This document shows, piece by piece, positions 1 to 64,000 of a DNA stretch of 64,000 bases (positions within the stretch are counted from its first letter, which is position 1; each line of letters starts with the position of its first letter). The stretch spans positions 1,457-65,456 of the forward strand of contig JAZNAO010000006.1 in the NCBI GenBank assembly GCA_045586565.1, read 5' to 3'. The position numbers were made by a program, and so were the translations under genes. The stretch comes from Candidatus Enterousia sp. (GTDB taxonomy: Bacteria; Pseudomonadota; Alphaproteobacteria; Rs-D84). The notes under the pieces are model-generated. The model was given only the letters and a program-made list of their open reading frames with translations. It was not told the DNA's origin and did not search any database.

Positions 1-483
1 AATTCTACGGACAGTCGTGTGACAGATTCGCGCCCAGATATCGAAGACGCGATTATTCGCCGTCGTCGTGTTTGTGAACAATGCGGGGCGAAATTTACAA
101 CTGTGGAACGTATTCAAATGCGCGATTTAATGGTTCGGAAAAACAGTGGAAAACTGGAACCCTTTGATCGTGAAAAATTGCGTCGCAGTATTAAATTGGC
201 GTGTCGTAATCGTGATGTTGGTGATGAACAAATTGAACGATTGGTAACATCTATCAATCGTCGCCTGGAAACCGAGGCCGCAGATGATACAGTCACCAGT
301 TCACTGGTTGGTCAAATGGTGTCTGATTCTTTGTTAAATCTGGACCCGATTGCATTTGTGCGTTTTGTGTCCGTGTATCGCAAATTTTCACGCGTATCTG
401 ACTTTAAAAAGATAATTGATAAAATCCCAGAAGATGACGAAGGGGCGGTGGTATGCAGACTGCCGAAAACATCGCTGTTCTGA
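1..483 (+). CDS. nrdR: Transcriptional repressor NrdR (5' end cut by window edge)
   Basis: Frame 1 is open from base 1 (NSTDSRVTDSRP...). The IRRRRVC-x2-CG-x-FTT-ER zinc-ribbon half and ATP-cone-like remainder fit NrdR. The first Cys pair lies upstream of the window. Confidence 0.85.
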   Translation, partial: NSTDSRVTDSRPDIEDAIIRRRRVCEQCGAKFTTVERIQMRDLMVRKNSGKLEPFDREKLRRSIKLACRNRDVGDEQIERLVTSINRRLETEAADDTVTSSLVGQMVSDSLLNLDPIAFVRFVSVYRKFSRVSDFKKIIDKIPEDDEGAVVCRLPKTSLF

Positions 484-485
484 TA

Positions 486-2210
486 ATGAAAAAAATTTTT
501 ACATTTTTAATGGCTTTGATTTTGCCACTGGGTGCTGTGGCGGCAGATTTACCACAGATTTTATCTGATGTCGACGTCAGTTTATACGAACAGATTTTTG
601 TATTACAGGATAAAGAAAAAATTGATACCGCGATAAAGGTGCAAAATCAAATTGCAGACAAATTGCTGATGCACGAAGTTTTATATCAGCGGTATATTTC
701 AGATACATATCGAACACGTGGCAAAGAAATCGCAGATTGGATGGAAAAATATTATTATATGCCAGGTGCATCGCGTATGGAAAAATTGGCAAAAATAAAA
801 AAAGCAAGCGTACGCAAAGCGCGCGTTCCTGCAATGATTTCAGGGTCTGAATCAATAGAGACCGCGCAATCTGAAACGTGGACCGCAAAAAAATATAGTG
901 GCAATGCTGCAAAGAAAATTGATGAATTTAAACGTGCAATTCGCAGTGGTTCAACCAAAGTTGCGCGTCAAATCCTGGAAGACAAATCGTTTAAAAAGAG
1001 TTTGACGGAATCTGACTATGGACGTTTGGCGGGACGTTTATCATATATTTATTATACAAATGGTGAAATGGAGTTGGCAAAAAAGTGGGGATTTGTGGCG
1101 TCTGATGCAGATTCTGAATACGGATTGTGGGCAATGGGATTGCTGTATTTCAAAGAAGAAAATTATATCGAAGCACAAAAATATTTTAGTCGTATCTTAG
1201 ATTTGCCGCAAATCAACAATGCCAGAAAGACCGAGGCCGCATTTTGGGCCGGACGTGCCGCAGATTTCAAAGGTGATATTAAAAATGCACATCGGTATTG
1301 GCAAATTGCTGCCACATACCCGATGGCGTTTTACGGTGCGTTGTCGGCAACAATGTTGGGCCAGCAACCAAAGTATGAATTCTTTGAAAATGATGTAACC
1401 GATGATGATATTACAGAACTGGCAAATACAGAATATGGTAAAATTGCGTTGGCATTATTACAGGTCGGACGCAAAGACAGGGCCGAAGAATATCTGAAAT
1501 ATTTAATTACGTCAAAGGCATCTGACAGAATATTACACGCGGTAAATTCTGTGGCATCGGCATATGGATTGCCCCGTGTATCTGTGCAATCGGCGTCTGT
1601 TATCAAAGACCGTGGCATTTTGGAAATTGATGACGATATTATTTATTCTGCACAATACCCACTGCCTGATTGGGAACCAATGGGTGGATGGTCAATTGAC
1701 CGTGCGCTGTTATTGGCAATCACAAAACAGGAAAGCAATTTTCGTGTGTCTGCAAAATCAGGGGCAGGGGCCAATGGTGTTATGCAATTGATGCCCAGCA
1801 CCGCCAAACGTGTTGCACGCGCAAATAAATTGGATATATCCCAAATGGATATGTCAAACCCAGAACACAATATGTTCTTGGGTCAGCAATATATTGTCGA
1901 TCTGTTGTCGCATCCAAATGTTGAAAACAGCATAATTAAAATGTTGGCGGCATATAATGCAGGTATGGGAACAATGGTAAAGTTTGAAAAATCTTTTTAT
2001 ACATATGACCCATTATTATATATCGAAAGTTTTCCGGCATATGAAACACGCAGTTATATAAAGCGCGTAATGTCAAACCTGTGGCTGTATCGTGCACGAT
2101 TGAATCAGCCGCTATCTTCGATGAAAGAATTAGCAAATGGAAACTGGCCATTATATAACAGCGAAGATGAGTATGTGCAACAGCAAATCGCACAACGTAT
2201 GATGATATAA
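486..2210 (+). CDS. slt: Soluble lytic murein transglycosylase (Slt family)
   Basis: ATG at 486 gives a signal peptide (MKKIFTFLMALILPLGAVAA). C-terminal SLT-domain motifs are present: ITKQESNF, GVMQLMPSTA, AAYNAG. Confidence 0.8.
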   Translation: MKKIFTFLMALILPLGAVAADLPQILSDVDVSLYEQIFVLQDKEKIDTAIKVQNQIADKLLMHEVLYQRYISDTYRTRGKEIADWMEKYYYMPGASRMEKLAKIKKASVRKARVPAMISGSESIETAQSETWTAKKYSGNAAKKIDEFKRAIRSGSTKVARQILEDKSFKKSLTESDYGRLAGRLSYIYYTNGEMELAKKWGFVASDADSEYGLWAMGLLYFKEENYIEAQKYFSRILDLPQINNARKTEAAFWAGRAADFKGDIKNAHRYWQIAATYPMAFYGALSATMLGQQPKYEFFENDVTDDDITELANTEYGKIALALLQVGRKDRAEEYLKYLITSKASDRILHAVNSVASAYGLPRVSVQSASVIKDRGILEIDDDIIYSAQYPLPDWEPMGGWSIDRALLLAITKQESNFRVSAKSGAGANGVMQLMPSTAKRVARANKLDISQMDMSNPEHNMFLGQQYIVDLLSHPNVENSIIKMLAAYNAGMGTMVKFEKSFYTYDPLLYIESFPAYETRSYIKRVMSNLWLYRARLNQPLSSMKELANGNWPLYNSEDEYVQQQIAQRMMI

Positions 2211-2224
2211 AATCATATAATTAT

Positions 2225-3106
2225 TTATTGTTCTTCGCCGAAATCCATATCGCGTAATTTTTCGGCCCTGGGCGCAATCTTCGCAACAGATGTCTGCAAC
2301 AGTTCGATATCATTTTGTGCCTGGGCAAAGTGTCGTGAAACGTTCCCCGCACGGTCAGACAGACGCGACAAATCCGTCAACAACATATCCAATTCATGTT
2401 TAATTTTTGCCGCCACGCGTTTGATTTTTATATCAGATAACACTGCGCGAATTGTATTCAGTGTTGCCCACAGTGTCGATGGCGACACAATAAACACCTT
2501 TTTGCGTGCTGCATATTCAATTGTATTTGGAAATTCACGATGCAACATTTCAAATATCGATTCTGATGCAATAAACATCATTGCGGATTCGGCAGTACGT
2601 CCGGCGATAATGTACTTTTCGCCGATTGCATCAATATGCTTGCGCACGTCCAATTCGAATTGTTTGCGTGCCATGCCGTCATTAGTATCCATCATCATCC
2701 GGTTATAACTTTCCAATGGAAATTTACTGTCGATAATCATATCGCCCGGCGGATAGGGCAGGCGGATAATACAGTCCGGTCGTACACCTGATTCCATCAC
2801 GCTTTGAAATGCATATGTTTCTGGTGGCATAATGTCGCGCACCAAATCTTCCAGTTGGCGTTCGCCAAATGTGCCGCGCGCCTGTTTATTGCCCATTAAA
2901 ATGTTTTTAAAGTTCGCAATATCAGAACTGATATTTTTCAATTCAATTGCGTTCTGGCTTAACGCGCCCAGGCGTTCTGCCAACCGTTCGCGCAGTCGCG
3001 CATTGTCTTCGCGCAGGGCCGATATATCAATCGTTGGCCGGCGCATTAAAATCGCAACCAATAAAACAATAATTATTCCCAATAACACAAAAATATAAGT
3101 TGTCAT
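2225..3106 (-). CDS. rmuC: DNA recombination protein RmuC
   Basis: N-terminal TM helix, then a coiled coil, then a RmuC-type core (PDCIIRLP...IIDSKFPLESY). Confidence 0.75.
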   Translation of the reverse strand: MTTYIFVLLGIIIVLLVAILMRRPTIDISALREDNARLRERLAERLGALSQNAIELKNISSDIANFKNILMGNKQARGTFGERQLEDLVRDIMPPETYAFQSVMESGVRPDCIIRLPYPPGDMIIDSKFPLESYNRMMMDTNDGMARKQFELDVRKHIDAIGEKYIIAGRTAESAMMFIASESIFEMLHREFPNTIEYAARKKVFIVSPSTLWATLNTIRAVLSDIKIKRVAAKIKHELDMLLTDLSRLSDRAGNVSRHFAQAQNDIELLQTSVAKIAPRAEKLRDMDFGEEQ

Positions 3107-3148
3107 TTCCTAATCCTTTGCTATGATTTATTATAAAGGTAAATAAAT

Positions 3149-3652
3149 ATGTTGCAAATGAAACTTTGTGGTGACTTGATTTTACGCACACAATGTGCGC
3201 CGGTGGTCAATATCACCCCTGACTTATTAAAAACCATGGACGAAATGGTTGAAATTATGCGCGAACAAAATGGTGTTGGCCTGGCCGCGCCCCAGATTGG
3301 CGCATTATCTCGTTTTCTGGTGATGATGGACCCTGATACAGAAACCGTATACAAAATGATAAATCCGAAAATTTTGTCTTATGGGGATAAAAACTGCACA
3401 ATGGAAGAAGGCTGTCTGTCTGTATTGGGTAATGACGGTTTGCCGGTATTTTCAAATGTATCCCGCCCAGAATCCGTGGTTGTATCGTGGACAGATGAAA
3501 ATGGTGAAAACAAAACCGCACAAATGTCGGGTCTGCCGGGGCGGATTGTTCAACATGAAACAGATCATCTGGACGGGAAATTATTTATCGATTACCTGTC
3601 GCCGATTAAACGCGAAATGTTGATGAGAAAGGTTAAAAAGTTTAAAAAATGA
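3149..3652 (+). CDS. def: Peptide deformylase
   Basis: All three PDF motifs are present: GLAAPQIG, EGCLS, QHETDHLDG. The stop overlaps the fmt start (ATGA). Confidence 0.92.
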   Translation: MLQMKLCGDLILRTQCAPVVNITPDLLKTMDEMVEIMREQNGVGLAAPQIGALSRFLVMMDPDTETVYKMINPKILSYGDKNCTMEEGCLSVLGNDGLPVFSNVSRPESVVVSWTDENGENKTAQMSGLPGRIVQHETDHLDGKLFIDYLSPIKREMLMRKVKKFKK

Positions 3653-4455
3653 AATTGGTTTTAATGGGCACGAATTCTTTTGTTGTGCCAATCTTTGATG
3701 CGATAAAAAATGCAGGCCATGAAATTGTGGCTGTGTTTACGCGCGCGCCAAAGCCCATGGGGCGCAAGCAAATCTTGACACCGTCGCCTGTGCATGTTTG
3801 GGCAAATGAAAACGGATTGACTGTTCACACAAATATTAATGAATATAATTATGCGCCTGATATGGTCGTTGTGATTTCGTACGGTGTGATTTTGCGTGAT
3901 AATGTCCTAAATTCTGCCCCATGCATAAATATTCACCCCAGCATGTTACCAAAATACCGTGGCCCATCACCAATTCGCACAGCCTTGTATAATGGCGATA
4001 CAACGTCGGCGGTATGTTTAATGCAGGTAACACCCGAACTGGACGCAGGTGATATTTACATGTGTCGTGAATTCGACATTGATATTGACGACACAAACGA
4101 AACGGTGGAAAACAAAGTTTCCGAAATTGGTGCCAAAATGATGGTTGATTATTTGGCTAAATCGGACTATTATCCTGCCACGCCACAGTGTGGCGATGTG
4201 ACATTTACCCGAAAATGGACGGGCGATGATGAAATCATAGACTGGTCGCGTGGCGATATGGCGATACACAATCAGATACGCGCACTGGGGTCTGGTCGCA
4301 CCAAGATTAACGGGATAGATGTAAAGATATTAAGAACAAGAATTTGCAACGGCAAACTGGAAATACTGTCAATTCAGCCGGCAGGTAAAAAGCCAATGGA
4401 TTGGAAAAGCTTTGTTAATGGTTTGCGCGGCGCAGATATAGTATTAGGGAAGTAA
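3649..4455 (+). CDS. fmt: Methionyl-tRNA formyltransferase (short form, 268 aa)
   Basis: Formyltransferase motif HPSMLPKYRGPSPI and def-fmt synteny with a 4-nt overlap. Confidence 0.85.
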   Translation: MKLVLMGTNSFVVPIFDAIKNAGHEIVAVFTRAPKPMGRKQILTPSPVHVWANENGLTVHTNINEYNYAPDMVVVISYGVILRDNVLNSAPCINIHPSMLPKYRGPSPIRTALYNGDTTSAVCLMQVTPELDAGDIYMCREFDIDIDDTNETVENKVSEIGAKMMVDYLAKSDYYPATPQCGDVTFTRKWTGDDEIIDWSRGDMAIHNQIRALGSGRTKINGIDVKILRTRICNGKLEILSIQPAGKKPMDWKSFVNGLRGADIVLGK

Positions 4456-4461
4456 AGGAAA

Positions 4462-4644
4462 ATGAGTACAAATAATACACAAGATGATTGTTGCCAGGTA
4501 TGTGAAAAATGTGCAAAATCCAATCAAACATTTTTCTGTTTAGATAGACATTGGTTTTGGCGTGCACTGATGGGGGAAGAACGCGTTCCACAGAATGGAT
4601 GGTGCAATCACTTTAAAAGGTTGGCAAATCAGCACAGCAGATAA
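4462..4644 (+). CDS. Hypothetical small Cys-rich protein (60 aa)
   Basis: ORF with a plausible RBS (AAAGGAAAATG) directly after fmt. It has six Cys (CC-x2-C-x2-C...C...C). I recognise no family. Confidence 0.25.
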   Translation: MSTNNTQDDCCQVCEKCAKSNQTFFCLDRHWFWRALMGEERVPQNGWCNHFKRLANQHSR

Positions 4645-4871
4645 AGGTATAATATGGCAGAACGGTTTTGTAAATATAAACAAAAAGACGTCACATACAA
4701 CGAATATAACAAGAATTGTCTTTGTGTTCCCACAGATACTGTGTTGGCGCGCTCAGATGCGCGCATGCATATTGTATCGCTTTCGACGCATCTTTTGCAA
4801 AAGATAAGGCCAAACAATGTCGTGCATGCCTGCGTAAAACCCGCGAAGAAACACAAAAACAAAGATAATAT

Positions 4872-5603
4872 ATGACACGATATAAAGTAATCTTGGAATA
4901 TGATGGCACAGGCCTGATTGGGTGGCAAGAAAACCGCCATGGGCCGTCTGTGCAATCAATTATGAAAGATGCCATTGAATGTTTTTGTGGTGCGCGCGTT
5001 GATGTTGTGGCGGCGGGACGCACAGATGCCGGTGTGCATGCGGTTGCGATGACGGCGCACTTTGACATTGATGGTGAACATGATGCCGAAACCGTTATGC
5101 GGGCATTAAATTTTTATTTGGTAAATAAACCTGTGGCGGTGTTGGATTGTGAAATTGTGCCTGATGAATTTCATGCGCGATTTGATTGTGTCGCGCGCCA
5201 TTATAAATATGTTGTTTTAAATCGTGGGCCGTCACCGGTACTGCAACAAAATCGTGTTTATTGGGTGCCAAAGAAATTAGATGTTGATGCAATGCGTGCA
5301 GCCGCAGAAAAATTAATCGGCAATCATGATTTTACCAGTTTTCGTGCATCTGAATGCCAGGCGAAATCCCCAATTAAAACATTGGACAGAATAGAAATAA
5401 CCCAAAACGGCGACGAAATTATTTTTGAATTTTCTGCGCGTTCGTTCTTGCATCATATGGTGCGTAATATTGTTGGTACACTGATTGAAATTGGTCATGG
5501 TAAACCATATGATATTGATGAAGTGTTGGCGGCAAAGAATCGTGCGGCGGCGGGCCCAACGGCGCCGGCGTCTGGATTATATTTTATGCGCGCAGAATAT
5601 TAA
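4872..5603 (+). CDS. truA: tRNA pseudouridine(38-40) synthase TruA
   Basis: Catalytic motif AAGRTDAGVHA, with TruA-typical length and layout. Confidence 0.9.
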   Translation: MTRYKVILEYDGTGLIGWQENRHGPSVQSIMKDAIECFCGARVDVVAAGRTDAGVHAVAMTAHFDIDGEHDAETVMRALNFYLVNKPVAVLDCEIVPDEFHARFDCVARHYKYVVLNRGPSPVLQQNRVYWVPKKLDVDAMRAAAEKLIGNHDFTSFRASECQAKSPIKTLDRIEITQNGDEIIFEFSARSFLHHMVRNIVGTLIEIGHGKPYDIDEVLAAKNRAAAGPTAPASGLYFMRAEY

Positions 5604-7546
5604 TGCCATGGCCGATTGGCGGGTGTGTATTTTATACGACCATTTGGGTACATTATAAATCCACCACGCAATATTTTGTGTGCACATTTTTCTGAATCTA
5701 TATTCCAATAAGACACAATATAATCCACACTTTCATCATTGCATAATTTTTGCAGATTATTCATCAGTGGTACGAACTTTTGGATATAAACAATATTGTT
5801 ATATCTGTATACACCGTTGTCGTGTTTGCGACGTGGGTTTGGTGTGTCGATTGCTTCGTTATTTAATTTCTTCCACGTGTTAAACGCAAAGAAATGATTT
5901 GATGCACGTGATTTATTAAATTCCAGTTTCCCATTGTCATCGATAAATCCAACCAGTTCATTATCATGCGTTGTATAAAATATCGGCTTTGGTGTTGTCG
6001 AAACATAAATTGCCCCAGACATGCAAAACACAATACACAAGATAATATTTAATCTGATTTTGTATGGTGTGATTACAATCAAACTAATCAGTCCCAATAT
6101 AAAACACATTATTGCAGCATTTGAAATATGTGGTACGTCAATTACAGACATTGGCAATTGTGCAATCCAATTTGCAATCTGAAATGCCATGTCATAAATT
6201 TGGTGCGCCCAGTTTAATGGGAATAAAATCCCAAACACAGATAACAATGCGCCGATTATAACCAGTGGCATAATTGTCACTGAAAATATAGGCAATAAAA
6301 TTAAATTACCCAGTATGCTGTATGTCGGAATTGTACCAAAATGCATGGCAACAAATGGGGCGGTAAATATCCCGGCCCACACAGATGTTAAAACAGATGC
6401 ATATGTAATCTTTAATATTTTGTTATGTGGCATTTTCGGTTTAACGACGTCATACATCCATACCAATCCAAATACCGCGGCAAAAGATAATTGAAATCCA
6501 GCCTGCATTACATAGTGCGGATTTATCAAAAACATTAATATAAAGACCATTGCAATATTACGCATTGAAATTGCACTGCGTCCGAAAATAAATGCCATAA
6601 ATACCAGTGTTGTCATACAAAACGCGCGAAATGTCGCCGTGTCTGCCCCAGATAAACACATATAAAATAATAATCCCGCCCACGCGCATATTAACGCCGG
6701 GGATTTTGCCGGTATCCGTCGTGTGATGTATGGAATACTGCGGAATATGAAAAAGAACACAACAAATAACCATCCGCCCAGTAATGTCATATGAAATCCA
6801 CTGATTGACCAAATGTGTCCGACACCGGCAGATGTCCAAATTACATCATCCTTTTCTGGAACCATGTTTTTATATCCCAACACCAAACTGTCGACCAAGA
6901 AAGATTCTGATTTGTGGTGAATAAATTCGCGCAGATTTACACTGTTTGCATGATTGATAATTTTCAAATCTGTGACATAACCCGTCGCAGTCAGGTTATT
7001 AAAATATGCATGTCGTGCCCAATCAAATGTTTCTGGCGCAGGCGCCGGTGACATACCGAACAGTCCAACCGTTGCAGATATATTGTCACCGACATTTGGC
7101 ACAATAATATCATCGCCAATTTTAACACGCACGCGTGCCATCCCATTGCCTGCGCGAATATCTGATGCACGTACCGATAAATACAAACGTTTGCCGTCTG
7201 GGGTATAGTCAATTGATTCAACAATCGCATTTATATTATGGTCGTGTAAATCATATTTTAGTTTTGGTGTGTCGACTAAATGTGTATATATGAACGCATA
7301 ACAAAAACCAAAACAGAGCAGGGCAATCCCGCGAATAATATTTGGAATTTTATTCCAGAATATAATTGTAATTAACCCCAGTGTAATTATCGGCAATCCA
7401 ATGATGTATGGTTCGGCCGGCATAGTAAAATATAACGCGGCGCCAAACGCCATTAAAAATGGCACGAACCAAAACAAGTTTTCAGATTGATATTTCCACC
7501 AATTTTTCATATCCAAATTATAGGAATTTATTCTGTTGCCCTGCAA
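5600..7546 (-). CDS. comEC: ComEC/Rec2-family DNA internalisation channel protein (no metallo-beta-lactamase domain visible)
   Basis: Polytopic membrane protein with a soluble insertion between N-terminal TMs (DUF4131-like), followed by a competence-domain-like TM bundle. I saw no HxHxDH motif anywhere in the protein. Confidence 0.75.
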   Translation of the reverse strand: MQGNRINSYNLDMKNWWKYQSENLFWFVPFLMAFGAALYFTMPAEPYIIGLPIITLGLITIIFWNKIPNIIRGIALLCFGFCYAFIYTHLVDTPKLKYDLHDHNINAIVESIDYTPDGKRLYLSVRASDIRAGNGMARVRVKIGDDIIVPNVGDNISATVGLFGMSPAPAPETFDWARHAYFNNLTATGYVTDLKIINHANSVNLREFIHHKSESFLVDSLVLGYKNMVPEKDDVIWTSAGVGHIWSISGFHMTLLGGWLFVVFFFIFRSIPYITRRIPAKSPALICAWAGLLFYMCLSGADTATFRAFCMTTLVFMAFIFGRSAISMRNIAMVFILMFLINPHYVMQAGFQLSFAAVFGLVWMYDVVKPKMPHNKILKITYASVLTSVWAGIFTAPFVAMHFGTIPTYSILGNLILLPIFSVTIMPLVIIGALLSVFGILFPLNWAHQIYDMAFQIANWIAQLPMSVIDVPHISNAAIMCFILGLISLIVITPYKIRLNIILCIVFCMSGAIYVSTTPKPIFYTTHDNELVGFIDDNGKLEFNKSRASNHFFAFNTWKKLNNEAIDTPNPRRKHDNGVYRYNNIVYIQKFVPLMNNLQKLCNDESVDYIVSYWNIDSEKCAHKILRGGFIMYPNGRIKYTPANRPWH

Positions 7547-7588
7547 TGATATTTTTTGTATGATAGAATTCCATAAGGAGGCTCTCTT

Positions 7589-9160
7589 ATGGCAAGATAT
7601 ATATTTATTACTGGTGGGGTTGTATCAAGTTTAGGCAAGGGCGTCGCAGCGGCAGGTTGCGGCGCCCTTCTTCAATCGCGTGGATATACGGTGCATGCGC
7701 GAAAATTTGACCCGTATTTGAATATTGATCCTGGGACAATGTCACCATTTCAGCACGGTGAAGTTTACGTGACAAATGACGGTTATGAAACAGATTTAGA
7801 TTTAGGATATTATGAACGTTTCTTGGGTGCAAAATTATCCAGAAACGATTCTGTATCTGGGGGGCGAATATATTGGGATGTATTAAATGCCGAACGTCGT
7901 GGGGACTATCTGGGTGGTACAGTGCAAATGATTCCGCACGTTTCAAATAAAATAAAAGAATACATTGCTGCACCAACTGATACAGATTTTGTGGTGTGCG
8001 AAATTGGTGGCACCGTAGGCGATATCGAAGGTAAGATTTTCTTAGAATCAATACGTCAATTCGCAAATGATGTTGGTCGCAAAAATGTTATGTTTGTTCA
8101 TTTAACATTGGCGCCATATTTGGAAAAATCAGGTGAATTAAAAACCAAGCCAACCCAGATGTCTGTTCGACAATTACTGGAAAACGGAATCCAGGCAGAT
8201 ATGCTGATTGTGCGAACGCCACGAATGTTGACGGCCGATGAGCGCGATAAAATCGGAATGTTTTGTAATCTGCCATCCAAAAGTGTCATCAGTGGAATTG
8301 ACGTTGATAATATCTATAAAATACCATTGGCATACGAATCCCAACACGTCTTTGACATTATTGCCAATCATTTTGATTTACCACATGCGCGGGGTGACAT
8401 GACGCGATTTGAACGTATTGAACGATATCTGGATGCAGATTTGCCGACGGTCAACATTGGTATTGTGGGCAAATACTTTAATGTCCCAGACGCGTATAAA
8501 TCATTAAACGAGGCCTTGTTTCATTCTGGTATACAAAATAATGTGCACATAAATTTATGTAAACTGGATGCGGAAAAATTCACCCCAGACGATTGTCGCA
8601 ACATGCATGGAATATTAGTTCCCGGGGGATTTGGTGTTCGTGGCACAGATGGTAAAATTGCCGCTGCAAAATACGCACGTGAAAACAAAATTCCATATAT
8701 GGGGATATGTCTGGGGATGCAGGTTGCAGTTATTGAATTTGCGCGCAATGTATTGGGTATTGATAATGCAAATTCGTCAGAATTTAGTTCTGATTGCACC
8801 CCGGTGATTGGGATTATGTCAGAACACAATGCAGAAAATATGGGTGGCACATTGCGATTGGGCGCATACCCATGCAATATAACACCAAACACATTGGCGC
8901 ACCAGATATATAATACAACACAAATATCCGAACGGCATCGCCACAGATACGAAATGGACATATCTTTAGAGAAACGCTTTGCCGATGCTGGTATGATAAT
9001 ATCTGGGCGCAGTCCCGATGGAACATTGCCGGAAATGATTGAGCTTTGCAATCATCCCTTCTTTATTGCGGGTCAATTTCACCCAGAATTTCAATCGTCG
9101 CCATACACGGGCCATCCGATGTTTAATGCATTTGTATCTGCGGCAAAAAAACAAATATAA
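7589..9160 (+). CDS. pyrG: CTP synthase
   Basis: N-terminus ARYIFITGGVVSSLGKG, glutaminase Cys motif GICLGMQ, and C-terminal HPEF. Confidence 0.95.
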   Translation: MARYIFITGGVVSSLGKGVAAAGCGALLQSRGYTVHARKFDPYLNIDPGTMSPFQHGEVYVTNDGYETDLDLGYYERFLGAKLSRNDSVSGGRIYWDVLNAERRGDYLGGTVQMIPHVSNKIKEYIAAPTDTDFVVCEIGGTVGDIEGKIFLESIRQFANDVGRKNVMFVHLTLAPYLEKSGELKTKPTQMSVRQLLENGIQADMLIVRTPRMLTADERDKIGMFCNLPSKSVISGIDVDNIYKIPLAYESQHVFDIIANHFDLPHARGDMTRFERIERYLDADLPTVNIGIVGKYFNVPDAYKSLNEALFHSGIQNNVHINLCKLDAEKFTPDDCRNMHGILVPGGFGVRGTDGKIAAAKYARENKIPYMGICLGMQVAVIEFARNVLGIDNANSSEFSSDCTPVIGIMSEHNAENMGGTLRLGAYPCNITPNTLAHQIYNTTQISERHRHRYEMDISLEKRFADAGMIISGRSPDGTLPEMIELCNHPFFIAGQFHPEFQSSPYTGHPMFNAFVSAAKKQI

Positions 9161-9183
9161 AATCCCCCGTCTGGGGGATTTTC
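9158..9183. terminator. Bidirectional terminator between pyrG and skp-like gene
   Basis: ATCCCCC-GTCT-GGGGGAT hairpin flanked by an A-run and a T-run. Confidence 0.75.
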
Positions 9184-9849
9184 TTAGAAACCTTGTGGTT
9201 TGTCCATTTTGACCTTGGATACTTTTTTATCCAATGCCTGGATTACTTCGTTTGTAATGTCCAGATTTTCTGTGTTTGCACCTGTGCGCGCCATACGACC
9301 GTCGATTACCAATGACAGTTGTTTTTTATCAATGATACCTTCGATAACCGGGTCCAGATGTTTTACCTGAATATCATTCAATGCCTTTTGGAAAGACATT
9401 TCAACACTCTGTGCACGTTCGGTCAATTCGCGTTGCAGATTTGTCACTTTGTTTTGATAGTCAACAACGCGACGTTGTAATGCTTCACGTGACAGAACGT
9501 CTTGTGATTTTTCGATTTCTTCCTTTTCTTCTTCCAGTTCTTTCTGCTTTTTTGTCAATTCATCACGCAGTTTACTTTCATATGATTCTTTCTGTGCGCG
9601 TAAATCAGCCAACGCCACAGCATCATTTTGAATTGCGTCCATACGTATAACCGCGATACGCAGGTTTGCCGCGCTTGCGGCATCTGTGGTTACGACTTCC
9701 ATTGCATCGGCAACAGATGCGCCCGTATCAGAATTTAATGCCGATACCCCCCATACACCCAATGCCGCGACTGCGATAACAACCGCCGCCACAATGCCAG
9801 TTTTTTTATAGTTTTTTACAACCTGATTTTCATTTGATTTTTTTACCAT
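9184..9849 (-). CDS. OmpH/Skp-like periplasmic chaperone (membrane-anchored)
   Basis: N-terminal hydrophobic anchor, a long charged coiled coil, and a C-terminal ...LDITNEVIQALDKK resembling the OmpH family. Confidence 0.55.
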   Translation of the reverse strand: MVKKSNENQVVKNYKKTGIVAAVVIAVAALGVWGVSALNSDTGASVADAMEVVTTDAASAANLRIAVIRMDAIQNDAVALADLRAQKESYESKLRDELTKKQKELEEEKEEIEKSQDVLSREALQRRVVDYQNKVTNLQRELTERAQSVEMSFQKALNDIQVKHLDPVIEGIIDKKQLSLVIDGRMARTGANTENLDITNEVIQALDKKVSKVKMDKPQGF

Positions 9850-9916
9850 TTTTCCGTCCTTTATGTTTTGTTATACGTATACTATAACAACAAAAAAATA
9901 AAATGAAAAGGGAAAG

Positions 9917-10600
9917 TTATCTGGCGGGACTAAGCCTGATTTCAACCCGTCGATTGGTCAAACGACCGATGTCATCTTGTGCGGCGATGGGGCGTGCCGC
10001 GCCACGACCAACGATAAACATACGTGCCGTACTGATATCGTGTTGTGCCATATATACGCCAACGCGTTTCGCCATATCAATCGATAGCGCATATGCCGCA
10101 TTTGTGTCACGCATTGCATCTGTATATCCTGCGATTTCAATAAAAGTTGCGTCATATTGTTTTAATATTTTTGTAATAATTTTCAATGTATCATCACCTG
10201 TTGATGAAATATCGGCAATATCTAATTCCATAATCGCATCCCGTACCAGTATAACAACCACATCCGTTCCGGCACGTTGCACAGAAATCCCCGGCTTGCG
10301 CAGGGCGTCATACAATGCGTATTCCAGGCTTTTCATATATTGTGTTGCAATGATATTGTCGTTTGTTGTTTTGTCACCATATGATAATGTGTCGTCTGCA
10401 TCAACTGCGTCACCCACCAATTTGCCGCCTGCGCCCAGATATACAGGTCGCTTTGCGACGCGTGACATTTCGGTCATATCCGTCCAACTGGCGCCATTTA
10501 AATATTGTGACCATGTTTGTCTGTCTGGGCTGGTATACGGCATACACCCATTTAGTATGCTAAATAAAGATAATATAAAAATAAATTTTAATTTATTCAT
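9917..10600 (-). CDS. OmpA/Pal-like peptidoglycan-binding lipoprotein
   Basis: Lipobox LSLFSILNGC. C-terminal OmpA-like domain: IEIAGYTD...ALSIDMAKRV...RRVEIRL. The start abuts the stop of the pilin gene. Confidence 0.7.
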   Translation of the reverse strand: MNKLKFIFILSLFSILNGCMPYTSPDRQTWSQYLNGASWTDMTEMSRVAKRPVYLGAGGKLVGDAVDADDTLSYGDKTTNDNIIATQYMKSLEYALYDALRKPGISVQRAGTDVVVILVRDAIMELDIADISSTGDDTLKIITKILKQYDATFIEIAGYTDAMRDTNAAYALSIDMAKRVGVYMAQHDISTARMFIVGRGAARPIAAQDDIGRLTNRRVEIRLSPAR

Positions 10601-11059
10601 TTATTCAACAATAAACGATATTTGGTTTGTATCAGATTCAAAACAGTTTTCTGCATATCCTGTTTCAAAGCCGTTTACCAGCATTTTTGTTGCCCACTGT
10701 GGTTTCATGGTTGAAAAATAATCACATTCACCTGTTGTTAAATCAACCAAGTTGATGGAAAATGTCGCGCCATCTGTACTGGATGTTATGGACCATCCTT
10801 CGCCACCAATTGGGGCGCGATCTGATTGTAATGCGCCCGCCTTGATAAGATAGTCCACAGACACACCTGTATAATCATCGCGCATTTCCAATAACAATTT
10901 TGTGTTTGCTGCGATTTGTTCCAATTCTGCATTTGCGATTGTTCGCTTTTGATTTTCGCGCATTATGCGAAACATTCCAAATGCCGCCACTGTCATCAGA
11001 CCAGTAATCGCCATAACACCGATAACTTCAATCAAAGACCGTCCAGATTGTTGTTTCAT
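10601..11059 (-). CDS. Type IV pilin / pseudopilin-like protein (152 aa)
   Basis: Class-III signal peptide pattern MKQQSG|RSLIEVIGVMAITGL with Glu at +5. C-terminal Cys pair (GEC...ENC). The start overlaps the dnaX stop (TAATG). Confidence 0.65.
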   Translation of the reverse strand: MKQQSGRSLIEVIGVMAITGLMTVAAFGMFRIMRENQKRTIANAELEQIAANTKLLLEMRDDYTGVSVDYLIKAGALQSDRAPIGGEGWSITSSTDGATFSINLVDLTTGECDYFSTMKPQWATKMLVNGFETGYAENCFESDTNQISFIVE

Positions 11060-12627
11060 TATTTTACTCCTACGATTTCTGCGTTTTCAAACAGGCTCAT
11101 TGCGCTGGCGACCAATGGGTCTGCAACCAATTCTTCTTGTTTTTGTTCAGACATTGTATGTGTATGAACATTTTCACTGGCGCGAACCATCTCCCATGCA
11201 TGTCCTGTCTTGTCCATCAGCCATGTGGCCAATTTATGCACAAAATCCCCGTCACCTTTGCGGTCAAAGTATGTGATTTTACCATCGGTAAATTCAGACA
11301 CTTCGATATTACTGCTATAATAAGAATATAATAAAATTTCCTTGGATTTTTGTAATTCTTCCCCCAGTTGTGTTGCAGACGTAATTGTTACAAATGTTGT
11401 TTGTGGTATACACGGTTGTGTTTCTGACGGTTTAGACATACGGTCTGCCAAAATATTTTTTACGTCACGCACACGATTTGCAGATTCTTGCTGTTTAATC
11501 AATTCTGGGATTGATGGCATATCTGCAATATGCATCATACGAATAATCAGCATATCAAAACATTGTTTTTGATTGCCCGCAGCCTGCATTTCTGGGACGG
11601 CGGCAACCATAACCTGCCATATACGCGACAATGTGTTCACAGATACGCGTGAATTTATCATATGAATCTGGTCGCGTTGGTCGGTGGTGTATGGTGAATT
11701 TACAGCATCGCCTGCGTGTAATGCCGGATGCATACGCGTTGCCCAGTGTGTCCATTCCATCATGTCCGTCAACAACATCATTAAATCGGCGCCGTTATTA
11801 TAAATCTCGTCTACCTTGTTTAATGCGGCTGCTGTGTCACCAGATAACAAAGTCTTCATCAAATCAACCACAACACCACGGTCGGCACGTTTAAGCATAT
11901 CTAATACAGCTACTTCATCAACGTGTCCCCCGGTTTGGGCAATTGCCTGGTCCAGCAAAGATAAACCATCGCGCACAGAACCATCTGCCGCGCGTGCCAA
12001 TAATTCGTTTGCGCCATCAGTCAGTTCAACATTTTCCTGGTCTGCAATCCATGCAAAATGTTTTTTTAATGTTTCGACCGGCACACGCACCAAATCAAAA
12101 CGTTGGCAACGAGATAAAATCGTCACGGGAACTTTTCGGATTTCTGTGGTTGCCAAAATGAATATTACATGTGCGGGTGGTTCTTCTAATGTTTTCAACA
12201 GTGCGTTAAACGCAGATGTCGACAGCATATGAACTTCGTCAATAATATAAACTTTATATCGTCCGTTTGTTGGTCTGTATTGTGCCGCATCCAGAATGTC
12301 ACGCATATTATCCACACCTGTATGTGATGCAGCGTCGATTTCCATAACGTCAATATGTTGTCCGGCGGCAATTGCGCGACAGTTTTCGCATGTTCCACAT
12401 GGTGTTGCGGTTGCCCGGTCTGATGATTGGCAATTCAATGCCTTGGCCAAGATACGCGCTGTGCTTGTTTTTCCAGTTCCGCGAATTCCTGTGAAAATAT
12501 ATGCGTGCGCAATACGTGACGTGTTGATTGCAGTGGTCAATGTTTTTACCAAAACATCCTGGCCAATCAGTGTTTTAAAATCTTGACTGCGATATTTACG
12601 TGCCAAAACGGTATAATTGTTTTCCAT
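11059..12627 (-). CDS. dnaX: DNA polymerase III subunit gamma/tau
   Basis: Walker A GTGKTSTARI, zinc module C-x8-CGTCENC, Walker B YIIDEVHMLS, and SRCQRF. Confidence 0.92.
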   Translation of the reverse strand: MENNYTVLARKYRSQDFKTLIGQDVLVKTLTTAINTSRIAHAYIFTGIRGTGKTSTARILAKALNCQSSDRATATPCGTCENCRAIAAGQHIDVMEIDAASHTGVDNMRDILDAAQYRPTNGRYKVYIIDEVHMLSTSAFNALLKTLEEPPAHVIFILATTEIRKVPVTILSRCQRFDLVRVPVETLKKHFAWIADQENVELTDGANELLARAADGSVRDGLSLLDQAIAQTGGHVDEVAVLDMLKRADRGVVVDLMKTLLSGDTAAALNKVDEIYNNGADLMMLLTDMMEWTHWATRMHPALHAGDAVNSPYTTDQRDQIHMINSRVSVNTLSRIWQVMVAAVPEMQAAGNQKQCFDMLIIRMMHIADMPSIPELIKQQESANRVRDVKNILADRMSKPSETQPCIPQTTFVTITSATQLGEELQKSKEILLYSYYSSNIEVSEFTDGKITYFDRKGDGDFVHKLATWLMDKTGHAWEMVRASENVHTHTMSEQKQEELVADPLVASAMSLFENAEIVGVK

Positions 12628-12675
12628 ACTGAAACTTCCTTTGGGTTTAGCATAGCAAACCAGTGTAAAATTTCA

Positions 12676-12702
12676 ACAAATAAAACGCGCCAATGGCGCG
12701 CT
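12676..12702 (-). terminator. Intrinsic terminator after the DUF4167 gene
   Basis: CGCGCC-AAT-GGCGCG hairpin. A T-rich run follows on the minus strand. Confidence 0.6.
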
Positions 12703-12709
12703 TATAATA

Positions 12710-13018
12710 TTATTTTAGGTTTGTAATAAAATCTGGCAATTCGCTGTCTTCATCATCAGGATTTTCTGGTGCGTCTCCGGCGGATTCTGGTGCTGGTTCT
12801 GCAACTGTCTTATCCTTTGGGTCGCGTGTTGAATCTATTTTACCCTGTTCTGCATTGACAATACGACCATAGTGTTCTGCCGCCTGTAATAAACGTTCGC
12901 GTTCAATTTCATCAGATGTTTGACGCGCTTGGTCTATATATTGTTTTCTTTTCTGACGCCATTTATGACAGCGTTGAATCATCTGTCCGACATTGGATTG
13001 ATTTTTTTTATTTTGCAT
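12710..13018 (-). CDS. DUF4167-like protein
   Basis: Basic N-terminus, then YIDQAR...ERLLQAAEHYGRI, which resembles the alphaproteobacterial DUF4167 signature (...QHAEHYFR), then an acidic tail. Confidence 0.55.
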   Translation of the reverse strand: MQNKKNQSNVGQMIQRCHKWRQKRKQYIDQARQTSDEIERERLLQAAEHYGRIVNAEQGKIDSTRDPKDKTVAEPAPESAGDAPENPDDEDSELPDFITNLK

Positions 13019-13121
13019 ATTTTTTTCTTTTTAATCAGGAAATAATCTTTTATAACGAATCCGAATAAACATCGTCTTCGTCACAGTTAACGTTTCAAAT
13101 ATTAAAGTATCTTAAAACCGA

Positions 13122-13150
13122 TTGCAATAATTTTTTTATGTTGCTACACT
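13122..13150 (+). promoter_or_regulatory. Putative promoter of the large pilin-like operon
   Basis: TTGCAA, a 17-nt spacer, then TACACT, about 25 nt upstream of the AGGAGG RBS. Confidence 0.35.
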
Positions 13151-13173
13151 GAACGTGTAGGAGGGGGCACGTC

Positions 13174-14532
13174 TTGCAACAACAACGCGGTAATTTTTTA
13201 ATGCAGGCTCTGTTGGCATTGGGGGTAATTTTTGCATTTATGCCATTTATTACACGCCAATTGGCGGGGCGCGATACCGATGCGCGTATGTATTCTTCAA
13301 CGCGCCAGGTTGATATTGCGCAAAGTGCCGCCCAGATTTTTATTCGTGAAAATGCGAATAATTTACCATATGAAACAACGGTTATATCGGGAAATGATTT
13401 TGCTGATTTATTGGAACCGTATGGCCTGCCATTGGGTTTTGTGCCACGCACGGCCCTGGGCCAGAATATTGCGTTGGTAATCAATAAAACGCCAGTATCT
13501 GTATCTGCGTATCTGGAATTGTCTGGTGGTAATTTATCCGCGTTGGATATTGCAGAGTTGGCGCGTCGTATTGGATTTTATGCGATGGTCACAGATGATG
13601 GTGTAAATGTTGGTATTGAATTGTCGGATGTTTATTCTGATATTGTGCGTCGTAATGAACCGAATTTGGAAAACAGTGGTTTTTTAACCGATTTAGATAT
13701 GGGTGGTTTCGTATTTAATAATGCCGGCAATTTATTCGCTGTGCGTGGCACATTTGATAGTGCTCAATTTAACAGTATGACTGTAAATGGACTGGAATCG
13801 GGGCGCAAGGCAAAAAATACAATTGGCACCATGATTGCAGACAAGGCTGTGTTTCAAAACAAGTCTGGCGAATCAGCGCTAACTTTGACACGTGGGACAT
13901 TGTATGCAAATACTGTAAATGGTCGCACGTTATCTTTGTTTGGTGATACGGGAAATCTGGCTGTGAATGATGCGTCGGCATATGAGTTGGCGATGACTGC
14001 GGGTCGAACGTCTTTTTCGGGGCCTGAAAAATGGAATGTTCGCGGGAATTTGGTATCAGATCACATCAATTTTAGTGTTGAACGATTAGATGTGTCGTCG
14101 TATATCAGTGCAACACGCGGTCAAGATGTATTTATTGATTATGATACATTGGATTACAGCACTAAATCTGGAATCGAAGTCGGAACAATATACACATCAA
14201 ATATCACTGTGCGTGATCAGACGTCCAGTGCATTAAACGATGGTATGTCTGGGGCGGTTATTTTAGATGTGCGCCCAGGCGGCACAACACTGTTGCCGGA
14301 TGCGTTGGTTGGTGATATCAACAACGACGAATTTGCAATTATATCTGATGTGTTATCAGATGACGATGCAACGATTGCGTGTAAAAAAATAATAGATGAT
14401 TTCGAAGGTGTGTATAACAAGCAGTCTTTATCGCAATATTTAATATGTCAATATGTATATTGGCAACGTCTGGAAAAGCGCATCAATATCAAACAATGTT
14501 TAATGGCGGGTGGCAGTGACTGTGTTAAATAA
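13174..14532 (+). CDS. Large pilin-like protein 1 (452 aa; Gln instead of Glu at +5)
   Basis: TTG start behind a strong RBS (AGGAGGGGG). N-terminus MQQQRG|NFLMQALLALGVIFAFMPFITRQ. Paralogous to the next two ORFs (shared ...IG...DDG..YG and LDMGG motifs). Confidence 0.55.
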   Translation: MQQQRGNFLMQALLALGVIFAFMPFITRQLAGRDTDARMYSSTRQVDIAQSAAQIFIRENANNLPYETTVISGNDFADLLEPYGLPLGFVPRTALGQNIALVINKTPVSVSAYLELSGGNLSALDIAELARRIGFYAMVTDDGVNVGIELSDVYSDIVRRNEPNLENSGFLTDLDMGGFVFNNAGNLFAVRGTFDSAQFNSMTVNGLESGRKAKNTIGTMIADKAVFQNKSGESALTLTRGTLYANTVNGRTLSLFGDTGNLAVNDASAYELAMTAGRTSFSGPEKWNVRGNLVSDHINFSVERLDVSSYISATRGQDVFIDYDTLDYSTKSGIEVGTIYTSNITVRDQTSSALNDGMSGAVILDVRPGGTTLLPDALVGDINNDEFAIISDVLSDDDATIACKKIIDDFEGVYNKQSLSQYLICQYVYWQRLEKRINIKQCLMAGGSDCVK

Positions 14533-15751
14533 CAAGATATTTTCAGATAATTGTCATGGTGCCAGTGTTCTGGAAGTGTTGCTGGCAATGGCGATTGTTG
14601 CCATGGCGACACCTTTTGTATATCGGCAAATTGCCCAAACAAATCATACGATTCATGATATTGCAATTGCGCGCAAGATTATGTCGACGCGTGAATCCGC
14701 ACTAAACTTTATCAGAATAAATCAAGATAAATGGCCTGATAATGCCCAGATTAAATTAGATGATTCTGAATTGGATATTATATCAACAGATGCAGCAGCG
14801 GGCTTTATTGATAAATATTCTGTAAACGGCGCAGTTATAACAGATGTATATTTGGCATTTGTTACAGCAGATACAGGATTGCGGACAAATCAAATTGCCC
14901 GTCATATTGGTTCTGATGCGGCGGTGGTCAGCGATGATGGTGTTGCGTATGGTAATACTTGGGCGGTTGCAGCGCCTGATTTTATTCCTGGTGATTTAAT
15001 ATATCGTATATCGCGTGACATTGCGGGCACAGATACATCAATATATCTGCATCGTGGAACATCTGGTGATGATGGTTTAAATATTATGCAACGTGATTTA
15101 GATATGTCGAATCATCACGTTTATAATGTTGCGACTTTGAATGGAAAATCTGTTCGTGCACGAAATGCAAATACTGTGTTTGTCGACACAACAGATGTTG
15201 TTACCAACAGTGTATATTTTTCATCGGGTGCGAATTTAGAGAATGATTCATCTGTATTTGGTAATGTTCGTGTAACTGGTGATATATCTGGGTTTCGTAA
15301 TATTTATGCAGATAATTTAAACGGTCGTGGATATACGACCACAGGGCGCATTGTAACAGACCGCGCCACGATTATAGATACTATAAATGTTGCGAATGAC
15401 TTTGTGTTAAAATCTGATTCTACACGCACGGTCAGCGCATTTACAGGTATTTCGGCCAGTTCTGTTTTGACACCATACATATCTGCCGAAGAGATGATAT
15501 TTTATGATAATTTTGGATTGACTGTATCTGGTGAATTGCTGATGTCAACCTCAACACCATTAAAGTTGGGCAGTTGGTCATTCCCATCAACAAAGCCGCC
15601 TGTGTTTAAGTCTTTTAATGTGTCACGGGCAACACGTCCGTCAATGCCGTCGCGTAATGAATTTGATGCAGTAACCCGTCGTGGGTGGCAGTCAACAGAT
15701 ACACTAACCCCACCGGTCTTTCAACAAACATATATATCAACGATAAATTAA
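14510..15751 (+). CDS. Large pilin-like protein 2 (413 aa)
   Basis: GTG start region overlaps the upstream gene. N-terminus ...CHG|ASVLEVLLAMAIVAMATPFVYRQ with Glu at +5. Contains YLHRG...DLDMSNHHVYN. The exact start is uncertain. Confidence 0.55.
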   Translation: MAVTVLNNKIFSDNCHGASVLEVLLAMAIVAMATPFVYRQIAQTNHTIHDIAIARKIMSTRESALNFIRINQDKWPDNAQIKLDDSELDIISTDAAAGFIDKYSVNGAVITDVYLAFVTADTGLRTNQIARHIGSDAAVVSDDGVAYGNTWAVAAPDFIPGDLIYRISRDIAGTDTSIYLHRGTSGDDGLNIMQRDLDMSNHHVYNVATLNGKSVRARNANTVFVDTTDVVTNSVYFSSGANLENDSSVFGNVRVTGDISGFRNIYADNLNGRGYTTTGRIVTDRATIIDTINVANDFVLKSDSTRTVSAFTGISASSVLTPYISAEEMIFYDNFGLTVSGELLMSTSTPLKLGSWSFPSTKPPVFKSFNVSRATRPSMPSRNEFDAVTRRGWQSTDTLTPPVFQQTYISTIN

Positions 15752-15752
15752 A

Positions 15753-17069
15753 ATGACAAAACGATACGGAATTTTTTCAAAATACAATCAATCGCGTGGC
15801 GGCATGTTGATTGAATTACTGCTTAGTGTGGCATTGGCATCTGTGATAATACCATTCATTTTCCAGTATCAACAGAACGCGGTAACGCGTGCGCAAAATA
15901 TTGCGATTACAGAACAAATGTCGGATATTCAATCTGCATTGGAAAGATATATAATTGCCAATCGCGAAGATTTATTAAAAACTGTGGGTCGCACTATTAC
16001 GCGCATATCTATGTCTGATTTGGTGCCATATGGTGTCCCAGATTCTGTATTGACCGCCGGCGATGAATTGTTTCAACTGCGCATCTTAAAATCGTCAGAT
16101 TATGGTGACCAGTCTACATTACAGGGAATCGTTGTGCGAAACTCAGAAGATATATCCCCATTGCGAACACGTGAAATTGTGAATCTGTCTGGGGGCAGTA
16201 TGGGTTTTATTGATGACACTCATGCGTATGGTACATTTGGTACATGGCATACAGATACAGTTGACATGGGCATTGATATGGATAACGCGATTATTGAAAC
16301 GACACCTGTGAATCGTGACAACGCGTTGTATTTGTGGCGCATACCATCTGATGATGCGTCAGACTCGCGCATGATGACGGCGTTAAACCTGGGTGGGCAT
16401 GATATATTAAATTCATCGTTTGTAAATGCGAATCATATTGAATTTTCAGAAATGTTGTCTGCACCTGCGATTGCGACGGGCGATATTATCTTTCAAAACA
16501 GAACAACGATAGATTGGCCATTGGATGCATCCAACGCCAGTGTCGCGGGTATGTTATCTTCGGATGCCAAGAATATGGAAATAACCAATTCTTTGACGAT
16601 TGGTGACGTTGCAAAATTATCATCGTTGACGGCATCAAATTTATGGGTTGGCAATTTAACGTTGGGTGGTTTATCTTTGCACGGTGATGTAGAAGTCGCG
16701 ACCTTGGCCATAAATCAGACACTGGATATGACTGCCGGTCGTATCGAAGCAATGTTTGTATCTGTTGGTTTTGCAGGTTCTATGACGCCGCGTCTGGTTG
16801 TTTACGACAGAATCGAAGATTCAACGAATTCTGGATACTATTGGGATTTGAAATCAGAAATGGCAAGCTTTGCGGACGCAACGTTGGTTGAATTAAATCG
16901 TATGGCAACCTTGGCGTCATATTACGAAGGTGATGCGTCGACTGAATCTGGCCAGATTTTTGGTGCGGTATCTGCGAATAAAAATGCGACTGTATCTGAT
17001 TACATGAACGCGATAAATGAAATTCAAACGCGTGTTCGTGCCAAATATCGTCAGTTGAATTTGCAATAA
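15753..17069 (+). CDS. Large pilin-like protein 3 (438 aa)
   Basis: N-terminus ...SRG|GMLIELLLSVALASVIIPFIFQYQ with Glu at +5. Contains YLWR...LNLGGHDILN. Starts 1 nt after the upstream stop. Confidence 0.55.
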   Translation: MTKRYGIFSKYNQSRGGMLIELLLSVALASVIIPFIFQYQQNAVTRAQNIAITEQMSDIQSALERYIIANREDLLKTVGRTITRISMSDLVPYGVPDSVLTAGDELFQLRILKSSDYGDQSTLQGIVVRNSEDISPLRTREIVNLSGGSMGFIDDTHAYGTFGTWHTDTVDMGIDMDNAIIETTPVNRDNALYLWRIPSDDASDSRMMTALNLGGHDILNSSFVNANHIEFSEMLSAPAIATGDIIFQNRTTIDWPLDASNASVAGMLSSDAKNMEITNSLTIGDVAKLSSLTASNLWVGNLTLGGLSLHGDVEVATLAINQTLDMTAGRIEAMFVSVGFAGSMTPRLVVYDRIEDSTNSGYYWDLKSEMASFADATLVELNRMATLASYYEGDASTESGQIFGAVSANKNATVSDYMNAINEIQTRVRAKYRQLNLQ

Positions 17070-17089
17070 AATGTGGTATAAGTAATAAC

Positions 17090-17617
17090 ATGAAAATAAA
17101 ATGTGAATTTTGTAAAACAGAATATAATATAGACAGACCGCCATTGACGCCGGTTAAATGTGCGTTGTGTGGGTATACGTGGCGCGTTGCGGCACCGGCG
17201 CGCAAGAACGTATGGTTGATGTTTTTTGCGTCTGTCTGTGCATTATTGTCTGCGATAATTTTTTCTATTGCGGTTATTGCTCATCACCAGGCTATTCATG
17301 CGAACCGTGGTCCATTGATTGCATCTGTGTCTGGGGTTGAAACCGCGACTGATGATACTGGTGTTTCGCATGTAATTGTCAGTGGTTCTGTGACAAATGT
17401 ATCGGATGCGATATATGGTGTGCCTGACTTGATAATTGTTGCGACGGACGATAATGGGAATGTTTTATCGCGCCAGAAATTTATGCCATCGGCCACATTA
17501 CTTGATTCTGGGGCGGTTGTGAATTTTAAACACACACTGGCGCCATTGCCGTCTGGCGTGACTAAGATATCCGCACATTTGGGCGAAATGGAAATACCAT
17601 CGGGGGAAGAACAATGA
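17090..17617 (+). CDS. MJ0042-type zinc-ribbon protein with TM helix and DUF3426-like C-terminal domain
   Basis: CEFC-x15-CALC zinc ribbon at the N-terminus, one TM helix, and a beta-rich C-terminal domain, as in the zinc-ribbon/DUF3426 family. Confidence 0.55.
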   Translation: MKIKCEFCKTEYNIDRPPLTPVKCALCGYTWRVAAPARKNVWLMFFASVCALLSAIIFSIAVIAHHQAIHANRGPLIASVSGVETATDDTGVSHVIVSGSVTNVSDAIYGVPDLIIVATDDNGNVLSRQKFMPSATLLDSGAVVNFKHTLAPLPSGVTKISAHLGEMEIPSGEEQ

Positions 17618-18072
17618 AAAAATTTATATTTGCATTGATTGGTTTGGCTTTATCTGCACCGTCATTTGCGGCAGACACGCCTGCGCCCGCGCGCATCAGT
17701 ATTTTTTCCACCAGCACTGATTGGCAGGCAGTTACTGGTCTGCGTCTGAACGAATATAATGGCACGTTTATTCCAGACAAGAAATTGGTTGGTCGTGGTC
17801 TGGTTTTGTATTACCTGGATGGGTTTCCGTGTTATGGGTTGGGGTATGGTGTTCGCGCGTGGGTTGGCCCAGACTTTAATCATGAACATTTGCATATTGC
17901 GTGTGTTGCGGCACCCACAGAAATTAAGTTTGCATACCGCAACGCCACCCGTGATGCAGACCAGGCGACAACCACAGGAATTTTGACATGTCCGGTTGAA
18001 GGCGACGGTCGTGAATTGACAATCCGTTTGTCTGATTGTACGGTTGGCCCTGATTGGGATGAATACAGATAA
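17614..18072 (+). CDS. Secreted hypothetical protein (152 aa)
   Basis: Signal peptide MKKFIFALIGLALSAPSFA|AD, four Cys, and a 4-nt overlap with the upstream gene. Confidence 0.45.
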   Translation: MKKFIFALIGLALSAPSFAADTPAPARISIFSTSTDWQAVTGLRLNEYNGTFIPDKKLVGRGLVLYYLDGFPCYGLGYGVRAWVGPDFNHEHLHIACVAAPTEIKFAYRNATRDADQATTTGILTCPVEGDGRELTIRLSDCTVGPDWDEYR

Positions 18073-18083
18073 GGGTTTTATGC

Positions 18084-19043
18084 ATGGCGGACACACGTAC
18101 ATTTACTGTCTTAGATACTGATGAACTGACACGCGTTGATAAATATTTATCATCACAAATGCCTGAATTTTCACGCAGCGAGATTCAGCGTTTCACTGTC
18201 ACGCGTGGTGATGGTGCGCCTGTAAAGTTTTCCGAAAAAGTTCGTGTTGGGGATTGTTTTACTGTTGAAATTCCAGCGCCCCAGACAGACGTTGCAACAG
18301 ATAACATATCGTCAGACTTTGATCTGGACATATTGTTCGAAGACGATGATATAATCGTTATAAACAAACCGCGTGGTGTGGTTATGTACCCGTCTGCGGG
18401 CAACAAGACCGGAACATTGGTTCAAAATATCTTGGCGCACACGCATTTATCTGCGCTGGGCGGGGCAACGCGCCCGGGTGTGGTTCATCGTCTGGATAAA
18501 GATACCAGTGGCGTGATGGTCTTTGCGAAATCAGACGCGGCATTTCGTGGCTTGGTAAAAATATTTTCCGCGCATGATTTGACACGTAAATACATTGCCT
18601 TTACATGGAACATCCCAAATTGGGAGGTTGCCGACATCACCGGCAATATCGCGCGTTCATCACGTAATCGCCAAAAGATGACAATGGTAAAATCGGGCGG
18701 AAAATCATCTCATACCGAAGTGGCGGTTGTAAACGCGTGGCCACGTGCGAACGTGTCGCAAATGCGTTGCACACTGTTTACCGGCCGAACACACCAGATA
18801 CGCGTTCACCTGTCATCGCATGGTTTCCCGGTGTTATGTGACCCGTTGTACGGTCGTGGCGCGTCACGTCTGGGGACGGTGCGCGATGCGGATTTGTTGG
18901 ATTTTCTGCGTTCTCATGACGGTCAAATGTTGCACGCCGAAGTGCTGGAATTTACTCATCCCATAACTGGCGCGGCGATGCGTTTTAAATCCCGCCTGCC
19001 TGATGATATGATGGAATTAAAATATATCCTGGAAAATATATAA
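18084..19043 (+). CDS. rluD: 23S rRNA pseudouridine synthase, RluA/RluD family
   Basis: S4-like N-terminus and catalytic motif HRLDKDTSGVMVFAKS. Confidence 0.85.
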   Translation: MADTRTFTVLDTDELTRVDKYLSSQMPEFSRSEIQRFTVTRGDGAPVKFSEKVRVGDCFTVEIPAPQTDVATDNISSDFDLDILFEDDDIIVINKPRGVVMYPSAGNKTGTLVQNILAHTHLSALGGATRPGVVHRLDKDTSGVMVFAKSDAAFRGLVKIFSAHDLTRKYIAFTWNIPNWEVADITGNIARSSRNRQKMTMVKSGGKSSHTEVAVVNAWPRANVSQMRCTLFTGRTHQIRVHLSSHGFPVLCDPLYGRGASRLGTVRDADLLDFLRSHDGQMLHAEVLEFTHPITGAAMRFKSRLPDDMMELKYILENI

Positions 19044-19117
19044 CATTTTCCCCATTTTTCCCTTTTCAAAGTGCTTTGTTTGTGTTAAAATAAAGTAACT
19101 AATAATGGAGTAAGGGG

Positions 19118-22100
19118 ATGTCATTTCTCAAAAATACAGTAAGTTTATTGGCGGTTTTCTGCGTTGTTCCGGCGGCTTTTGGTGCCACGGCGCGCCCCAG
19201 TGTTTTAAACACTGCGACGGCGGTTTCGGCAACTGGTGCGGTTCGTCGTGTGGCGATGCCAACGATGACATCGTATATCACTGGCTCGGCGGGTGGTGTT
19301 ACAAACAACAATAATGGCAACTCTGGTTCCAGCAACTTATTAGACAGCATTGAATGCATCGATGCATACACCGAATGTATCAAATCCGAAGATGTGTGCG
19401 GCGAAGATTTGTCAGAATGCACAACAAACGTATTGTTCCATGGCAAAATGCCCCAGTGTGTAAGCACCCTGGCCCAATGTGAACCGGATGGGGTTGATGC
19501 ATTATTTGGCACAAAGAATGTAACCGATTTGTCGTTCTATGATTCAAATAATTCTGCGGAATATGATGCCGAAGATGGTGAGGTTATTCGTTACACATAC
19601 CCAACAGACGGCAGTGTTCTGGGGCAAATGATTATATCTGCGGCGATTGAAAATCAGTATGATACACAAACATGCGTGAAACGTTATATGTCATGCTTGA
19701 ATAAAGACAGTGTTTGTGGTGCAGACTTTGAATTATGTACCGACGAACGTGAATTTAAAAAGCAGGCATTGTTCTGTGATTCAACCCTGGCCCGTTGCCA
19801 GGCAGACGGTGTTCGCGAATTATTCGGGGTTTCAAAATGGTCGCCACATAAAATGGGTGCGGATGGCAAAATCGAAGGTTCTTCCCGTGTTGGTGTGGCA
19901 ATCAAAGACGGTGCAGATTTGGCGGCGTTGAACGCGGTTTCTACCTGTTACAAGGTTGTTGAACAGTGTTTCTTGGGCGCATGTTCGGCCAATCCGTTGC
20001 GTTGTTTGGCGGGGTCGAATTTATCGACATTGACGGCGGCAAATGATATTGCGGCGGACGGTATCACAATCACATTGTCAAATGACAGTGCGCCATCAAC
20101 CCCAACAGACGTAAATCGTTATCTGCGCACATCGTGCCAGGATACAATTGGTGCAAATAAATTCTGTCACATGACATTCTTGGGCAAAAATCCAAGTAAG
20201 AAAGACTTGGCGGATGTAGATGTCCAATCAGAAGTCTTTGACGATGCAATCAGCGAACGTAAAAAATACGTTGAATCAAAAATCCAAGATTTGATGACAC
20301 AGTTCGATAAACGTGCCAAGGATAAATGTGTTGAAACAATTCGTTCATGCGCAATGCGTTCCTGTGGCGAAGGTGTCGGTTCTGTATGTTATTCATCTGT
20401 ATATGGCGCGAATGGCGGAAATACAATTGCGGGTCCGGCCACACGTCCAGATATCAAAACGGCATGTGAATCTGTTGTAAATACCGATGTGAATTGCCAA
20501 TATGCATATTCAACTGTTATAGATAATGGTGTGTATTCATACAATTACATCCAAAATTCTGTATTTGATACATTATTCCCAGAATATGCTGCCGACAAAA
20601 CAAACAATGATCCAATCGGTGTAATCGGGTCGTTAAATTCGTCCCTGTCGACCAGTTATAATGCCGCTGCTCTGGCGCAAATGAAGAAGCAATGTCAATC
20701 TGTCGCGACCAGCTGTGTTAAATCAATGTGTGGCACGGATTACCAGAATTGCTATCGCAATCGAACAGATATCTTGTCTGATTTGACCAATACGGATAAT
20801 GCAAAGTTTGATACGTCAATGAACAAGGTTGGTGGTGTTCTGGATTATACAATTGTATTGGGATTGTGCATGAACACGGTTAAAAACGCCGATGTATGTG
20901 ATGAACACCTGAAAATCCAAAAGGCCAAATTAGATTTGGAAAAGACAACGGAAAATGTATGGGGAACACAATCGTCTGTCCGTGATGGCTGGATTGATGC
21001 TGGTGGTGCCAAGAAGTTTGAAGAAGGGATGGTTCATTCCAAAGACGAAAATGGTGCCGATTTATGCACAAATGCTGCAGGGGACCAAGGTGTTTGCTAT
21101 GACGTTGATGCCAATGGTGATGTTTTTAATAAACCTGTGATGATATCTGCAGACCTGTATAAAACGAACCAGGCCACAACATCATTATTCCGTGAATTGT
21201 TGGTTGATTTAGAATACGAAGCCCAGGCGAAGTATAACGCCAAATTGACGAAACAACAGAATATGTGTCTGGCGGCAAATTCTGGTGGTGTTGTTGGCGC
21301 TGGCGATATGGGTTCAACATTCATGTGGGCAAAATTGAAAAGGGGCAAGGTTCCGGCCGATTATTCAATGAATGGTTTAACCAGTGACCAAATTGTCCCA
21401 AGTAATGAATTGTATGGTTCATTCTGCCGTGTGCGTGTGACACTGCAATCCACAGACCCAACCGTATCTGAATGGTTAAACAGTACCGAAGGTCAGAAAT
21501 ATGCAACGCGTTATTTTGCGGCGGGTGATGCATTTACATGCGGTTCATGGATACCTGTTGGCGATGAAGGAACATGCCATGACGATACCGCCGCGGGCAT
21601 CAGAAGATGCAAAGGTGGCTCAGGATTACGTGGCCTGGCGCAAAAGGTTGGCGAAGCCACATATACATACGACAAACAGAAATCCGACACAATTCTGCAA
21701 ACAATGTTGCCAGTGGTTGGATTGCTGGGTGGTGGTATTGGTGGTGCATATCTGGGCGCCGGCATCGAAGACGGTTCTGTATTCGGCGGTCTGACGGGTA
21801 AAAAGAGCACAAAATCAGACAGCAAGACAGCAAAGACTGCAAACGATAGATGTTCGAATGCCATCGATATGGCCAAAACAAAATTAGCGGAAGCAAATCC
21901 TAGCCTGGAAAGTGTAAGAAGTTTAGCCAAAACAGCGGCTGATGAATTAGAAGACATGGACAAGGTTGTGTACAAAAACCTGGAGTATTGGCCAGATGGT
22001 ATGACAACTACTGTTACTGAAACTATTTCTAAAGGAGAAGGGGAGCAAACTAAATATTATTGTGGCGGGACAGAAGTCAATACGAAAGTACCAGCACGGT

Positions 22101-22432
22101 GCGTTGGTGATAAGTTATTGGCCGATGCAAGAACAGAAATCACACCCATTTTGAATAGACTAGAAGGTTATTGTGAATCTGCGGTCGAAGACGAAGATGC
22201 CAATGCTAAAAAGAAAAAGGGTGCCGCCGCCGCGGGGGCTGTGACAACCGGTGTGATCAGCAGTGTTCTGACATGGGGCGTCACACGCAGCATCATTGAT
22301 GCACAACGCACCAAAGAACAACAGGCCGCAATTGATGAATTCATGGATTCATTGGGTTCAAAAATCAATTGTGTTGTCGGTGGGGATTCCATTGCGGTAT
22401 ATGGCGACACATTGGTCACCAGTATGGAATAA
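19118..22432 (+). CDS. Large Cys-rich secreted/membrane-anchored protein (1104 aa), unknown family
   Basis: RBS GGAG..AAGGGG and signal peptide ...VVPAAFG|A. Contains duplicated Cys modules, a Gly-rich hydrophobic segment (LPVVGLLGGGIGGAYLGAGI) and a second C-terminal hydrophobic segment. Followed by a strong terminator. Confidence 0.7.
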   Translation: MSFLKNTVSLLAVFCVVPAAFGATARPSVLNTATAVSATGAVRRVAMPTMTSYITGSAGGVTNNNNGNSGSSNLLDSIECIDAYTECIKSEDVCGEDLSECTTNVLFHGKMPQCVSTLAQCEPDGVDALFGTKNVTDLSFYDSNNSAEYDAEDGEVIRYTYPTDGSVLGQMIISAAIENQYDTQTCVKRYMSCLNKDSVCGADFELCTDEREFKKQALFCDSTLARCQADGVRELFGVSKWSPHKMGADGKIEGSSRVGVAIKDGADLAALNAVSTCYKVVEQCFLGACSANPLRCLAGSNLSTLTAANDIAADGITITLSNDSAPSTPTDVNRYLRTSCQDTIGANKFCHMTFLGKNPSKKDLADVDVQSEVFDDAISERKKYVESKIQDLMTQFDKRAKDKCVETIRSCAMRSCGEGVGSVCYSSVYGANGGNTIAGPATRPDIKTACESVVNTDVNCQYAYSTVIDNGVYSYNYIQNSVFDTLFPEYAADKTNNDPIGVIGSLNSSLSTSYNAAALAQMKKQCQSVATSCVKSMCGTDYQNCYRNRTDILSDLTNTDNAKFDTSMNKVGGVLDYTIVLGLCMNTVKNADVCDEHLKIQKAKLDLEKTTENVWGTQSSVRDGWIDAGGAKKFEEGMVHSKDENGADLCTNAAGDQGVCYDVDANGDVFNKPVMISADLYKTNQATTSLFRELLVDLEYEAQAKYNAKLTKQQNMCLAANSGGVVGAGDMGSTFMWAKLKRGKVPADYSMNGLTSDQIVPSNELYGSFCRVRVTLQSTDPTVSEWLNSTEGQKYATRYFAAGDAFTCGSWIPVGDEGTCHDDTAAGIRRCKGGSGLRGLAQKVGEATYTYDKQKSDTILQTMLPVVGLLGGGIGGAYLGAGIEDGSVFGGLTGKKSTKSDSKTAKTANDRCSNAIDMAKTKLAEANPSLESVRSLAKTAADELEDMDKVVYKNLEYWPDGMTTTVTETISKGEGEQTKYYCGGTEVNTKVPARCVGDKLLADARTEITPILNRLEGYCESAVEDEDANAKKKKGAAAAGAVTTGVISSVLTWGVTRSIIDAQRTKEQQAAIDEFMDSLGSKINCVVGGDSIAVYGDTLVTSME

Positions 22433-22459
22433 TTAAAAAAAGTTTTGCATAAACCTCCT

Positions 22460-22486
22460 AAAATCCCCCACCCGGGGGGATTTTTT
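22460..22486 (+). terminator. Intrinsic terminator after the 1104-aa gene
   Basis: TCCCCC-ACCCG-GGGGGA hairpin followed by T6. Confidence 0.75.
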
Positions 22487-22568
22487 ATCGCAGTAGCCGT
22501 CGCGGAATAATCTCCTTTGCTGGCGAAGGGGTGTCAGGCAGTGAAGGGGTAGTGGGAATTTAACAATA

Positions 22569-22652
22569 CCGCGATAAATAAAAGTTTAGTCTTGCATAAC
22601 ATTTTACAAGAATCTGTGATTCTTGTCATTGCGCGCGCAGCGTGGCAATCCA
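22569..22652 (-). repeat. Dispersed palindromic repeat arm (copy R1)
   Basis: Its reverse complement aligns almost base-for-base with 53191-53283 (CTGGATTGCCACG...ATGACAAGAATCACAGATTCTTGTAAAA...AAACTTTTATTTATCGCGG). Confidence 0.8.
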
Positions 22653-22695
22653 GTTATATGCGCGTAAAACGCGCACAATATTATGATACAATTTA

Positions 22696-22787
22696 CTGGA
22701 TCGTCACGGTCGTTTCACATCCGCGCGATGACAATTTTTGTGAACAAAAATTGTAAACAATGCATGCGCCGAACTTCTATTTATCTG
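22696..22787 (+). repeat. Dispersed palindromic repeat arm (copy F2), inverted relative to R1
   Basis: CTGGATCGTCACGGTCGTTTCAC...CGCGATGACAATTTTTGTGAACAAAAATTGTAAA...AACTTCTATTTAT. The architecture matches 53191-53283, with a covarying central hairpin. Confidence 0.65.
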
Positions 22788-22793
22788 TATAAT

Positions 22794-23471
22794 TTACTTT
22801 AAAATTTCAGACATGAATTTTTCGTGGTTTTCTAAATCAGCCGTCGGCACATCAAACTTGCGATATGGAAAGTCCCCACCAACCTTTGGGTGTGCCAACA
22901 TGGCGGCATGCTGCTTTGCGATAATTTCACTGACATCTGGGGCCGGTGCAGTGTTTTCCAGTTCCAAATAAACCTTGGCCAGAATTTCCGAGTCAATCAA
23001 TGCCCCGTGCGCATCTGCACGCGCCGTCAGTGATATCCCATACCATTTTGCCAACGCATCCAATGTATAACTTTTGGGCCCAAACACACGGTTACGCGCA
23101 ATCACCAGTGAATCCAGCATCTGTTCACGTGGAATTGGTGGCATTTTCAGCATTTCTAATTCGTGATTTATAAACGGAAAGTCAAAGTCCATCCCATTGT
23201 GTGCGACAATCGGGCTGTCACCGATAAAGGCCATGAAACGTGGCGCAACCTCTGACATTTTTGGTTTGTCTTCCAGAAATGCGTTTGAAATCTTGTGAAC
23301 CATATATGTATCTGGTGGAATAATTTTGCCTTCGGGATTGATATATTCATGAAAAGAATTATCGGTTATTTTACCGTCAACGATTTCCACTGCACCAATT
23401 TCAATGCATCGGTCGCCGCGCATATAGTCAAACCCAGTTGTTTCAATGTCAAAGCAAATAACGCGTTTCAT
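22794..23471 (-). CDS. dnaQ: DNA polymerase III epsilon subunit (3'-5' exonuclease)
   Basis: Exo motifs FDIETTG, HNGMDFDFPF and HGALIDSEILAKVY. Confidence 0.88.
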   Translation of the reverse strand: MKRVICFDIETTGFDYMRGDRCIEIGAVEIVDGKITDNSFHEYINPEGKIIPPDTYMVHKISNAFLEDKPKMSEVAPRFMAFIGDSPIVAHNGMDFDFPFINHELEMLKMPPIPREQMLDSLVIARNRVFGPKSYTLDALAKWYGISLTARADAHGALIDSEILAKVYLELENTAPAPDVSEIIAKQHAAMLAHPKVGGDFPYRKFDVPTADLENHEKFMSEILK

Positions 23472-23521
23472 ATCTTTTTCAATCCCTTGATAATAATTGT
23501 CGGCCGTATTATAATAGAACC

Positions 23522-25591
23522 GTGAATTTAATGCCAGAAAATCTTAACAACGAACAAAAGAAAGCCGTTGAAACGACGTCTGGCCCATTGTTGGTGCTGT
23601 CAGGTGCAGGAACCGGTAAAACACGCGTGCTGACCACACGTATTGCATACATATTAAATTGTGGTCTGGCCCAACCGTGGCAGGTTTTGGCCCTGACCTT
23701 TACGAACAAGGCTGCAAACGAAATGAAAAATCGTCTGGCCGATTTGTCGGATGGTGCGTGGTATTCTGGTGACATTTGGTGTGGTACGTTTCATTCGATA
23801 TGCCTGAGAATTTTGCGCAGTAATGCCGAACGTGCGGGATTACGCCGTGACTTTATAATCTTTGGCGAAGACGACCAGAAATCAGTTATCAAATCATTGT
23901 TGTCGTCATCAACCAAGACACCTGGCGATTATGTTGAAGAATTTTCTGCGATAAAAGACAAAGGCCTGATTGCGTTAAAAAATACCGATAAATTATTCAA
24001 TGCATATAACGCGGAATTGACACGATTAAACGCGGTGGACTTTGGTGATATTATTTTAAAAGTCTTGGAATTATTTGATAAAAATCCAGACATATTGTCG
24101 CGCTATCAAAATCAGTTTAAATATATCTTGGTTGATGAATTCCAAGATACTAATAATGCCCAGATGGAATTTCTGTGCATGTTGACACGCGGTATTGATG
24201 TGCCAAATATTTGTTGCGTTGGTGATGATGATCAATCAATTTATTCATGGCGCGGTGCAGAAATAAAACACATATTAAATTTTGAAAAAACATTCCCAGA
24301 CGCGCAAATAATCCGCCTGGAAACTAATTATCGCAGTACGGCAAATATTCTGGGCGTGGCAAATTCTTTAATCCGACATAATGCAGGGCGCCTTGGCAAA
24401 GATTTGCGCGCCACAGATACAGGACCGGGCGAACCTGTATATGTTTTAACATTGCCGGGCGATCGGGATGAGGCGCGCATTATCGCCGATGCAATATTGC
24501 GCGATGATACAAACGATTTTACAAAATATGCATTACTTATCCGTGCCGGCAGTCTATCGCGTATATTCGAAGAAGAATTTGCAGCACGTGGTATTCCATA
24601 CAAACTAATCGGTGCGACAAAATTCTATGACCGTATGGAAATACGTGATGCGATTGCATATTTGCGCCTGTTGGTATATCCGTTTGATGATATATCTTTC
24701 CTGCGTGTGATTGCAAAGCCACGTCGTGGATTCGGGGACAAGGCAATTGAAAAATTGCGTGCATCTGGCACGAATTTAATGACGGGATTACGTAATGCTG
24801 CGCTGGCGCCTAAGTTGCGCGCGGCGGCGGATGAATTTTTATCTGCATTTGATTTTGATTGGGCGGCGATGCCACCACGTGATGCGGCGCAAAAATTGTT
24901 AAATGATTCTGGCTATATGAAAATGTGGGCAGATTCCAAAGATGTCGATGCCCCCGACAGAATTGCAAATATTCGCGAACTGTTGACGGCGGTAATTTCC
25001 AAATATGACACCATCCCAGAATTCTTGGAACAGGCCGCATTAATGATGACCGATGATAATGATTCCACCGACAATCCGCAAAATAATAACACGGTCAGTA
25101 TTATGACTATACACGCGGCCAAGGGGCTGGAATTTGATACGGTGTTTTTGCCTGCCTGGGAAGAAGGTATTTTTCCAAATGACAAGGCAATAAACGAAGG
25201 CGCCATCGAAGAAGAACGTCGCCTGGCATACGTGGCAATAACGCGTGCACGCCGTCGTTGTATTATATCAAATGCCATGTCGCGTATGGTGTTTGGTTCG
25301 CGTCAGTATAATTGCCCCAGTCGTTTTATCACGGAAATGGATAATAAGTTTTTAGATTTCCAGGGTGGTGCCCCGCGAACATATTCGCCATACACACATA
25401 TATCACGTTCGTATGACCCCGCGCCAAAACCGCGCCCAACAAAATCCGCCACAATGGTTGGCAAATTGGTCACGCACAATGAAATGGGGTCTGGTGTTGT
25501 CATCGAAGACAGTGGCACAATTTTAACAGTCGCATTTAAATCGCGTGGCATAAAAAAAGTCGCCCGTGATTTTGTGAAAACAATTGGATAA
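23522..25591 (+). CDS. uvrD: UvrD/Rep-family DNA helicase II
   Basis: Motifs GAGTGKT, DEFQDTN, NYRS, TIHAAKGLEFD and VAITRAR. The start could be GTG 23522 or ATG 23531. Confidence 0.9.
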   Translation: MNLMPENLNNEQKKAVETTSGPLLVLSGAGTGKTRVLTTRIAYILNCGLAQPWQVLALTFTNKAANEMKNRLADLSDGAWYSGDIWCGTFHSICLRILRSNAERAGLRRDFIIFGEDDQKSVIKSLLSSSTKTPGDYVEEFSAIKDKGLIALKNTDKLFNAYNAELTRLNAVDFGDIILKVLELFDKNPDILSRYQNQFKYILVDEFQDTNNAQMEFLCMLTRGIDVPNICCVGDDDQSIYSWRGAEIKHILNFEKTFPDAQIIRLETNYRSTANILGVANSLIRHNAGRLGKDLRATDTGPGEPVYVLTLPGDRDEARIIADAILRDDTNDFTKYALLIRAGSLSRIFEEEFAARGIPYKLIGATKFYDRMEIRDAIAYLRLLVYPFDDISFLRVIAKPRRGFGDKAIEKLRASGTNLMTGLRNAALAPKLRAAADEFLSAFDFDWAAMPPRDAAQKLLNDSGYMKMWADSKDVDAPDRIANIRELLTAVISKYDTIPEFLEQAALMMTDDNDSTDNPQNNNTVSIMTIHAAKGLEFDTVFLPAWEEGIFPNDKAINEGAIEEERRLAYVAITRARRRCIISNAMSRMVFGSRQYNCPSRFITEMDNKFLDFQGGAPRTYSPYTHISRSYDPAPKPRPTKSATMVGKLVTHNEMGSGVVIEDSGTILTVAFKSRGIKKVARDFVKTIG

Positions 25592-25617
25592 AAAAACGGC
25601 ATGACGCCGTTTTTTTA
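25590..25617. terminator. Bidirectional terminator between uvrD and the VirB6-like operon
   Basis: A-run, then ACGGC-ATGAC-GCCGT hairpin, then T-run. Confidence 0.65.
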
Positions 25618-26910
25618 TTTGCGTGATTCTTTGATAATTTTATACCATTCTTTGACAGACTTTTTTGCATCGCCCCATAATCTGGTCACGTCTGATTTTA
25701 ATGATGTGCCCATTGAAGAATCTATTGCGCCACCTATGTCTGTTGCAATTTGTGATGCATGACTGGCCAGATACCATGTCAACGCCATCACAAACATAGA
25801 TGTCCATATATTTGGATTATCAAATTCTGGCACCAACCCAGGATTTGTTAAATCCATAACGCCCGATAATAATGCTGTGCAAATTGCAATAACAATTGAC
25901 AATGTGACAAAGTGCAGGGCTGCATTGATAAAACGCATAATTTGTGCCTGTAAAGATTCTGTGGAAAATAACTTTACAAAACCATTATAAATATCACCAA
26001 CAATTCCCTTGTATGATGTTTGGCCCACGCACTCTGCAATTGCAGTAAAAGGCAACATTATAATCCCCAAGAATAAATCTGCAATTACACCAAATGCAAC
26101 AAATGCAAATTTCCATGCCAGATATATAAACCCACCAATCATTGCGCCACCACACAGGAATGAAAACATACTGCGTCCGATACCGTATGCCATCCATTTC
26201 CATCCAACCGCCACCGCCGTATAACAAAATCCGGATAATCGTGTTGGAATACACATAATGTTTGCTGCGGCTTCTGGGGGCAATAAATTAGATTCAGATA
26301 TATGTTCTGTGGCATACATATGAATCGCTGTGCATGTGTCTGGGATTTGTGCGCCTGCAACACTGGCTACTGCATTTAAAATTAAATCAGATATCAGTGA
26401 TGCAACGCTTAAAATTGGACTCATCACCATCATAAATGTTTCTGCCGGTCCGACATTTAACACCACCACCCACATTGCGGTTATTGCGCCTTTTTTCAGC
26501 ATTGATTTTATTGTGTCTTTAGTGTCGGCTTTGCCGGTGATTATATTATATGCCTCTAACCCCATCCAGAATGCATACATCAATATGATAAATATGATTG
26601 TAAACCGAACCAATGACGAATCCAGTATATGCCCGATATGTGAAAACGCATTCATAAATGCCAGACCGATTTTCGCTTCTATTGGGACAAACCCCACATC
26701 AAAATTTTGTATTGTATTTCCGTGAAATTTTTCAAAATCCCCAGACAGTTGCCCTATAAACAATTCTCGGTTTGCTTCCGTGGTCCATACCCCATTATCA
26801 CCGATATCTGGTAACGGTACATTTGTTTCGCCAAATGCCGGCACCGCCATAACCGTTGCGATTGCAACAAGTGCTAAATACCTACAAAGATGTTTAAATA
26901 CCTTTATCAT
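25615..26910 (-). CDS. TrbL/VirB6-like polytopic membrane protein, paralogue 4 (431 aa)
   Basis: Signal peptide and multiple TMs. The layout (hydrophobic helix - charged loop - helix ...) is shared with the four neighbours and resembles VirB6. 4-nt overlap with the upstream gene. Confidence 0.5.
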   Translation of the reverse strand: MIKVFKHLCRYLALVAIATVMAVPAFGETNVPLPDIGDNGVWTTEANRELFIGQLSGDFEKFHGNTIQNFDVGFVPIEAKIGLAFMNAFSHIGHILDSSLVRFTIIFIILMYAFWMGLEAYNIITGKADTKDTIKSMLKKGAITAMWVVVLNVGPAETFMMVMSPILSVASLISDLILNAVASVAGAQIPDTCTAIHMYATEHISESNLLPPEAAANIMCIPTRLSGFCYTAVAVGWKWMAYGIGRSMFSFLCGGAMIGGFIYLAWKFAFVAFGVIADLFLGIIMLPFTAIAECVGQTSYKGIVGDIYNGFVKLFSTESLQAQIMRFINAALHFVTLSIVIAICTALLSGVMDLTNPGLVPEFDNPNIWTSMFVMALTWYLASHASQIATDIGGAIDSSMGTSLKSDVTRLWGDAKKSVKEWYKIIKESRK

Positions 26911-28352
26911 TTATTTGTCACCACATCTGCAATTGTATCTGTAATTTTTAATGGCGCACGCCCAGTTGTTTTTATCAAATCACCTGTCCATTTACCAAAA
27001 TCAAACAATTCTGGACTGTCTTTGCCCAACATCTTGTCAATCTTTGGGCTGATTGCATAAAAGTACAAGAAGAACAAACATGCCATCATCAACAAGAAAT
27101 CCCATCCATCATCCATAAAATTAAATGCGTTTGGATACTTTCTTTCAACTTCTGCCTTGCGTGCGGTAAAGCAATTTTTAAATTTATCTTTGTCCATTTC
27201 GCCATCTACCAAAGCAACCTGTTCACATGTTGTAAACACATTCATTACAGATAATGTTTGTGCGTCTGGATTTTCGGCATGCATACCCATCATTGGTGGT
27301 AATATTGCCGTATATCCATCATTTGGTCCTGGGAAAAACGCATCTGCGGTGTATGATACCGTCGCGTATATCACCAATGTTTTCAATGTAATGGCGATAA
27401 TTCTTACTGCTGATGTAACCAGCATATTTATTGCATTCCCCAATAACCCATTTGCCTTGGCCCAGACGCCTTCGAACGCATATGATGCCAATAACAGTGG
27501 CAAAAATATAACCAAGAATACCAGTTTAAATACCACAGATAATATTTGAAAAAACAAATCAAAACCAATCAGCAAGAACATCAATACCAATGCCAATCCT
27601 GCGACCCACGTAAACGCACCGCCACCCATACCCATCCAAGAATAATTCATCAGTGAAAATCCGCCTGCGGCACCTGCCAGCATTACACTGTTTATATTTC
27701 CAACAACGCACATAAATGGTTGCAGTATTGGATTTAAAATATCATTTTCGTTTTCAGAATATTTATCATTTCTCAAATTGCATTGTGCAGAATCACTGAT
27801 ACCTGTGGCGGCCATTGATAATTCTGCCCCAAGATACATAACTGGTGTAATTGTTAGTTGTGATACTGTCTTTAAAGCGCCTGTGCCGCCCATCCCCAGC
27901 ATTCCCATTACTGCACCAACAATCAGCACACGTGCACCCTGTTTCCAGATTTTGTCGACCAGCGCATTTATTTCCAATTTCTTTTCTGTGTCGTCTAACT
28001 TCATGGCTTCTTTTGCAGAATTTAACATATGCTGAACAATACTGATGACAATAAACAACCCAAATCCCAACACCATCAATATCCAAATATTGTTTACCAT
28101 TAAATTCCAGAATTTGTCGGCTGCATTCCCGATGACTGTGAACAAATCAGAAATATATCTGCACATAAAACATCCGTTGACGTTTGAAATATTCCCGTCA
28201 GTTGCCCCCACGGCCGTTAAAAAGTTATCCAAACTGGTATACGTAATGGATGTACCGCCCAAAGATGACGACAAATACCATATCCCCAGCCCTAATGCGG
28301 CGATGATAAAGAATGCTTTGATGGCCATAACAATCAATTTTGCCTTTAACAT
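26907..28352 (-). CDS. TrbL/VirB6-like polytopic membrane protein, paralogue 3 (481 aa)
   Basis: Polytopic, with the N-proximal motif CFMCRYISDLF shared with two paralogues. Translationally coupled to its neighbours. Confidence 0.5.
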   Translation of the reverse strand: MLKAKLIVMAIKAFFIIAALGLGIWYLSSSLGGTSITYTSLDNFLTAVGATDGNISNVNGCFMCRYISDLFTVIGNAADKFWNLMVNNIWILMVLGFGLFIVISIVQHMLNSAKEAMKLDDTEKKLEINALVDKIWKQGARVLIVGAVMGMLGMGGTGALKTVSQLTITPVMYLGAELSMAATGISDSAQCNLRNDKYSENENDILNPILQPFMCVVGNINSVMLAGAAGGFSLMNYSWMGMGGGAFTWVAGLALVLMFLLIGFDLFFQILSVVFKLVFLVIFLPLLLASYAFEGVWAKANGLLGNAINMLVTSAVRIIAITLKTLVIYATVSYTADAFFPGPNDGYTAILPPMMGMHAENPDAQTLSVMNVFTTCEQVALVDGEMDKDKFKNCFTARKAEVERKYPNAFNFMDDGWDFLLMMACLFFLYFYAISPKIDKMLGKDSPELFDFGKWTGDLIKTTGRAPLKITDTIADVVTNK

Positions 28353-29542
28353 TACTTACCTTCCTTGTCGTCGTCTTTTTTTAGCACTATTTTTGCGGTA
28401 TTTGTAACCGCGCCCACCGCATTCTTGGTCAGCCCCATAATTGCATCTGCGACCTGTTCGCCATATTCTGTTTTTTCTGCGACACCAAATGCGTCCAGTA
28501 TCATTTTTGTAATCGCTTTGGATTGGTCGTAAATATAATTTAAAACGTAAATTAAAATACTGCAACTCATCAACGTCATGGATTCCAAATTTTCTGTATT
28601 CAAATCTGCGTTGTATAATTCACCTGTTGTAATTGCATTCATCAAATCGTTTACAGATACATCCGATGCACTAAAGAACTTGGCGATTACAACCATAATA
28701 ATCGTATACGTTATAACGATTGATCCCAAAGACACAATCGAATTTACCAAATTCTTTATTTGATTTATCCCGACCCCAGATCCCAATTTTTTTATCCATT
28801 CTGGTACATGTTCTGCGCCAGTGAACGCCATTGTCATCAATGATAGTGGGAAAAAGAATGCAAAGAACGCCATTGCAACAATTGCGTCTGCAAATCTGCA
28901 ACAATATCGGAAAAATAATTTTATAAATCCCCATGACAGATAAAATCCAATAAAGAACAACATGATATGCTTTAACAAACTGCCAATTCCGGTCAAAGCC
29001 TTCCATGAAAAAGCGTTATCTACGACCGCAATCCCCAGTTTTATATATGATTGGAATTGTGTGATTGTCGTCTGCATCAACAATAATATTTTATTACGCA
29101 GTTCTGGCCTAAAAAAACTATCATCTGTCATTTCTTTTGGGGTATATGGAACTTTTTCTTCGACCTGAACTGTATCCAGTTGGATTATGTTTTGTGTATA
29201 AACCGTTGTAACAGATGCAATGGGTTCGAATATTAGTGTAGATACCATTCGTGGTAATGTGACACCCGCCCCCAGCAGTCCGACAACAACAATCGAATTT
29301 AAAAATACTTTTTGTATGGATTTCTTAAAGAATAGGTCGTCCATCCCTTTTTGCATATTTTTCATCCATGCATTTGACACATACAATGCAAATAATGCAA
29401 TCAACAACATCAGACATAATTTTGCAAAATTATCATATATATACGCGGCTGCCAAAGACACAATCTGAAACAGACGGTCAAATATTGGACAACTCCAACA
29501 TTGGATTGAATTGTCTATCAAAGATGATGTCCATTCGTTCAT
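28352..29542 (-). CDS. TrbL/VirB6-like polytopic membrane protein, paralogue 2 (396 aa)
   Basis: N-terminus ...CWSCPIFDRLFQIV, followed by a TM bundle. Overlaps both neighbours. Confidence 0.5.
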   Translation of the reverse strand: MNEWTSSLIDNSIQCWSCPIFDRLFQIVSLAAAYIYDNFAKLCLMLLIALFALYVSNAWMKNMQKGMDDLFFKKSIQKVFLNSIVVVGLLGAGVTLPRMVSTLIFEPIASVTTVYTQNIIQLDTVQVEEKVPYTPKEMTDDSFFRPELRNKILLLMQTTITQFQSYIKLGIAVVDNAFSWKALTGIGSLLKHIMLFFIGFYLSWGFIKLFFRYCCRFADAIVAMAFFAFFFPLSLMTMAFTGAEHVPEWIKKLGSGVGINQIKNLVNSIVSLGSIVITYTIIMVVIAKFFSASDVSVNDLMNAITTGELYNADLNTENLESMTLMSCSILIYVLNYIYDQSKAITKMILDAFGVAEKTEYGEQVADAIMGLTKNAVGAVTNTAKIVLKKDDDKEGK

Positions 29543-30801
29543 TTCTTTTTAAACCATCCCAATGCGCTATTAAATGCGCTGGTTGTTTGTTTGATACCTT
29601 TCCACATTGTTGTGGCGTCACCATTGACCTGTCTATACAGTTTATCCATACCGCCACCGATATAATTTTCCAGTTGCTTTTGTGTCATCTGATAGATTTT
29701 ATACATCAAAAAGAATGTCAATATTGCCGACATCCATGTGACAGAATGTGTTCCAAATCCAATTGCATTTACAACTTCTGGTGTGGGCAGATTGCTGTAT
29801 GCGCTGCCCCCGGCGGCAGAAACAAATACCGAAGAATTCCATCGGAACAGTGCTTTGATTACCGCCAAATTGATGCACAGTATAAACGCACATGCAATCA
29901 TAGTGATAATCAATTGTTGTAACGCCTTGGTAATACCGCTGAATGCGGGCCAAACATCGAACCATTTATCACTGGACTTGGTCACGTATGTCAGCACATA
30001 GAACGGATATAAAATCAGTTGTACACCGAAATTAAATATTCCCTGTATAATCAGCATTGCCATAAACAGGTTACTGCCGATAAATGTGATTATTAGAATA
30101 ATCCCGGTCAATACATTCATTAAATCTTCGCCACCATGTGGAATCAATGTCAACAGCCCGCGCAATCCACGTGTCAAGAAATCAAATCCGCGTTTTATAA
30201 TCTGGTTGTTTGCGTGTGATAAATCAGATATTGGTTGCACTAAAAATTCGCATGATTCCGGATTCAACCACGCTTTTTCTGTAATGCTGGTTGGGCAATC
30301 TATTTTTTGTGCGTTGGTTCCTGTTTCGTTGATTGTCTGTGTTATTTCATGAGTATATACCGACCCCAGTTTTAAAAAAGGATTTACCAACCACTGCGTC
30401 AAGAACATCGGTGACAGTTGTAATAAAAATACAATTGCGATAAATGCGCGAAATCCAGGTTTTAGAACTTTTGTTGCGATGTCCATTGGACCGGCTTTGC
30501 CATCAGCGATTTCACCGCCCCCCGATATGTTAAAGAACGCCAGCACTTCTTTCGGGGCAAACATTTTTAACAGTCCGATTACAATAGTTATAACGAAAAA
30601 TAATATAACCAATCCTTGAATAATTCCGTTGCCCACAAAAAATTCATATCCGCCCGTGGCAACCATCATCAGCGCATCCAATATCATCGGCACAAAAGGT
30701 GCCAAATTTAATGCGTCAACAATATCTGCATGTGCGGCCCCTGGTGCGCAGAAAACCGCGACAAAACATAAGGCTGATAATATTTTTTTTAGTATATTCA
30801 T
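29539..30801 (-). CDS. TrbL/VirB6-like polytopic membrane protein, paralogue 1 (420 aa)
   Basis: Signal peptide ...CAPGAAHA|D and a polytopic body. First gene of the minus-strand four-gene operon. Confidence 0.5.
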   Translation of the reverse strand: MNILKKILSALCFVAVFCAPGAAHADIVDALNLAPFVPMILDALMMVATGGYEFFVGNGIIQGLVILFFVITIVIGLLKMFAPKEVLAFFNISGGGEIADGKAGPMDIATKVLKPGFRAFIAIVFLLQLSPMFLTQWLVNPFLKLGSVYTHEITQTINETGTNAQKIDCPTSITEKAWLNPESCEFLVQPISDLSHANNQIIKRGFDFLTRGLRGLLTLIPHGGEDLMNVLTGIILIITFIGSNLFMAMLIIQGIFNFGVQLILYPFYVLTYVTKSSDKWFDVWPAFSGITKALQQLIITMIACAFILCINLAVIKALFRWNSSVFVSAAGGSAYSNLPTPEVVNAIGFGTHSVTWMSAILTFFLMYKIYQMTQKQLENYIGGGMDKLYRQVNGDATTMWKGIKQTTSAFNSALGWFKKK

Positions 30802-30869
30802 TCTCTCTTTTTATTTTTATCTTTTCAATTATATCACATTTAATGCAAAATATGGTATACTTAAAAACA

Positions 30870-32159
30870 ATGAATTGGTTAAAAAAATTTTGGATAATGT
30901 TTTTGTCCTTTCTGCCGATTGGGGCAGGGGCGGTTGCGCCATTTGTGATAAAGGGGTTGATTGGTGCGACGGCGGTTGCTGGATTTTCCATATATCGCAA
31001 TATGTCGCCTGTAAATATGGCAGACGCATTGGAATTTTTTTCATCGTGTTGGACGTGTCAGATGTTTTCAGACATTATGGCAACAATGTCGAATATATTG
31101 CCCCCTATATATGACGGTTTGGGTGGCGCGATAATTCCGTTTGCGATAATTCTGACGGCGGTATGGTTTGCGTGGCAGATTGTCAGTGATCATATGAATG
31201 CCAAAACGCCAGAAGCATGGTCTTTTACAACAAAATTTAGCACGCATTTAATAAAATTGACAGCGGTGTGTGCACTGCTGGCGGCGCCAATTCCGCGCAT
31301 GGTGACCCAAATTGCGATTGAACCGATATTTAATGTTGGTTTATCACTAAATCGATTGGTGGCGCATGACGATAGTTTTGATTCGTGTGTTGTGTCGACT
31401 GCCTTGGTTGATCCAACATCAGACAGTGCAGATGCGGCCAATTCTGGGGTGTTTTCGCCAAAGTTACGTCATAATTTAACATGTGAATTGGCGGGTGTGC
31501 ATCAAATGACAGGTCTGGGGATGACCGTTGGGTGGACAATGTTAAATATGTCATTCGATTCGGAATATATGCATAAAATTATGTGGGCTATCCCGATTTT
31601 TCCGAACGTGATACTGTTTGTTGCGGGCGCATTGATTGTGGGGTTATTTTTCTTGGCTTTGCTGCCGATACCATTGTATTTCTTAGAAATATTCATAAAG
31701 CTATCATTGGATATGGTGATGTTACCACTGATGTTGTTGGGTTGGTTGTTTGATGGATGGGCAATATCCCTCAAAGGGGCAGGTAAAACGATTCGTTCTA
31801 TTATTGATGACGTGATAAATGGGACGCTGGGGTTGGCGGTGACGGGTGTATTTGTATCATTTGCGATAATGTTTTTGAATGCGATATTCGGTGATTGGAA
31901 TGGTGCATCTGTTTTATCGACTGCATTGACCCAAAATGATTCGAAAATTTTGATAGACGCCTTGATGATGCGCAATGACAGTTTGGTTACTATAATTCTG
32001 ATGGGATTGTTTATGGCTGCGTTTATGACAATGATTCCTGCCCTGGCGAAGTCTTTGTTTAGCATAACTATATCCACAGAATTCTATGATTCGGCAAAAA
32101 AGAACCTTGATACACTGTGGAAAGGCTTGAAAAACGTATACGCACAAATAAAAAAATAA
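30870..32159 (+). CDS. TrbL/VirB6-like polytopic membrane protein, paralogue 5 (divergent)
   Basis: The ORF is open from 30699. ATG 30870 (MNWLKKFW...) was chosen to avoid overlapping the divergent gene; ATG 30843 or 30852 are possible. Contains the motif CWTCQMFSDIM and a polytopic body. Confidence 0.5.
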   Translation: MNWLKKFWIMFLSFLPIGAGAVAPFVIKGLIGATAVAGFSIYRNMSPVNMADALEFFSSCWTCQMFSDIMATMSNILPPIYDGLGGAIIPFAIILTAVWFAWQIVSDHMNAKTPEAWSFTTKFSTHLIKLTAVCALLAAPIPRMVTQIAIEPIFNVGLSLNRLVAHDDSFDSCVVSTALVDPTSDSADAANSGVFSPKLRHNLTCELAGVHQMTGLGMTVGWTMLNMSFDSEYMHKIMWAIPIFPNVILFVAGALIVGLFFLALLPIPLYFLEIFIKLSLDMVMLPLMLLGWLFDGWAISLKGAGKTIRSIIDDVINGTLGLAVTGVFVSFAIMFLNAIFGDWNGASVLSTALTQNDSKILIDALMMRNDSLVTIILMGLFMAAFMTMIPALAKSLFSITISTEFYDSAKKNLDTLWKGLKNVYAQIKK

Positions 32160-32226
32160 AAATCAAGTGCTTTATTTAACATAGCCCCCTTTTTTGTGTG
32201 TTCCGAATCTGATATAATTCATAGCA

Positions 32227-32736
32227 ATGACAAAGTTTCCGATTCTTTATTGGTCACGCAGAACCGCTGGGGACAGCGAATATCAGTTGGCGCGCAAGGT
32301 TATAAATAATGCCACGGGTGTTATGCCGGACGTGTTGACTGATGATATTGATATTGCGGCGATATTGGCGCAAAATCCAAATGCGACGATTTACTATCCT
32401 GTGTTTTGCGGTTCAACAGGTTGGTGGGGTGAATTATTGGGGTGTGATGCGGTTGTCGTTGATAAAATGATAATATCCCCCGAATGTCAATTGATGGTTA
32501 TCGAATCGCAAAAAAATGCCAAACCGCGTGGCACGAATCAGTTATTGGCGGCTGAAATTTACCCGACCAGTGGTTTTTTCAAGAAAATGAATTCTGGGAT
32601 TGCGACGGTTGCAGATATGTTGGCGACGGACGCCGGGACAATATTGGCATTATTCTCTGGCAAGAATCAGAATCAGTTTATAAATGTATTGGAATCGACG
32701 GGCAATTCATATCTGGGATGCATTGGTCGATATTAA
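32227..32736 (+). CDS. Hypothetical protein (169 aa)
   Basis: An ORF of good length in an otherwise empty interval. I recognise no motif. Confidence 0.4.
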   Translation: MTKFPILYWSRRTAGDSEYQLARKVINNATGVMPDVLTDDIDIAAILAQNPNATIYYPVFCGSTGWWGELLGCDAVVVDKMIISPECQLMVIESQKNAKPRGTNQLLAAEIYPTSGFFKKMNSGIATVADMLATDAGTILALFSGKNQNQFINVLESTGNSYLGCIGRY

Positions 32737-32811
32737 AATGCTATTATTGCTTGATTTCTGTAAAAATACTTGTATAATTTGCGGGCTAAAATTTAAACAA
32801 AGGTAAACATC

Positions 32812-33024
32812 ATGAAACAAGGAATTCATCCTGAATATCACGAAATCAACGTCACCAGAACAGATGGCAAGACGGTAAAAATGTATTCTTCTGTTAAAAA
32901 AGACTTGGTTTTGTCTACTGATAATTTGAACCATTCTGCCTGGACAGGTCAGCGTTCTAATGCCGGTGACAAGGGTCAACGCGCTGCTGATTTCAAGGCG
33001 AAATTTGCAGGATTCAAATTTTAA
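32812..33024 (+). CDS. rpmE: 50S ribosomal protein L31 (Cys-less type)
   Basis: MKQGIHPEYHEI...HSAWTG...FKAKFAGF matches the L31 pattern. RBS AAAGG lies upstream. Confidence 0.9.
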   Translation: MKQGIHPEYHEINVTRTDGKTVKMYSSVKKDLVLSTDNLNHSAWTGQRSNAGDKGQRAADFKAKFAGFKF

Positions 33025-33054
33025 TCTGAACTACGTCTGGATGGGGGCGACGAT

Positions 33055-33759
33055 ATGGAATTGCTGATTAAAGGTTCGACCGAATTAAACAAAATGTTTA
33101 TGGCGTTGCAACGTACTGCGTCTGGTCTGCGCCGTGATTTTGGAGAGGTGGAAAACCTGCAACAATCGTTGCGTGGCGCACGTGATTTTGTGCAAAAGGC
33201 ATCTGCCCGTATCGAAGAAAGTATTTTAAACGACCTGTTGTTGGTTCGTCCATCGGCGGGTTTGTTGACACCAAACGTATCGCGTGCGGGTGATGGACGT
33301 GACGAATTTGTTTTGTCATTGTCTGGTGCGTCTAATTTTGTTCGTGGCAATCCGCATTTTGCAATATCATTGGCATTGCGTTCAAATGACGAAACAAAGA
33401 TTGCGTTGGTATATTCCCCAATTGACGAAAGATTGTACTATGCAGAATCCGAACGTGGTGCATATATATTCTCGGCGTATCATTCTGCCCGAATTAAGGT
33501 GTCTAATTTGTCAGACCCGGCGGATGTAACGGTTGGTTACAATACATCTGATAATCGTGAAACGATTGGTGATGTTCGTCGTACGGGATGTCCGGCATTG
33601 GATTTGGCATGGGTTGCGGCGGGTAAATTAGATGCATATGTATCAGACCCACTGGATTTTGCAGAAATTGCGGCGGGCGACCTGATTGTCCGCGAAGCAG
33701 GCGGCCGAATTGAAATGATGACTGACCTGGTTGCAACGAACGGTCATATTGAAATTTAA
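33055..33759 (+). CDS. suhB: Inositol monophosphatase/SuhB-family protein with degenerate active-site motifs
   Basis: The family backbone is present (RRDFGEVENLQ, NF..G.PHFAISLAL, ALDLAWVAAGKLDAYV, VREAGG). The DPxDGT motif is replaced by LSLSGAS. Confidence 0.7.
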   Translation: MELLIKGSTELNKMFMALQRTASGLRRDFGEVENLQQSLRGARDFVQKASARIEESILNDLLLVRPSAGLLTPNVSRAGDGRDEFVLSLSGASNFVRGNPHFAISLALRSNDETKIALVYSPIDERLYYAESERGAYIFSAYHSARIKVSNLSDPADVTVGYNTSDNRETIGDVRRTGCPALDLAWVAAGKLDAYVSDPLDFAEIAAGDLIVREAGGRIEMMTDLVATNGHIEI

Positions 33760-33785
33760 AATCCCCCATTTGGGGGATTTTTTTG
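33757..33785 (+). terminator. Intrinsic terminator after suhB-like gene
   Basis: ATCCCCC-ATTT-GGGGGAT hairpin followed by T7. Confidence 0.8.
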
Positions 33786-33799
33786 AGTTCAAGTTTCTT

Positions 33800-33862
33800 A
33801 GATAAATAAAAGTTTATCGAAGTATTTTTTACAATTTTCTGACAAGAAAATTGTCATTCCTG
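33800..33862 (-). repeat. Dispersed palindromic repeat arm (copy R2)
   Basis: GATAAATAAAAGTTTA...TTTTACAATTTTCTGACAAGAAAATTGTCATT has the same architecture as 22569-22652. Confidence 0.6.
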
Positions 33863-33993
33863 CTCCGGGCCCCGCAAAAATTGTAAATTTTTGTGGGTGG
33901 GCATAGGCAGGAACAGGGTTTATAAAATTTACATACTCTCTGGAATACGTAATTGGTGCGCGTTGCGCACGGTTAAGAGACCCTATTACCGCC

Positions 33994-34059
33994 TGCGCGG
34001 TAATGACAAGAATTAAAAATTCTTGTAAAATGTTATGCAGATTTAAACTTTTATTTAAG
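33994..34059 (+). repeat. Dispersed palindromic repeat arm (copy F3), inverted relative to R2
   Basis: ...GGTAATGACAAGAATTAAAAATTCTTGTAAAATGTTATGCAGATTTAAACTTTTATTTAAG. It runs directly into the -35 box of the downstream promoter. Confidence 0.7.
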
Positions 34060-34061
34060 TA

Positions 34062-34090
34062 TTGATTCAACTTTTCAAAAATGATAAAAT
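34062..34090 (+). promoter_or_regulatory. Sigma70-type promoter of Cys-rich gene A
   Basis: TTGATT, a 17-nt spacer, then TAAAAT. The same geometry and -10 box recur at 53299 and 55128. Confidence 0.6.
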
Positions 34091-34358
34091 ACATTTGTCG
34101 GTGGGATTTTTCACCGATGGGGTGTGGAAACCCGTTATCTAAGCGTCTATGCACGATTGCATAACGCGCCAATGGCGTGTTTTTTGTGCAGTGTATGGAT
34201 GAAAATTTTTTTCTCCTGATCTTATGTGGTCAGGAGGGCTGCGAATATATTGAATAAGCACACAATTCTTAGATATTGTTTCCAACCTCCTGGCCACCTA
34301 TCTTTTATGGTGGTTTTTGTTTAATTTGCGTATGCAGAACGAAAGGGAGGAAAGTAAT
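34091..34358 (+). promoter_or_regulatory. Conserved structured leader (attenuator-like), copy A
   Basis: Hairpins at 34098-34117 and 34120-34133, and hairpin plus T-run at 34164-34185. Alternative segments: S1 34213-34221, S2 34226-34238, S3 34286-34298, S4 plus T5 34309-34318. Conserved in copies B and C. Confidence 0.6.
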
Positions 34359-35102
34359 ATGCAAAAATTTTTAAAACTAACCGGCGTATCAGTTTTGGCA
34401 ATCGTTGCCGCAACGGGCGCCAATGCCGCGGGATACACCTGTGAAGAATTGATTGAATACACAGCATGTAATGATGGGTGGTATTTAAACGATGGTGATT
34501 GTATAGAAAGCACAACATGTCCATCGGGCAGTTATTTACGTCCGTTTTGTTCAGTGAGCGATTGTGGTGTGAGTTATGATTCTGAGACCGAAGAATATAC
34601 TTGTTGTGATGGTGATTATGTTGCAAACCTGGAATGCATACAATGCCCATCTGTTGGTCTGACTGACAAAGACGGCAAAGTGGTGTCGGTTAAATCACAG
34701 CCTGGCTCAATGGGTGTTGGTTCGTGCTATATTGACCCGAATGCATATTTCAAGGATAGCACGGGGACATATCATTATAAGTCCAATTGTTCTGTGCGTT
34801 TCTGGGAAACATCCCCAGACACAGAAGAAGAATGTACCAGTCTTGGTTTTGAATGGGTATATACAAGTGGTGAATCAGATTCTTATTATGTTTGTGCGTT
34901 GAACATGCGGATTAGTGAACAGTTGGGTTTAATAAAGACAGAAGAAGAATGTAACGCGGCAGCTGAAAAAATATATGGCTTGGTATGGAAAGATGAAGGA
35001 GATTATTATTATTCCAGATGCGAAACCATAAACTACGAAGAGAGTTACTTTATTTTTAGGGATGAATGGTATGTTTTTGGTGATCCTATTTCTCACTCCT
35101 AA
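34359..35102 (+). CDS. Secreted Cys-rich protein, family member A (247 aa)
   Basis: RBS GGGAGGAAAG and signal peptide ...ATGANA|AGYTCEELIEYTAC. Shares the N-terminal module and the CP..GLTDKDG...SC.ID...F.D..G.Y.YK..C module with the protein at 55429. Confidence 0.75.
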   Translation: MQKFLKLTGVSVLAIVAATGANAAGYTCEELIEYTACNDGWYLNDGDCIESTTCPSGSYLRPFCSVSDCGVSYDSETEEYTCCDGDYVANLECIQCPSVGLTDKDGKVVSVKSQPGSMGVGSCYIDPNAYFKDSTGTYHYKSNCSVRFWETSPDTEEECTSLGFEWVYTSGESDSYYVCALNMRISEQLGLIKTEEECNAAAEKIYGLVWKDEGDYYYSRCETINYEESYFIFRDEWYVFGDPISHS

Positions 35103-35105
35103 AAT

Positions 35106-35134
35106 AAAAAATCCCGCAATCGCGGGATTTTTTA
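35106..35134. terminator. Bidirectional terminator between Cys-rich gene A and fabZ
   Basis: A-run, then ATCCCGC-AATC-GCGGGAT hairpin, then T6. Confidence 0.75.
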
Positions 35135-35569
35135 AACTGCCTTTTGTAATACTGCGGTAAAGGTTGATTCTGCGACCTTTTTACCACCCACAAATGCAAT
35201 TCCGTGGAATTTATACAATTTCATCTTGGTCATCAATAATTCAACATGCAATTCCAACTTATCGCCCGGGTGCACCATATGTGAAAACTTAATCTTTTCC
35301 ATTGTGGTAAAATACCCCAATGTATCTTTGCGTTCCGCCTCTGACAGACGCGCAAACGCAACATAGCATGCGGTCTGGGCCAACGCTTCGATTTGCAATA
35401 CGCCCGGCATAATCGGATTGCCAGGAAAATGGCCCGTGCACCAGAATTCGTCATCGCGGACATATTTTACACCAACCGCACTGGTGTCATTATATTCACG
35501 AATTTCGTCCACCAACCGCATGTCCCCGCGATGTGGTATAACTTTTTCGATTTCTTTTGCATCAATCAT
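35132..35569 (-). CDS. fabZ: 3-hydroxyacyl-ACP dehydratase FabZ
   Basis: PHRGDMRLVD and GHFPGNPIMPGVLQIEALAQ. Confidence 0.92.
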   Translation of the reverse strand: MIDAKEIEKVIPHRGDMRLVDEIREYNDTSAVGVKYVRDDEFWCTGHFPGNPIMPGVLQIEALAQTACYVAFARLSEAERKDTLGYFTTMEKIKFSHMVHPGDKLELHVELLMTKMKLYKFHGIAFVGGKKVAESTFTAVLQKAV

Positions 35570-35742
35570 TCGATATTCCTTTCCTATTATTTTTGTTTAG
35601 ACAACATCCAACTTTCAATTATAATTTTTGTCTGTGGTTTTAACAATTGATTATCAGTTTGCATTTTTTGCAAAATGCGTTTTGGTGGATAAATATAAAT
35701 AATATTTTTATTTCTATTGTCTATCATTTTTGTGTGAATTGC

Positions 35743-36786
35743 TTATTTCTTGGCGTTTTTACGCAACCATGCATAGTGACGCATAAATTCGGTTCCCGGA
35801 CCCGCCGGATATCCCATATGTGATTCGCCGTCTGGGATATTGCGGAAAACACCACTGTTCGCACCAACAGATGCGTCGTTTCCAATCTTAACACCGTTTG
35901 CGACACCAACATGCCCACCCAATAACGCGCGGTCACCAACAACCACACCACCCGCCAGGCCAACGCCACTGGCCAAGAAACATTCTTTACCAATAACAAC
36001 CCCGTGTGCAATCTGGCACAGGTTATCAATTTTTGTTCCGTCGCCAATTGTTGTGTCTGTCATTGCGCCACGATCAATACATGTGTTTGCGCCGACCGAT
36101 ACGCGTTCGCCAATAACAACGCGCCCAACATGTGGGATAAATATATTTTTACCATTTTGGCGTGTGTATCCAAAACCGTCTTTGCCAATAACTGCATTTG
36201 CATTTATCACAGAATCTGCGCCAATTGTGGCGTTTTCAATATGCGCGCCACTGTGCACGATTGTATTGCGCCCCAAAACAACATTGCGTCCGATAAATGC
36301 GCCTGGATAAATCTTGACCCCGGGTTCAATCGCCGCGCCACGTTCAATTGTTGCAAATTGCCCGACATAATTTGTGCGTTTTTTGCGGAAAAATACACCA
36401 CGGTCCAGGTGTGCGTTCTTGCTGATACCAAAGCGTGGTTTTTCGCGATAAATTTCACCCAAAATTTTAACGATATTTCCGCGTGGGCTGTCTGTAATCA
36501 ACAGTGTGGCACCCTTTGGCGCATGTTTTGCCATTTCTGGCTGTACCAAAATCACGGTTGCGCGTGTTTTCTGTAAAACTTCAATTGGTAATATTTTGAA
36601 CGCATTGCTGTTTTGTTCTGTGGAATAGAACGCCAATTGCCCCGCACGCGCATCGGCAATCGGCGCCACCCCGCGCACAGGTTCGCTTGCATTACCGCGT
36701 AATTCCAGACCAAATTTGGTCGCCAAAGCCCCGGCTGTGGTTTTGTTTGCCGCCGGTGAAAACAAAGATCTTAATATTTTCATCAT
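35743..36786 (-). CDS. lpxD: UDP-3-O-acylglucosamine N-acyltransferase LpxD
   Basis: Left-handed beta-helix hexapeptide repeats, LpxD-type N-terminal domain, and lpxD-fabZ synteny. ATG 36786 is preferred over the GTG at 36825. Confidence 0.88.
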
Positions 36787-36849
36787 AGTGAACCGATTAT
36801 AGATAAAAAAAATTCTATATTCCACAATTTTATGACATGTATTTTTTTC

Positions 36850-36877
36850 TTGTAATTTTGCGATTCGTATATATAAT
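36850..36877 (+). promoter_or_regulatory. Putative nusA promoter
   Basis: TTGTAA (36850-36855), a 16-nt spacer, then TATAAT (36872-36877). Confidence 0.4.
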
Positions 36878-36906
36878 AAAAGACGTTCTTAAATAAAATT
36901 TTAAGG

Positions 36907-36932
36907 GCGGGGTTGAAAAACCCCGCTCTTTC
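36907..36932 (+). promoter_or_regulatory. Terminator-like hairpin in the nusA 5' leader
   Basis: GCGGGGTT-GAAA-AACCCCGC (8-bp stem, GNRA loop) followed by TCTTTC. It lies between the putative promoter and the nusA RBS. Confidence 0.45.
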
Positions 36933-36967
36933 AGTAAGACATACAATAAATGCAAAGGAGTATATAA

Positions 36968-38506
36968 ATGTCTTTCGTATCGATGCCTCGTCAAGACTTG
37001 TTGTTGGCTATTGATTCTTTGGCCACAGAAAAGATGATTGATCGTGAAATTGTTATTGAATCATTAGAGGCGGCAATCGCTAAAATTGCAAAGCACAAAT
37101 ATGGCGAAGAGTTTAATATCACTGCTGAAATTGATCGCAAAAATGGTGCAATTTATGTAAAACGTTTGTTTGATGTAATTGAATCGCCTGAATCTGTTGG
37201 TGAAGAATATGATGCAAACACAATGTTGACTGTGGCCCAGGCAAAAAAATACTCACAAAATCCATCTGTGGGCGATGTTGTCGAAGATTCTTTGCCAGAA
37301 CCAGAATTTGGTCGTATGGCATTCCAAACGGCAAAGCAAATTATGACTGCGCGCGTTCGTGATGCAGAAAAAGGTCGTCAATATGAAGAATTCAAAGATA
37401 ATATCGGTGATATCATCAGCGGTGTTGTTAAACGCATCGAATTTGGTAATGTTTTTGTTGATATCAATGGCAAGGCCGAAGGTTATATCAAAAGCACAGA
37501 ATTGATTCCTGGTGAACGCTTGGCGGTTGGCGATCGTGTTCGTGCATTGATTATGGATGTTGCACGTTCTAATACAGGTCCCCAGATTTTCTTGACGCGC
37601 ACACATCCAATGTTTATGGAAAAATTGTTTGTCCAAGAAGTGCCTGAAATTTACGAAGGTATCATTAAAATTAAATCTGTATCACGTGCGCCGGGGTCCC
37701 ACGCAAAGATTGCGGTTGAAACCAGCGACCCATCAATTGATGCGGTTGGTATGACTGTTGGTATAAAGGGAACACGTATTCAACCTGTTATCAACGAATG
37801 CCACGGTGAAAAGATTGACGTTATATTGTATTCCGAAGACCCTGCTGTATTTATCGTAAATGCGATGCAGCCTGCCAAGGTCGCTAAAATCATCGTTGAC
37901 GAAGATACACGCAGTGCGGCTGTTGTTGTAAATGAAGATCAACAGTCTTTGGCAATTGGTCGTCGTGGTCAGAATGTTCGTCTGGCGTCTCAATTGACGG
38001 GATGGAATATTGATGTTATGAACGAAACCGAAGAACAAGAACGTCGTGCCAAAGAATTCAAAGAAAAGACAGAACTGTTTATCGGTGGTCTGGACGTTGA
38101 TGAAATGATTGCGCAATTATTGATTACCGAAGGTTTCCGCACAATCGAAGAAATCGCATTTGTTGATATTTCTGAATTGGAAGAAATCGAAGGCTTTAAC
38201 CCAGAATTGGCGGCAGAATTACAGAAACGCGCCAAAGATTATCTGAACAAAATCGAACAAGATTATATTGATAATGGTCATGCGCTGGGTATGTCTGATG
38301 ATTTGTTGAAATTTGACTTTATCAAGCGTCCAACAATCATGAAACTGGGCCAGGCCGGCATCAAATCATTGGAAGATTTGGCAGATTTGGCCACAGATGA
38401 ATTGATTGAAATCTTGGGCGAAGATACAATGTCTAATCGTTTGGCAGGGCGTGTTATTATGAAGGCACGTGAAATCGCATACGATATTAAACAGGACGAC
38501 GAATAA
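36968..38506 (+). CDS. nusA: Transcription termination/antitermination factor NusA
   Basis: S1 and KH regions (IGRRGQNVRLASQLTGWNIDV) and C-terminal acidic repeats. RBS AAAGGAG. Confidence 0.95.
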   Translation: MSFVSMPRQDLLLAIDSLATEKMIDREIVIESLEAAIAKIAKHKYGEEFNITAEIDRKNGAIYVKRLFDVIESPESVGEEYDANTMLTVAQAKKYSQNPSVGDVVEDSLPEPEFGRMAFQTAKQIMTARVRDAEKGRQYEEFKDNIGDIISGVVKRIEFGNVFVDINGKAEGYIKSTELIPGERLAVGDRVRALIMDVARSNTGPQIFLTRTHPMFMEKLFVQEVPEIYEGIIKIKSVSRAPGSHAKIAVETSDPSIDAVGMTVGIKGTRIQPVINECHGEKIDVILYSEDPAVFIVNAMQPAKVAKIIVDEDTRSAAVVVNEDQQSLAIGRRGQNVRLASQLTGWNIDVMNETEEQERRAKEFKEKTELFIGGLDVDEMIAQLLITEGFRTIEEIAFVDISELEEIEGFNPELAAELQKRAKDYLNKIEQDYIDNGHALGMSDDLLKFDFIKRPTIMKLGQAGIKSLEDLADLATDELIEILGEDTMSNRLAGRVIMKAREIAYDIKQDDE

Positions 38507-38581
38507 AATGTTATCAGTGCAAGGTTCATAATTTGAACTTTGCACTTTGAACTTTTAACATTATGAACGGAGTGAATTTAT

Positions 38582-40990
38582 ATGGCAACATTAACACTTG
38601 GAAAATCTGTAACAACTGACGCGGTCCGCAGCAAGAAAGGCGACGCGGTGTTCGTTGAACGCCGTCGTCGTGTTGTTGCACCAAACAGCAAGGAATTACG
38701 CGATGAACCTGTTGTGCCATCTGCACCCAAAAATGCTGCAGATGAAAAATTGCGTGCTGTTTTGGCGGCGGCCAAGGCGCGTGAAGAAGAACGCAAAGCA
38801 CGCGAAGCCGAAGAGGCAGCTGCGGCTGCTGCGCGTGCCGCAGAAATTGAACGTGAAAACCGCGAATATGAACAGGTTAAATCACAATTGGCGGCCCGCG
38901 AAAACGCAGGTGCTAATGTGAACGATGTTGCCGAAGAACCTGTGGCGCAACGCAACACAAAACATTCTGCCACGCCAAAGGTGTTTGTGAACAATGCTGT
39001 CGCAGGACAGGGGCGTAAAAATCGCAATAATGACGATGAAGATACGCACCATAATAAATTCAACAATTCAAAAAAAGATTTTAAAAAGTCTGGTAAAATT
39101 CATTTGCATGATATTGTTATGGGCGATGGTGATGATGACGATGAAATTGGGATTCGTGGTGCAAATCGTCGCCGTTCCGAAGCGTCTTTAAAACGTTTTC
39201 GTGAAAAAGCACGTGCAATATTTTCTGCCCCACAAAAGGTTGAACATGTTGTCACATTGGGTGATACGATTACGGTCAAAGACCTGGCGGCGGCAATGGC
39301 AGAAAAGGTTGGTAATGTTATCAAGAAACTGATGGAAATGGGAATGATGGTGTCTGTGAATCAGTCTATTGATGCGGATACTGCTGAACTTATCGCGGGT
39401 GAATTTGGTGCGACCGTTAAACGTGTTGATGTCAAACCATATGCAGACCAACTTGAACGCGAACCGAATCCAGAAAATCTGACACCACGTGCGCCAGTTG
39501 TGACGGTTGTGGGACACGTTGATCACGGCAAGACATCATTGCTGGACGCGTTCCGTAATGCTAATGTTGCGGCCGGCGAAGCAGGGGGTATTACCCAACA
39601 CGTATCATCGTATGAGGTTAAAACAAAATCTGGCGCAATGATTACGTTCTTGGATACACCGGGTCACGAAACATTTACAGCAATGCGCGCACGTGGTGCC
39701 CAGATGGCAGATATTGTTGTTTTGGTTGTTGCGGCAAACGATTCCATTATGCCACAAACAATCGAAGCAATAAATCACATCCGTGCGGCGAACGTTCCGT
39801 TTATAGTTGCAATCAACAAAATCGATTTACCCGAAGCAAATGCGTTGCGCGTAAAAACAGACCTGTTGCAACAAGAAGTTCAGGTTGAAGAAATGGGTGG
39901 TGATGTTCAATGTGTTGAAATTTCTGCAACCAAAAAAATCGGTTTGGATAAACTGGAAGAAGCGATTTTATTGCAGGCCGAAATGATGGAATTAAAAGCA
40001 GATGCACAAATGCCTGCGGTTGCATATGTGGTCGAAGCCAAACAAGAAAAAGGTTTGGGGGCGGTTGCAACTGTTTTAATGCGCCAAGGTACATTGAAAA
40101 TTGGTGATGTGTTTGTGGTTGGTGAAACATTTGGTCGTGTTCGCGGATTGATAAATTCGTCTGGTGAACGCGTGAAATCTGTGCGCCCTGGTCAGCCTGC
40201 GGTTGTTTTGGGATTGAATACCGTGCCAGGGGCTGGGGATGAATTGCGTGTCATGGAAACCGAAGCGCAAACACGTGAAGTGGCGGCATATCGTGCCCAG
40301 AAAACTAAAGACAAGGCAAACGCTGTTAAACGTTCGTCTTTGGAAGAATTATTCGCCAAACGTGACGAAACGAAAAAATTGATTTTGCCAATAATCTTGC
40401 GTGCAGATGTTCAAGGTTCTGTCGAAGCAATTACAGATATGGTCAAAGAAATAAATACTGATAAGGTCGGTGTAGAAGTTCTGTCGTCTGGTGTTGGTCA
40501 AATTACCGAAGGTGATATACGTTTGGCAACGGCATCTGGGGCTGTAATTATTGCGTTTAACGTCCGTGCAGATTCTGTTGTGCGTGATATGGCACGCAGT
40601 AATGGTGTTGATATTCGCTATCACAGTGTTGTATATCGTATCACAGATGAAATCAAAGAAATACTGTCTGGCAAATTGGCGCCTGAAAAACATGAAACGT
40701 TTATTGGGTATGCCGATGTTATCGCGTTGTTTACTGTGGGCAAGGGTATACGTGTTGCCGGATGTCGCATGACCGAAGGTGTAATCAAGAAAGATGCGTT
40801 CGTACGTTTGTTGCGTAATAATGTCGTTATATATGACGGCAAAATCGGACAACTGCGTCGTGAAAAGAACGAAGTCAAAGAAGTGTCTGGTGGCGTTGAA
40901 TTCGGTATGTCTTTTGACAAGTATAATGACTTGAAAGAAGGCGACCGCGTTGAATGTTACGAGGTTGAAGAAGTTCGTGCACAAATATAG
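38582..40990 (+). CDS. infB: Translation initiation factor IF-2
   Basis: G-domain motifs [20 protein letters not shown] and NKID. nusA-infB synteny. Confidence 0.95.
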
Positions 40991-41005
40991 CCCAAGGATA
41001 AATAA

Positions 41006-41602
41006 ATGTTAAAAAAAACCACAGTCGTTTTGTTCGATTTTGATGGCACATTATCATGTCGCGATTCAAATGTTGCATTTGCAAAATATTGTTTCCGCCA
41101 CAGTATTCGTCCATGGTTTTTTCTGCCGCTGATGGGTGTATGCGCGATATCGCGTTTGTTTGTGCCTGATGGTATTTGGTGGCGTGAAAACATTCGTCGT
41201 TTTTTGACACCGCAAATGGTTAAAAAATTTGCGCCTGGATTTATCAAACAGCATAAATTGGAACGATTTGGGTGGGCCAAAGAACGTGTGCAATCTGAAC
41301 GTGATGCTGGTCACAAGGTTTTAATGGTTTCGGCCAGTCCTGATTACCTGTTGCGTCCATTGGTTCGCGATATGAAATTCGATGCGGTATTTTGTTCTGA
41401 AATGGACAAGCAGAAACCATGGAAATACGAATTTTTATGCTGGGGTAAAAACAAGGTTTTGATTATGGACGAATGGGCCAAAGAAAATAAAATTATTCCA
41501 CATGTAATTCGTGCATATTCGGACAGCAAATCAGATTTACCAATGATGGAAATCGCCGAAGAACAGGTCTGGATTGATCCGAAAACAGGTATGCGAAAAT
41601 AA
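41006..41602 (+). CDS. HAD-superfamily (subfamily IB-like) phosphatase
   Basis: Motif I LFDFDGTLS, a Ser/Thr motif (VSASP), and a C-terminal YSDSKSD. Confidence 0.6.
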   Translation: MLKKTTVVLFDFDGTLSCRDSNVAFAKYCFRHSIRPWFFLPLMGVCAISRLFVPDGIWWRENIRRFLTPQMVKKFAPGFIKQHKLERFGWAKERVQSERDAGHKVLMVSASPDYLLRPLVRDMKFDAVFCSEMDKQKPWKYEFLCWGKNKVLIMDEWAKENKIIPHVIRAYSDSKSDLPMMEIAEEQVWIDPKTGMRK

Positions 41603-41642
41603 ACCCAGTGTTTTAATTATTTGTTCGTGTTAAAGTGTTTCT

Positions 41643-41900
41643 ATGGCATTGATAGAAACACTTTTTGATTTATTGGTGGCATCTGCGGGTGCGATTGTCG
41701 GTGTGTTGTTTGGATTGTTCCTGGAACGTAAACGGCGTCGCCAAATGGCAAATCAATTGATTGTCAGTCGTCAAACATTGGATAAAGTAAAATTGGAAAA
41801 CGAACGATTATTGGAAACAATACGCGAAAAAGAAAATCTGATTTTACAAATGGAAATGCAAATTCTGGGACGGCGTTCGCGCGCACGAAAAAAGAAATAA
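41643..41900 (+). CDS. Small membrane-anchored coiled-coil protein (85 aa)
   Basis: One N-terminal TM helix, a basic patch, then heptad-like helical sequence. Function unknown. Confidence 0.35.
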   Translation: MALIETLFDLLVASAGAIVGVLFGLFLERKRRRQMANQLIVSRQTLDKVKLENERLLETIREKENLILQMEMQILGRRSRARKKK

Positions 41901-41938
41901 TTGCAAATATATATTTTTTGTCTTAAAATTTGCGTATT

Positions 41939-43984
41939 ATGAAATTAAAGAAATTTTTTCGATTTTTATTGAATTTTTTCTTTTGGGCGTTTGTTGTTGG
42001 AATCGCGTCTTTGGCGGTATTGATTTTAATATATGGAAATGATTTGCCTGATTATAAAAAATTGGCAACGTATGCGCCACCGGTTGCGACACGTCTGTAT
42101 GCGTCTGATGGCTCATTGTTGATTGAATATGCCGAAGAACGTCGTGTGTTTATTGATTATGCAGATATGCCGTCTCAGTTGGTCAATGCGTTTATTGCGG
42201 CCGAAGATCAAAATTTCTGGACACATCCTGGCATTGATATCCAGGGTATTTCACGTGCGTTGGTAAACAATGCGATGCGTATGGTGGGGTATGATACGAC
42301 TTTATCTGGTGCATCCACAATAACACAACAGGTGGCAAAAAATTTCTTTTTAACATCAGAACGCACGATATCGCGCAAAATTAAAGAAGCGATTTTGGCA
42401 TTGCGTCTGGAACGCACATTTTCCAAAGAACATATTTTAACATTGTATATGAATCAGATATTCTTGGGTGCACGTGCATATGGTGTTGGTTCTGCGGCAT
42501 TGATGTATTTTAATAAACCTGTATCTGAATTGACGTTGGCAGAATGTGCGTTTTTGGCATCTTTGCCCAAGGCACCAAATAATCGCACCCGTGCGGTTGA
42601 ACGTCGTAATTATGTTCTGCGACGTATGGTCGAAGAAGGTTTTATTACACAATCTGATGCAGATGTGGCCGCGTCCGAAGAATTAAATATCAACAGTGGT
42701 TTTACCGCCCAGATGGCCGAAGAATTCCAATACTTTGCCGAAGATGTTCGCCGTCAATTGTTGGGGACATTGGGACGTGAAACACTGTATAATCAGGGTT
42801 TGTATATAAAAACAACAATTGTTCCTGAATTGCAAATTGCGGCCTCTAATGCGCTGAACAAAGAATTGGATGCGTATAACACCGGTCGTAATGAAGATGA
42901 TAAATTACAAGGTGCGATAATTGCCATGAATCCACATACGGGTCGTATTGTGGCAATGGCGGGCGGTCGTTCTTTTAACGACAGTTCGTTTAACCGCGCC
43001 ACCCAGGCATATCGTCAAATTGGTTCAACAATAAAACCGTTTGTATACTTGGCGGCGTTGGAACGTGGATATACGCCACAAACAATGATTTTGGATGCAC
43101 CAATTGTTGGCTGGCGCGAAGATGACACGTTGTGGAAGCCTGAAAATTATGACAAGAAATTCTTGGGCGATGTGCCGTTGCGTTTGTCGTTGGAAACATC
43201 ACGTAATGTTCCGACGGTTCGTCTGGTGGAACAGATTGGTACCCAAAACGCGATTGAGGTGGCCCAGCGTTTCGGTGTATATCCCGCCGATATGAAGAAT
43301 ATGAATTTATCAATGGCATTGGGTTCTGGTGAAACAACATTGGAAAAATTAGTTTTGGGGTATTCGGCATTTATCAATGGCGGTCGTGCGATAAAATCCA
43401 AATTGGTTGACTATATCGAAGACAGATATGGACGTGTTATTGATGGCGCGTCACTGGATTTGGTTGAATGGACTGACGATTTAACGCCACCTGAAATGGT
43501 TGTTGAATCTGAACCATTATCTGATGCGCACAGTTTGTATCAAATGGTGTCTATTTTACAGGGTGCAGTTGAACGTGGCACCGGGAAACAAGCGCGTGTA
43601 TCTGGACATACAATTGCGGGCAAGACAGGTACCACAAATGATGTCAAAGATGTTTGGTTTATCGGTTTTTCCAAAGATTTAATTGCGGGTGTATACCTGG
43701 GGTTTGACACACCAAAGCCTTTGGGGCGTGGTGCGGGTTCGCATATGGCTGCGCGCGTTTTTGCAGATTTTATGCGTGTTGCGTTGGCTGATGCCAAGAA
43801 TCAGCCTTTTTCGGTTCCAGATGGCCTGACATTTATGCGTGTCAATCGGCGCAGTGGGGCATCTGCCACCGCGGACCCGGATGGGACAATTATCTTAGAG
43901 GCATTCAAGCCTGGTCAATCACCAAATCCTGCACCAAAACAAAAAACGGCTGTCAAAGGACCTGTGGTTGGCGGTGTGTTTTAA
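41939..43984 (+). CDS. mrcA: Penicillin-binding protein 1A (bifunctional transglycosylase/transpeptidase)
   Basis: GT51 motifs EDQNFWTHPGID and RKIKE. Transpeptidase motifs STIKP, SRN and KTGTTN. ATG 41939 is preferred over TTG 41930. Confidence 0.88.
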   Translation: MKLKKFFRFLLNFFFWAFVVGIASLAVLILIYGNDLPDYKKLATYAPPVATRLYASDGSLLIEYAEERRVFIDYADMPSQLVNAFIAAEDQNFWTHPGIDIQGISRALVNNAMRMVGYDTTLSGASTITQQVAKNFFLTSERTISRKIKEAILALRLERTFSKEHILTLYMNQIFLGARAYGVGSAALMYFNKPVSELTLAECAFLASLPKAPNNRTRAVERRNYVLRRMVEEGFITQSDADVAASEELNINSGFTAQMAEEFQYFAEDVRRQLLGTLGRETLYNQGLYIKTTIVPELQIAASNALNKELDAYNTGRNEDDKLQGAIIAMNPHTGRIVAMAGGRSFNDSSFNRATQAYRQIGSTIKPFVYLAALERGYTPQTMILDAPIVGWREDDTLWKPENYDKKFLGDVPLRLSLETSRNVPTVRLVEQIGTQNAIEVAQRFGVYPADMKNMNLSMALGSGETTLEKLVLGYSAFINGGRAIKSKLVDYIEDRYGRVIDGASLDLVEWTDDLTPPEMVVESEPLSDAHSLYQMVSILQGAVERGTGKQARVSGHTIAGKTGTTNDVKDVWFIGFSKDLIAGVYLGFDTPKPLGRGAGSHMAARVFADFMRVALADAKNQPFSVPDGLTFMRVNRRSGASATADPDGTIILEAFKPGQSPNPAPKQKTAVKGPVVGGVF

Positions 43985-44052
43985 TTCGTATAATACCATT
44001 TGTTTATTCAAAGTTTTGTGATAGAATGTTTGCATAAGGAAAGGATTTTATT

Positions 44053-45141
44053 ATGCTGACGGATTATTTTTTTAATTATGGATTGTCATTTTTTGCCAGT
44101 GGTTGGACTCAGTTTGCTGGTGGTTTCTTTGTTGCATTTTTAACACTTTTGTTGCTGGGCAAACCGTTTATCGGTGCGATGCATGTGTTACAGAAAAAAG
44201 GACAACCAATCAGTGAAAATGTTCCAAATGCCCATCGTAAAAAGGCGGGGACCCCAACAATGGGGGGGCTGTTGATTATTTTTGCAATTGTTTTGGGCAG
44301 TATTTTATTTATGCCATTGTCAAATCCAACAGGTTGGATTGCGTTGGCGGCACTGATAATGTTCGGCGCATTGGGTTTTGTTGATGATTATAAAAAGGTT
44401 GTATCTCAATCCAAAAAGGCAGCAAACGGTCTGTCGCCATTTACGCGTTTGTTTGTCGAAGGTATATTTGTCGTTATCTTGGCGTATTTGATAAATCAAA
44501 CAATGCCACCATATATTCCGGAATATTCGTTGGCAATTGGCGCAGGTATAATTTTGCCGTTGGGGTTATTATATTATATTTTTGCATATTTTGTAATTTG
44601 TGGCAGTGCCAATGCCACCAACATCACAGATGGTTTGGATGGTATGTTGGCAAAGTTATATATGCCTGTATTGGTTGTTTTGGTTGTGGCGCTATATGGT
44701 GCAACGCGTATTGGATTTATGGATACGGTAATGTTCTTGCCGATGGCCAGTGGTCTGTATGCAGTTCTGGGGGCGGCATTTGGCGCAGTGTTGGGTTTTC
44801 TGTGGTATAATGCTAAGCCTGCATCGATATTTATGGGGGACGTTGGTTCATTGGCGTTGGGCGGATTTATGGGAACGGTTGCAATGTTGTTAAAGTCTGA
44901 AATTATTATGGGGATTGCTGCCGGTATGATGGTTTTGATTTTACTGTCATCATTTATCCAGACAATGTATTTCAAGATCACGCGCAAATTGACTGGTACC
45001 GGTCGCCGTGTGTTCTTGCGCGCACCATTGCATCATCATTTTGAAGAATTAGGGTGGGCCGAAACAAAAATCGTAGAGCGCTTTTTCGTATTGTCTATTC
45101 TGTTTTCTGGATTGGCACTGGTATTATTAAAATTTGCATAA
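44053..45141 (+). CDS. mraY: Phospho-N-acetylmuramoyl-pentapeptide transferase
   Basis: NATNITDGLDG and HHHFE motifs in a ten-TM layout. Confidence 0.92.
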   Translation: MLTDYFFNYGLSFFASGWTQFAGGFFVAFLTLLLLGKPFIGAMHVLQKKGQPISENVPNAHRKKAGTPTMGGLLIIFAIVLGSILFMPLSNPTGWIALAALIMFGALGFVDDYKKVVSQSKKAANGLSPFTRLFVEGIFVVILAYLINQTMPPYIPEYSLAIGAGIILPLGLLYYIFAYFVICGSANATNITDGLDGMLAKLYMPVLVVLVVALYGATRIGFMDTVMFLPMASGLYAVLGAAFGAVLGFLWYNAKPASIFMGDVGSLALGGFMGTVAMLLKSEIIMGIAAGMMVLILLSSFIQTMYFKITRKLTGTGRRVFLRAPLHHHFEELGWAETKIVERFFVLSILFSGLALVLLKFA

Positions 45142-45157
45142 ATATAGTTGTATCGCA

Positions 45158-46315
45158 ATGAAGTTTGTAGACCGCACAGAAGAAAGTACTTTGACCAGTT
45201 GGTATTTTGAAACAGATCGTCGTCTGTTGTGGTGTGTGCTGACAATGATTTTGTTGTCGGTCGTGTTTGTTATATCGGCCGGTTCAATCAAGGCCGAACA
45301 TATGGGCGAAGCATGGTATTATTTTCTGGTCAAGGCGATACCATTTTACACACTGGGTATAATAACATTATTGATAACCAGTTTTTTAAATAAAAAGCAG
45401 GTGTTATGGTTGGCGGGTGCAAATTTGGCGTTTGGGTTGGGGTTATTGCCACTAACGGTTGTTGCGCCACATGTTATAAATAACTCTGCGCGATTTGTGT
45501 CGCTGGGCGGATTTAATATTATGCCGTCGGACATTATGAAGCCTGGCTTTATTATTATGACCGCGTATTTTTTATCGCGTATGAAAGATCGATATGGCGC
45601 GAATATATTCTTTAACAAAGACGCGTGGCGATTTGACACGTGGCTAAGTTGGGTGTATTACCTGGCATTATTTTTATTGGTCTTGTTCGTGATATTTAAT
45701 CATCCAGACTTTGGAACATCTATTTTATATTTGGCGGTATTTTCTGCGATGATATTTATTGCAGGACTACCACTGGTTTTAATCCCAGTATTGGGCGGAT
45801 TGGGACTGTTTATGTTGGTTGTTGCGTTCTTTACGCTGGGGCACGTCCATCGTCGTATAATTGCGTTCTTTACAGGTTCTGGTGACACGTACCAGGTTGA
45901 TAATTCTGTTGATTCAATTCGTCATGGTGGGCTGTTGGGGTCTGGTGATGACGCGTTTGTAAAACAATACCTGCCTGACGTTCATACAGACTTTATCTTT
46001 GCGGCCATCGCCGAAGATTTAGGTGCGATAATGGCGTGTGGTTTATTGGTATTACTGTTTTATGTTTTTCGTCGTTTAATAAAGAATGCAACCAATGCGC
46101 GTGATTTGTTTGTATTATATGCCACAGGTGGCACGGCGGCATTATTCGGCACCCAGATATGTTTTAACATGTTGACAACATTAAATCTGTTTGCGCCCAA
46201 AGGTATGACATTGCCATTTATATCATACGGTGGCAGTTCGCTGTTGGCATATTGTCTGCTGTTTGGGATGATATTGGCTCTAATTCGTGAAGATAAATGG
46301 AAATCAAAGGAATGA
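45158..46315 (+). CDS. ftsW: Cell division/peptidoglycan polymerase FtsW (SEDS family)
   Basis: PDVHTDFIFAAIAEDLG and ...PFISYGGSS motifs. ATG 45158 is preferred over TTG 45134. Confidence 0.85.
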   Translation: MKFVDRTEESTLTSWYFETDRRLLWCVLTMILLSVVFVISAGSIKAEHMGEAWYYFLVKAIPFYTLGIITLLITSFLNKKQVLWLAGANLAFGLGLLPLTVVAPHVINNSARFVSLGGFNIMPSDIMKPGFIIMTAYFLSRMKDRYGANIFFNKDAWRFDTWLSWVYYLALFLLVLFVIFNHPDFGTSILYLAVFSAMIFIAGLPLVLIPVLGGLGLFMLVVAFFTLGHVHRRIIAFFTGSGDTYQVDNSVDSIRHGGLLGSGDDAFVKQYLPDVHTDFIFAAIAEDLGAIMACGLLVLLFYVFRRLIKNATNARDLFVLYATGGTAALFGTQICFNMLTTLNLFAPKGMTLPFISYGGSSLLAYCLLFGMILALIREDKWKSKE

Positions 46316-46319
46316 TGCT

Positions 46320-47363
46320 ATGAAAATATGGATTGCAACGGGTGGTACAGGCGGACATGTATTTCCGGCCCTTAGTGTCGCTGAGTGCTTGGTTGCGCGT
46401 GGGCATCGTGTGACAATTTCGTGTGATGGTCGTGTGCATGAAATGGTGCGTCATGATATGCCACGTGGGGCGCATATATCGCATGTATGGGCGTCAGGTG
46501 TTGGTGCAAAAAGTCGTTTAAAACAAATGTGGGCATTGTTTAAAATTGGCGTTTCTGCAGTTACTTTAACCTTGCGTTTTATGGTGTTCCGTCCAGATCG
46601 TGTTGTGGCATTTGGCGGATATGCATCTGTTGCGCCAGTGTTTGCAGCGCATGTTTGGCGTGTTCCAACATTTCTGCATGAACAGAACGCGGCAATTGGT
46701 CGTGCGAATAAGTTTACAATGCGTTGGGTAAAAACATTGATGACCAGTTTTCCGTCTGTATCTGGCATTCCGCAAAATGGTGTTCGTGTTGTTTATACAG
46801 GATTACCGGTGCGTCATGATTTTTTAAGTGCGACCGGTGCGCCGCTGCCAAACGCATCACGTCTGTTGGTGACGGGTGGTTCTTTGGGGGCGCAAATACT
46901 GGACGATATTGTTCCGGGTGCTGTCGCTGCAATGAAAAATAAAAAGATTTTTGTGACGCATCAAACGCGTCCAGAAAATGTTGCGCGATTGCAAAAATTC
47001 TATGCGGACAATAAAATCCGTGCAAATGTATTGTCGTTTATTCATGATATGGCGGGCGCGATTGTTGGTGCTGATTTGGTAATTGGGCGCAGTGGCGCCA
47101 GCACAGTTGTTGAATTGCAAACAATTGGTCGTCCGGCAATATTGGTTCCGTTGGGAATCAATCCTGACCAGGCGGCAAACGCGGCATCTTTTGCAAAGTC
47201 TGGGGGTGGTTTTGCGATAGAGCAATCTAAATTTACATTGCGTTGGTTGACATCAACGTTGTGTGATTTGTTTGATAATCCATCGCGTTTGAACAAGATG
47301 GCGCAAAAAGCATTGGTGCCAAATAATGCGGTTGATTTAATTTGTGACGAAGTAACAAAATAA
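46320..47363 (+). CDS. murG: UDP-N-acetylglucosamine--LPS/lipid I N-acetylglucosamine transferase MurG
   Basis: MKIWIATGGTGGHVFPALSVA N-terminus. ATG 46320 lies just after the ftsW stop. Confidence 0.9.
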   Translation: MKIWIATGGTGGHVFPALSVAECLVARGHRVTISCDGRVHEMVRHDMPRGAHISHVWASGVGAKSRLKQMWALFKIGVSAVTLTLRFMVFRPDRVVAFGGYASVAPVFAAHVWRVPTFLHEQNAAIGRANKFTMRWVKTLMTSFPSVSGIPQNGVRVVYTGLPVRHDFLSATGAPLPNASRLLVTGGSLGAQILDDIVPGAVAAMKNKKIFVTHQTRPENVARLQKFYADNKIRANVLSFIHDMAGAIVGADLVIGRSGASTVVELQTIGRPAILVPLGINPDQAANAASFAKSGGGFAIEQSKFTLRWLTSTLCDLFDNPSRLNKMAQKALVPNNAVDLICDEVTK

Positions 47364-47395
47364 AAAAAAATTCCGGTGTTGCCGGAATTTTTTAT
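47362..47395 (+). terminator. Intrinsic terminator after murG
   Basis: AATTCCGG-TGTTG-CCGGAATT hairpin followed by a T-run. Confidence 0.75.
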
Positions 47396-47452
47396 TTTCT
47401 GCTTGCGTGCGATTCGTCATTTGTTCTATGATGCAAATGGAAGGAAAGGAAA

Positions 47453-48733
47453 ATGCGTCATATTACAATCAGTATATTGTCTGCACTGGTTACTGTGCCT
47501 GCGTTTGCAGCGGCGGGGTTGCCAGTGGTAAACATTGCGTCTGGCGGTGTTTCTGCGCGCAGTGCGTTTGGCGAATCGGTTCCTGTGGAACGCGGTGTTT
47601 CTGTTGCGCCTGTGGTGCAAAATATTGCAACGCGTCCTGTTGTTGCGCGTGTTTCGACAATAAAACCTGTGGCGCCATCTGTTGATACTGGTGATACAAT
47701 TATTTCGTCAAACGATGTCTTGATGCCTCGTCGCCCCAGTGCTGATTTGTGGGCCAAGAATGATGTGGCGTTACGTATGCCAACACCTGATGAATTTTCC
47801 GTTATTCGGACTGATACAGTTTTACCAGAGGAGAGACTGGACCAACAATCATCACAACAATTTGCAATCAGTTCGCCGTCACCTGATGTTGTATCACGTG
47901 AATCGGTCGCGATGTCTGAAATTGATAATCAGATTGTGCGCTTGGCGCAATTGCAGCAACGTGCCGATGACAGTGTCCGTAATGTTTCGCCGCGTGTAAT
48001 TGCGGCACCGATTGCGGAAATGAAAACCGTCGCACCAACCGCAATCGCATCAAATGAATCTGCAAATGTATCGTCACCTGTATCGTTACGTCGTATGGTT
48101 GTTCCGATGGAAACGCCAGATGTTGTGGTGCGCAGTGTTGAAAAAAATATTTCGCCACGTATTGCATCTGTCCGTGACGATATGACAAAAATGACCCCGG
48201 CCCAGTTGCGCCAGGCGTTCAGAAAAACTTTTTTGTCAGAAAACAAGCATTTGTCCACATATTCTGTTGACGATCGATTTGATGTGGCCAGTGATATGTC
48301 GTCGTCTATCGAAGGCTTTACTGCGCGTCGTAATTTGTCTGAAACCGGTGGCATTCGCGCATTAGAAATCAAAATAAATTTCCGCAACGATGATTCTTCA
48401 TTGTCGCGTGATAATTATAATCTGTTATCAGAATACGCGGGTATTGTCATAAATGATCCAAAGCGTGCGATTCAGATTGCAATACCACAAGGTATGACTG
48501 TGGGAACGGATACGCGTAAATTGGCAGCGCGTCGTTTGGCAATTGTTGAACAAGTCTTGACAGATAACGGTGTATCAAAACAGCGTATTGTTCCTGTATT
48601 GTCATCGCGTAATGAACAGGGTTTTGTTCTGCGTATTATATCCAGTGATGAATACGAAACATTGACCCAGCAAAAACACGATATTTTCGGTGACACGGTT
48701 GGGAAAAAGACTTATAAAAGTATGTCGTGGTAG
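47453..48733 (+). CDS. Secreted protein with weak C-terminal OmpA-like domain (426 aa)
   Basis: Signal peptide ...VPAFA|AAG. The C-terminal ...RKLAARRLAIVEQVLTDNGVSKQRI resembles the OmpA/MotB peptidoglycan-binding core but lacks GHTD. Confidence 0.45.
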   Translation: MRHITISILSALVTVPAFAAAGLPVVNIASGGVSARSAFGESVPVERGVSVAPVVQNIATRPVVARVSTIKPVAPSVDTGDTIISSNDVLMPRRPSADLWAKNDVALRMPTPDEFSVIRTDTVLPEERLDQQSSQQFAISSPSPDVVSRESVAMSEIDNQIVRLAQLQQRADDSVRNVSPRVIAAPIAEMKTVAPTAIASNESANVSSPVSLRRMVVPMETPDVVVRSVEKNISPRIASVRDDMTKMTPAQLRQAFRKTFLSENKHLSTYSVDDRFDVASDMSSSIEGFTARRNLSETGGIRALEIKINFRNDDSSLSRDNYNLLSEYAGIVINDPKRAIQIAIPQGMTVGTDTRKLAARRLAIVEQVLTDNGVSKQRIVPVLSSRNEQGFVLRIISSDEYETLTQQKHDIFGDTVGKKTYKSMSW

Positions 48734-49449
48734 AATTAGTTCGTGTATTTATTGAATTTTTGTTTCCGCCGGCGTGTCCACTGTGTGATACGCCGGTATC
48801 AATTCATGGTGAATTATGCGGCGATTGTTGGTCTGCGATGAGTTGGATATCTGGTGCGCATTGTGCGTGTTGTGGTTATCCATTTCCATTGGAATTAGAT
48901 TTGCCGGATGGTGCCATGTGTCCGGTATGCGCATCTGGGAAAAATGAGTTGGATTGGATTCGTTCTGCGTGCGTATATGATGACGTTTCACGTTCGGCAA
49001 TGTTGCCGTTTAAACATGGTGGTCGTGTCGGTTATGCGCGATTTATGTCGCGTGCAATGATTTGGGCATTGCGCGATGTAAATGTTGATGCAGATATTGT
49101 TATGCCGGTGCCATTGGCGCGTGGTCGATTGTTTAAACGCGGTTATAACCAGGCAACATTATTGGCGCGCCCAATTGCGCGTGCGTTGGGTGTAAAAATG
49201 GATGTTGATTCTGTGCGTCGTAAATATCGCCCAGATATGGGGCATAAAAACGCACGTCAACGTGCAGAAAATATCCATGGTGTGTTTACTGTGGTAAATC
49301 CAGATGTGATACGTGGTCGGAAAATTTTGTTGGTTGATGATGTTATGACAACAGGTGCAACATTTGCAGAATTGCGTCGCGTTTTAATGCGTGCAGGTGC
49401 GACAGCGGTATACGGCGTGACATTTTGTCGCGTTGCACACGCGGTTTAG
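48727..49449 (+). CDS. comF: ComF-family (phosphoribosyltransferase-like) competence protein
   Basis: N-terminal double CxxC zinc finger (CPLCD...CGDCW...CACCG...CPVC) and PRTase motif ILLVDDVMTTGAT. Confidence 0.78.
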   Translation: MVELVRVFIEFLFPPACPLCDTPVSIHGELCGDCWSAMSWISGAHCACCGYPFPLELDLPDGAMCPVCASGKNELDWIRSACVYDDVSRSAMLPFKHGGRVGYARFMSRAMIWALRDVNVDADIVMPVPLARGRLFKRGYNQATLLARPIARALGVKMDVDSVRRKYRPDMGHKNARQRAENIHGVFTVVNPDVIRGRKILLVDDVMTTGATFAELRRVLMRAGATAVYGVTFCRVAHAV

Positions 49450-49850
49450 TTATATGTGTATTCTGATGTAAGTCTTACGATTCTGTTTTTTAACAATTGC
49501 ATTTCTTGTTGTATAACGCGTTTGGAACACGCATCAAAGATATTGATAATTTCCTGTTCGCGTGGCGTAAATATTCTGCGGTTTGCAGATACCGTCATAT
49601 GTGCAATATCTTCTTCATATGCGGTGTCTTCTTCATATATCATAATCGTATATAATACATCGGTGGATCCGTTTGGGGTTTCAAAGAAATCGCGCGCCAT
49701 TTCTATATATTTGTCGCCCACGATGCATATTTTGTATATAATTGCACCTTGTTCATGCAGTGTACTGATAACACTGCTGTCGATCAGCGAATGAATCATC
49801 GGTATTGCATCTTCGGATAATGGTAAAAAATCTTTGTCTATTGTCGCCAT
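49446..49850 (-). CDS. Hypothetical protein (134 aa from ATG 49850)
   Basis: ORF convergent with comF. ATG 49850 is preferred over TTG 49889. No motif recognised. Confidence 0.35.
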   Translation of the reverse strand: MATIDKDFLPLSEDAIPMIHSLIDSSVISTLHEQGAIIYKICIVGDKYIEMARDFFETPNGSTDVLYTIMIYEEDTAYEEDIAHMTVSANRRIFTPREQEIINIFDACSKRVIQQEMQLLKNRIVRLTSEYTYN

Positions 49851-50001
49851 GTTGGTTTTAATGATAGATACAAAAAAAACAGTTGTCAAGTTTTTGTTTT
49901 GTGACCAATATACATCGTGTTTTTGTCTGATTTTCTTGAATTCTGAATTTAATCTGATACGATAAATGTCAGGTTATTTTTTACAAAACAGGACAACAGA
50001 T

Positions 50002-52404
50002 ATGAATATAGAATTGGGTAAAAATATTGCACCGCGTGAAATAGAAACCAGAATCCAAGAATTTTGGGATAAAAATGATTTCTGGGCAAATGATGTCCAT
50101 TCGGATAAGACACCATTTTGCATTATGATGCCACCGCCAAATGTTACGGGTAATTTGCATATGGGGCATGCGTTGGATAATGTTTTAACAGATATTATGT
50201 GCCGTTACAAACGTATGTCTGGCTTTGACGTTTTATGGCAGCCTGGAACCGACCACGCATCAATTGCCACCCAATTGTTGGTTGAACGCGACTTGTCAAA
50301 GCGTGGTATAAATCCGCATGCATTATCATTACAGGAAAAACTGGATTATGCCTGGGCGTGGAAGGCGGACAAAGGTGGCCAGATTTTAAATCAGTTACAC
50401 ATTTTGGGTGTAACACCGGTATGGAAACGCGAAAGATTTACGATGGACGATGGCTTGTCCAATGCGGTGACAAAACTGTTTGTAAAAATGTATAACGAAG
50501 GTTTGATTTATCGTGAAAAGCGTCTTGTAAACTGGTGCCCAAAACAGCAAACATCTGTTTCTGACCTGGAAGTTGAAACCCGTGATGAGCACGGCAAGTT
50601 TTATTACTTTAATTACCAATTGGTTGATGGCGGTGTGGTTGAAATTGCGACAACCCGTCCGGAAACACTGTTTGGCGACCAGGCGATTGCGGTTCATCCA
50701 GAAAACGAGAAGTTAAATCATCTTATTGGGCGCAAGGCGATTATTCCATTGACTGATATTGAAATTCCAATTATCGGTGATGAACACGCGGACCCAGACA
50801 AGGGGACAGGTGCGGTTAAAATTACACCGGCGCATGACTTTGACGACTGGGAAGTTGGCGTTCGTCATAATTTGACACCGGTTTGTATTTTGACCCCAGA
50901 TGCGAAATTAAATGACAACCCGGTGGTTCCAGAAAAATACCGTGGCATGGACCGATATGCAGCACGTGCCGCAATTGTGGCTGATATTGATGCGGCGGGC
51001 CTGTTGGTAAAAATCGAAGACAAGGTTATCCCAACACCGTATTCTGAACGTGCCCAGGTTCCTGTAGAGCCATATTTAACAGACCAGTGGTTTGTTGATG
51101 CGGAAAAGTTGGCAATACCTGCGATAAAGGCAGTCGAAGATGGTAAAATCAAATTCTTGCCAGAACACAGATATAACCTGTTTATGGCGTGGATGAAAAA
51201 CATTCGTCCATGGACTATTTCGCGTCAGTTATGGTGGGGACATCATATCCCGGCGTGGTATGATGCGGATGGTAATGTTTATGTTGCCGAAACCGAAGAA
51301 GCGGCGATTGCGCAATCTGGTGGCAAAACATTGACCCGTGACCCAGATGTATTGGATACGTGGTTTTCGTCTGGTCTGTGGCCATTTTCAACATTGGGTT
51401 GGCCTGAACAGACATTGGAATTAGCAAAATATTATCCCACAGACTTACTATACACCGGCGCAGATATTATCTTTTTCTGGGTTGCGCGTATGATAATGAT
51501 GGGATTGTATGTGATGGGCGACGTTCCGTTCCGGACGGTAAATTTCCACGGTCTGGTTCGTGATTCAAAGGGGCAAAAGATGTCCAAGACCAAGGGAAAT
51601 GGCACAGACCCATTGACTGCGGTTGATAAATTTAGTTCGGACGCCTTGCGTTACTGGATTGCGACCGCGCCAATTGGTACCGATATTCGTTATTCTGATG
51701 ACGAAGTTAAACGTGGTTCAAAACTGCTGACTAAATTATGGAATGCGTCGAAATATGTGTTGATGAATTTATCAGATTTTGAACCAGAAACTGCGAAACA
51801 AATTCCTGTATCAGAACGCTTTATCGAAGACAGATGGGTATTATCTGAATTGAACAAAGCGATTGCAGAAACCAGAAAGCATTTGGATAAATACGATAAC
51901 TATAATTCACGTGCTGCAATTGATACGTTCTTTTGGGATATATTCTGCGACCAGTATCTGGAATTTATCAAAGACCGTTTTTGGGCGCCTGAAAAATACA
52001 GTGCGGAATCTAAATTATCTGCCCAGTGGACATTATATACGGTATTGCGTGCGATAATTGGTCTGTATGCGCCGTTTATCCCATTCCTGACCGAAGAATT
52101 ATGGCAGAAAATTTATAAACCATTCGAAGGTGGCGAAACATTGCATCTGACGTTATATCCGTCTGTTCAATCAGAATATGATACAGATGTTTCAACGATG
52201 GATGTTGCGCTGGAAATTTTGAAAAATATCCGTGGCCTGCGCACAGAACGTAAGGTTGGCAACGGTGCAAAACTGGAAACGTTGACGATTCCATCGGATA
52301 CGCCGGATGTTTTGCATGGCTTGATAAAATCTGCGGCACGTGCAAATGAAATCCTTTTGGGTGACGCATTGGATTTTGTTGTCGCCCAGAATGTTCAAGG
52401 ATAA
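50002..52404 (+). CDS. valS: Valyl-tRNA synthetase (short form without C-terminal coiled coil)
   Basis: HIGH motif (PPPNVTGNLHMGHA) and KMSKS motif (KMSKTKGN). The ORF is open from 49966; ATG 50002 fits the usual N-terminus. Confidence 0.9.
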   Translation: MNIELGKNIAPREIETRIQEFWDKNDFWANDVHSDKTPFCIMMPPPNVTGNLHMGHALDNVLTDIMCRYKRMSGFDVLWQPGTDHASIATQLLVERDLSKRGINPHALSLQEKLDYAWAWKADKGGQILNQLHILGVTPVWKRERFTMDDGLSNAVTKLFVKMYNEGLIYREKRLVNWCPKQQTSVSDLEVETRDEHGKFYYFNYQLVDGGVVEIATTRPETLFGDQAIAVHPENEKLNHLIGRKAIIPLTDIEIPIIGDEHADPDKGTGAVKITPAHDFDDWEVGVRHNLTPVCILTPDAKLNDNPVVPEKYRGMDRYAARAAIVADIDAAGLLVKIEDKVIPTPYSERAQVPVEPYLTDQWFVDAEKLAIPAIKAVEDGKIKFLPEHRYNLFMAWMKNIRPWTISRQLWWGHHIPAWYDADGNVYVAETEEAAIAQSGGKTLTRDPDVLDTWFSSGLWPFSTLGWPEQTLELAKYYPTDLLYTGADIIFFWVARMIMMGLYVMGDVPFRTVNFHGLVRDSKGQKMSKTKGNGTDPLTAVDKFSSDALRYWIATAPIGTDIRYSDDEVKRGSKLLTKLWNASKYVLMNLSDFEPETAKQIPVSERFIEDRWVLSELNKAIAETRKHLDKYDNYNSRAAIDTFFWDIFCDQYLEFIKDRFWAPEKYSAESKLSAQWTLYTVLRAIIGLYAPFIPFLTEELWQKIYKPFEGGETLHLTLYPSVQSEYDTDVSTMDVALEILKNIRGLRTERKVGNGAKLETLTIPSDTPDVLHGLIKSAARANEILLGDALDFVVAQNVQG

Positions 52405-52408
52405 AATC

Positions 52409-53137
52409 ATGGCTGATAAACTGATTGAAAAACGTGTCCTGCAGGCATATCAGTGTGACCGATTTGGTAACGTTCGTCCACTGATTTTGATGAATGAATT
52501 GCAATCTATTGCCGACCGTCATGCAGAAATTTTGGGGTGTGGTCGCACATATTGCCTGGCCAATAATGTTGGTTGGGTTGTGATGTATTACCTGGTCGAT
52601 ATTGTTGAATTACCACGCGAAGGCGAAGAACTGACATTTGCCACGTGGCCATCGTGCCAAGATGCCCTGCGTGCGACACGTGACTTTGAAATTCATGGGT
52701 CTGACGGTCGTTTAATGGTTCGTGCCACGTCCCAGTGGATATTGATTGATATGTCGCGTCGTCGGCCTGTGCCATTGGCAAACCATCTGTCGCCAGACGT
52801 TGTTGTGCCACACCGTGCATATGGTTGTGCATTTGAAAAGTTTCCGGACTTTGAAACGACCAAGACACATGTTATGAAATGTCGCTTTGATGACATTGAT
52901 GTGAATCAGCATATAAATAATGCGGTTTATGCGGTCTGGGCGACCGAAAGTGTCGGATATAAATATCGCACAGAACACAAATTGAAAAAGATAGATATTT
53001 GTTTTAAAAAGGAAGTGAGTCTGGACATCCCAGAAATTTGCATTGATGTTGCGATTGATGGTCTGGTGTCACGTCACAAGATTCGCAGTGGCGACACCGA
53101 ACACGCGGTTGTCATTTGTCATTGGGAACAAATATAA
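52409..53137 (+). CDS. Acyl-ACP thioesterase-like protein (double hotdog)
   Basis: The sequence resembles FatA/FatB-type acyl-ACP thioesterases (..R.YQCD..G...P..LMN.LQ..A..H; DID.N.H.NN..Y). ATG 52409 lies 2 nt after the valS stop. Confidence 0.6.
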   Translation: MADKLIEKRVLQAYQCDRFGNVRPLILMNELQSIADRHAEILGCGRTYCLANNVGWVVMYYLVDIVELPREGEELTFATWPSCQDALRATRDFEIHGSDGRLMVRATSQWILIDMSRRRPVPLANHLSPDVVVPHRAYGCAFEKFPDFETTKTHVMKCRFDDIDVNQHINNAVYAVWATESVGYKYRTEHKLKKIDICFKKEVSLDIPEICIDVAIDGLVSRHKIRSGDTEHAVVICHWEQI

Positions 53138-53162
53138 AATCCCCGCCACCCGGCGGTTTTTT
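53137..53162 (+). terminator. Intrinsic terminator after thioesterase gene
   Basis: CCGCC-ACCC-GGCGG hairpin followed by T6. Confidence 0.7.
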
Positions 53163-53190
53163 CAGCGACAAATAATAATGATACTATGGA

Positions 53191-53283
53191 CTGGATTGCC
53201 ACGTTCGTTTCACTCCCTCGCGATGACAAGAATCACAGATTCTTGTAAAAATAGTTGTATAACTAAACTTTTATTTATCGCGG
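53191..53283 (+). repeat. Dispersed palindromic repeat arm (copy F1, solo)
   Basis: CTGGATTGCCACGTTCGTTTCACTCCCTCGCGATGACAAGAATCACAGATTCTTGTAAAA...AAACTTTTATTTATCGCGG. Near-identical in reverse complement at 22569-22652. Confidence 0.8.
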
Positions 53284-53298
53284 TATTCTATTTACCTG

Positions 53299-53327
53299 TT
53301 GACCTAAAATTTTAATATTGATAAAAT
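53299..53327 (+). promoter_or_regulatory. Sigma70-type promoter of Cys-rich gene B
   Basis: TTGACC, a 17-nt spacer, then TAAAAT. Confidence 0.6.
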
Positions 53328-53567
53328 CCTTTTGTCGGTGAGATTTTTCACCGATGGGGTGTAACGACCCGTGCGATAGCGTCTGTGCGATATTTGCGCC
53401 CAGATGAAATTACTCCTGATCTATTCGTGGTCAGGAGGGCTTGTGAATAATGCGTCCGCGCAAAATCAACAGCACAATTCTATCGATTGTCGTTAACCTC
53501 CTGACCACCTGACTTATAAAACGGTGGTTTTTATTTGATAAAACGCAAAGGAAAGGGAGAGTTTTAT
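53328..53567 (+). promoter_or_regulatory. Conserved structured leader, copy B (lacks the internal terminator-like hairpin)
   Basis: H1 and H2 are conserved. Segments: S1 53413-53421, S2 53427-53439, S3 53497-53509, S4 plus T5 53523-53532. Confidence 0.55.
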
Positions 53568-55040
53568 ATGAAAAAGTTTTTTGGTTACACTGTATCAATA
53601 ATGGCAATTTTTGTGGCAAATAATGCATCCGCGGCAGACGGATATACATGTGAAACCAGTCGTGTGTTTACATCGTGTGGTGCAGGTTGGTATTTACAGG
53701 AATCTGTTGCGGGCTCTGGCGAAGGTACGTGTTATGAATGTCCAACCAACTTTAAGAGTGGGGCTGCTGGGATTGTTGGCAAAGATAACTGTGTGGGAAA
53801 TATTGCCGCGGGATATTATTATGACAAGGAAAATGAGACGCGAAAAACATGTCCACAAGGTGCGTCGTATTTTTGCCCAGGGGTATCGAATATTACATAT
53901 GGTAATGCCAGTCGTTCGACAACAACAACCCCGTGTTATGACCCGTCTAATCCAAATGCGATGACGGCAGGATTAAAGAATGTAATTGGTTATAGTAATA
54001 TAACGCGCCTAGAATTGGGTTCATATGGTATTCCAGAAGGTGTTCAGGTAATTACATGGAAACCTGTTGTGGTAAATAGTGGCGGGGCCAGTTCGTATGA
54101 ACATTGTGCCTTTGATTGGACTCAATCAACAAATAATTATAAAATACAGATAATCCCACAAAACAGCCTTACAGGGTCTGGGGTGGCCACTTTAAACATA
54201 ACATCATGCAGCAGTGGACAATTATCGTCGGTTCGAAATGTTAAATTTAATGAGATTGATATTACAACTGGTGGCAGTCCCTTGTTCTCAACAGGATGTG
54301 CCGGCTGTGGCGAAGGTAAGTATTTAAAGTCTGGTGCAACGGAGTGCAGTGCTTGTAACATTCATGATGCGTTGGGCTTGGATACCAGTGTGACAGCAAT
54401 ATGGCAATCTGGTCTGGCTGAAAGCACTGTGGGCTCTTGGGTTTGTCCGTATCGCTTTGAAACGCTTCCTGTTGAAAATGGTGTTGCCACGGGTATATCG
54501 TGCTCGATGACCGATGTCGCCAATGGTACATACAGTTGTCGCTTGTCCCTGGATATAGGACAACTAGGGTGCGATGCGGGTTATATATTGCAAAATGCGG
54601 ACATGACATCCGAAACATTGATTAACTGTGGTGGCCAGGATAATTCGTATGGACAGTCTGTAAATGCTGATACTGATCTTGCAATTGGGCTAGAAATTTT
54701 GACACCGTCAAACTTAAAATGCGTGCCGACACGTATGGGGTGCTATCAGCCAAACGGTCAGGATGAATTTGCAGAAATTACAAACGCTGCGGACTTGATT
54801 ACAGCATTGACTGGCAAGCCTTGTGGCGATGGTAATTATTGTGACAAATCTGCATCTGCGGAACAGACTGCGTGTCCTGCGGTTAAATTGTTCATGCGCG
54901 AAGATGGCAGTGCGGTCAACATGATGTCGGCCGATTATGCAGACGATGCGGCAGACTGTTATGTTCCAGCCAACCCAGATATCTTGTACAAGGACGGAAA
55001 TGGAAACCTGTTCTATCTGGAAAGCAAGTGTGGCTACTAA
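53568..55040 (+). CDS. Secreted Cys-rich protein, family member B (490 aa)
   Basis: RBS AAAGGGAGAG and signal peptide ...NNASA|ADGYTCE. Repeated C-x2-C-P / G-x-Y patterns, and a C-terminal module shared with A and C. Confidence 0.75.
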   Translation: MKKFFGYTVSIMAIFVANNASAADGYTCETSRVFTSCGAGWYLQESVAGSGEGTCYECPTNFKSGAAGIVGKDNCVGNIAAGYYYDKENETRKTCPQGASYFCPGVSNITYGNASRSTTTTPCYDPSNPNAMTAGLKNVIGYSNITRLELGSYGIPEGVQVITWKPVVVNSGGASSYEHCAFDWTQSTNNYKIQIIPQNSLTGSGVATLNITSCSSGQLSSVRNVKFNEIDITTGGSPLFSTGCAGCGEGKYLKSGATECSACNIHDALGLDTSVTAIWQSGLAESTVGSWVCPYRFETLPVENGVATGISCSMTDVANGTYSCRLSLDIGQLGCDAGYILQNADMTSETLINCGGQDNSYGQSVNADTDLAIGLEILTPSNLKCVPTRMGCYQPNGQDEFAEITNAADLITALTGKPCGDGNYCDKSASAEQTACPAVKLFMREDGSAVNMMSADYADDAADCYVPANPDILYKDGNGNLFYLESKCGY

Positions 55041-55067
55041 AAAATCCCCCTTTTGGGGGATTTTTTT
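55040..55067 (+). terminator. Intrinsic terminator after Cys-rich gene B
   Basis: ATCCCCC-TTTT-GGGGGAT hairpin followed by T7. Confidence 0.8.
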
Positions 55068-55127
55068 GAGATACGAGATATGAGACATGTGACAGGAATA
55101 TTTATCAATGTGTCCTTATTTTATTTA

Positions 55128-55156
55128 TTGACGTAAATTCTTAAAACTGATAAAAT
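55128..55156 (+). promoter_or_regulatory. Sigma70-type promoter of Cys-rich gene C
   Basis: TTGACG, a 17-nt spacer, then TAAAAT. Confidence 0.6.
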
Positions 55157-55428
55157 TCTTTTGTCGATGGGATTTTTCATCGATGGGGTGTCAAGACCCG
55201 TTTCATTGGCGTTCATGCACGATTGCATAACACGCCATGTGGCGTATTTTTTATGCGATATGTGTATGGGTGATAAATTACTCCTGACCCGTGGTCAGGA
55301 GGGCTGTGAATATATTGAATAAGCACACAATTCCAATGATTGTCTTGAACCTCCTGGCCACCTTTTGTGAAAAACGGTGGTTTTTTGTTTATTTTGGCAA
55401 ACAAAACAAAGGAAAAGGAGAGTTTGTT
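55157..55428 (+). promoter_or_regulatory. Conserved structured leader, copy C
   Basis: H1 carries a compensatory change (TCGATG/CATCGA). Hairpin plus T-run at 55232-55252. Segments: S1 55281-55289, S2 55291-55303, S3 55350-55362, S4 plus T6 55376-55386. Confidence 0.6.
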
Positions 55429-56376
55429 ATGAAAAAAATTTTATTGAGCGGTGCGTCAATCCTGGCAATTATCGCCACCACAAACGCAAATGCCGCCGGA
55501 TATACCTGTGAAGAATTGATTGAATATACATCGTGTAATACGGGATATTATCTAAATGATGGTGATTGTATCCCGGGCAATACATGCCCTGCCGGGAATT
55601 ATTTACAAGGTGTATGTCCAGATGGGTATGAGTATTCTGACACTTGGAGCGTTGAGAATGGTGCAATTGTTTGGGTTAACAATATTACACAAGCAGAGTG
55701 TGAAAATGAAGGAGACTACTGCACTTGGTACGGCGCAGGGTGCCTTATTACAGATGCGGATCCATTTATGGTGGACGATGGATTTATTTCGGCGACAGGA
55801 TATGAATGCACTGCGTGCGCGGCTGGTTCATATCAACCATCTGCGGGTCAATATGAATGTATAACATGTCCGGCGGGGGCATATTGCGGAACGACCGGAT
55901 TGTCCGCTGTATCTGGCCAGTGTGCCAAGGGGACTTATTCGCATGGTGGTGCTGTATCATGTGCCGCATGTCCGGCGACGGGACTGACCGATAAAGATGG
56001 TGCGGTTGTTGTTGCAACAACGCCGACGGCTGGTGCAACGACGATCTCGTCGTGTGTAATTGATGATACGGTTTATTTCAGGGATACCAAAGGTGTATAT
56101 CGTTACAAACAGGATTGTGTATTGCTTGGTGATATAACAGGCACTAACGCTGCAGAGTGTGAATGGGTGGCAGAAATAACCGGTGAAGATTGGAATATGT
56201 TTAATGATGCTTGTAGTTTTAATACCGAAGGAACAACGATTTTGGCACCAGCGACAGAATCTGAATGCCTTGATTTAGGTGGTGATTGGGACACTTATTT
56301 TGAAGAAGGAAAATGCCATTGTGATGGTTGGGTGTGGTATATTAAAGAAGGAAAATTGATGTGTGGGACAGTATAA
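55429..56376 (+). CDS. Secreted Cys-rich protein, family member C (315 aa)
   Basis: RBS AAAGGAGAG and signal peptide ...TTNANA|AGYTCEELIEYTSC. Contains the ephrin-receptor-like/GCC2-GCC3-like stretch CTACAAGSYQPSAGQYECITCPAGAYC...CAKGTY...CAACP. Confidence 0.78.
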   Translation: MKKILLSGASILAIIATTNANAAGYTCEELIEYTSCNTGYYLNDGDCIPGNTCPAGNYLQGVCPDGYEYSDTWSVENGAIVWVNNITQAECENEGDYCTWYGAGCLITDADPFMVDDGFISATGYECTACAAGSYQPSAGQYECITCPAGAYCGTTGLSAVSGQCAKGTYSHGGAVSCAACPATGLTDKDGAVVVATTPTAGATTISSCVIDDTVYFRDTKGVYRYKQDCVLLGDITGTNAAECEWVAEITGEDWNMFNDACSFNTEGTTILAPATESECLDLGGDWDTYFEEGKCHCDGWVWYIKEGKLMCGTV

Positions 56377-56402
56377 AAAAACCGCCGATTGGCGGTTTTT
56401 TA
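56375..56402. terminator. Bidirectional terminator shared by Cys-rich gene C and rpmH
   Basis: A7, then ACCGCC-GATT-GGCGGT hairpin, then T5. It overlaps the rpmH stop codon. Confidence 0.75.
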
Positions 56403-56552
56403 ATTTACTGCGCTGACTGCGATGCGTTTGCGTCCCGCGGCGCGACGACGATTCAAAACATCGCGACCACCCGCAGTTGCCATGCGCGCACGGAAACCAT
56501 GTGTGCGAACACGACGTGTTTTCGATGGTTGATATGTACGTTTTGTTGCCAT
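56400..56552 (-). CDS. rpmH: 50S ribosomal protein L34 (50 aa; below the ORF-track length cut-off)
   Basis: Manual translation of the minus strand gives [50 protein letters not shown]. This is a canonical L34 pattern (KRT.QPS...R...HGFR.RM.T..GR.VL..RR..GRK.L). Confidence 0.92.
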
Positions 56553-56792
56553 GACTTTTATCCCTTGTTTTTTCTTTTTCTTGTTTTTCGCTTCCAGTTT
56601 GCCCGAGCAGCATCATACGCACCCTGGAAAAAATCCGTTTGTGCCCCTATTTAATCATACGTTTTATAAAAACGCAACCTTTTTATTTAGATTTTATTAA
56701 ACCTAACTTTTTCATACCTTCCTGCATCAGGTAAAATATGAATATCAACTGTAATAATTTATAAAATGGTAAAAACATTTTATTTGCCCTTG

Positions 56793-56978
56793 TTATTTTG
56801 TCTTTTGTTGTGCGTTACGTACGGCGCGTTCAATAACGGCGGTCATGTCAATCATGCGTGCCAGTGCCCATGTTTGGGTTTTTCTGATGGCGTGTTCGAT
56901 TGGTTTATCCTTGGATTCGTGTTCCATTTCACATGCCATATGTAATGCGTCAATCAATCCGTCTTTAAAAGTGCTCAT
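56793..56978 (-). CDS. Hypothetical small protein (61 aa)
   Basis: The only sizeable ORF in the 560-bp rpmH-gyrA spacer. Weak RBS. Confidence 0.25.
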   Translation of the reverse strand: MSTFKDGLIDALHMACEMEHESKDKPIEHAIRKTQTWALARMIDMTAVIERAVRNAQQKTK

Positions 56979-57114
56979 TTTTTTTGCCTTGTTTTAGTGT
57001 CCTATATCCTATCACTGGGGTGGGGTTTGTCAATCAATTTTTTTGCTTTATTTCTTGACCGAAAGCCTAAAAATCTGCTATGTTTGATATGTTATAAACA
57101 TAGGGAAAGGTTAT

Positions 57115-59847
57115 ATGTCAGAAAATATCAATGAAGTAAATGAAATTCGCGTTCCACAGTCATCGTTGGAACACGAAATGCGTACCAGTTTCTTGGACTA
57201 TGCGATGTCGGTTATTGTTGATCGTGCGTTGCCCGATGTTCGCGACGGGTGCAAACCTGTACACCGCAGAATTCTGTACGTTATGAACGATGTTGCGCCT
57301 GCGACCAAACCAACGGTTAAATCGGCGCGTATTGTCGGTGATGTTATGGGTAAATACCACCCACACGGGGACAGCTCTATTTACGAAGCCATGGTTCGTA
57401 TGGGCCAAGATTTTTCTATGGGTGAAATGTTGGTCCAGGGCCAGGGTAACTTTGGTTCGCGCGACGGGGACAAGGCGGCCGCCATGCGTTATACAGAAGC
57501 ACGCCTGTCGAAACTGGGTGCGTCTTTGATGGACGATATGGACAAAGATACGGTTGATTGGCAACCGAACTTTGACGGTTCGCTACAAGAACCTGTTGTA
57601 TTGCCAACTAAATTCCCAAATTTCTTGGTAAACGGTGGTTCTGGGATTGCGGTTGGTATGGCAACAAATGTTCCAACATATAACCTGGGCGAAGTTTGCA
57701 ATGGTATCTTGGCGGTGTTGGATAATCGTGATTTGTCGGATGATGAATTGTTTACAATCATCCCCGGGCCTGATTTCCCAACTGGCGCGATGATTATGGG
57801 ACATGCCGGTGCGTACAAGGCACACACAACCGGCCGTGGTTCAATTATCGTTCGTGCAAAGACGCATATCGAAGATTTTCGTGATCACCAGGCAATTATT
57901 GTTGATGAAATTCCATATCAGGTCAACAAGGCCCAGATGATTATTAAAATCGCCGAATTGATTAAAGATAAACGTATCGAAGGTATTTCTGAAATCCGCG
58001 ACGAATCATCCAAAGAAGGCCTGCGTATCGTTATTGAATTAAAGCGCGACGCAATTGCGGATGTTGTCTTGAATCATCTGTTCCAGTATACAGAAATGCA
58101 GACAAATTTCCCTGTAAACATGATGGCGTTGAACCGTGGTCGTCCAATGCTGTTTAATGTTCGTGGGGTGCTGGACGCGTTTATTGAATTCCGTGCCGAA
58201 GTTATTCGTCGTCGCACAATATTTGATTTGAACAAGGCGCGCAATCGTGCACATACATTGTTGGGATTGTCTGTGGCGGTTGGAAATCTGGACGAAGTTA
58301 TTGAATTGATTAAATCCAGTCCAAATCCAGAAGCCGCCCGCGAAGCCTTGATTTCACGTGGTTGGCGCGCATCTGATATTGAATCCTATATTCAATTGAT
58401 TGACGATCCAAATACAGAATACAAAGATGGCATGTTCTATATGTCCGAAGACCAGGCCCGTGCAATCTTGGAATTGCAATTGCATCGTTTGACCGGTCTG
58501 GAACGCGATAAAATCCATGACGATTTGACGGCGTTGGGTGCGACAATCAAAGACCTGCTGGAAATCTTGGGCAGTCACGAACGCATTATCCAAATTATTC
58601 GTGAAGAAACAATTTCTGTTCGCGACAATTGGGCATCCCCACGTCGTACAGAAATTTCTGATGCAGAAATCGATATCGATATCGAAGATTTGATTGCACG
58701 TGAAGATATGGTGGTGACTGTCACTAATACAGGATATATCAAACGTGTTGCATTGGATACATACCGTGCCCAAAAACGCGGTGGCAAAGGCCGCAATGCC
58801 ATGGCAACCAAAGAAGACGACTATGTGGTTCAGGTGTTTGTTGCAAATACCCATACACCGTTGTTGTTCTTTAGTTCCAAGGGCCTGTGCTATAAATTAA
58901 AAACATACAAATTACCCGAAGCGGCCGCCGCGGCCAAGGGACGTCCATTGGTAAATCTGTTGCCATTGGCCCAGGGCGAAACAATAACCGCAATCTTGCC
59001 GGTACCCGAAGAAGACGTTGCACGTGTTGCAGAATCTGGGGTTGAACATTTCTTGATGTTTGCAACGGCATCTGGAACGGTACGTCGCAATCGTATGTCT
59101 GATTTTGATTCTATCCGTGCAAACGGGAAAATCGCAATGAAATTGGATGACGGCGACAGTTTGATTTCTGTTTTGCCATGTAATGAAAACCAAGACGTGT
59201 TCTTGGCGACATATCGTGGTCGCGCAATTCGATTCCCTGTGCCAGAAATCCGTGTGTTTGCCGGCCGTAATTCAACTGGCGTGCGTGGTATCACATTGGG
59301 CAAGGATGACAGAATCATCGGTATGGCAATGTTAAACCGTGGTGAATCTGATTCTGCGGTGCGTGCGGCTTATATCAAGCAGTCACGCGCGGCACGTCGC
59401 GCCGAAACAGGCATCGAAGAAGAAGCAGATGCGGATGAAGAAGTAACAACACTGGTTCTGGACGATGCAAAAATGGCCCAAATGGCGGCCCGCGAAGAAT
59501 TCATTTTAACAATTTCTGAAAATGGATTTGGTAAACGCACCAGTTCGTATGAATATCGTCTGACCCATCGTGGTGGTGGTGGATTTACAAACATTAAACT
59601 GGGTGGTAAAAATACAGCGGTTGCGGGTTCTTTCCCTGTGACAAACGACCAAGATATTATCATGGTGACAGACGGTGGAAAAATTATTCGTACACCGGTC
59701 GCAGATGTTCGTATCGCAGGACGTTCAACCGCAGGTGTTACATTGTTCCGCACTGCAGAAAATGAAAAGGTTGTGTCTGCAATTTCTATCGAAGGCGCGT
59801 CTGACGAAGAAGAAATTGTCGCAGAATCAGAAAACGTCGCAGAATAA
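57115..59847 (+). CDS. gyrA: DNA gyrase subunit A
   Basis: [22 protein letters not shown], active-site [10 protein letters not shown], and C-terminal beta-pinwheel repeats. Confidence 0.96.
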
Positions 59848-59862
59848 TAACGGGGTGCCGGC

Positions 59863-60240
59863 ATGGAAAACAATGAATACTTTGCATCGATAAATGAAGT
59901 ATCCAAGCGGTTAAACGTGCCGGCGCATACCTTGCGATATTGGGAAAAACAATTCCCGGTTGCGATTCGACCAACAACAGGTTCGGGTGGGCGTCGATAC
60001 TATCGCACAGATACGGTTGAAAAACTAATCGTTATCAAAGACTTATTATACACGCATGGTTTGACGATTGCGGGGGTAAAGAAATTGTTGCGTGATGGTA
60101 ATTTGCCAACAAATGCAGATGAATTGTTGGCATCTAATTCATCGGTTACGGTTGTGCCATCGCCACGTCCATCGGCTGATGTGTCTGAGATTGACAATGC
60201 AATAAGGTTATTGGAAAACGCGCGTGATTTATTGAAATAA
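59863..60240 (+). CDS. MerR-family transcriptional regulator
   Basis: HTH INEVSKRLNVPAHTLRYWEKQF...GGRRYY matches the MerR N-terminal domain. Confidence 0.75.
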   Translation: MENNEYFASINEVSKRLNVPAHTLRYWEKQFPVAIRPTTGSGGRRYYRTDTVEKLIVIKDLLYTHGLTIAGVKKLLRDGNLPTNADELLASNSSVTVVPSPRPSADVSEIDNAIRLLENARDLLK

Positions 60241-60266
60241 AACGCCACCAATTGGCGGCATTTTAC
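60241..60266. terminator. Putative bidirectional terminator
   Basis: Imperfect hairpin GCCACCAATTGGCGGC flanked by an A-run and a T-run, between convergent genes. Confidence 0.45.
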
Positions 60267-60868
60267 TTTTGTTTTATGTTACGAAGCATGCGCCAATCCA
60301 TACATAATTTATTCCAATTAGATTTGATTCGTTGAATTTTTGGAACACGGATTATAGAATCTAATTTGTTGCAATCGTGTTTCACGTTGTCAAAATGTAT
60401 TTGTGCATGTTGTGCGCATCTGTCAGCTCTTATCATATCTGGGTGATTGTTTACATATTGACGGCGTAATGAATCTTCGCGCAGTGCCATTGCATCATGC
60501 AATTTATCACGTTGGTTGCATATTTCATAGTATTGTTCTGGGGAATATTTATCGCCATTTTTTATCTTTGAATCCAGCGTTATCGCCTGATTCAACATTT
60601 CTAAATATTCTTTATCTGTATACAGGTTTGTTGCGCCATAACTAAAATCATTTAGTTCTGTATACACAACTGATTGATGTTCTTGGGCGTCTTGCAATGC
60701 ATGTTTTGCGGATTCTAAATCTTTGTGATTATATAATCCCATGGTATCGTATCGTGCAATCATGCTGGCCAACAATGCCAGTGTTGCAATTGCATAAACT
60801 GCCACCGTTCCGCCTGTGATATACAATAAATCTTTCTTTGTAATCAGCGGGTTATCAGTTTTGTTCAT
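60263..60868 (-). CDS. Hypothetical membrane-anchored helical protein (201 aa)
   Basis: One TM helix (ITGGTVAVYAIATLALLASMI) followed by a polar helical domain. Confidence 0.4.
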   Translation of the reverse strand: MNKTDNPLITKKDLLYITGGTVAVYAIATLALLASMIARYDTMGLYNHKDLESAKHALQDAQEHQSVVYTELNDFSYGATNLYTDKEYLEMLNQAITLDSKIKNGDKYSPEQYYEICNQRDKLHDAMALREDSLRRQYVNNHPDMIRADRCAQHAQIHFDNVKHDCNKLDSIIRVPKIQRIKSNWNKLCMDWRMLRNIKQK

Positions 60869-60883
60869 TTTCTTCTCTCCTTA

Positions 60884-61501
60884 TTATCTAATGTGCTGCA
60901 TAATGTGAATATGTTTCATATTCAACAACGAATCAATCTGTCTCTGGTATTGTTGAATTGTGTCGATTATATCGCCACGCACATCGGAAACAGTTTTGTT
61001 TTTGTTATTATTTATGTTTTGTATTTGTTGTTGTAAATTTTTGATTCGTTTTGTGTTTAGTTTAAATTGTTTATGTGCGCGTCGTACTGCGGGCACGTTT
61101 GCATATTCGTTGAACACGGTTTCATTTTTGCGTGCAACACAAAATGTTGAACTTTTTGTTGCGGCATCATATGCCTGTGATATCAATTTTTCATTTAAGT
61201 TTTCTAAACTGTCTATCTTTGTGTGTGTTACAGATTTGTGCGTATACAGCGGATTTAGTTCCCAGATTTTTTCATCGCTTTGATTTAAAATATGGCGCAA
61301 ACTGTCCACAGATTTGTGTGCATTTTGAATTTGAGAATCAATATTTGTTGTATTGATTGCCTGTATTGATTTCTTTAATGGTACAGGTTGCTTGTTTTGC
61401 TCCCCTGAAATTTTTGCCAGAAATATACATGCAGTTATCACCACAGCACATATTGTCCCAGGAAGCATGTTTTTTAAAATTTGTTTTGCATTGTCGTCCA
61501 T
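60884..61501 (-). CDS. Hypothetical membrane-anchored helical protein (205 aa)
   Basis: One TM helix (GTICAVVITACIFLA) followed by an Asn/Gln/Lys-rich helical domain. Confidence 0.4.
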   Translation of the reverse strand: MDDNAKQILKNMLPGTICAVVITACIFLAKISGEQNKQPVPLKKSIQAINTTNIDSQIQNAHKSVDSLRHILNQSDEKIWELNPLYTHKSVTHTKIDSLENLNEKLISQAYDAATKSSTFCVARKNETVFNEYANVPAVRRAHKQFKLNTKRIKNLQQQIQNINNNKNKTVSDVRGDIIDTIQQYQRQIDSLLNMKHIHIMQHIR

Positions 61502-61554
61502 AATATTACTCTTTTGTTATATGTACATTCTCTACTCGCTGCAAAACACAGAAC

Positions 61555-61629
61555 TGGCACTCCCAACGGGAATCGAACCCGTGTTACCAGAATGAGAATC
61601 TGATGTCCTAACCGCTAGACGATGGGAGC
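61555..61629 (-). tRNA. tRNA-Glu (anticodon CUC)
   Basis: Manual fold of the reverse complement GCTCCCATCGTCTAGCGGTTAGGACATCAGATTCTCATTCTGGTAACACGGGTTCGATTCCCGTTGGGAGTGCCA. It gives a 7-bp acceptor stem (G1-U72 wobble), a Glu-type D arm, anticodon loop TTCTCAT, T-loop TTCGATT, and an encoded CCA. Confidence 0.85.
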
Positions 61630-61718
61630 GTTCCAACATTTATACCATAATTACCAATTATTGCAAATGAAAGTTTTCCTTGCGCCTGGCTTTTTAATTT
61701 TTTAGCATAACAATTGTC

Positions 61719-62465
61719 ATGGCAGGTTCACTACGTCGATTTTTTACAAATGTTATTTGCGGGTGTATAACAAACAAAGACGCGCGCAAGCGTGTGCGTG
61801 TTGTATTGAATTCTGATATGATATCCAATATTCGGTTTATGCGTAAAAATACCGGATTACCTATAAAAAAGATAAAAACATTTATCGGATACCAGGCGCG
61901 CAATTTACTGGTCAGCATAAACGATAAATATATTTTCAAATTTCCGTTGCGACGCAGTGATTCTGATGAACTGGCGTTGCGTGAATCTCGAATTGTATCT
62001 GCATTGGCGCCATTGTCACCGACATATGTTCCGCCGGTTGATATATTTACCCATCGTGGACGTATTGTTCGGCGTTATGAGTTTATTCAAGGAACACAAT
62101 TGCGTAAAATGCCACTGGATATGGCATTGGCAAATATTGATAAATTGGCGCCCCAGGTCGCGCGCTTTATGTTTGAAATTGGTCGTGCTGATCCGGCCGA
62201 AATTCGTGATTTAAAGCCATGTCCGCGTGCGCGTCCGAAATATATGCACGGTTGGTCCCAGGGCGATATCTGTGATAATTTTATTATTGATATGGATACG
62301 ATGAAAATAGTTGCCTTTATTGATTGGGAAGACTGTGCGTTTGGTGATTTTTCACGATTATTTAAGGCCGATAAACGTTCGCCGAACATAGAACTGATGA
62401 ACGCGGTCAAGGTTGAATATGATAAACTGTATAATGCTGCATATCCAAAACGTGGGGGAAAATAA
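61719..62465 (+). CDS. Protein-kinase-like/aminoglycoside-phosphotransferase-family protein, paralogue 1
   Basis: C-terminal HGWSQGDICDNFII...VAFIDWEDCAFGDF resembles the APH/choline-kinase catalytic and metal-binding loops. The N-terminal basic motif is shared with the next gene. Confidence 0.5.
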   Translation: MAGSLRRFFTNVICGCITNKDARKRVRVVLNSDMISNIRFMRKNTGLPIKKIKTFIGYQARNLLVSINDKYIFKFPLRRSDSDELALRESRIVSALAPLSPTYVPPVDIFTHRGRIVRRYEFIQGTQLRKMPLDMALANIDKLAPQVARFMFEIGRADPAEIRDLKPCPRARPKYMHGWSQGDICDNFIIDMDTMKIVAFIDWEDCAFGDFSRLFKADKRSPNIELMNAVKVEYDKLYNAAYPKRGGK

Positions 62466-62468
62466 AAA

Positions 62469-63212
62469 ATGAGTCTGCGACATACACTGGTAAATATCGT
62501 TTGTGGTTTTGTGCCAGGCAAAAAAGCGCGCACGCGTGTTCGTGTGTTTTTAATGTATCCTGTGGCATTTTCATATGTAAAATATGTAAAACAATGGGCG
62601 CGTGAAAATTGTGGTGGGGTGCAAAGTTTATCAATGGCGTTTGGTGTTGGATGTCGCAATCTGGTTGTTGTGTTAAATAAAGAACATGTATTTAAATTTT
62701 TATTGGTTAAACGTGAAAATCCGGCCCTGCGGGAAGAACGTGTTGTAAACGCGTTGCGCCGTGTGTCGCCATTGATATCGCCCAAAATGGAAGTTATAAA
62801 TTGGAACGGGGTTTTGGTGCGTCATTATGATTTTGTGCATGGAAAATTGTTGTGCGATTTTGCGCCGTCTGAAATTTATGCCCACCAAGAAAAAATCGCA
62901 AAACAATTGGCAGAATTTATGTATAAAATTGGTTGTGCCGATCCAGCCGAAATTCGTGATTTGAAACCAGACCCCAATGTGGCTCCAGGATATATGTACG
63001 GTTGGTTTCATAATGATATTGGTAATAACTGTATGTTGGACGATGATATGAATATTGTTGGATTTATCGATTGTGACAAGACGGCATTTTGTGATTTTCG
63101 TACCAGTTTAACATACGCCAATCATCATTGGGATAAACACGGATTTAAGGGGCTGATGGTTCACACATTGTATGAATATTCAAAATTGTACTTTGCACAT
63201 AATAAAAAATAA
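62469..63212 (+). CDS. Protein-kinase-like/aminoglycoside-phosphotransferase-family protein, paralogue 2
   Basis: Collinear with the previous gene (ADPAEIRDLKP identical; FHNDIGNNCML...GFIDCDKTAFCDF). Starts 3 nt after the upstream stop. Confidence 0.5.
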   Translation: MSLRHTLVNIVCGFVPGKKARTRVRVFLMYPVAFSYVKYVKQWARENCGGVQSLSMAFGVGCRNLVVVLNKEHVFKFLLVKRENPALREERVVNALRRVSPLISPKMEVINWNGVLVRHYDFVHGKLLCDFAPSEIYAHQEKIAKQLAEFMYKIGCADPAEIRDLKPDPNVAPGYMYGWFHNDIGNNCMLDDDMNIVGFIDCDKTAFCDFRTSLTYANHHWDKHGFKGLMVHTLYEYSKLYFAHNKK

Positions 63213-63236
63213 ACCGGTATTATACCGGTTTTTTAC
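63208..63236. terminator. Bidirectional terminator
   Basis: A-run, then ACCGGT-ATTAT-ACCGGT hairpin, then T6, between convergent genes. Confidence 0.7.
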
Positions 63237-63976
63237 TTAACTTTTTGTGCCTGCCCCATCCATATTATTTTCTGTTTTGGGTTTTCAAAAATTGCAATTG
63301 GCATGTGGTACAGGTTATATCCAGTACCATTACAAAATTCTTTGGTTAATATGGCGTGTTTCGATGCTGCACGATGTAATTGGTTAATTTTACTTAGTAT
63401 TGCATTATTGCCCTGATGTCGCATTTGCCCATCTTGAAAGTCTTGCCCAGTGACGATTTGGTATATATTGGATATATCACAGTAATCAATTTCACCATTG
63501 TCATATTGTTTGAACCATTGGTATTCGGTGTGGTCCAAAACAGGAACTGCTTTTAAATTCATATCTGCCAATTGAAGCAAGAATTTTTGTGGGTTAATGT
63601 ATTCCAGATTGGCCCGCCGGCCATTAATAGAAATAACTTTTGTTTGCAGGTCATCTGTTTTGATATATTTTGGACGATTTGGGTTATAAAAAGTATTTAA
63701 TGTTTCCAGCGTGCAATCCGGAACTTCCAGAATTGCACTTTTGTCCGCGGGTTTATATGGTACGGATCGCAGATTAATCGTTAATGGGTGTGGTAACTCA
63801 AAATCCACCATGTCATAACTTTGAATTACATGTTGTGGTGTACACGTTGTGTATGTCAACTTATTACCACACTGTGTCAGGAATACACATTCCGCCCATC
63901 GATATTTGTTGCGTTCATATTGTCTTCTGTATGTAATATTCACAGGGACTGCCAACAACTTGTGATTTTGCAACAC
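63233..63976 (-). CDS. Hypothetical protein (247 aa)
   Basis: Long ORF at the window edge. No motif recognised. Confidence 0.4.
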   Translation of the reverse strand: MLQNHKLLAVPVNITYRRQYERNKYRWAECVFLTQCGNKLTYTTCTPQHVIQSYDMVDFELPHPLTINLRSVPYKPADKSAILEVPDCTLETLNTFYNPNRPKYIKTDDLQTKVISINGRRANLEYINPQKFLLQLADMNLKAVPVLDHTEYQWFKQYDNGEIDYCDISNIYQIVTGQDFQDGQMRHQGNNAILSKINQLHRAASKHAILTKEFCNGTGYNLYHMPIAIFENPKQKIIWMGQAQKVK

Positions 63977-64000
63977 GGTATTATTTAAAGGAATTTTTAA

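What the first reader, a model, noticed from the sequence alone, without database searches (positions are those of the whole stretch)
33800..34090. Second inverted repeat pair whose right arm supplies the upstream flank of the Cys-rich gene promoter
Seen in sequence:
- Arms at 33800-33862 (reverse) and 33994-34059 (forward) bracket ~130 bp full of further small palindromes (GTCATTCCTGC...GCAGGAAC, GTGCGC-GTT-GCGCAC, ATTACCGC-CTGC-GCGGTAAT).
- The forward arm ends with AAACTTTTATTTAAG, 2 nt before the -35 box TTGATT.
- At 53191-53283 a solo forward arm ends 15 nt before the -35 box TTGACC. At 55110-55127 only the A/T-rich tail (TTATTTTATTTAT) remains before TTGACG.

Inference: either the repeat arm carries or creates an UP-element/promoter that has been co-opted for the Cys-rich gene family, or the cassette (arm plus promoter plus leader plus gene) moves and duplicates as one unit.
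Basis: partly seen in the sequence, partly recalled or inferred. Interest (0 to 1): 0.55.

Follow-up and report, generated by a model that had tools for sequence, protein, structure and literature searches.

The report
Palindromic repeat beside a surface-gene promoter
A 266-bp palindromic "junk" repeat sits just upstream of the promoter of a cysteine-rich secreted-protein gene in a tiny-genome gut bacterium. Only its last ~14-30 bases consistently accompany this promoter type; the rest is dispensable, so this is an ordinary kind of repeat with one conserved end.

Summary
Window 33795-34060 is a ~266-bp nested palindrome, and both ends carry the exact 14-mer TAAACTTTTATTTA. A second full copy lies at 22566-22791 and a half copy at 53189-53286.

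The family occurs in gut Alphaproteobacteria MAGs (order Rs-D84, Ca. Enterousia-like) as 207-226-bp paired-arm elements.

The -35, the -10 and a ~260-nt attenuator leader belong to the gene cassette, not to the repeat:
- A close relative (flanking genes 91-95% nt identical) has the same rpmE-suhB-[Cys gene]-fabZ-lpxD locus, with promoter and leader but no element.
- More distant leaders have no arm or tail at all.

The terminal 14-mer, however, lies within 25 nt of the -35 in 10 of 13 clade cassettes, four of them as a solo tail.
- In seven cassettes it matches 9-10 of 11 specified positions of the distal UP-element half-site, in the canonical register.
- The window's own three cassettes match only 4-6 of 11.
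- 22 of 28 paired element ends adjoin no cassette.

Verdict: a new MITE/REP-like repeat family. Its A/T-rich end is a conserved and possibly UP-like promoter flank, while the body is optional. Interest is modest. The leader RNA noticed in passing is the more intriguing object.

The parts
33055..33759 (+). Upstream gene, inositol-monophosphatase family (SuhB-like). Its 3' side is a synteny breakpoint among relatives.
   Evidence: Pfam PF00459, E 2.5e-26. Orthologs are 85-97% identical and have three different downstream neighbours.
33758..33788 (+). Intrinsic terminator of the upstream gene (AAAATCCCCCATTTGGGGGATTTT + T-run). It is one of a family of near-identical terminators in the window.
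   Evidence: Terminator scan; repeat family D3.
33795..34060 (.). Whole palindromic repeat element, ~266 bp, with no coding potential of its own. The 124-aa ORF at 33798-34172 (-) is an artefact of the repeat.
   Evidence: Paired arms by profile search. ssDNA fold -53.1 kcal/mol, z -8.3. Absent from the orthologous locus L148-L150.
33795..33876 (-). Left arm (subtype B). Terminal 14-mer at 33803-33816, A/T hairpin at 33831-33854, GTCAT at 33853-33857.
   Evidence: nhmmer E 1.4e-16. 78% identical to the 22R arm.
33857..33913 (.). G+C hairpin TTCCTGC/GCAGGAA whose loop holds an extra nested hairpin (33870-33897). This insertion makes the copy ~40 bp longer than the 207-226-bp copies elsewhere.
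   Evidence: Sequence, fold, comparison with the arms of other genomes.
33956..33970 (.). Central hairpin GTGCGC-GTT-GCGCAC. An equivalent hairpin is present in the element at 22566-22791 and in elements of other genomes.
33978..34060 (+). Right arm (subtype A). G+C hairpin at 33985-34004, ATGAC at 34003-34007, A/T hairpin at 34007-34025, terminal 14-mer at 34044-34057.
   Evidence: nhmmer E 4.5e-14. 88% identical to the 22L arm and 80% to the 53 arm.
34003..34031 (+). Outward-facing sigma-70-like site inside the subtype-A arm (ATGACA-17-TAAAAT, 10/12). The other two A arms carry the same kind of site.
   Evidence: Consensus scans. This is a pattern match only, and the spacing is not conserved in arms of other genomes.
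34044..34057 (+). Terminal 14-mer TAAACTTTTATTTA ('tail'). This is the only part of the repeat that consistently accompanies the cassette promoter.
34062..34090 (+). Cassette promoter: -35 TTGATT, 17-nt spacer, TG-n extended -10 TAAAAT. Predicted start near 34097.
   Evidence: Scan. Homologous promoters at 53299-53327 and 55128-55156 and in ten cassettes of relatives.
34097..34358 (+). ~260-nt conserved leader. It has a 5' hairpin, GGGGTGT-N4-ACCC, and an optional terminator-like hairpin at 34163-34187. Further on come CTCCTGA 34214-34220 / TCAGGAG 34231-34237, the near-invariant 21-mer at 34241-34261 and CCTCCTGGCC at 34287-34296. It ends with a terminator at 34294-34319 and an SD at 34345-34350.
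   Evidence: Alignments. Two mutually exclusive structures, both with covariation. Sub-threshold Rfam hits to sRNA-Xcc1 and isrK.
34359..35102 (+). Cys-rich secreted protein gene (247 aa, signal peptide). Member of a large hypervariable family.
   Evidence: 152 homologs, many with the PF07699 Ephrin_rec_like domain.
22566..22791 (.). Second full copy of the element, in the opposite A/B arm order, between two convergent genes. No cassette adjoins it.
   Evidence: Fold z -5.1.
53189..53286 (+). Half element: a solo subtype-A arm plus part of the centre from 53165. It lies upstream of the second cassette (promoter 53299-53327, gene 53568-55040).
   Evidence: nhmmer E 2.5e-13.
55068..55127 (+). 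Possible remnants of a decayed element upstream of the third cassette (promoter 55128-55156, gene 55429-56376). They comprise heptamer-repeat flank GAGATACGAGATATGAGACATG, GAATA-TTTATC, and TTATTTTATTTA.
   Evidence: Sequence compared with element flanks in L004, L015 and L143. Not statistically significant on its own.

Best explanation
The 33795-34060 region is a non-coding, non-autonomous palindromic repeat of the MITE / REP-BIME kind. It is specific to a clade of reduced-genome gut Alphaproteobacteria (Rs-D84, Ca. Enterousia-like). Here it sits between the suhB terminator and the promoter of a Cys-rich secreted-protein gene.

Shown:
- The element is a nested palindrome bounded by inverted copies of TAAACTTTTATTTA.
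- It is dispersed, both within the window's genome and in relatives.
- Its body is absent at the orthologous locus of a close relative, where the promoter and leader remain.
- The sigma-70-type promoter (TTGATT-17-TGnTAAAAT) and the ~260-nt attenuator leader belong to the gene cassette.
- The terminal 14-30 nt of the repeat is a near-constant companion of this cassette's promoter in the clade, with or without the rest of the element.

Inferred:
- The A/T-rich tail is kept there because it works as a promoter-upstream module, UP-element-like and contacting the RNA polymerase alpha C-terminal domain.
- The element body is selectively neutral and comes and goes, either by insertion or by deletion through TTTT microhomology.
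- The unit tail + promoter + leader + gene is duplicated and exchanged between loci by recombination.
For: Repeat family.
- Five arms in the window, with E down to 1e-21.
- 12 true hits in 8 Alphaproteobacteria MAGs, almost all with an inverted partner arm, giving 207-226-bp elements.
- Strong folds, z -8.3 and -5.1.

Body dispensable.
- L148-L150 have rpmE-suhB-[Cys gene]-fabZ-lpxD with flanks 91-95% nt identical.
- There the terminator runs straight into TTTTATTTATCTTTGCAT-TTGCAT-17-TAAAAT, and the leader is 85% identical.
- 0 of 5 protein-anchored cassette loci have a full element.

Promoter is cassette-borne.
- It is conserved with the leader in all 13 clade cassettes.
- It is also present in distant leaders that have no arm or tail: L087, L090, L093, L145.

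Tail association.
- The 14-mer (<=1 mismatch) gives 39 hits in 223 kb.
- 10 of 13 clade leaders have it within 25 nt of the -35, including 4 solo tails.

UP-like position.
- Seven cassettes have a constant 9-nt gap between the tail and the -35.
- This puts AAACTTTTATT at -57..-47, matching AAAWWTWTTTT at 9-10 of 11 positions. The mean match peaks at register shift 0.

Unit exchange.
- Junction subtypes are shared between non-syntenic loci of different genomes: w34/L143 and w53/L139.
- At the syntenic locus the CDS is only 46% identical and the -35/spacer 9 of 20 identical, although the flanks are conserved.
Against: - In the window itself the tail is out of the canonical UP register, with gaps of 4, 21 and 0 nt, and matches only 4-6 of 11 positions.
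- The proximal UP half-site is not matched in any copy.
- No transcription data exist, so the start site and any effect of the tail are untested.
- Direction is unresolved. Tails at cassettes are more widespread than full elements. The tail could therefore be the older feature that elements target or grow from, rather than something the arm 'supplies'.
- No target-site duplication and no cognate transposase were found, so the way the element spreads is unknown.
- The sample of full elements next to cassettes was gathered by searching for arms, which biases it.
Confidence: 0.6

Rival explanations
1. Target-site homing or palindrome growth. The 14-mer tail is an ancestral part of the cassette's promoter-upstream region. 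The palindromic elements either insert preferentially next to a sequence resembling their own end, or arise there by inverted duplication. On this view the promoter flank attracts the repeat rather than the repeat supplying the flank.
For: - Solo tails at cassettes occur in genomes or loci where no full element was seen: L136, L139, L143 and L148.
- Element interiors are highly variable while the 14-mer ends are constant. Examples are the A/B arm subtypes, arms made of heptamer repeats in L011 1227-1370, and a minimal tail-to-tail 40-bp palindrome at L139 9590-9640.
- Cassette-adjacent elements carry the arm subtype typical of their own genome.
Against: - The two 14-mers are inverted, not direct, so they are not a target duplication.
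- L143 and window 55068-55127 keep outer-flank remnants of a left end (heptamer repeats + GAATAC) next to the tail. This is easier to explain by deletion of a former element.
- Most element ends (22 of 28) are not at cassettes.
Confidence: 0.2
2. Hybrid or outward promoter carried by the element, as with Correia elements or IS ends. Either the element end contributes the TTG of the -35 (consensus end ..GTATT + G), or the subtype-A arm's own ATGACA-17-TAAAAT site drives transcription out of the element into the leader.
For: - All three subtype-A arms in the window have an outward sigma-70-like site scoring 9-10 of 12, and two of the three face Cys-rich genes.
- The element-end consensus ..TATTTA-N5-GTATT(C/G) overlaps the -35 TTGATT in w34 and L143.
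- Similarity between the window and its positional ortholog L148 drops to 9 of 20 in the -35/spacer but is 85% from the -10 onward.
Against: - The arm-internal site has non-functional spacing (19-20 nt) in arms of the other genomes.
- The third A arm, at 22601-22629, points into the 3' end of a convergent gene.
- Cassettes without any element still have a complete -35/-10.
- These are consensus matches only.
Confidence: 0.12
3. Invertible switch (inverton). The inverted 14-mers are recombination sites, and flipping the ~230-bp interior moves the promoter-bearing A arm toward or away from the surface-protein gene. This would give phase variation.
For: - Inverted repeats flank a short segment upstream of a hypervariable secreted-protein family in a gut bacterium.
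- The two arms differ, and only the A arm has a promoter-like site.
- The arm order relative to the leader differs between cassettes: L009 versus L014, and the 33795-34060 element versus the 22566-22791 element.
Against: - A conserved complete promoter lies outside the repeats.
- The same element occurs between convergent genes (22566-22791).
- The body is absent at the orthologous locus.
- No recombinase or invertase domain was found among 39 window proteins scanned.
- Both orientations were never seen at one and the same locus.
Confidence: 0.05

Closest known systems
Correia repeat-enclosed elements (CREE / NEMIS) of Neisseria
   Same: - Small (100-160 bp) non-coding elements with terminal inverted repeats.
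- Hundreds of intergenic copies.
- Can generate promoters at either end and so affect the neighbouring gene (PMC2649163).
- Presence/absence differences occur between close strains.
   Different: - No sequence similarity.
- Here the arms are ~85 nt and the whole element is a nested palindrome of 207-266 bp.
- No TA target duplication and no IHF site could be shown.
- The -35/-10 used here lie outside the element, and only an A/T-rich flank is shared.
REP / BIME / REPIN elements of Enterobacteria and Pseudomonas
   Same: - Extragenic palindromes placed after terminators, including between convergent genes.
- Mosaic combinations of hairpin modules.
- Clade-specific sequence families.
   Different: - REPs are 20-40-nt G+C-rich units.
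- Association with a RAYT transposase could not be tested.
- The constant unit here is an A/T-rich 14-mer at the outer ends.
UP element of rrnB P1-type promoters (A/T-rich -59 to -38 region bound by RNA polymerase alpha-CTD; consensus recalled from established literature, Estrem et al. 1998)
   Same: - A/T-rich block immediately upstream of the -35.
- In seven cassettes of relatives it matches the distal half-site AAAWWTWTTTT at 9-10 of 11 positions in the canonical register.
   Different: - The window copies are out of register and match 4-6 of 11.
- The proximal half-site is not matched.
- No functional data.
IS- or MITE-derived hybrid promoters (an element end supplies a -35)
   Same: The element-end consensus ..GTATT abuts or overlaps the TTG of the -35 in the w34/L143 junction type.
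   Different: Cassettes without an element have a full promoter of their own, so the contribution of the end is at most partial.
sRNA-Xcc1 (RF02221), isrK (RF01394) and C4-type leader RNAs of prophages and islands (relevant to the leader, not the repeat)
   Same: - Outer helix enclosing two hairpins, followed by CACC + U-run.
- In the literature, members lie upstream of ORF6N/antirepressor-type genes and cluster with isrK and C4 RNAs (10.1101/2020.03.17.996009; PMC12189769).
- One distant leader here (L076) precedes what looks, by eye, like a Bro-N/antirepressor-type gene. Another (L145) precedes a small protein that looks, by eye, like an HTH regulator. Neither was tested against domain models.
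   Different: Scores are below Rfam thresholds: 32 bits against a cutoff of 53, and 21 against 50. Here the RNA is a cis leader with a terminator, upstream of Cys-rich secreted proteins.

Membership tests
MITE (miniature inverted-repeat transposable element) | Terminal inverted repeats | tested here: met
   Perfect 14-nt inverted termini, with ~85-nt arms detected by profile search.
MITE (miniature inverted-repeat transposable element) | Small size, no transposase gene inside | tested here: met
   207-266 bp. The only ORF across the element, 33798-34172 (-), is repeat-derived.
MITE (miniature inverted-repeat transposable element) | Multiple dispersed copies in a genome | tested here: met
   2.5 copies in 64 kb of the window. 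2-3 elements were seen in MAG321 and in SIG48.
MITE (miniature inverted-repeat transposable element) | Target-site duplication flanking each copy | tested here: not met
   No direct repeat is shared by the flanks of the 13 elements inspected. A TA inside the conserved end cannot be told apart from the repeat itself.
MITE (miniature inverted-repeat transposable element) | Presence/absence polymorphism at orthologous sites | tested here: met
   The element is absent at the syntenic locus L148-L150. Whether this reflects insertion or deletion is undetermined.
MITE (miniature inverted-repeat transposable element) | Cognate autonomous IS with the same ends | not testable with these tools
   No transposase domain among 39 window proteins. 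The whole genome was not available and the collection scans were exhausted.
REP/REPIN | Short G+C-rich palindromic unit mobilised by a RAYT transposase | tested here: inconclusive
   G+C hairpins are present inside the arms, but the conserved unit is A/T-rich and no RAYT could be searched for.
Correia element (CREE) | Characteristic 26-bp Correia inverted repeat and TA duplication | tested here: not met
   The terminal sequence here is TAAACTTTTATTTA. It is unrelated to the Correia terminal repeat (recalled from the literature; PMC2649163 for the properties). No TA duplication is demonstrable.
UP element | A/T-rich sequence at -59..-38 matching NNAAAWWTWTTTTNNNAAANNN | tested here: inconclusive
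   Distal-half matches, out of 11 specified positions: 9-10 in seven relatives' cassettes, 8 in L143, 7 in L148, 6 in L139, and 4-6 in the three window cassettes. The proximal half is not matched.
UP element | alpha-CTD-dependent stimulation of transcription | not testable with these tools
   Requires in vitro transcription or reporter assays.
Invertible promoter switch (inverton) | Both orientations of the IR-flanked segment at one locus, and a site-specific recombinase | not tested
   No reads were available. No recombinase domain in the window proteins scanned. The arm order differs only between different loci.
Rfam sRNA-Xcc1 (for the leader) | Score at or above the curated gathering threshold (53 bits) | tested here: not met
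   32.2 bits, E 5e-4, over model positions 1-87. No gathering-level hit in the window or in 15 related loci.

The most novel reading that the evidence does not exclude
The A/T-rich 14-mer (within GAATAC-N5-TAAACTTTTATTTA-N5-GTATTC) may be a dedicated recombination or recognition site. It would mark a swappable surface-protein expression cassette, made of tail + promoter + C4/sRNA-Xcc1-like attenuator leader + hypervariable Cys-rich gene. The palindromic elements would then be by-products or invertible forms of that site. Together this would give these sub-1-Mb gut epibionts an integron-like or inverton-like way to shuffle or switch their secreted repertoire.
Probability: 0.1. Interest if true: 0.75.

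Novelty: new member of a known kind. Interest (0 to 1): 0.38.

Why it matters
Rs-D84 / Ca. Enterousia bacteria have genomes under about 1 Mb (PMC12306168). Retained repeats and a multi-copy, hypervariable, leader-controlled Cys-rich secreted-protein family therefore stand out, and they probably bear on how these organisms interact with hosts or partner cells.

Knowing that only the 14-30-nt tail, not the whole palindrome, goes with the promoter has two practical uses. It tells annotators where the real regulatory unit begins. It also gives a simple, testable promoter module.

As a repeat next to a promoter, this is a familiar situation and not surprising in itself.

Tried and rejected
- Looking up the window's own proteins to recover the source contig failed; they were not on record.
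- The single metagenome scan, using the leader 21-mer, was swamped by a high-copy eukaryote-like repeat in termite-gut metagenomes. It yielded only four bacterial leaders, so an unbiased leader sample had to be obtained through protein homologs instead.
- Rfam at gathering thresholds found nothing but tRNAs.
- A search for target-site duplications gave none.
- Reading 55116-55127 as a significant arm remnant was rejected on statistics and kept only as a contextual possibility.
- An IHF site (WATCAANNNNTTR) in the tail/junction was considered by eye and dropped because of 2-3 mismatches.
- A leader peptide in the leader was considered and rejected because the frame is not conserved between copies.
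- Pfam scans of 39 window proteins found no transposase or recombinase.
- An exact-sequence literature search for the 21-mer found nothing.
Full report
**1. What is at 33800-34090**

- A profile built from the repeat arms places two inverted arms at 33795-33876 (-) and 33978-34060 (+), with E 1e-13 to 1e-16.
- Each arm has the same plan, read from the inside outward:
  - a G+C hairpin (right arm: ATTACCGC-CTGC-GCGGTAAT, 33985-34004);
  - the pentamer ATGAC;
  - an A/T hairpin (right: CAAGAAT..ATTCTTG; left: ACAATTTTC..GAAAATTGT);
  - TAAAA;
  - the terminal 14-mer TAAACTTTTATTTA.
- The two arms belong to different subtypes, which I call A (right) and B (left). Only the 14-nt termini are perfectly complementary.
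- A gapped alignment of the arms has 45 of 54 identical positions and beats all 500 shuffles.
- The left G+C hairpin (TTCCTGC 33857-33863 / GCAGGAA 33907-33913) carries an extra nested hairpin in its loop. A central hairpin GTGCGC-GTT-GCGCAC lies at 33956-33970.
- As single-stranded DNA the element folds at -53.1 kcal/mol, against -25.1 +/- 3.4 for shuffles (z -8.3).
- The exact 14-mer occurs four times in the window, and 0 of 100 shuffles reached the observed number of near-matches.

**2. It is a dispersed repeat family**

- A second full copy lies at 22566-22791 with the opposite A/B order, between two convergent genes (fold z -5.1).
- A half copy, an A arm plus part of the centre, lies at 53165/53189-53286.
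- A pattern scan of one genome per species found 15 matches. Twelve are true members, in eight uncultured gut Alphaproteobacteria MAGs from sheep, deer and other hosts.
- In those loci nearly every arm has an inverted partner, giving elements of 207-226 bp. The exceptions are the nested arms in L003 and the short pair in L013. The 14-mer ends are constant and the arm subtypes are genome-specific.
- SuhB orthologs at 85-97% identity are labelled Alphaproteobacteria or Ca. Enterousia. This group is order Rs-D84, with genomes mostly under 1 Mb (PMC12306168).
- No target-site duplication is visible. No transposase or recombinase domain was found in 39 window proteins.

**3. The promoter and leader belong to the gene, not to the repeat**

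- The paralogous promoters are TTGACC-17-TAAAAT at 53299-53327 and TTGACG-17-TAAAAT at 55128-55156.
- All three are followed by a conserved ~260-nt leader and a signal-peptide Cys-rich gene. One of the three genes matches PF07699 Ephrin_rec_like, and the family has at least 152 homologs.
- The same promoter + leader + gene arrangement occurs in relatives: L005, L008, L009, L011 (twice), L014, L136, L139, L143 and L148.
- More distant leaders have their own promoters but no arm or tail: L087, L090, L093 and L145 (twice).

**4. The decisive comparison**

A relative whose rpmE, suhB and fabZ are 91-95% nt identical has the same gene order: rpmE-suhB-[Cys gene]-fabZ-lpxD-nusA (L148-L151).

- Its suhB-to-Cys-gene spacer is 353 nt instead of 600 nt.
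- The terminator T-run leads directly into TTTTATTTATCTTTGCAT, then TTGCAT-17-TAAAAT and the leader. The 266-bp element is missing.
- From the -10 onward the leader is 85% identical. The -35/spacer is only 9 of 20 identical, and the Cys-rich protein only 46% identical.

So the element body is dispensable for this promoter. In addition, the whole stretch from terminator to gene end is a replaceable, hypervariable module between conserved flanks.

Insertion and deletion cannot be told apart here. The short TTTT match between the terminator T-run and CTTTTATTTA would allow a simple deletion. The 3' side of suhB is also a synteny breakpoint in other relatives.

**5. What does travel with the promoter is the tail**

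- In 223 kb of clade DNA the 14-mer (<=1 mismatch) occurs 39 times.
  - 28 hits are paired ends of 14 elements, and six of these ends abut a leader.
  - 11 hits are solo, and four of these abut a leader.
- Ten of 13 clade leaders have the 14-mer within 25 nt of the -35. The other three have degenerate versions: w55, L011a and L148.
- In the five cassette loci reached through protein homologs, which are unbiased with respect to the repeat, none has a full element. Three have a ~30-nt tail, one has an 11-nt tail and one has none.
- Conversely, 22 of 28 paired element ends have no cassette next to them. An arm as such is therefore not a promoter carrier.

**6. Is the tail an UP element?**

- Seven cassettes have a constant 9-nt gap between TATTTA and the -35: L005, L008, L009, both L011 cassettes, L014 and L136.
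- That gap puts AAACTTTTATT at -57..-47. There it matches the distal UP half-site AAAWWTWTTTT at 9-10 of 11 positions, and the mean match is highest at register shift 0. The consensus is from established literature, recalled.
- L148 has the same 9-nt spacing but its tail is eroded, and it matches only 7 of 11.
- The window's own cassettes have gaps of 4 nt (w34), 21 nt (w53, with a second partial tail at 4 nt) and 0 nt (w55). They match only 4-6 of 11.
- The proximal half-site is not matched anywhere.

The UP-like reading is therefore plausible for the family but weak for this particular copy, and it is untested.

**7. Other readings**

(a) The element may contribute promoter parts.
- All three A arms in the window carry an outward ATGACA-17/18-TAAAAT-like site.
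- The element-end consensus ..GTATT overlaps the TTG of the -35 in the w34/L143 junction type.
- However, arms in other genomes have 19-20-nt spacings, and element-free cassettes have full promoters.

(b) The tail may be ancestral, and elements may home to it or grow from it.
- Tails are more widespread than full elements.
- Interiors are very variable, down to a 40-bp tail-to-tail palindrome in L139 and arms made of heptamer repeats in L011.
- On the other hand, L143 and window 55068-55127 retain left-flank remnants, which suggests that a former element was deleted there.

(c) An invertible switch is conceivable. The repeats are inverted, the arms are asymmetric, and the arm order differs between loci. 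But a complete promoter lies outside the repeats, the same element sits between convergent genes, and no recombinase was seen.

**8. Comparison with known systems**

- Functionally the closest analogue is the Correia element of Neisseria, a small inverted-repeat element that can create promoters at its ends and alter neighbouring gene expression (PMC2649163). There is no sequence relationship, and the defining Correia repeat and TA duplication are absent.
- REP/BIME/REPIN elements share the post-terminator location and the mosaic hairpin build.
- I therefore file this as a new member of the MITE/REP-like kind. The particular twist is that only the terminal 14-30 nt forms a conserved promoter-upstream module of one gene family.

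**9. By-product: the leader**

The leader's 3' domain can adopt two mutually exclusive conserved structures.
- Structure 1 is a CTCCTGA/TCAGGAG hairpin plus an intrinsic terminator.
- Structure 2 is a three-way junction in which GGTCAGGAGG pairs with CCTCCTGGCC and encloses two hairpins, one of them holding a near-invariant 21-mer. On this structure 89.7% of cells are paired and 8 pairs show changes on both sides. It exceeds all 500 shuffles and all slid controls.

It scores below threshold against sRNA-Xcc1 (32 bits against 53) and isrK. In the literature these RNAs lie upstream of prophage ORF6N/antirepressor-type genes and cluster with C4 RNAs.

This looks like an undescribed attenuator related to that group. 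It deserves its own analysis.

Noticed in passing
window 34097-34358, 53334-53567, 55163-55428; also L005, L008, L009, L011, L014, L136, L139, L143, L145, L148, L087, L090, L093: A conserved ~260-nt 5' leader with two mutually exclusive, covariation-supported structures: a hairpin plus terminator, versus a three-way junction holding the near-invariant 21-mer TGYGAATATATTGAATAAGCA. There is no Rfam family at threshold; the weak hits are to sRNA-Xcc1 (32 bits) and isrK. It also occurs upstream of genes that look, by eye, like HTH and Bro-N/antirepressor types in other bacteria. It is probably an undescribed attenuator.
   Followed up: partly
L016-L135 (metagenome loci): More than 110 copies of a eukaryote-looking interspersed repeat in termite-gut metagenomes share the exact 21-mer of the bacterial leader. 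They also share GGAGGG just 5' of it and CCTCC 3' of it, which is the same outer-helix and two-hairpin layout. No Rfam family matches. Whether this is chance or real homology is unresolved.
   Followed up: no
window 55068-55090; L004 864-930; L011 4022-4050; L015, L008, L009, L014 and L001 element flanks: Runs of ~7-nt tandem units lie between the outer ends of elements and the neighbouring gene terminators. The units are CATGTCT/CATATCT/CCTGTCT, CACTAAC/CACTTAC, or GCACTTT/GAACTTT. In L011 1227-1370 such units form the arms of a palindrome bounded by the same 14-mers.
   Followed up: no
window 9153-9185, 22454-22486, 33752-33784, 35102-35134, 53130-53162, 55035-55067, 56372-56401: The intrinsic terminators are nearly the same sequence at many genes (AAAATCCCCC-N4-GGGGGATTTTTT). 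They form a repeat family of their own.
   Followed up: no
window 33759-34359 versus L148, L152, L155, L163: The 3' side of suhB is a synteny breakpoint among close relatives. It is followed by the Cys cassette and fabZ-lpxD (window, L148), by an adenylate-kinase-like gene and rpsA (L152), or by a penicillin-binding protein and mraY (L155, L163).
   Followed up: partly
window 34359-35102 versus L148 4558-5526: At the same syntenic locus, with flanks 91-95% nt identical, the Cys-rich proteins are only 46% identical and differ in length (247 versus 322 aa). The family is hypervariable or exchanged by recombination between paralogs.
   Followed up: partly
L139 9590-9640: A minimal 40-bp palindrome made only of two 14-mer tails back to back (ATAAATAAAAGTTTAGCG-GA-CGCTAAACTTTTATTTAT), directly after the stop codon of an SLT-domain gene.
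   Followed up: no
window 13174-18072, 19118-22432 and 25615-32736: Long runs of ORFs of 150-1100 aa with no Pfam match in an otherwise housekeeping region of a reduced genome.
   Followed up: no
window 33798-34172 (-): A 124-aa ORF runs across the whole repeat element and into the leader. It is most likely an artefact that gene callers could mis-annotate. A 45-aa ORF was called inside the leader of L148.
   Followed up: no

What the first reader, a model, noticed from the sequence alone, without database searches (positions are those of the whole stretch)
34091..34358. Unrecognised structured leader with four-segment attenuator logic in front of a Cys-rich surface-protein gene (copy A of 3)
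Seen directly in the sequence:
- The three Cys-rich secreted-protein genes (starts 34359, 53568, 55429) each follow a TTGAnn-17nt-TAAAAT promoter and a ~240-270 nt leader with the same order of elements.
- In copy A these are hairpin H1 at 34098-34117 (TCGGTG/CACCGA), H2 at 34120-34133 (GGGT/ACCC, with a different loop in each copy), and a 7-bp hairpin plus T-run at 34164-34185.
- Four mutually exclusive segments follow: S1 CTCCTGATC (34213-34221), S2 GTGGTCAGGAGGG (34226-34238), S3 CCTCCTGGCCACC (34286-34298), and S4 GGTGG plus T5 (34309-34318), just before the RBS.
- S1:S2, S2:S3 (12 bp) and S3:S4 cannot coexist, which is the anti-antiterminator / antiterminator / terminator arrangement of transcription attenuators.
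- S2 contains an SD-like AGGAGG and S3 an anti-SD-like CCUCCU.

Inference: this is a cis-regulatory RNA (riboswitch, protein- or RNA-responsive attenuator) controlling a surface-protein family. I cannot match it to any riboswitch class, T-box or leader that I know. A short uORF spans S1-S2 in every copy, so ribosome-mediated attenuation is an alternative.
Basis: partly seen in the sequence, partly recalled or inferred. Interest (0 to 1): 0.8.

Follow-up and report, generated by a model that had tools for sequence, protein, structure and literature searches.

The report
Phage-type self-antisense terminator switch leader
The stretch is a real, structured 5' leader RNA that can fold in two mutually exclusive ways, one of which forms a transcription terminator just before a secreted-protein gene. 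It is not a wholly unknown class: it has the architecture of the phage c4 / IsrK / sRNA-Xcc1 antisense leaders, here multiplied across the small genomes of uncultured gut Alphaproteobacteria.

Summary
All three leaders (34.1, 53.3 and 55.2 kb) have a promoter, H1, H2, S1, S2, S3 and a hairpin plus U-run.

The element is widespread. More than 114 loci in about 60 gut Alphaproteobacteria MAGs (Candidatus Enterousia and relatives) carry it. It is co-oriented with an ORF that starts a median 27 nt after it.

Covariation supports two alternative folds:
- **Fold Y:** local H2 and S2:S3, which sequesters T.

No Rfam family reaches its gathering score. The 3' half repeatedly matches sRNA-Xcc1 below threshold (31-43 bits). 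The 5' half of copy A weakly matches isrK.

The two folds map one-to-one onto structures A and B of the Gifsy-1 isrK-orf45 leader. Bona fide IsrK loci are the a1b1 plus C4 antisense RNA module of phage P1.

The leader is therefore a new variant of a known kind. The differences are an intrinsic terminator as the likely output, no a2/b2 target, no conserved uORF, high copy number, and secreted Cys-rich proteins as cargo. The trigger is unknown.

The parts
34062..34090 (+). Promoter of leader copy A (TTGATT, 17 nt, TG-n-TAAAAT). The transcription start is inferred at about 34095-34097.
   Evidence: A -10 box with at most one mismatch lies upstream of the RNA in 85 of 92 homologues, most often 27-28 nt before the reference point 6 nt ahead of the P1 7-mer.
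34097..34118 (+). H1, the 5'-terminal hairpin (GUCGGUGGG / UUCACCGAU).
   Evidence: MFE folds. Copy C carries a G-C to A-U compensatory change (TCGATG/CATCGA). The sequence is not conserved in other genomes, but a hairpin is visible at this position in the homologues read (not quantified).
34119..34143 (+). The a1/b1-like 5' strands. GGGGU-G-UGGAAAC (34119-34131) is the P1 5' strand, with the core 7-mer at 34125-34131. UAUCUAAG (34136-34143) is the P2 5' strand. In the alternative fold, 34120-34133 forms the local hairpin H2.
   Evidence: The P1 core shows 7 of 7 Watson-Crick pairs in 85 of 107 unique leaders with many different 7-mers. Cognate versus non-cognate perfect matches are 80.8% versus 0.2% for P1 and 32% versus 1.4% for P2. 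Helices 2 and 3 are described; H2 pair 3-17 reads GC 69, AU 19, GU 17.
34144..34205 (+). P5, a long hairpin whose tip (34163-34181) plus U-run (to 34185) is a canonical terminator-like site, T0. It is present in copies A and C and absent in B.
   Evidence: T0 is present in 28 of 36 type-2 leaders and 0 of 55 type-1 leaders. The whole 34098-34185 stretch gives a weak match to Rfam isrK (20.8 bits, gathering score 50).
34213..34221 (+). S1 (CUCCUGAUC). It pairs with S2 in fold X.
   Evidence: S1:S2 forms a contiguous helix of at least 7 bp in 114 of 127 unique leaders. Both S1 and S3 follow S2 wherever both could be read, seen in the TTGGAGG, TCAGGAGG, GCAGGAGG and GCTGGAGG types and by eye in L015, L094 and L008. 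Helix 4 is described.
34226..34238 (+). S2 (GUGGUCAGGAGGG). It is the shared partner of S1 in fold X and of S3 in fold Y, and it contains an SD-like GGAGG.
34238..34263 (+). P3 hairpin with the near-invariant 15-nt loop GAAUAUAUUGAAUAA (34243-34257).
   Evidence: All five P3 pairs show compensatory changes (helix 5). Among 16 homologues found without using the loop as bait, most keep a loop close to GAAUAYNYWGAAUAA; a few diverge. The loop aligns to hairpin 1 of sRNA-Xcc1. Copy B carries an inserted inner hairpin, as Xcc1 does.
34263..34289 (+). The a'/b'-like 3' strands. CUUAGAUA (34268-34275) is the P2 3' strand and forms the loop of the local hairpin P4 (CAAU 34263-34266 / AUUG 34275-34278). 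GUUUCCA-ACCUC (34278-34289) is the P1 3' strand.
   Evidence: P4 pair 247-268 reads UA 70 versus AU 36.
34286..34298 (+). S3 (CCUCCUGGCCACC). Its 5' part pairs with the 5' GGGG in fold X. All of it pairs with S2 in fold Y. Its 3' part is the 5' arm of terminator T.
   Evidence: S2:S3 forms a contiguous helix of at least 9 bp in 120 of 127 unique leaders. See, helix 3.
34292..34318 (+). Terminator T: GGCCACC (34292-34298), a 10-nt loop, GGUGGUU (34309-34315), and the U-run 34314-34318.
   Evidence: Helices 6 and 7 covary. In 117 unique leaders the median hairpin energy is -9.5 kcal/mol, and 94% have at least 5 U in the next 8 nt.
34345..34361 (+). Ribosome-binding site GGGAGG and the ATG (34359) of the Cys-rich secreted-protein gene (34359-35102).
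   Evidence: The median distance from the end of the RNA model to the start codon is 27 nt across 122 loci.
53299..53567 (+). Leader copy B: promoter 53299-53327, H1 53334-53355, P1 53362-53368 with 53489-53495, S1 53414-53422, S2 53427-53439, S3 53497-53509, and T 3' arm plus U-run 53523-53532. It has no T0, and its P3 loop carries an inner hairpin.
   Evidence: (47.8 bits with model R1).
55128..55428 (+). Leader copy C: promoter 55128-55156, H1 55163-55184, P1 55191-55197 with 55342-55348, T0 55232-55251, S1 55282-55290, S2 55291-55303, S3 55350-55362, and T 3' arm plus U-run 55377-55387.
   Evidence: (68.7 bits with model R1).

Best explanation
Each of the three stretches is the 5' leader of a secreted Cys-rich protein mRNA and works as a self-antisense conformational switch of the phage c4 / IsrK / sRNA-Xcc1 type.

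**Layout.** The 5' domain carries two address segments: the H2 loop (a1-like) and the strand after it (b1-like). They are complementary to two segments of the 3' domain: the junction strand just 5' of S3 (a'-like) and the loop of hairpin P4 (b'-like).

**Fold X (inferred OFF).** The address segments pair, forming P1/P2. S1 holds S2. The 5' part of S3 is tied to the 5' GGGG. The 3' part of S3 is then free to form the intrinsic terminator T about 40 nt before the start codon.

**Fold Y (inferred ON).** P1/P2 does not form. H2 and P4 stay local, and S2 pairs with all of S3 (9-13 bp), which removes the 5' arm of T.

**Shown here.** The alternative pairings are each supported by covariation. T is a canonical terminator. 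Fold X is the thermodynamic ground state of the full leader, while the 3' domain on its own prefers fold Y.

**Inferred.** Termination is the regulated step, and something controls whether P1/P2 forms.

**Most likely trigger, by analogy with IsrK (low confidence).** An RNA carrying the same private address acts in trans. One candidate is the short 5'-domain RNA ending at T0 in copies A and C. Another is a released 3'-domain RNA.

The invariant P3 loop is probably a binding site for a host factor.
For: **Family and position**
- More than 114 loci matched in species-representative genomes.
- 122 matches to covariance model R1 at E < 0.001.
- 122 of 127 elements have a co-oriented ORF, starting a median 27 nt after the element.

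**Fold X**
- 95.1% of cells are paired.
- 29 of 35 pairs show compensatory changes.
- 711 compensatory cells, against at most 114 when the partner columns are slid.

**Fold Y**
- 90.1% of cells are paired, and 19 of 22 pairs are compensatory.

**S1/S2/S3**
- S1 and S3 both follow S2 across several sequence types (and by eye).

**P1/P2 specificity**
- Cognate versus non-cognate perfect matches: 80.8% versus 0.2% for P1 and 32% versus 1.4% for P2.

**Terminator T**
- Median hairpin energy is -9.5 kcal/mol, and 94% of leaders have at least 5 U in the following 8 nt.

**Energies**
- Full-leader fold X versus fold Y: -89.4/-78.3 (A), -75.5/-66.6 (B) and -88.1/-77.0 (C) kcal/mol.
- The 3' domain alone folds into Y in all three copies.

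**Relationship to known RNAs**
- sRNA-Xcc1 matches at 32 bits (E = 0.001) and at 31-43 bits in five other loci.
- A weak isrK match covers H1-H2-T0.
- The published structures A and B of isrK-orf45 (helices b-I, b-II, d-I, d-II) correspond to P1/P2, H2, S1:S2 and S2:S3 (PMC4825925).
- Bona fide IsrK loci consist of isrK/c4-a1b1 followed by C4 and then a Bro-N/antirepressor gene.
- Bona fide Xcc1 loci in phages show the same 5' domain by eye.
- A viral contig carries the same leader before a phage-like ORF whose family was not tested.
- L094 carries it before a Bro-N gene.
Against: - No experimental 3' ends or structure probing exist for this lineage. Termination at T is inferred from sequence only.
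- No Rfam family reaches its gathering score.
- Model R1 does not detect the phage IsrK/C4/Xcc1 loci. Homology therefore rests on sub-threshold matches plus shared architecture and could be convergence.
- Type-1 leaders and copy B lack T0, so a terminated short RNA cannot be the general trigger.
- There is no a2/b2-like second target at the ribosome-binding site.
- The A3 alignment was fitted to fold X, which inflates the pair counts somewhat.
- H2 and P4 are short, and their covariation rests on few pairs.
Confidence: 0.6

Rival explanations
1. It is a metabolite- or ion-sensing riboswitch. The four-way junction closed by P1/P2, together with the conserved P3 loop, would be an aptamer. Ligand binding would stabilise fold X and cause termination at T.
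For: - The element is multi-copy and sits before diverse genes, as second-messenger riboswitches do.
- It has a P1-type closing helix that competes with an antiterminator.
- It has a nearly invariant 15-nt loop and an A-rich linker.
Against: - Most helices of the putative aptamer are free to vary in sequence and length.
- The conserved bases lie in one hairpin loop rather than in junctions.
- P5 ranges from 12 to about 60 nt and can contain a terminator.
- The architecture matches the antisense leaders c4, IsrK and Xcc1, which work without a ligand.
- No Rfam riboswitch family matched.
Confidence: 0.1
2. It is ribosome-mediated control through a small upstream ORF, as with orf45 in the isrK locus. 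The SD-like GGAGG of S2 would drive translation starting at the GUG (or UUG) in P3. The translating ribosome would then open S2:S3 and T, or couple translation to the main gene.
For: - GGAGG lies in S2 and is followed by GUG in 58% of leaders.
- The IsrK precedent depends on orf45 translation (PMC4825925).
- In copy C this frame runs into the main ORF. In copy A it ends 36 nt before the ATG.
Against: - The codon is GCG in 42% of leaders, and its U/C tracks the base-pairing partner in P3.
- Only 3 nt separate GGAGG from GUG.
- The stop of that frame falls before S3 in 38 of 102 leaders, between S3 and T in 13, near the start codon in 26 and beyond it in 25.
- The median frame length of 17 codons is roughly what I would expect by chance in AT-rich sequence; that expectation is my own estimate and was not computed.
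Confidence: 0.12
3. It is primarily an independent small-RNA gene, as sRNA-Xcc1 was first described. The roughly 220-nt RNA ending at T, or the roughly 90-nt RNA ending at T0, would act in trans on other targets. The downstream gene would be expressed separately.
For: - T is a strong terminator and fold X is the ground state, so most transcripts should end at T.
- Xcc1 and IsrK are detected as stable small RNAs (PMC2996969, PMC4825925).
- 'Short' copies with a promoter directly before S2 exist.
Against: - Only about 27 nt (median) separate T from the start codon, which leaves no room for a separate promoter.
- 122 of 127 elements are co-oriented with the next gene.
- The address segments find partners only within the same leader.
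Confidence: 0.1
4. It has no RNA function and is a recently duplicated or mobile DNA repeat (a MITE-like promoter cassette).
For: - It has many copies per genome and inverted-repeat-like arms.
- A separate species-specific repeat flanks copies A and B.
Against: - Helices keep pairing while their sequences differ completely between copies and species.
- Position and orientation relative to start codons are fixed.
- The arms are not conserved, as transposase-binding sites would need to be.
Confidence: 0.02

Closest known systems
Gifsy-1 prophage isrK-orf45-anrP leader (IsrK, Rfam RF01394; Hershko-Shalev et al. 2016, PMC4825925)
   Same: - The order of elements is the same: a promoter, a 5' hairpin, a middle hairpin whose loop and 3' flank pair about 30 nt downstream, and a Rho-independent terminator inside the leader (T0 in copies A and C).
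[quoted passage not shown]
- Structure A, with the long-range helix, is the ground state and is inactive. Structure B is active.
- A weak isrK match covers 34098-34185.
   Different: - The isrK model scores only 20.8 bits against a gathering score of 50.
- There is no conserved orf45-like ORF.
- The output here appears to be an intrinsic terminator T overlapping S3, not translational coupling.
- Type-1 leaders and copy B have no T0, so they cannot make a terminated short isoform.
- The cargo is secreted Cys-rich proteins rather than an antirepressor.
c4 antisense RNA with its a1/b1 sites, from the phage P1/P7 immI operon (Rfam RF01695 and RF03163; Weinberg et al. 2010, PMC2864571; P1 biology taken from established literature, not read here)
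   Same: - One transcript carries upstream a1/b1 sites followed by an RNA with a long closing stem, two hairpins, and the complementary a'/b' segments in a junction strand and a hairpin loop.
- Both have a CCACC-like tail after the closing stem.
- Bona fide IsrK loci are exactly this module.
   Different: - No C4 or c4-a1b1 match appeared in the searched subset of this family, even at E up to 10.
- There are no downstream a2/b2 targets at the ribosome-binding site of the next gene.
- The closing stem is 9-13 bp rather than 17 bp.
- The element sits in the chromosomes of Rs-D84 Alphaproteobacteria, with many copies per genome.
sRNA-Xcc1 (Rfam RF02221), found in integron cassettes upstream of symE and in phages upstream of ant/ORF6N genes
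   Same: - It is the best-scoring Rfam family. Full-length alignments of S2-P3-P4-S3-CCACC score 32 bits (E = 0.001) in copy A and 31-43 bits in five other loci.
- The loop motif is shared: AAUA...GAAUAA.
- The variant L079 2517-2607 and window copy B carry the Xcc1-type inner hairpin in P3.
- Bona fide phage members (86 and 80 bits) show an a1/b1-like 5' domain and T0 by eye, and they lie about 40 nt before the next gene.
   Different: - All matches are below the gathering score of 53 bits.
- Xcc1 was described as an 88-nt trans-acting sRNA (PMC2996969), with no 5' domain and no switch described.
- The Enterousia leaders add a U-run after the hairpin that follows S3, making it a terminator.
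Classical transcription attenuators and riboswitch expression platforms (anti-antiterminator / antiterminator / terminator)
   Same: The logic is the same three-way competition between S1:S2, S2:S3 and S3:T, with a P1-type long-range helix deciding the outcome.
   Different: - There is no leader peptide with regulatory codons, no tRNA-binding T-box elements and no recognisable aptamer.
- The deciding helix has a copy-specific sequence.

Membership tests
sRNA-Xcc1 (RF02221) | Covariance-model score at or above the Rfam gathering score (53 bits) | tested here: not met
   Copy A scores 32.2 bits (E = 0.001). Copies B and C were not reported at E <= 1. Six matches in five other loci of the family score 31.1-42.7 bits. 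There was no match at gathering in the window or in 18 loci.
sRNA-Xcc1 (RF02221) | Architecture: a closing stem of about 9 bp, hairpin 1 with an AAUA...GAAUAA loop, hairpin 2, a single-stranded junction, and a CACC tail | tested here: met
   Full-length model alignments were obtained. The S2:S3, P3 and P4 pairs covary.
IsrK (RF01394) / isrK-orf45 switch | Covariance-model score at or above the gathering score (50 bits) | tested here: not met
   20.8 bits (E = 0.032) on 34098-34185. There were no isrK matches in the other loci.
IsrK (RF01394) / isrK-orf45 switch | Two alternative structures: a long-range helix between the middle of the 5' RNA and a downstream segment, versus a local middle hairpin; and the SD segment in a local hairpin versus paired with its 3' end | tested here: met
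   Covariation supports P1/P2, H2, S1:S2 and S2:S3.
IsrK (RF01394) / isrK-orf45 switch | A Rho-independent terminator ending a short 5' isoform inside the leader | tested here: inconclusive
   A canonical hairpin plus U-run is present in copies A and C and in 28 of 36 type-2 leaders. It is absent in copy B and in 0 of 55 type-1 leaders. Whether it terminates transcription was not testable.
IsrK (RF01394) / isrK-orf45 switch | A translated upstream ORF (orf45) whose ribosome-binding site is the switched segment, coupled to the downstream gene | tested here: not met
   GUG is present in only 58% of leaders, the stop position is scattered, and the frame length is roughly what I would expect by chance (my estimate, not computed).
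C4 antisense RNA + c4-a1b1 (RF01695, RF03163) | Covariance-model matches at the gathering score | tested here: not met
   Neither family was reported at E <= 10 in copy A or in the 15 loci searched. Both are found in the positive-control phage loci.
C4 antisense RNA + c4-a1b1 (RF01695, RF03163) | Upstream a1/b1 sites complementary to a' (junction) and b' (hairpin loop) of the downstream RNA on the same transcript | tested here: met
C4 antisense RNA + c4-a1b1 (RF01695, RF03163) | A second pair of targets (a2/b2) overlapping the ribosome-binding site of the next ORF | tested here: not met
   Cognate a'/b' show no more complementarity to the region from T to the start codon +25 than non-cognate ones do.
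C4 antisense RNA + c4-a1b1 (RF01695, RF03163) | Processing of the antisense RNA out of the leader (RNase P in phage P1) | not testable with these tools
   Only the shared CCACC-like tail after S3 can be seen.
Intrinsic-terminator attenuator | A GC-rich hairpin followed by a U-run just upstream of the gene, with the 5' arm shared with an alternative helix | tested here: met
   (helices 6 and 7). The window copies were missed by the simple terminator scan only because their loops are 10-13 nt.
Known riboswitch / T-box classes | A match to any Rfam riboswitch or T-box model | tested here: not met

The most novel reading that the evidence does not exclude
A phage immunity-type RNA switch (c4/IsrK/Xcc1 lineage) has been domesticated and amplified to many copies in the sub-megabase genomes of Rs-D84 gut Alphaproteobacteria. 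Each copy carries its own private a/b address. The copies would then form a set of orthogonal, self-addressed RNA switches. Each short or released RNA would act only on transcripts of its own locus. This would give bistable, copy-by-copy ON/OFF expression of a variable repertoire of Cys-rich surface proteins: an RNA-based analogue of phase or antigenic variation.
Probability: 0.25. Interest if true: 0.85.

Novelty: new variant of a known kind. Interest (0 to 1): 0.6.

Why it matters
- It gives an uncultured, genome-reduced gut lineage (Candidatus Enterousia, order Rs-D84) an abundant regulatory RNA for what looks like its main surface-protein repertoire.
- It suggests that three Rfam 'sRNA' families curated separately (IsrK/c4-a1b1, C4 and sRNA-Xcc1) describe halves or cousins of one two-domain leader architecture. 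That architecture has now been seen outside phages and integrons.
- It adds an intrinsic terminator as a new output for that architecture.
- The private address helices make the family a natural library of orthogonal RNA switches.
- They also make one question directly testable: do self-targeting small RNAs drive variable surface-protein expression?

Tried and rejected
- **Rfam.** Gathering-score searches of the window and of 18 homologous loci found only tRNAs.
- **Model R1 on phage loci.** R1 was built from type-1 leaders. Run against the phage IsrK/C4/Xcc1 loci, it gave nothing above noise, so sequence-level homology could not be confirmed that way.
- **Alignment of type-2 leaders.** R1 aligns type-2 leaders with the long P5 insertion poorly. 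S1/S2/S3 were therefore analysed with anchored windows in Python rather than with the pair-counting tool.
- **a2/b2 sites.** P1-style target sites at the ribosome-binding site were not found.
- **P0003.** No encoding contig for this protein is on record.
- **Viral contigs.** Only two matches were found, so the family is mainly chromosomal.
- **Weak fourth match.** The R1 match at 36836-36976 was judged to be chance.
- **Not done.** No metagenome-contig scan or structure prediction was run; neither was needed for the question.
Full report
**1. The observation**

The three stretches are real paralogous leaders.

- Each follows a sigma-70-type promoter with an extended -10.
- Each contains, in the same order, a 5' hairpin H1, the GGGGYGU-N4-ACCC block (H2), S1, S2, S3 and a GGTGG plus U-run.
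- The diagnostic 15-mer and 30-mer occur exactly three times in the window.
- The RNAs fold much better than shuffled controls, with z between -3.9 and -6.0.
- Copy B lacks the internal hairpin plus T-run.
- The genes downstream encode signal-peptide-bearing, Cys-rich proteins. One has Ephrin_rec_like repeats.

**2.

The minimum-free-energy folds do not give the proposed S2:S3 helix. Instead, the 'variable loop' of H2 pairs with the 7-mer immediately 5' of S3. The strand after H2 pairs with a segment a few bases further upstream on the 3' side.

| Copy | P1 variable 4-mers | P2 strands |
|---|---|---|
| A | GGAA / TTCC | ATCTAAG / CTTAGAT |
| B | AACG / CGTT | CGATAG / CTATCG |
| C | CAAG / CTTG | TCATTGG / CCAATGA |

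This long-range helix P1/P2 encloses a hairpin P5, the S1:S2 hairpin, and a hairpin P3 with a 15-nt loop.

**3. The family**

- The Cys-rich protein has homologues only in uncultured Alphaproteobacteria MAGs.
- A homologue from another genome has the same leader with different helix sequences.
They come from about 60 different assemblies, mostly named Candidatus Enterousia, 'Alphaproteobacteria bacterium' or Rickettsiales, from ruminant, human, chicken and other guts.
- Enterousia belongs to order Rs-D84. Most of its genomes are smaller than 1 Mbp (PMC12306168).
- Single MAGs carry at least ten loci.
- A covariance model built from 34 type-1 leaders finds all three window copies at 91.7, 68.7 and 47.8 bits.
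- The same model finds 122 elements at E < 0.001 in 100 sources. Sixteen of these lack the bait pattern.

Two main sequence types exist:

| Type | S1 | S2 | S3 |
|---|---|---|---|
| Type 1 | CUCCAACC | GGUUGGAGG | CCUCCAACC |
| Type 2 (the window) | CUCCUGAYC | GGUCAGGAGG | CCUCCUGRCC |

**4. Two folds, both supported by covariation**

*Fold X: P1, P2, S1:S2, P3 and T, counted on 120 distinct sequences.*
- 95.1% of cells are paired.
- 29 of 35 pairs have compensatory changes.
- There are 711 compensatory cells, against at most 114 for slid partner columns.
- The alignment was fitted to this structure, so these counts lean towards it.

*Independent, alignment-free checks for fold X.*
- The 7-mer 5' of S3 has a perfect Watson-Crick partner in its own upstream region in 85 of 107 unique leaders.
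- In the cognate versus non-cognate test this is 80.8% versus 0.2%.
- The P2 strand gives 32% versus 1.4%.

*Fold Y: H2, S2:S3, P3 and P4.*
- 90.1% of cells are paired, and 19 of 22 pairs are compensatory.
- The H2 pair 3-17 reads GC 69, AU 19, GU 17. Its fold-X partner, a U in S3, is nearly invariant (U in 101 of 114 cells), so this variation is best explained by the local hairpin.

*Anchored-window analysis of S1, S2 and S3.*
- S2:S3 is a contiguous helix of at least 9 bp in 120 of 127 unique leaders.
- S1:S2 is a contiguous helix of at least 7 bp in 114 of 127.
- S1 and S3 both track S2 in the TTGGAGG, TCAGGAGG, GCAGGAGG and GCTGGAGG types; in rarer types such as ATTGGAGG, TCGGGAGG and GCGGGAGG the anchored search read only one partner, but L015, L094 and L008 show both by eye.
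- This three-way covariation is the strongest evidence that S2 really alternates between its two partners.

**5. The terminator and the genes**

- The hairpin after S3 shares its 5' arm with S3 and covaries.
- Its median folding energy is -9.5 kcal/mol. In 94% of 117 unique leaders it is followed by at least 5 U in 8 nt.
- 122 of 127 elements have a co-oriented ORF, starting a median 27 nt after the model end.
- About 60% of the products have signal-peptide-like N-termini.
- The other products sampled include small HTH_3/XRE proteins, HsdM, a Bro-N protein and a UvrD-like helicase; three small proteins matched no Pfam family.

**6. Energetics**

| Copy | Fold X (kcal/mol) | Fold Y (kcal/mol) |
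|---|---|---|
| A | -89.4 | -78.3 |
| B | -75.5 | -66.6 |
| C | -88.1 | -77.0 |

- In the full leaders, fold X is 9-11 kcal/mol more stable than the best fold containing S2:S3.
- Without the 5' domain, the 3' part folds into S2:S3 in all three copies, and T is lost.
- Whether P1/P2 forms therefore decides whether the terminator forms.

**7. Comparison with known RNAs**

*Rfam matches to this family.*
- No Rfam family reaches its gathering score.
- In E-value mode the 3' domain of copy A aligns end to end with sRNA-Xcc1 at 32.2 bits, E = 0.001.
- Six further matches in five other loci score 31-43 bits.
- One variant (L079 2517-2607) and window copy B carry the Xcc1-type inner hairpin in P3.
- The 5' domain of copy A (H1-H2-T0) gives a weak isrK match at 20.8 bits.

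*The IsrK paper.* It describes exactly this logic (PMC4825925).
- Structure A is inactive. The middle of IsrK pairs with about 30 nt downstream, and the SD segment sits in a local hairpin.
- Structure B is active. The middle hairpin is local, and the SD segment pairs with its own 3' end.
- A short isoform, ended by IsrK's own terminator, acts in trans on the read-through transcript.

*Bona fide phage loci.*
- Bona fide IsrK phage loci consist of isrK overlapping c4-a1b1, followed by C4 antisense RNA and a Bro-N/antirepressor gene. This is the immI-type module of phages P1 and P7.
- Bona fide Xcc1 loci in phage Aaphi23 and in Stx phages (86 and 80 bits) show an H2/P1/P2/T0 5' domain by eye. They lie about 40 nt before the next gene.
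- A viral contig carries the Enterousia-type leader before a phage-like ORF whose family was not tested.

My model R1 does not detect the phage loci. I therefore rate the relationship as probable distant homology, not proven.

**8. Differences from the known systems**

- There is no conserved orf45-like ORF. The start codon is GUG in 58% and GCG in 42% of leaders, and stop positions are scattered.
- There is no a2/b2 target at the ribosome-binding site.
- The hairpin after S3 has acquired a U-run, so the likely output is transcription termination.
- T0 exists in 28 of 36 type-2 leaders and in 0 of 55 type-1 leaders.
- The cargo is mostly secreted Cys-rich proteins.
- Copy number is high, and each copy has its own address sequences.

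**9. Mechanism and what remains open**

*Shown.*
- The two sets of pairings.
- The terminator features.
- The promoter and gene geometry.
- The thermodynamic hierarchy of the folds.

*Inferred.*
- Fold X terminates transcription and fold Y reads through.

*Unknown.*
- What prevents or dissolves P1/P2.
- By analogy with IsrK, a trans-acting RNA with the same address is the leading candidate for copies A and C. It cannot be general, because type-1 leaders and copy B lack T0.
- The near-invariant P3 loop (two GAAUA repeats) suggests a protein or other factor.
- A small-molecule ligand and a uORF mechanism remain possible but are less likely.

**10. Verdict**

- The element is a new variant of the c4/IsrK/Xcc1 kind of leader, and it is not yet represented in Rfam at threshold.

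Noticed in passing
window 22606-22626, 34006-34026, 53226-53246: An exact palindrome, ACAAGAAT-N5-ATTCTTGT, occurs three times in the window against 0.06 expected. It lies inside a longer shared flank (ATGACAAGAAT...ATTCTTGTAAAA...CTAAACTTTTATTTA). Two copies sit about 60 nt upstream of the -35 of leaders A and B, within a second promoter-like site (ATGACA-17-TAAAAT). The third is in the opposite orientation in an intergenic region. The palindrome is absent from all 120 fetched loci, so it is species-specific. It may be an operator or a small repeat element.
   Followed up: partly
window 34163-34185 and 55232-55251: A canonical terminator-like hairpin plus U-run (T0) sits inside the leader, upstream of S1. 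It is conserved in 28 of 36 type-2 leaders and absent from all 55 type-1 leaders and from copy B. By analogy with IsrK it would release a short 5'-domain RNA of about 90 nt.
   Followed up: partly
window 36836-36976 (+): A weak match to the leader model R1 (19 bits, E = 0.011) lies just upstream of nusA. It lacks the conserved loop and is probably chance.
   Followed up: no
L016 2783-3102, L042 6180-6505, L043 210-534, L038 5565-6131: Leaders occur in tandem. Some second copies are 'short forms' with a promoter directly before S2 and no a1/b1 domain, resembling a stand-alone Xcc1-type RNA. L038 has three copies in a row.
   Followed up: no
L079 2430-2640: A variant leader in an Enterousia-like MAG has an Xcc1-type P3 (with inner hairpin). 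At 42.7 bits it is the best sRNA-Xcc1 score in the family, and it bridges the Enterousia leaders and the Rfam family.
   Followed up: partly
L121 (IMG/VR contig), minus strand near 5400-5700: The same leader (exact P3 loop, T0-like hairpin, no U-run after the last hairpin) precedes a phage-like ORF on a viral contig; I took it for an Rha/antirepressor-type protein from its N-terminus, without a family search. Only 2 viral contigs matched the bait pattern.
   Followed up: partly
L117 770-1000 and L118 795-975 (phage Aaphi23; Stx phage P13374): Bona fide sRNA-Xcc1 members have, by eye, an upstream domain with a hairpin whose loop pairs with the Xcc1 junction strand, plus an internal hairpin and U7. 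In P13374 the RNA is annotated as a small CDS, 'antB2'. This suggests the Rfam Xcc1 model covers only half of a larger leader.
   Followed up: partly
window 34359-35102, 53568-55040, 55429-56376: The three downstream proteins share a signal peptide and a GYTCE... N-terminus, then diverge strongly. They belong to a family with well over a dozen named paralogues in one MAG (locus tags IKB10_...).
   Followed up: no
window 61558-61629 (-): A tRNA gene, the only match at Rfam gathering score in the window.
   Followed up: no

What the first reader, a model, noticed from the sequence alone, without database searches (positions are those of the whole stretch)
41939..47363. Fragmentary dcw cluster: mrcA-mraY-ftsW-murG without murD, murC or fts genes
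Seen in sequence: PBP1A is directly followed by mraY, ftsW (start ~16 nt after the mraY stop) and murG (4 nt after the ftsW stop), then a strong terminator and an unrelated secreted protein.

Established knowledge: the conserved order is mraY-murD-ftsW-murG-murC-murB-ddl-ftsQAZ.

The absence of murD between mraY and ftsW, and the truncation after murG, indicate extensive rearrangement, as seen in reduced endosymbiont genomes.
Basis: partly seen in the sequence, partly recalled or inferred. Interest (0 to 1): 0.25.

Follow-up and report, generated by a model that had tools for sequence, protein, structure and literature searches.

The report
Conserved four-gene cell-wall operon remnant
A gut bacterium with a very small genome (Candidatus Enterousia) keeps four cell-wall genes (PBP1A, mraY, ftsW, murG) as one compact unit left over from the usual large division/cell-wall cluster; this is a real lineage-wide rearrangement but an ordinary kind of one.

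Summary
A class A PBP (41939-43984), mraY (44053-45141), an FtsW-type SEDS gene (45158-46315) and murG (46320-47363) lie on the + strand. The spacers are 68, 16 and 4 nt, and a 13-bp hairpin terminator (47365-47393) follows. There is no room for murD. None of the other ~50 window genes encodes a Mur ligase, Ddl, MurB or an Fts protein.

The window comes from Candidatus Enterousia (Alphaproteobacteria, order Rs-D84). These are gut MAGs with 0.75-1.0 Mb genomes. The same order and strand occur in all 74 complete loci (73 relatives plus the window), although the block has 16 different left and 9 different right neighbours. This excludes assembly error and dates the arrangement to before the clade radiated.

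All catalytic motifs are intact, and omega is about 0.05 in closely related pairs. The block is therefore a selected operon of the membrane steps of peptidoglycan synthesis, not decaying debris.

The rearrangement is real and the lineage does have a reduced genome. However, it is not a shown endosymbiont, and its conserved class A PBP is unlike wall-reduced intracellular bacteria. I could not locate the remaining dcw genes with these tools.

In passing: ftsW diverges about twice as much as its neighbours, in clade-specific jumps.

Low interest.

The parts
41939..43984 (+). mrcA-like gene for a class A (bifunctional) penicillin-binding protein, 681 aa
   Evidence: TIGR02074 PBP_1a_fam scores 586 bits, above the cut-off of 509. 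Pfam finds Transgly and Transpeptidase domains. The best solved relatives are PBP1A chains 4oon, 3udf and 5u2g. Motifs present: EDQNFWTHPG, GASTITQQ, RKIKE, STIK, SRN, KTG. Mean pairwise identity across 77 loci is 0.82.
43985..44052 (+). 68-nt PBP1A-mraY spacer. It holds -10-like hexamers (TATAAT 43989-43994; TGaTAGAAT 44019-44027) and a Shine-Dalgarno-like AAGGAAAGGA (44038-44047). In 43 of 74 related loci this spacer carries a small MliC-like lipoprotein gene, which is absent here.
   Evidence: Sequence read directly. The promoter reading is inference only; the consensus scan did not list these sites. The MliC-like gene in relatives comes (PF09864, 30.4 bits, above the cut-off of 22).
44053..45141 (+). 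mraY, phospho-MurNAc-pentapeptide translocase (makes lipid I), 362 aa
   Evidence: TIGR00445 scores 265 bits, above the cut-off of 192. Motifs present: KAGTPTMGG, DD, NATNITDGLDG, PLHHHFE. Relatives are 75-91% identical.
45158..46315 (+). ftsW-type SEDS peptidoglycan polymerase gene, 385 aa
   Evidence: FtsW TIGR02614 scores 229 bits against 168 for RodA TIGR02210; both lie below their cut-offs. Pfam FTSW_RODA_SPOVE scores 203 bits. Solved FtsW chains 8bh1 and 25hr score 117 bits against about 63 for RodA chains. The HTDFIF motif with the catalytic Asp is present. An intact 378-390 aa ORF occupies this slot in all 79 loci that hold both mraY and murG.
46320..47363 (+). murG, the GlcNAc transferase that makes lipid II, 347 aa
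   Evidence: TIGR01133 scores 232.5 bits, slightly below the cut-off of 250. Pfam Glyco_transf_28 and Glyco_tran_28_C both pass. GGTGGH and GGSLG motifs are present.
47365..47393 (.). Intrinsic terminator hairpin. It is A-rich upstream and T-rich downstream, so it could act in both directions. It closes the operon.
   Evidence: The terminator scan finds 13 pairs on both strands. The RNA fold gives -15 kcal/mol, z = -4.8, with 0 of 200 shuffles as stable.

Best explanation
This is a lineage-specific, selectively maintained operon for the membrane-linked half of peptidoglycan synthesis. MraY makes lipid I and MurG makes lipid II. FtsW polymerises lipid II at the septum, and the class A PBP polymerises and cross-links.

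The mraY-ftsW-murG core is a remnant of the ancestral alphaproteobacterial dcw cluster. murD was excised from it, and the upstream (mraZ...murF) and downstream (murC...ftsZ) parts were separated. A class A PBP gene came to lie upstream.

The arrangement arose before the radiation of the Candidatus Enterousia clade (order Rs-D84, genomes of about 0.75-1.0 Mb). It has been kept intact while the rest of the chromosome was heavily shuffled.

Shown: gene identities, intactness, invariance of order, purifying selection, the terminator.

Inferred: descent from a canonical cluster, co-transcription of mraY-ftsW-murG (16-nt and 4-nt spacers), and that the other dcw genes exist elsewhere in the genome.
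For: - Gene identities and full-length family matches; all catalytic motifs present.
- Organism identified from 80 species-level loci with 75-91% identical MraY, titled Candidatus Enterousia or Alphaproteobacteria MAG.
- Reduced genomes of this lineage (PMC12306168).
- In 74 of 74 complete loci the four genes have the same order and strand. mraY and ftsW are adjacent in 73 of 74, and ftsW and murG in 71 of 74. The block has 16 different left and 9 different right neighbours.
- lpxD, 5 kb upstream in the window, has at least five different neighbourhoods in six species. Background synteny is therefore poor and the block's invariance is informative.
- Nei-Gojobori omega is 0.043-0.068 for all four genes in 82-87 of 88 closely related pairs.
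- A strong terminator lies directly after murG.
- mraY, ftsW and murG keep the relative order and orientation of the canonical cluster mraY-murD-ftsW-murG (established knowledge; PMC10214165).
Against: - No outgroup with the canonical order was recovered, so descent by loss of murD is inferred rather than traced. All accessible relatives already have the derived order.
- Co-transcription is not shown. The 68-nt PBP1A-mraY spacer has -10-like hexamers, and most relatives have an extra gene there, so PBP1A may be a separate transcription unit.
- The remaining dcw genes were not found in 1.84 Mb of fetched (redundant) Enterousia DNA. Their presence elsewhere is assumed.
- The FtsW and MurG scores fall below NCBIfam equivalog cut-offs.
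Confidence: 0.8

Rival explanations
1. Assembly or binning artefact: the contig is chimeric and murD was lost at a misjoin between mraY and ftsW.
For: The window is from a metagenome-assembled genome. Its own contig is not in the indexed collection.
Against: The same junctions, with a short mraY-ftsW spacer and no intervening gene, occur in 73 independently assembled relatives from different studies and hosts. DNA identity runs continuously across the junctions.
Confidence: 0.01
2. The block was assembled secondarily by rearrangement and selection for co-expression, and is not a remnant of the ancestral dcw cluster.
For: The genome is heavily shuffled. The class A PBP gene is not a canonical dcw member, so at least one gene was recruited (established knowledge).
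Against: mraY, ftsW and murG sit in exactly the canonical relative order and orientation. That is improbable for independent re-assembly, and deleting one gene (murD) is the simpler path. No intermediate arrangements appear among 74 loci.
Confidence: 0.1
3. The lineage has lost the cytoplasmic Mur ligase pathway and/or the classical divisome. The four-gene block would then be all that remains, and precursors would be taken from partner cells.
For: No Mur ligase, Ddl, MurB, FtsZ, FtsA or FtsQ gene was found in the 64-kb window or in any fetched locus. The lineage lacks many biosynthetic pathways and is proposed to depend on a partner (PMC12306168).
Against: The fetched DNA is highly redundant and covers only part of a roughly 0.9-Mb genome. 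Strong purifying selection on MraY and MurG implies a supply of UDP-MurNAc-pentapeptide. No importer for that nucleotide precursor is known (established knowledge). The published survey reports RodA, MreB and MrdA and does not report loss of peptidoglycan synthesis.
Confidence: 0.04
4. The SEDS gene is rodA rather than ftsW. The block would then be an elongation or general wall-growth module, not a division-cluster remnant.
For: The FtsW equivalog score is below its cut-off (229 against 337.5). RodA also matches at 168 bits. NCBI names the orthologues only 'FtsW/RodA/SpoVE family'.
Against: The FtsW model outscores RodA by 61 bits. Solved FtsW chains score about twice as high as RodA chains (117 against 63 bits). 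JGI names orthologues FtsW. The position between mraY and murG is the canonical ftsW position. The published survey reports a RodA with MrdA and MreB in these genomes, which suggests a second SEDS gene.
Confidence: 0.07

Closest known systems
[quoted passage not shown]
   Same: mraY, ftsW and murG are on one strand, tightly spaced, in the canonical relative order. They have the same enzymatic roles (lipid I, septal polymerase, lipid II).
   Different: murD is absent between mraY and ftsW (16-nt spacer). No mur ligase, ddl, murB or fts gene lies upstream or downstream. A class A PBP occupies the upstream side, where the canonical order has the class B PBP ftsI followed by murE-murF. The block ends in a terminator after murG.
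Split or rearranged dcw clusters of Gram-positive and non-rod bacteria (described in general terms in PMC10214165). From memory: Streptococcus has pbp2x-mraY, with murD-murG-divIB elsewhere.
   Same: The cluster is broken into short sub-operons. A PBP gene lies directly upstream of mraY.
   Different: Here the PBP is class A, not class B. ftsW and murG stay with mraY. The lineage is a diderm alphaproteobacterium predicted to be rod-shaped (RodA, MreB and MrdA reported), the group in which the cluster is usually compact.
Peptidoglycan gene sets of reduced obligate intracellular bacteria (Wolbachia, Anaplasma, Orientia, Chlamydia), called 'peptidoglycan-intermediate' in PMC5814848
   Same: Small genome. 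Lipid II genes and a SEDS protein are retained.
   Different: Those organisms lack class A PBPs. Enterousia keeps one that is as conserved as MraY (mean identity 0.82), which predicts a classical sacculus. Enterousia is a gut-lumen MAG lineage, not a shown intracellular symbiont.

Membership tests
Canonical dcw cluster | murD lies between mraY and ftsW | tested here: not met
   The mraY-ftsW spacer is 16 nt. No gene sits in this position in 73 of 74 loci; the single 73-aa ORF in L057 is probably spurious.
Canonical dcw cluster | murC, murB, ddl and ftsQ-ftsA-ftsZ follow murG | tested here: not met
   A terminator follows murG, then a secreted protein and comF. No Mur ligase P-loop, FtsZ motif or tblastn hit was found in the window or in 98 loci.
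Canonical dcw cluster | mraZ-rsmH-ftsL-ftsI-murE-murF lie upstream of mraY | tested here: not met
   Upstream are nusA, infB, a HAD hydrolase, an 85-aa membrane protein and a class A PBP. Most relatives have suhB upstream of the PBP gene.
Canonical dcw cluster | mraY, ftsW and murG are co-oriented, in that relative order, and tightly spaced | tested here: met
   for the window; 74 of 74 loci.
MraY (TIGR00445) | Score above the curated cut-off, plus the catalytic Asp and His motifs | tested here: met
   265 bits against a cut-off of 192. DD, NxxNxxDGxDG and PLHHHFE motifs are present.
MurG (TIGR01133) | Score above the curated cut-off; both GT28 domains; G-loop motif | tested here: inconclusive
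   232.5 bits against a cut-off of 250.25, slightly below. Both Pfam GT28 domains pass and GGTGGH is present. Functionally it reads as MurG, from a divergent lineage.
FtsW (TIGR02614), as opposed to RodA | Score above the equivalog cut-off; closer to FtsW than to RodA; catalytic Asp | tested here: inconclusive
   229 bits against a cut-off of 337.5, so not met. It outscores RodA (168 bits). Solved FtsW chains score 117 bits against 63 for RodA. HTDFIF is present. A SEDS phylogeny was not done.
Class A PBP, PBP1A family (TIGR02074) | GT51 and transpeptidase domains with their motifs; score above the cut-off | tested here: met
   586 bits against a cut-off of 509. Domains, motifs, solved PBP1A relatives.
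Operon (single transcription unit) | Co-transcription of the four genes | not testable with these tools
   Only indirect evidence: 16-nt and 4-nt spacers, one strand, and a terminator after murG. The 68-nt PBP1A-mraY spacer may hold a promoter.

The most novel reading that the evidence does not exclude
Enterousia (order Rs-D84) may retain only this self-contained membrane-step module (class A PBP, MraY, FtsW, MurG). It would have lost the cytoplasmic Mur ligase pathway and/or the classical FtsQAZ divisome, and would build its wall from precursors obtained from partner cells. The clade-specific jumps in FtsW sequence would then reflect repeated re-adaptation of the septal polymerase.
Probability: 0.04. 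Interest if true: 0.75.

Novelty: new variant of a known kind. Interest (0 to 1): 0.2.

Why it matters
The arrangement shows which part of the division/cell-wall cluster stays linked when a diderm genome shrinks below 1 Mb and is heavily shuffled. The membrane steps (lipid I, lipid II, polymerases) remain together, while the cytoplasmic ligase genes do not stay with them.

It is also a predicted rod-shaped lineage with a broken dcw cluster. That runs against the reported link between rod shape and a compact cluster.

Both points are modest and descriptive. No new enzyme or mechanism is implied.

Tried and rejected
1. My first synteny run used an ftsW query that was one base out of frame (start 45159 instead of 45158). 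It gave a spurious 32-54% identity and 'missing' ftsW in several loci. A fragmented phmmer self-hit exposed the error. I corrected it, and all later numbers use the right frame.

2. I tried to locate murD, murC, murB, ddl and ftsQAZ:
- A P-loop and FtsZ-motif regex over all ORFs of 84 loci plus the window.
- Six look-ups of lpxD orthologues to sample other genome regions.

None found a dcw gene.

3. I looked for an outgroup that keeps the canonical order. The MraY scan and a search with the most divergent FtsW returned only members of the same clade.

4. The paper on Rs-D84 genomes has no held supplements, and the 2023 Enterousia paper is not held.

5. A single-sequence AlphaFold model of the C-terminal domain of the downstream secreted protein had pLDDT 38.6 and was not used.

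6. I considered relaxed constraint or pseudogenisation as the cause of ftsW divergence and rejected it. The ORFs are intact in all 79 loci that hold both mraY and murG, the catalytic Asp is kept in the nine alleles inspected (the window plus eight covering the most divergent groups), and omega is about 0.056 in close pairs.

7. I considered recent recombination islands for pairs in which FtsW is more similar than the flanks. DNA identity in ftsW is only slightly above the flanks, so this is not shown.
Full report
**What is in the sequence**

Four + strand ORFs fill 41939-47363:
- A 681-aa protein at 41939-43984.
- A 362-aa protein at 44053-45141.
- A 385-aa protein at 45158-46315.
- A 347-aa protein at 46320-47363.

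The spacers between them are 68, 16 and 4 nt. A 13-bp hairpin flanked by A and T runs sits at 47365-47393 (dG -15 kcal/mol, z = -4.8).

Family scans name the four genes:
- A PBP1A-family class A PBP: TIGR02074 at 586 bits (cut-off 509), with Transgly and Transpeptidase domains.
- MraY: 265 bits (cut-off 192).
- A SEDS protein closest to FtsW: 229 bits against 168 for RodA. Both are below their equivalog cut-offs.
- MurG: 232.5 bits against a cut-off of 250. Both GT28 Pfam domains pass.

Solved FtsW chains match the SEDS protein about twice as well as RodA chains do (117 against 63 bits). Solved PBP1A chains are the best matches to the first protein.

All signature catalytic motifs are present:
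- PBP1A: EDQNFWTHPG, GASTITQQ, RKIKE, STIK, SRN, KTG.
- MraY: KAGTPTMGG, DD, NATNITDGLDG, PLHHHFE.
- FtsW: HTDFIF.
- MurG: GGTGGH.

That these motifs mark the active sites is established knowledge, not something tested here.

A 16-nt gap cannot hold murD.

**Rest of the window**

About 50 further ORFs of at least 150 aa were scanned. They include nrdR, an SLT transglycosylase, rmuC, def, fmt, truA, comEC, pyrG, skp, dnaX, rluD, uvrD, suhB, lpxD, nusA, infB, comF, a class I aminoacyl-tRNA synthetase, gyrA and many proteins with no family hit. No Mur ligase, MurB, Ddl or Fts protein is among them. Rfam and ARAGORN find only one tRNA-Glu.

**Organism**

MraY has hundreds of 86-95% identical relatives labelled 'MAG: Alphaproteobacteria bacterium'. 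A scan of one genome per species returned 80 loci with 75-91% identical MraY. Most are titled Candidatus Enterousia or Alphaproteobacteria MAG, and they come from ruminant, horse, chicken, mouse and human gut.

Enterousia belongs to the uncultured order Rs-D84. Its MAGs are 0.75-1.0 Mb and lack most biosynthetic pathways and respiration. They are proposed to depend on partner cells, and they are reported to encode RodA, MreB and MrdA (PMC12306168).

**Conservation**

Among 74 loci that hold all four genes (73 relatives plus the window), order and strand are identical in every one:
- mraY and ftsW are adjacent in 73 of 74. The exception is a 73-aa ORF that is probably spurious.
- ftsW and murG are adjacent in 71 of 74. 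Three loci have an insertion of about 0.65 kb.
- The PBP1A-mraY spacer holds a small MliC-family lipoprotein gene in 43 of 74 (PF09864). The window lacks it.

The flanks, by contrast, vary. The block has 16 different left neighbours and 9 different right neighbours. In the window an 8-kb segment (lpxD, nusA, infB, HAD and others) separates suhB from the PBP gene; in most relatives suhB is the direct neighbour.

lpxD orthologues looked up in six other species sit in at least five unrelated neighbourhoods. The genome is therefore broadly shuffled, and the invariance of the block reflects selection or a functional unit. It is not an assembly artefact.

In 82-87 of 88 closely related pairs, omega is 0.043-0.068 for all four genes.

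**Interpretation**

The simplest reading is a remnant of the ancestral dcw cluster. mraY, ftsW and murG keep their canonical relative order. murD has been excised and both ends cut away. A class A PBP gene was recruited upstream. The arrangement was fixed before the clade radiated.

Functionally the block groups the membrane-linked steps: lipid I, lipid II and the two polymerases.

Co-transcription of mraY-ftsW-murG is inferred from the 16-nt and 4-nt spacers and the terminator. PBP1A may be a separate unit, because the 68-nt spacer contains TATAAT (43989-43994) and TGaTAGAAT (44019-44027) (inference only).

**Comparison with what is known**

The canonical cluster and its compactness in rod-shaped Gram-negatives are described in PMC10214165. 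This lineage is a predicted rod with a broken cluster.

Wall-reduced obligate intracellular bacteria keep lipid II genes, SEDS proteins and class B PBPs but lack class A PBPs (PMC5814848). Here the class A PBP is as conserved as MraY (mean pairwise identity 0.82 and 0.83). The 'reduced endosymbiont' analogy therefore holds for genome size but not for wall biology.

**What could not be done**

The other dcw genes were not located. The checks that came back empty were:
- A motif regex over all ORFs of 84 loci plus the window.
- The Pfam labels of the lpxD-centred loci.

The fetched DNA is redundant and covers only part of a genome. Absence from the lineage is therefore not shown, and I consider it unlikely. 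No outgroup with the canonical order was reachable.

**Side observation on ftsW**

After I corrected a frame error of my own, ftsW remains the most variable gene of the block:
- Its mean pairwise identity is 0.63 (minimum 0.41), against 0.77-0.83 for its neighbours.
- The divergence is discordant with the flanks. The group L005/L007/L009/L010/L012/L020/L065/L083 is 0.79-0.86 identical, gene by gene, to the window's group in the flanking proteins but only 0.53 in FtsW.
- For flank identity of 0.84-0.86, FtsW identity is bimodal.
- DNA identity between the window and L007 falls from about 0.82 to 0.55 at the mraY-ftsW border. It recovers in the last 300 bp of ftsW.
- Within clades FtsW is as constrained as its neighbours (omega 0.056).
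- The ORF is intact in all 79 loci that hold both mraY and murG. In the nine alleles inspected, the window plus eight that cover the most divergent groups, the termini are conserved and the catalytic Asp is kept.

This pattern points to clade-specific jumps, either allelic replacement or bursts of change, rather than relaxed constraint. It was only partly followed up.

**Verdict**

This is a lineage-specific variant of a well-known gene cluster, with no new mechanism implied. Interest is low (0.2).

Noticed in passing
window 45158-46315; L005-L084, slot between mraY and murG: ftsW diverges about twice as much as its neighbours: mean pairwise identity 0.63 against 0.77-0.83. The divergence comes in clade-specific jumps that disagree with the flanking genes. 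Within clades ftsW is under strong purifying selection, and the ORF is intact in all 79 loci that hold both mraY and murG.
   Followed up: partly
window 43985-44052; e.g. L045:9640-9945, L001:9643-9933: In 43 of 74 related loci a gene of about 100 aa for an MliC-family lipoprotein (a lysozyme inhibitor; PF09864, 30.4 bits) lies between the PBP1A gene and mraY. The window has only a 68-nt spacer there.
   Followed up: partly
L038:12333-13025, and the same position in L064, L070 and L078: An insertion of about 0.65 kb lies between ftsW and murG. It carries a roughly 230-aa ORF on the opposite strand with no Pfam hit. It is the only interruption of the ftsW-murG junction seen.
   Followed up: no
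window 47453-48733: The secreted 426-aa protein after the terminator has a long low-complexity N-terminal part. Its conserved C-terminal region of about 150 aa gives weak, sub-threshold OmpA-like matches: Pfam OmpA at E = 0.031, and profile hits to Pal, OprF and OmpA chains at E = 0.14-0.9. It may bind peptidoglycan. It travels with comF, not with murG.
   Followed up: partly
window 25615-32159; the related families labelled c13, c14, c15 and w30699 in L014-L081: A run of five ORFs of about 400-480 aa has no family hit. Sequences of the related families are multi-pass membrane proteins. Relatives carry the w30699 family in two copies and in both orientations. T4SS coupling-protein genes occur elsewhere in relatives (L091, L094), so these could be divergent secretion-system components.
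   Followed up: no
window 55291-56376: A 361-aa protein has an Ephrin_rec_like domain hit (PF07699, E = 1.5e-11). This is a eukaryote-type cysteine-rich repeat in a gut bacterium.
   Followed up: no
window 34317-41900, compared with L014, L021, L035 and others: In most relatives suhB directly precedes the PBP1A gene. In the window an 8-kb segment lies between them (a 261-aa ORF, fabZ-like, lpxD, nusA, infB, HAD and an 85-aa membrane protein). lpxD has at least five different neighbourhoods in six species, so genome-wide synteny in this clade is very poor.
   Followed up: partly
window 13174-17069: Three consecutive ORFs (452, 413 and 438 aa) have no NCBIfam hit. Three unannotated ORFs of similar size occupy the same position between rluD and dnaX in L094-L096.
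   Followed up: no
L085:13883-19992 and L086:13878-19679: A stretch of about 6 kb without called genes lies downstream of lpxD-fabZ in one species. It may be an rRNA operon; this was not checked.
   Followed up: no
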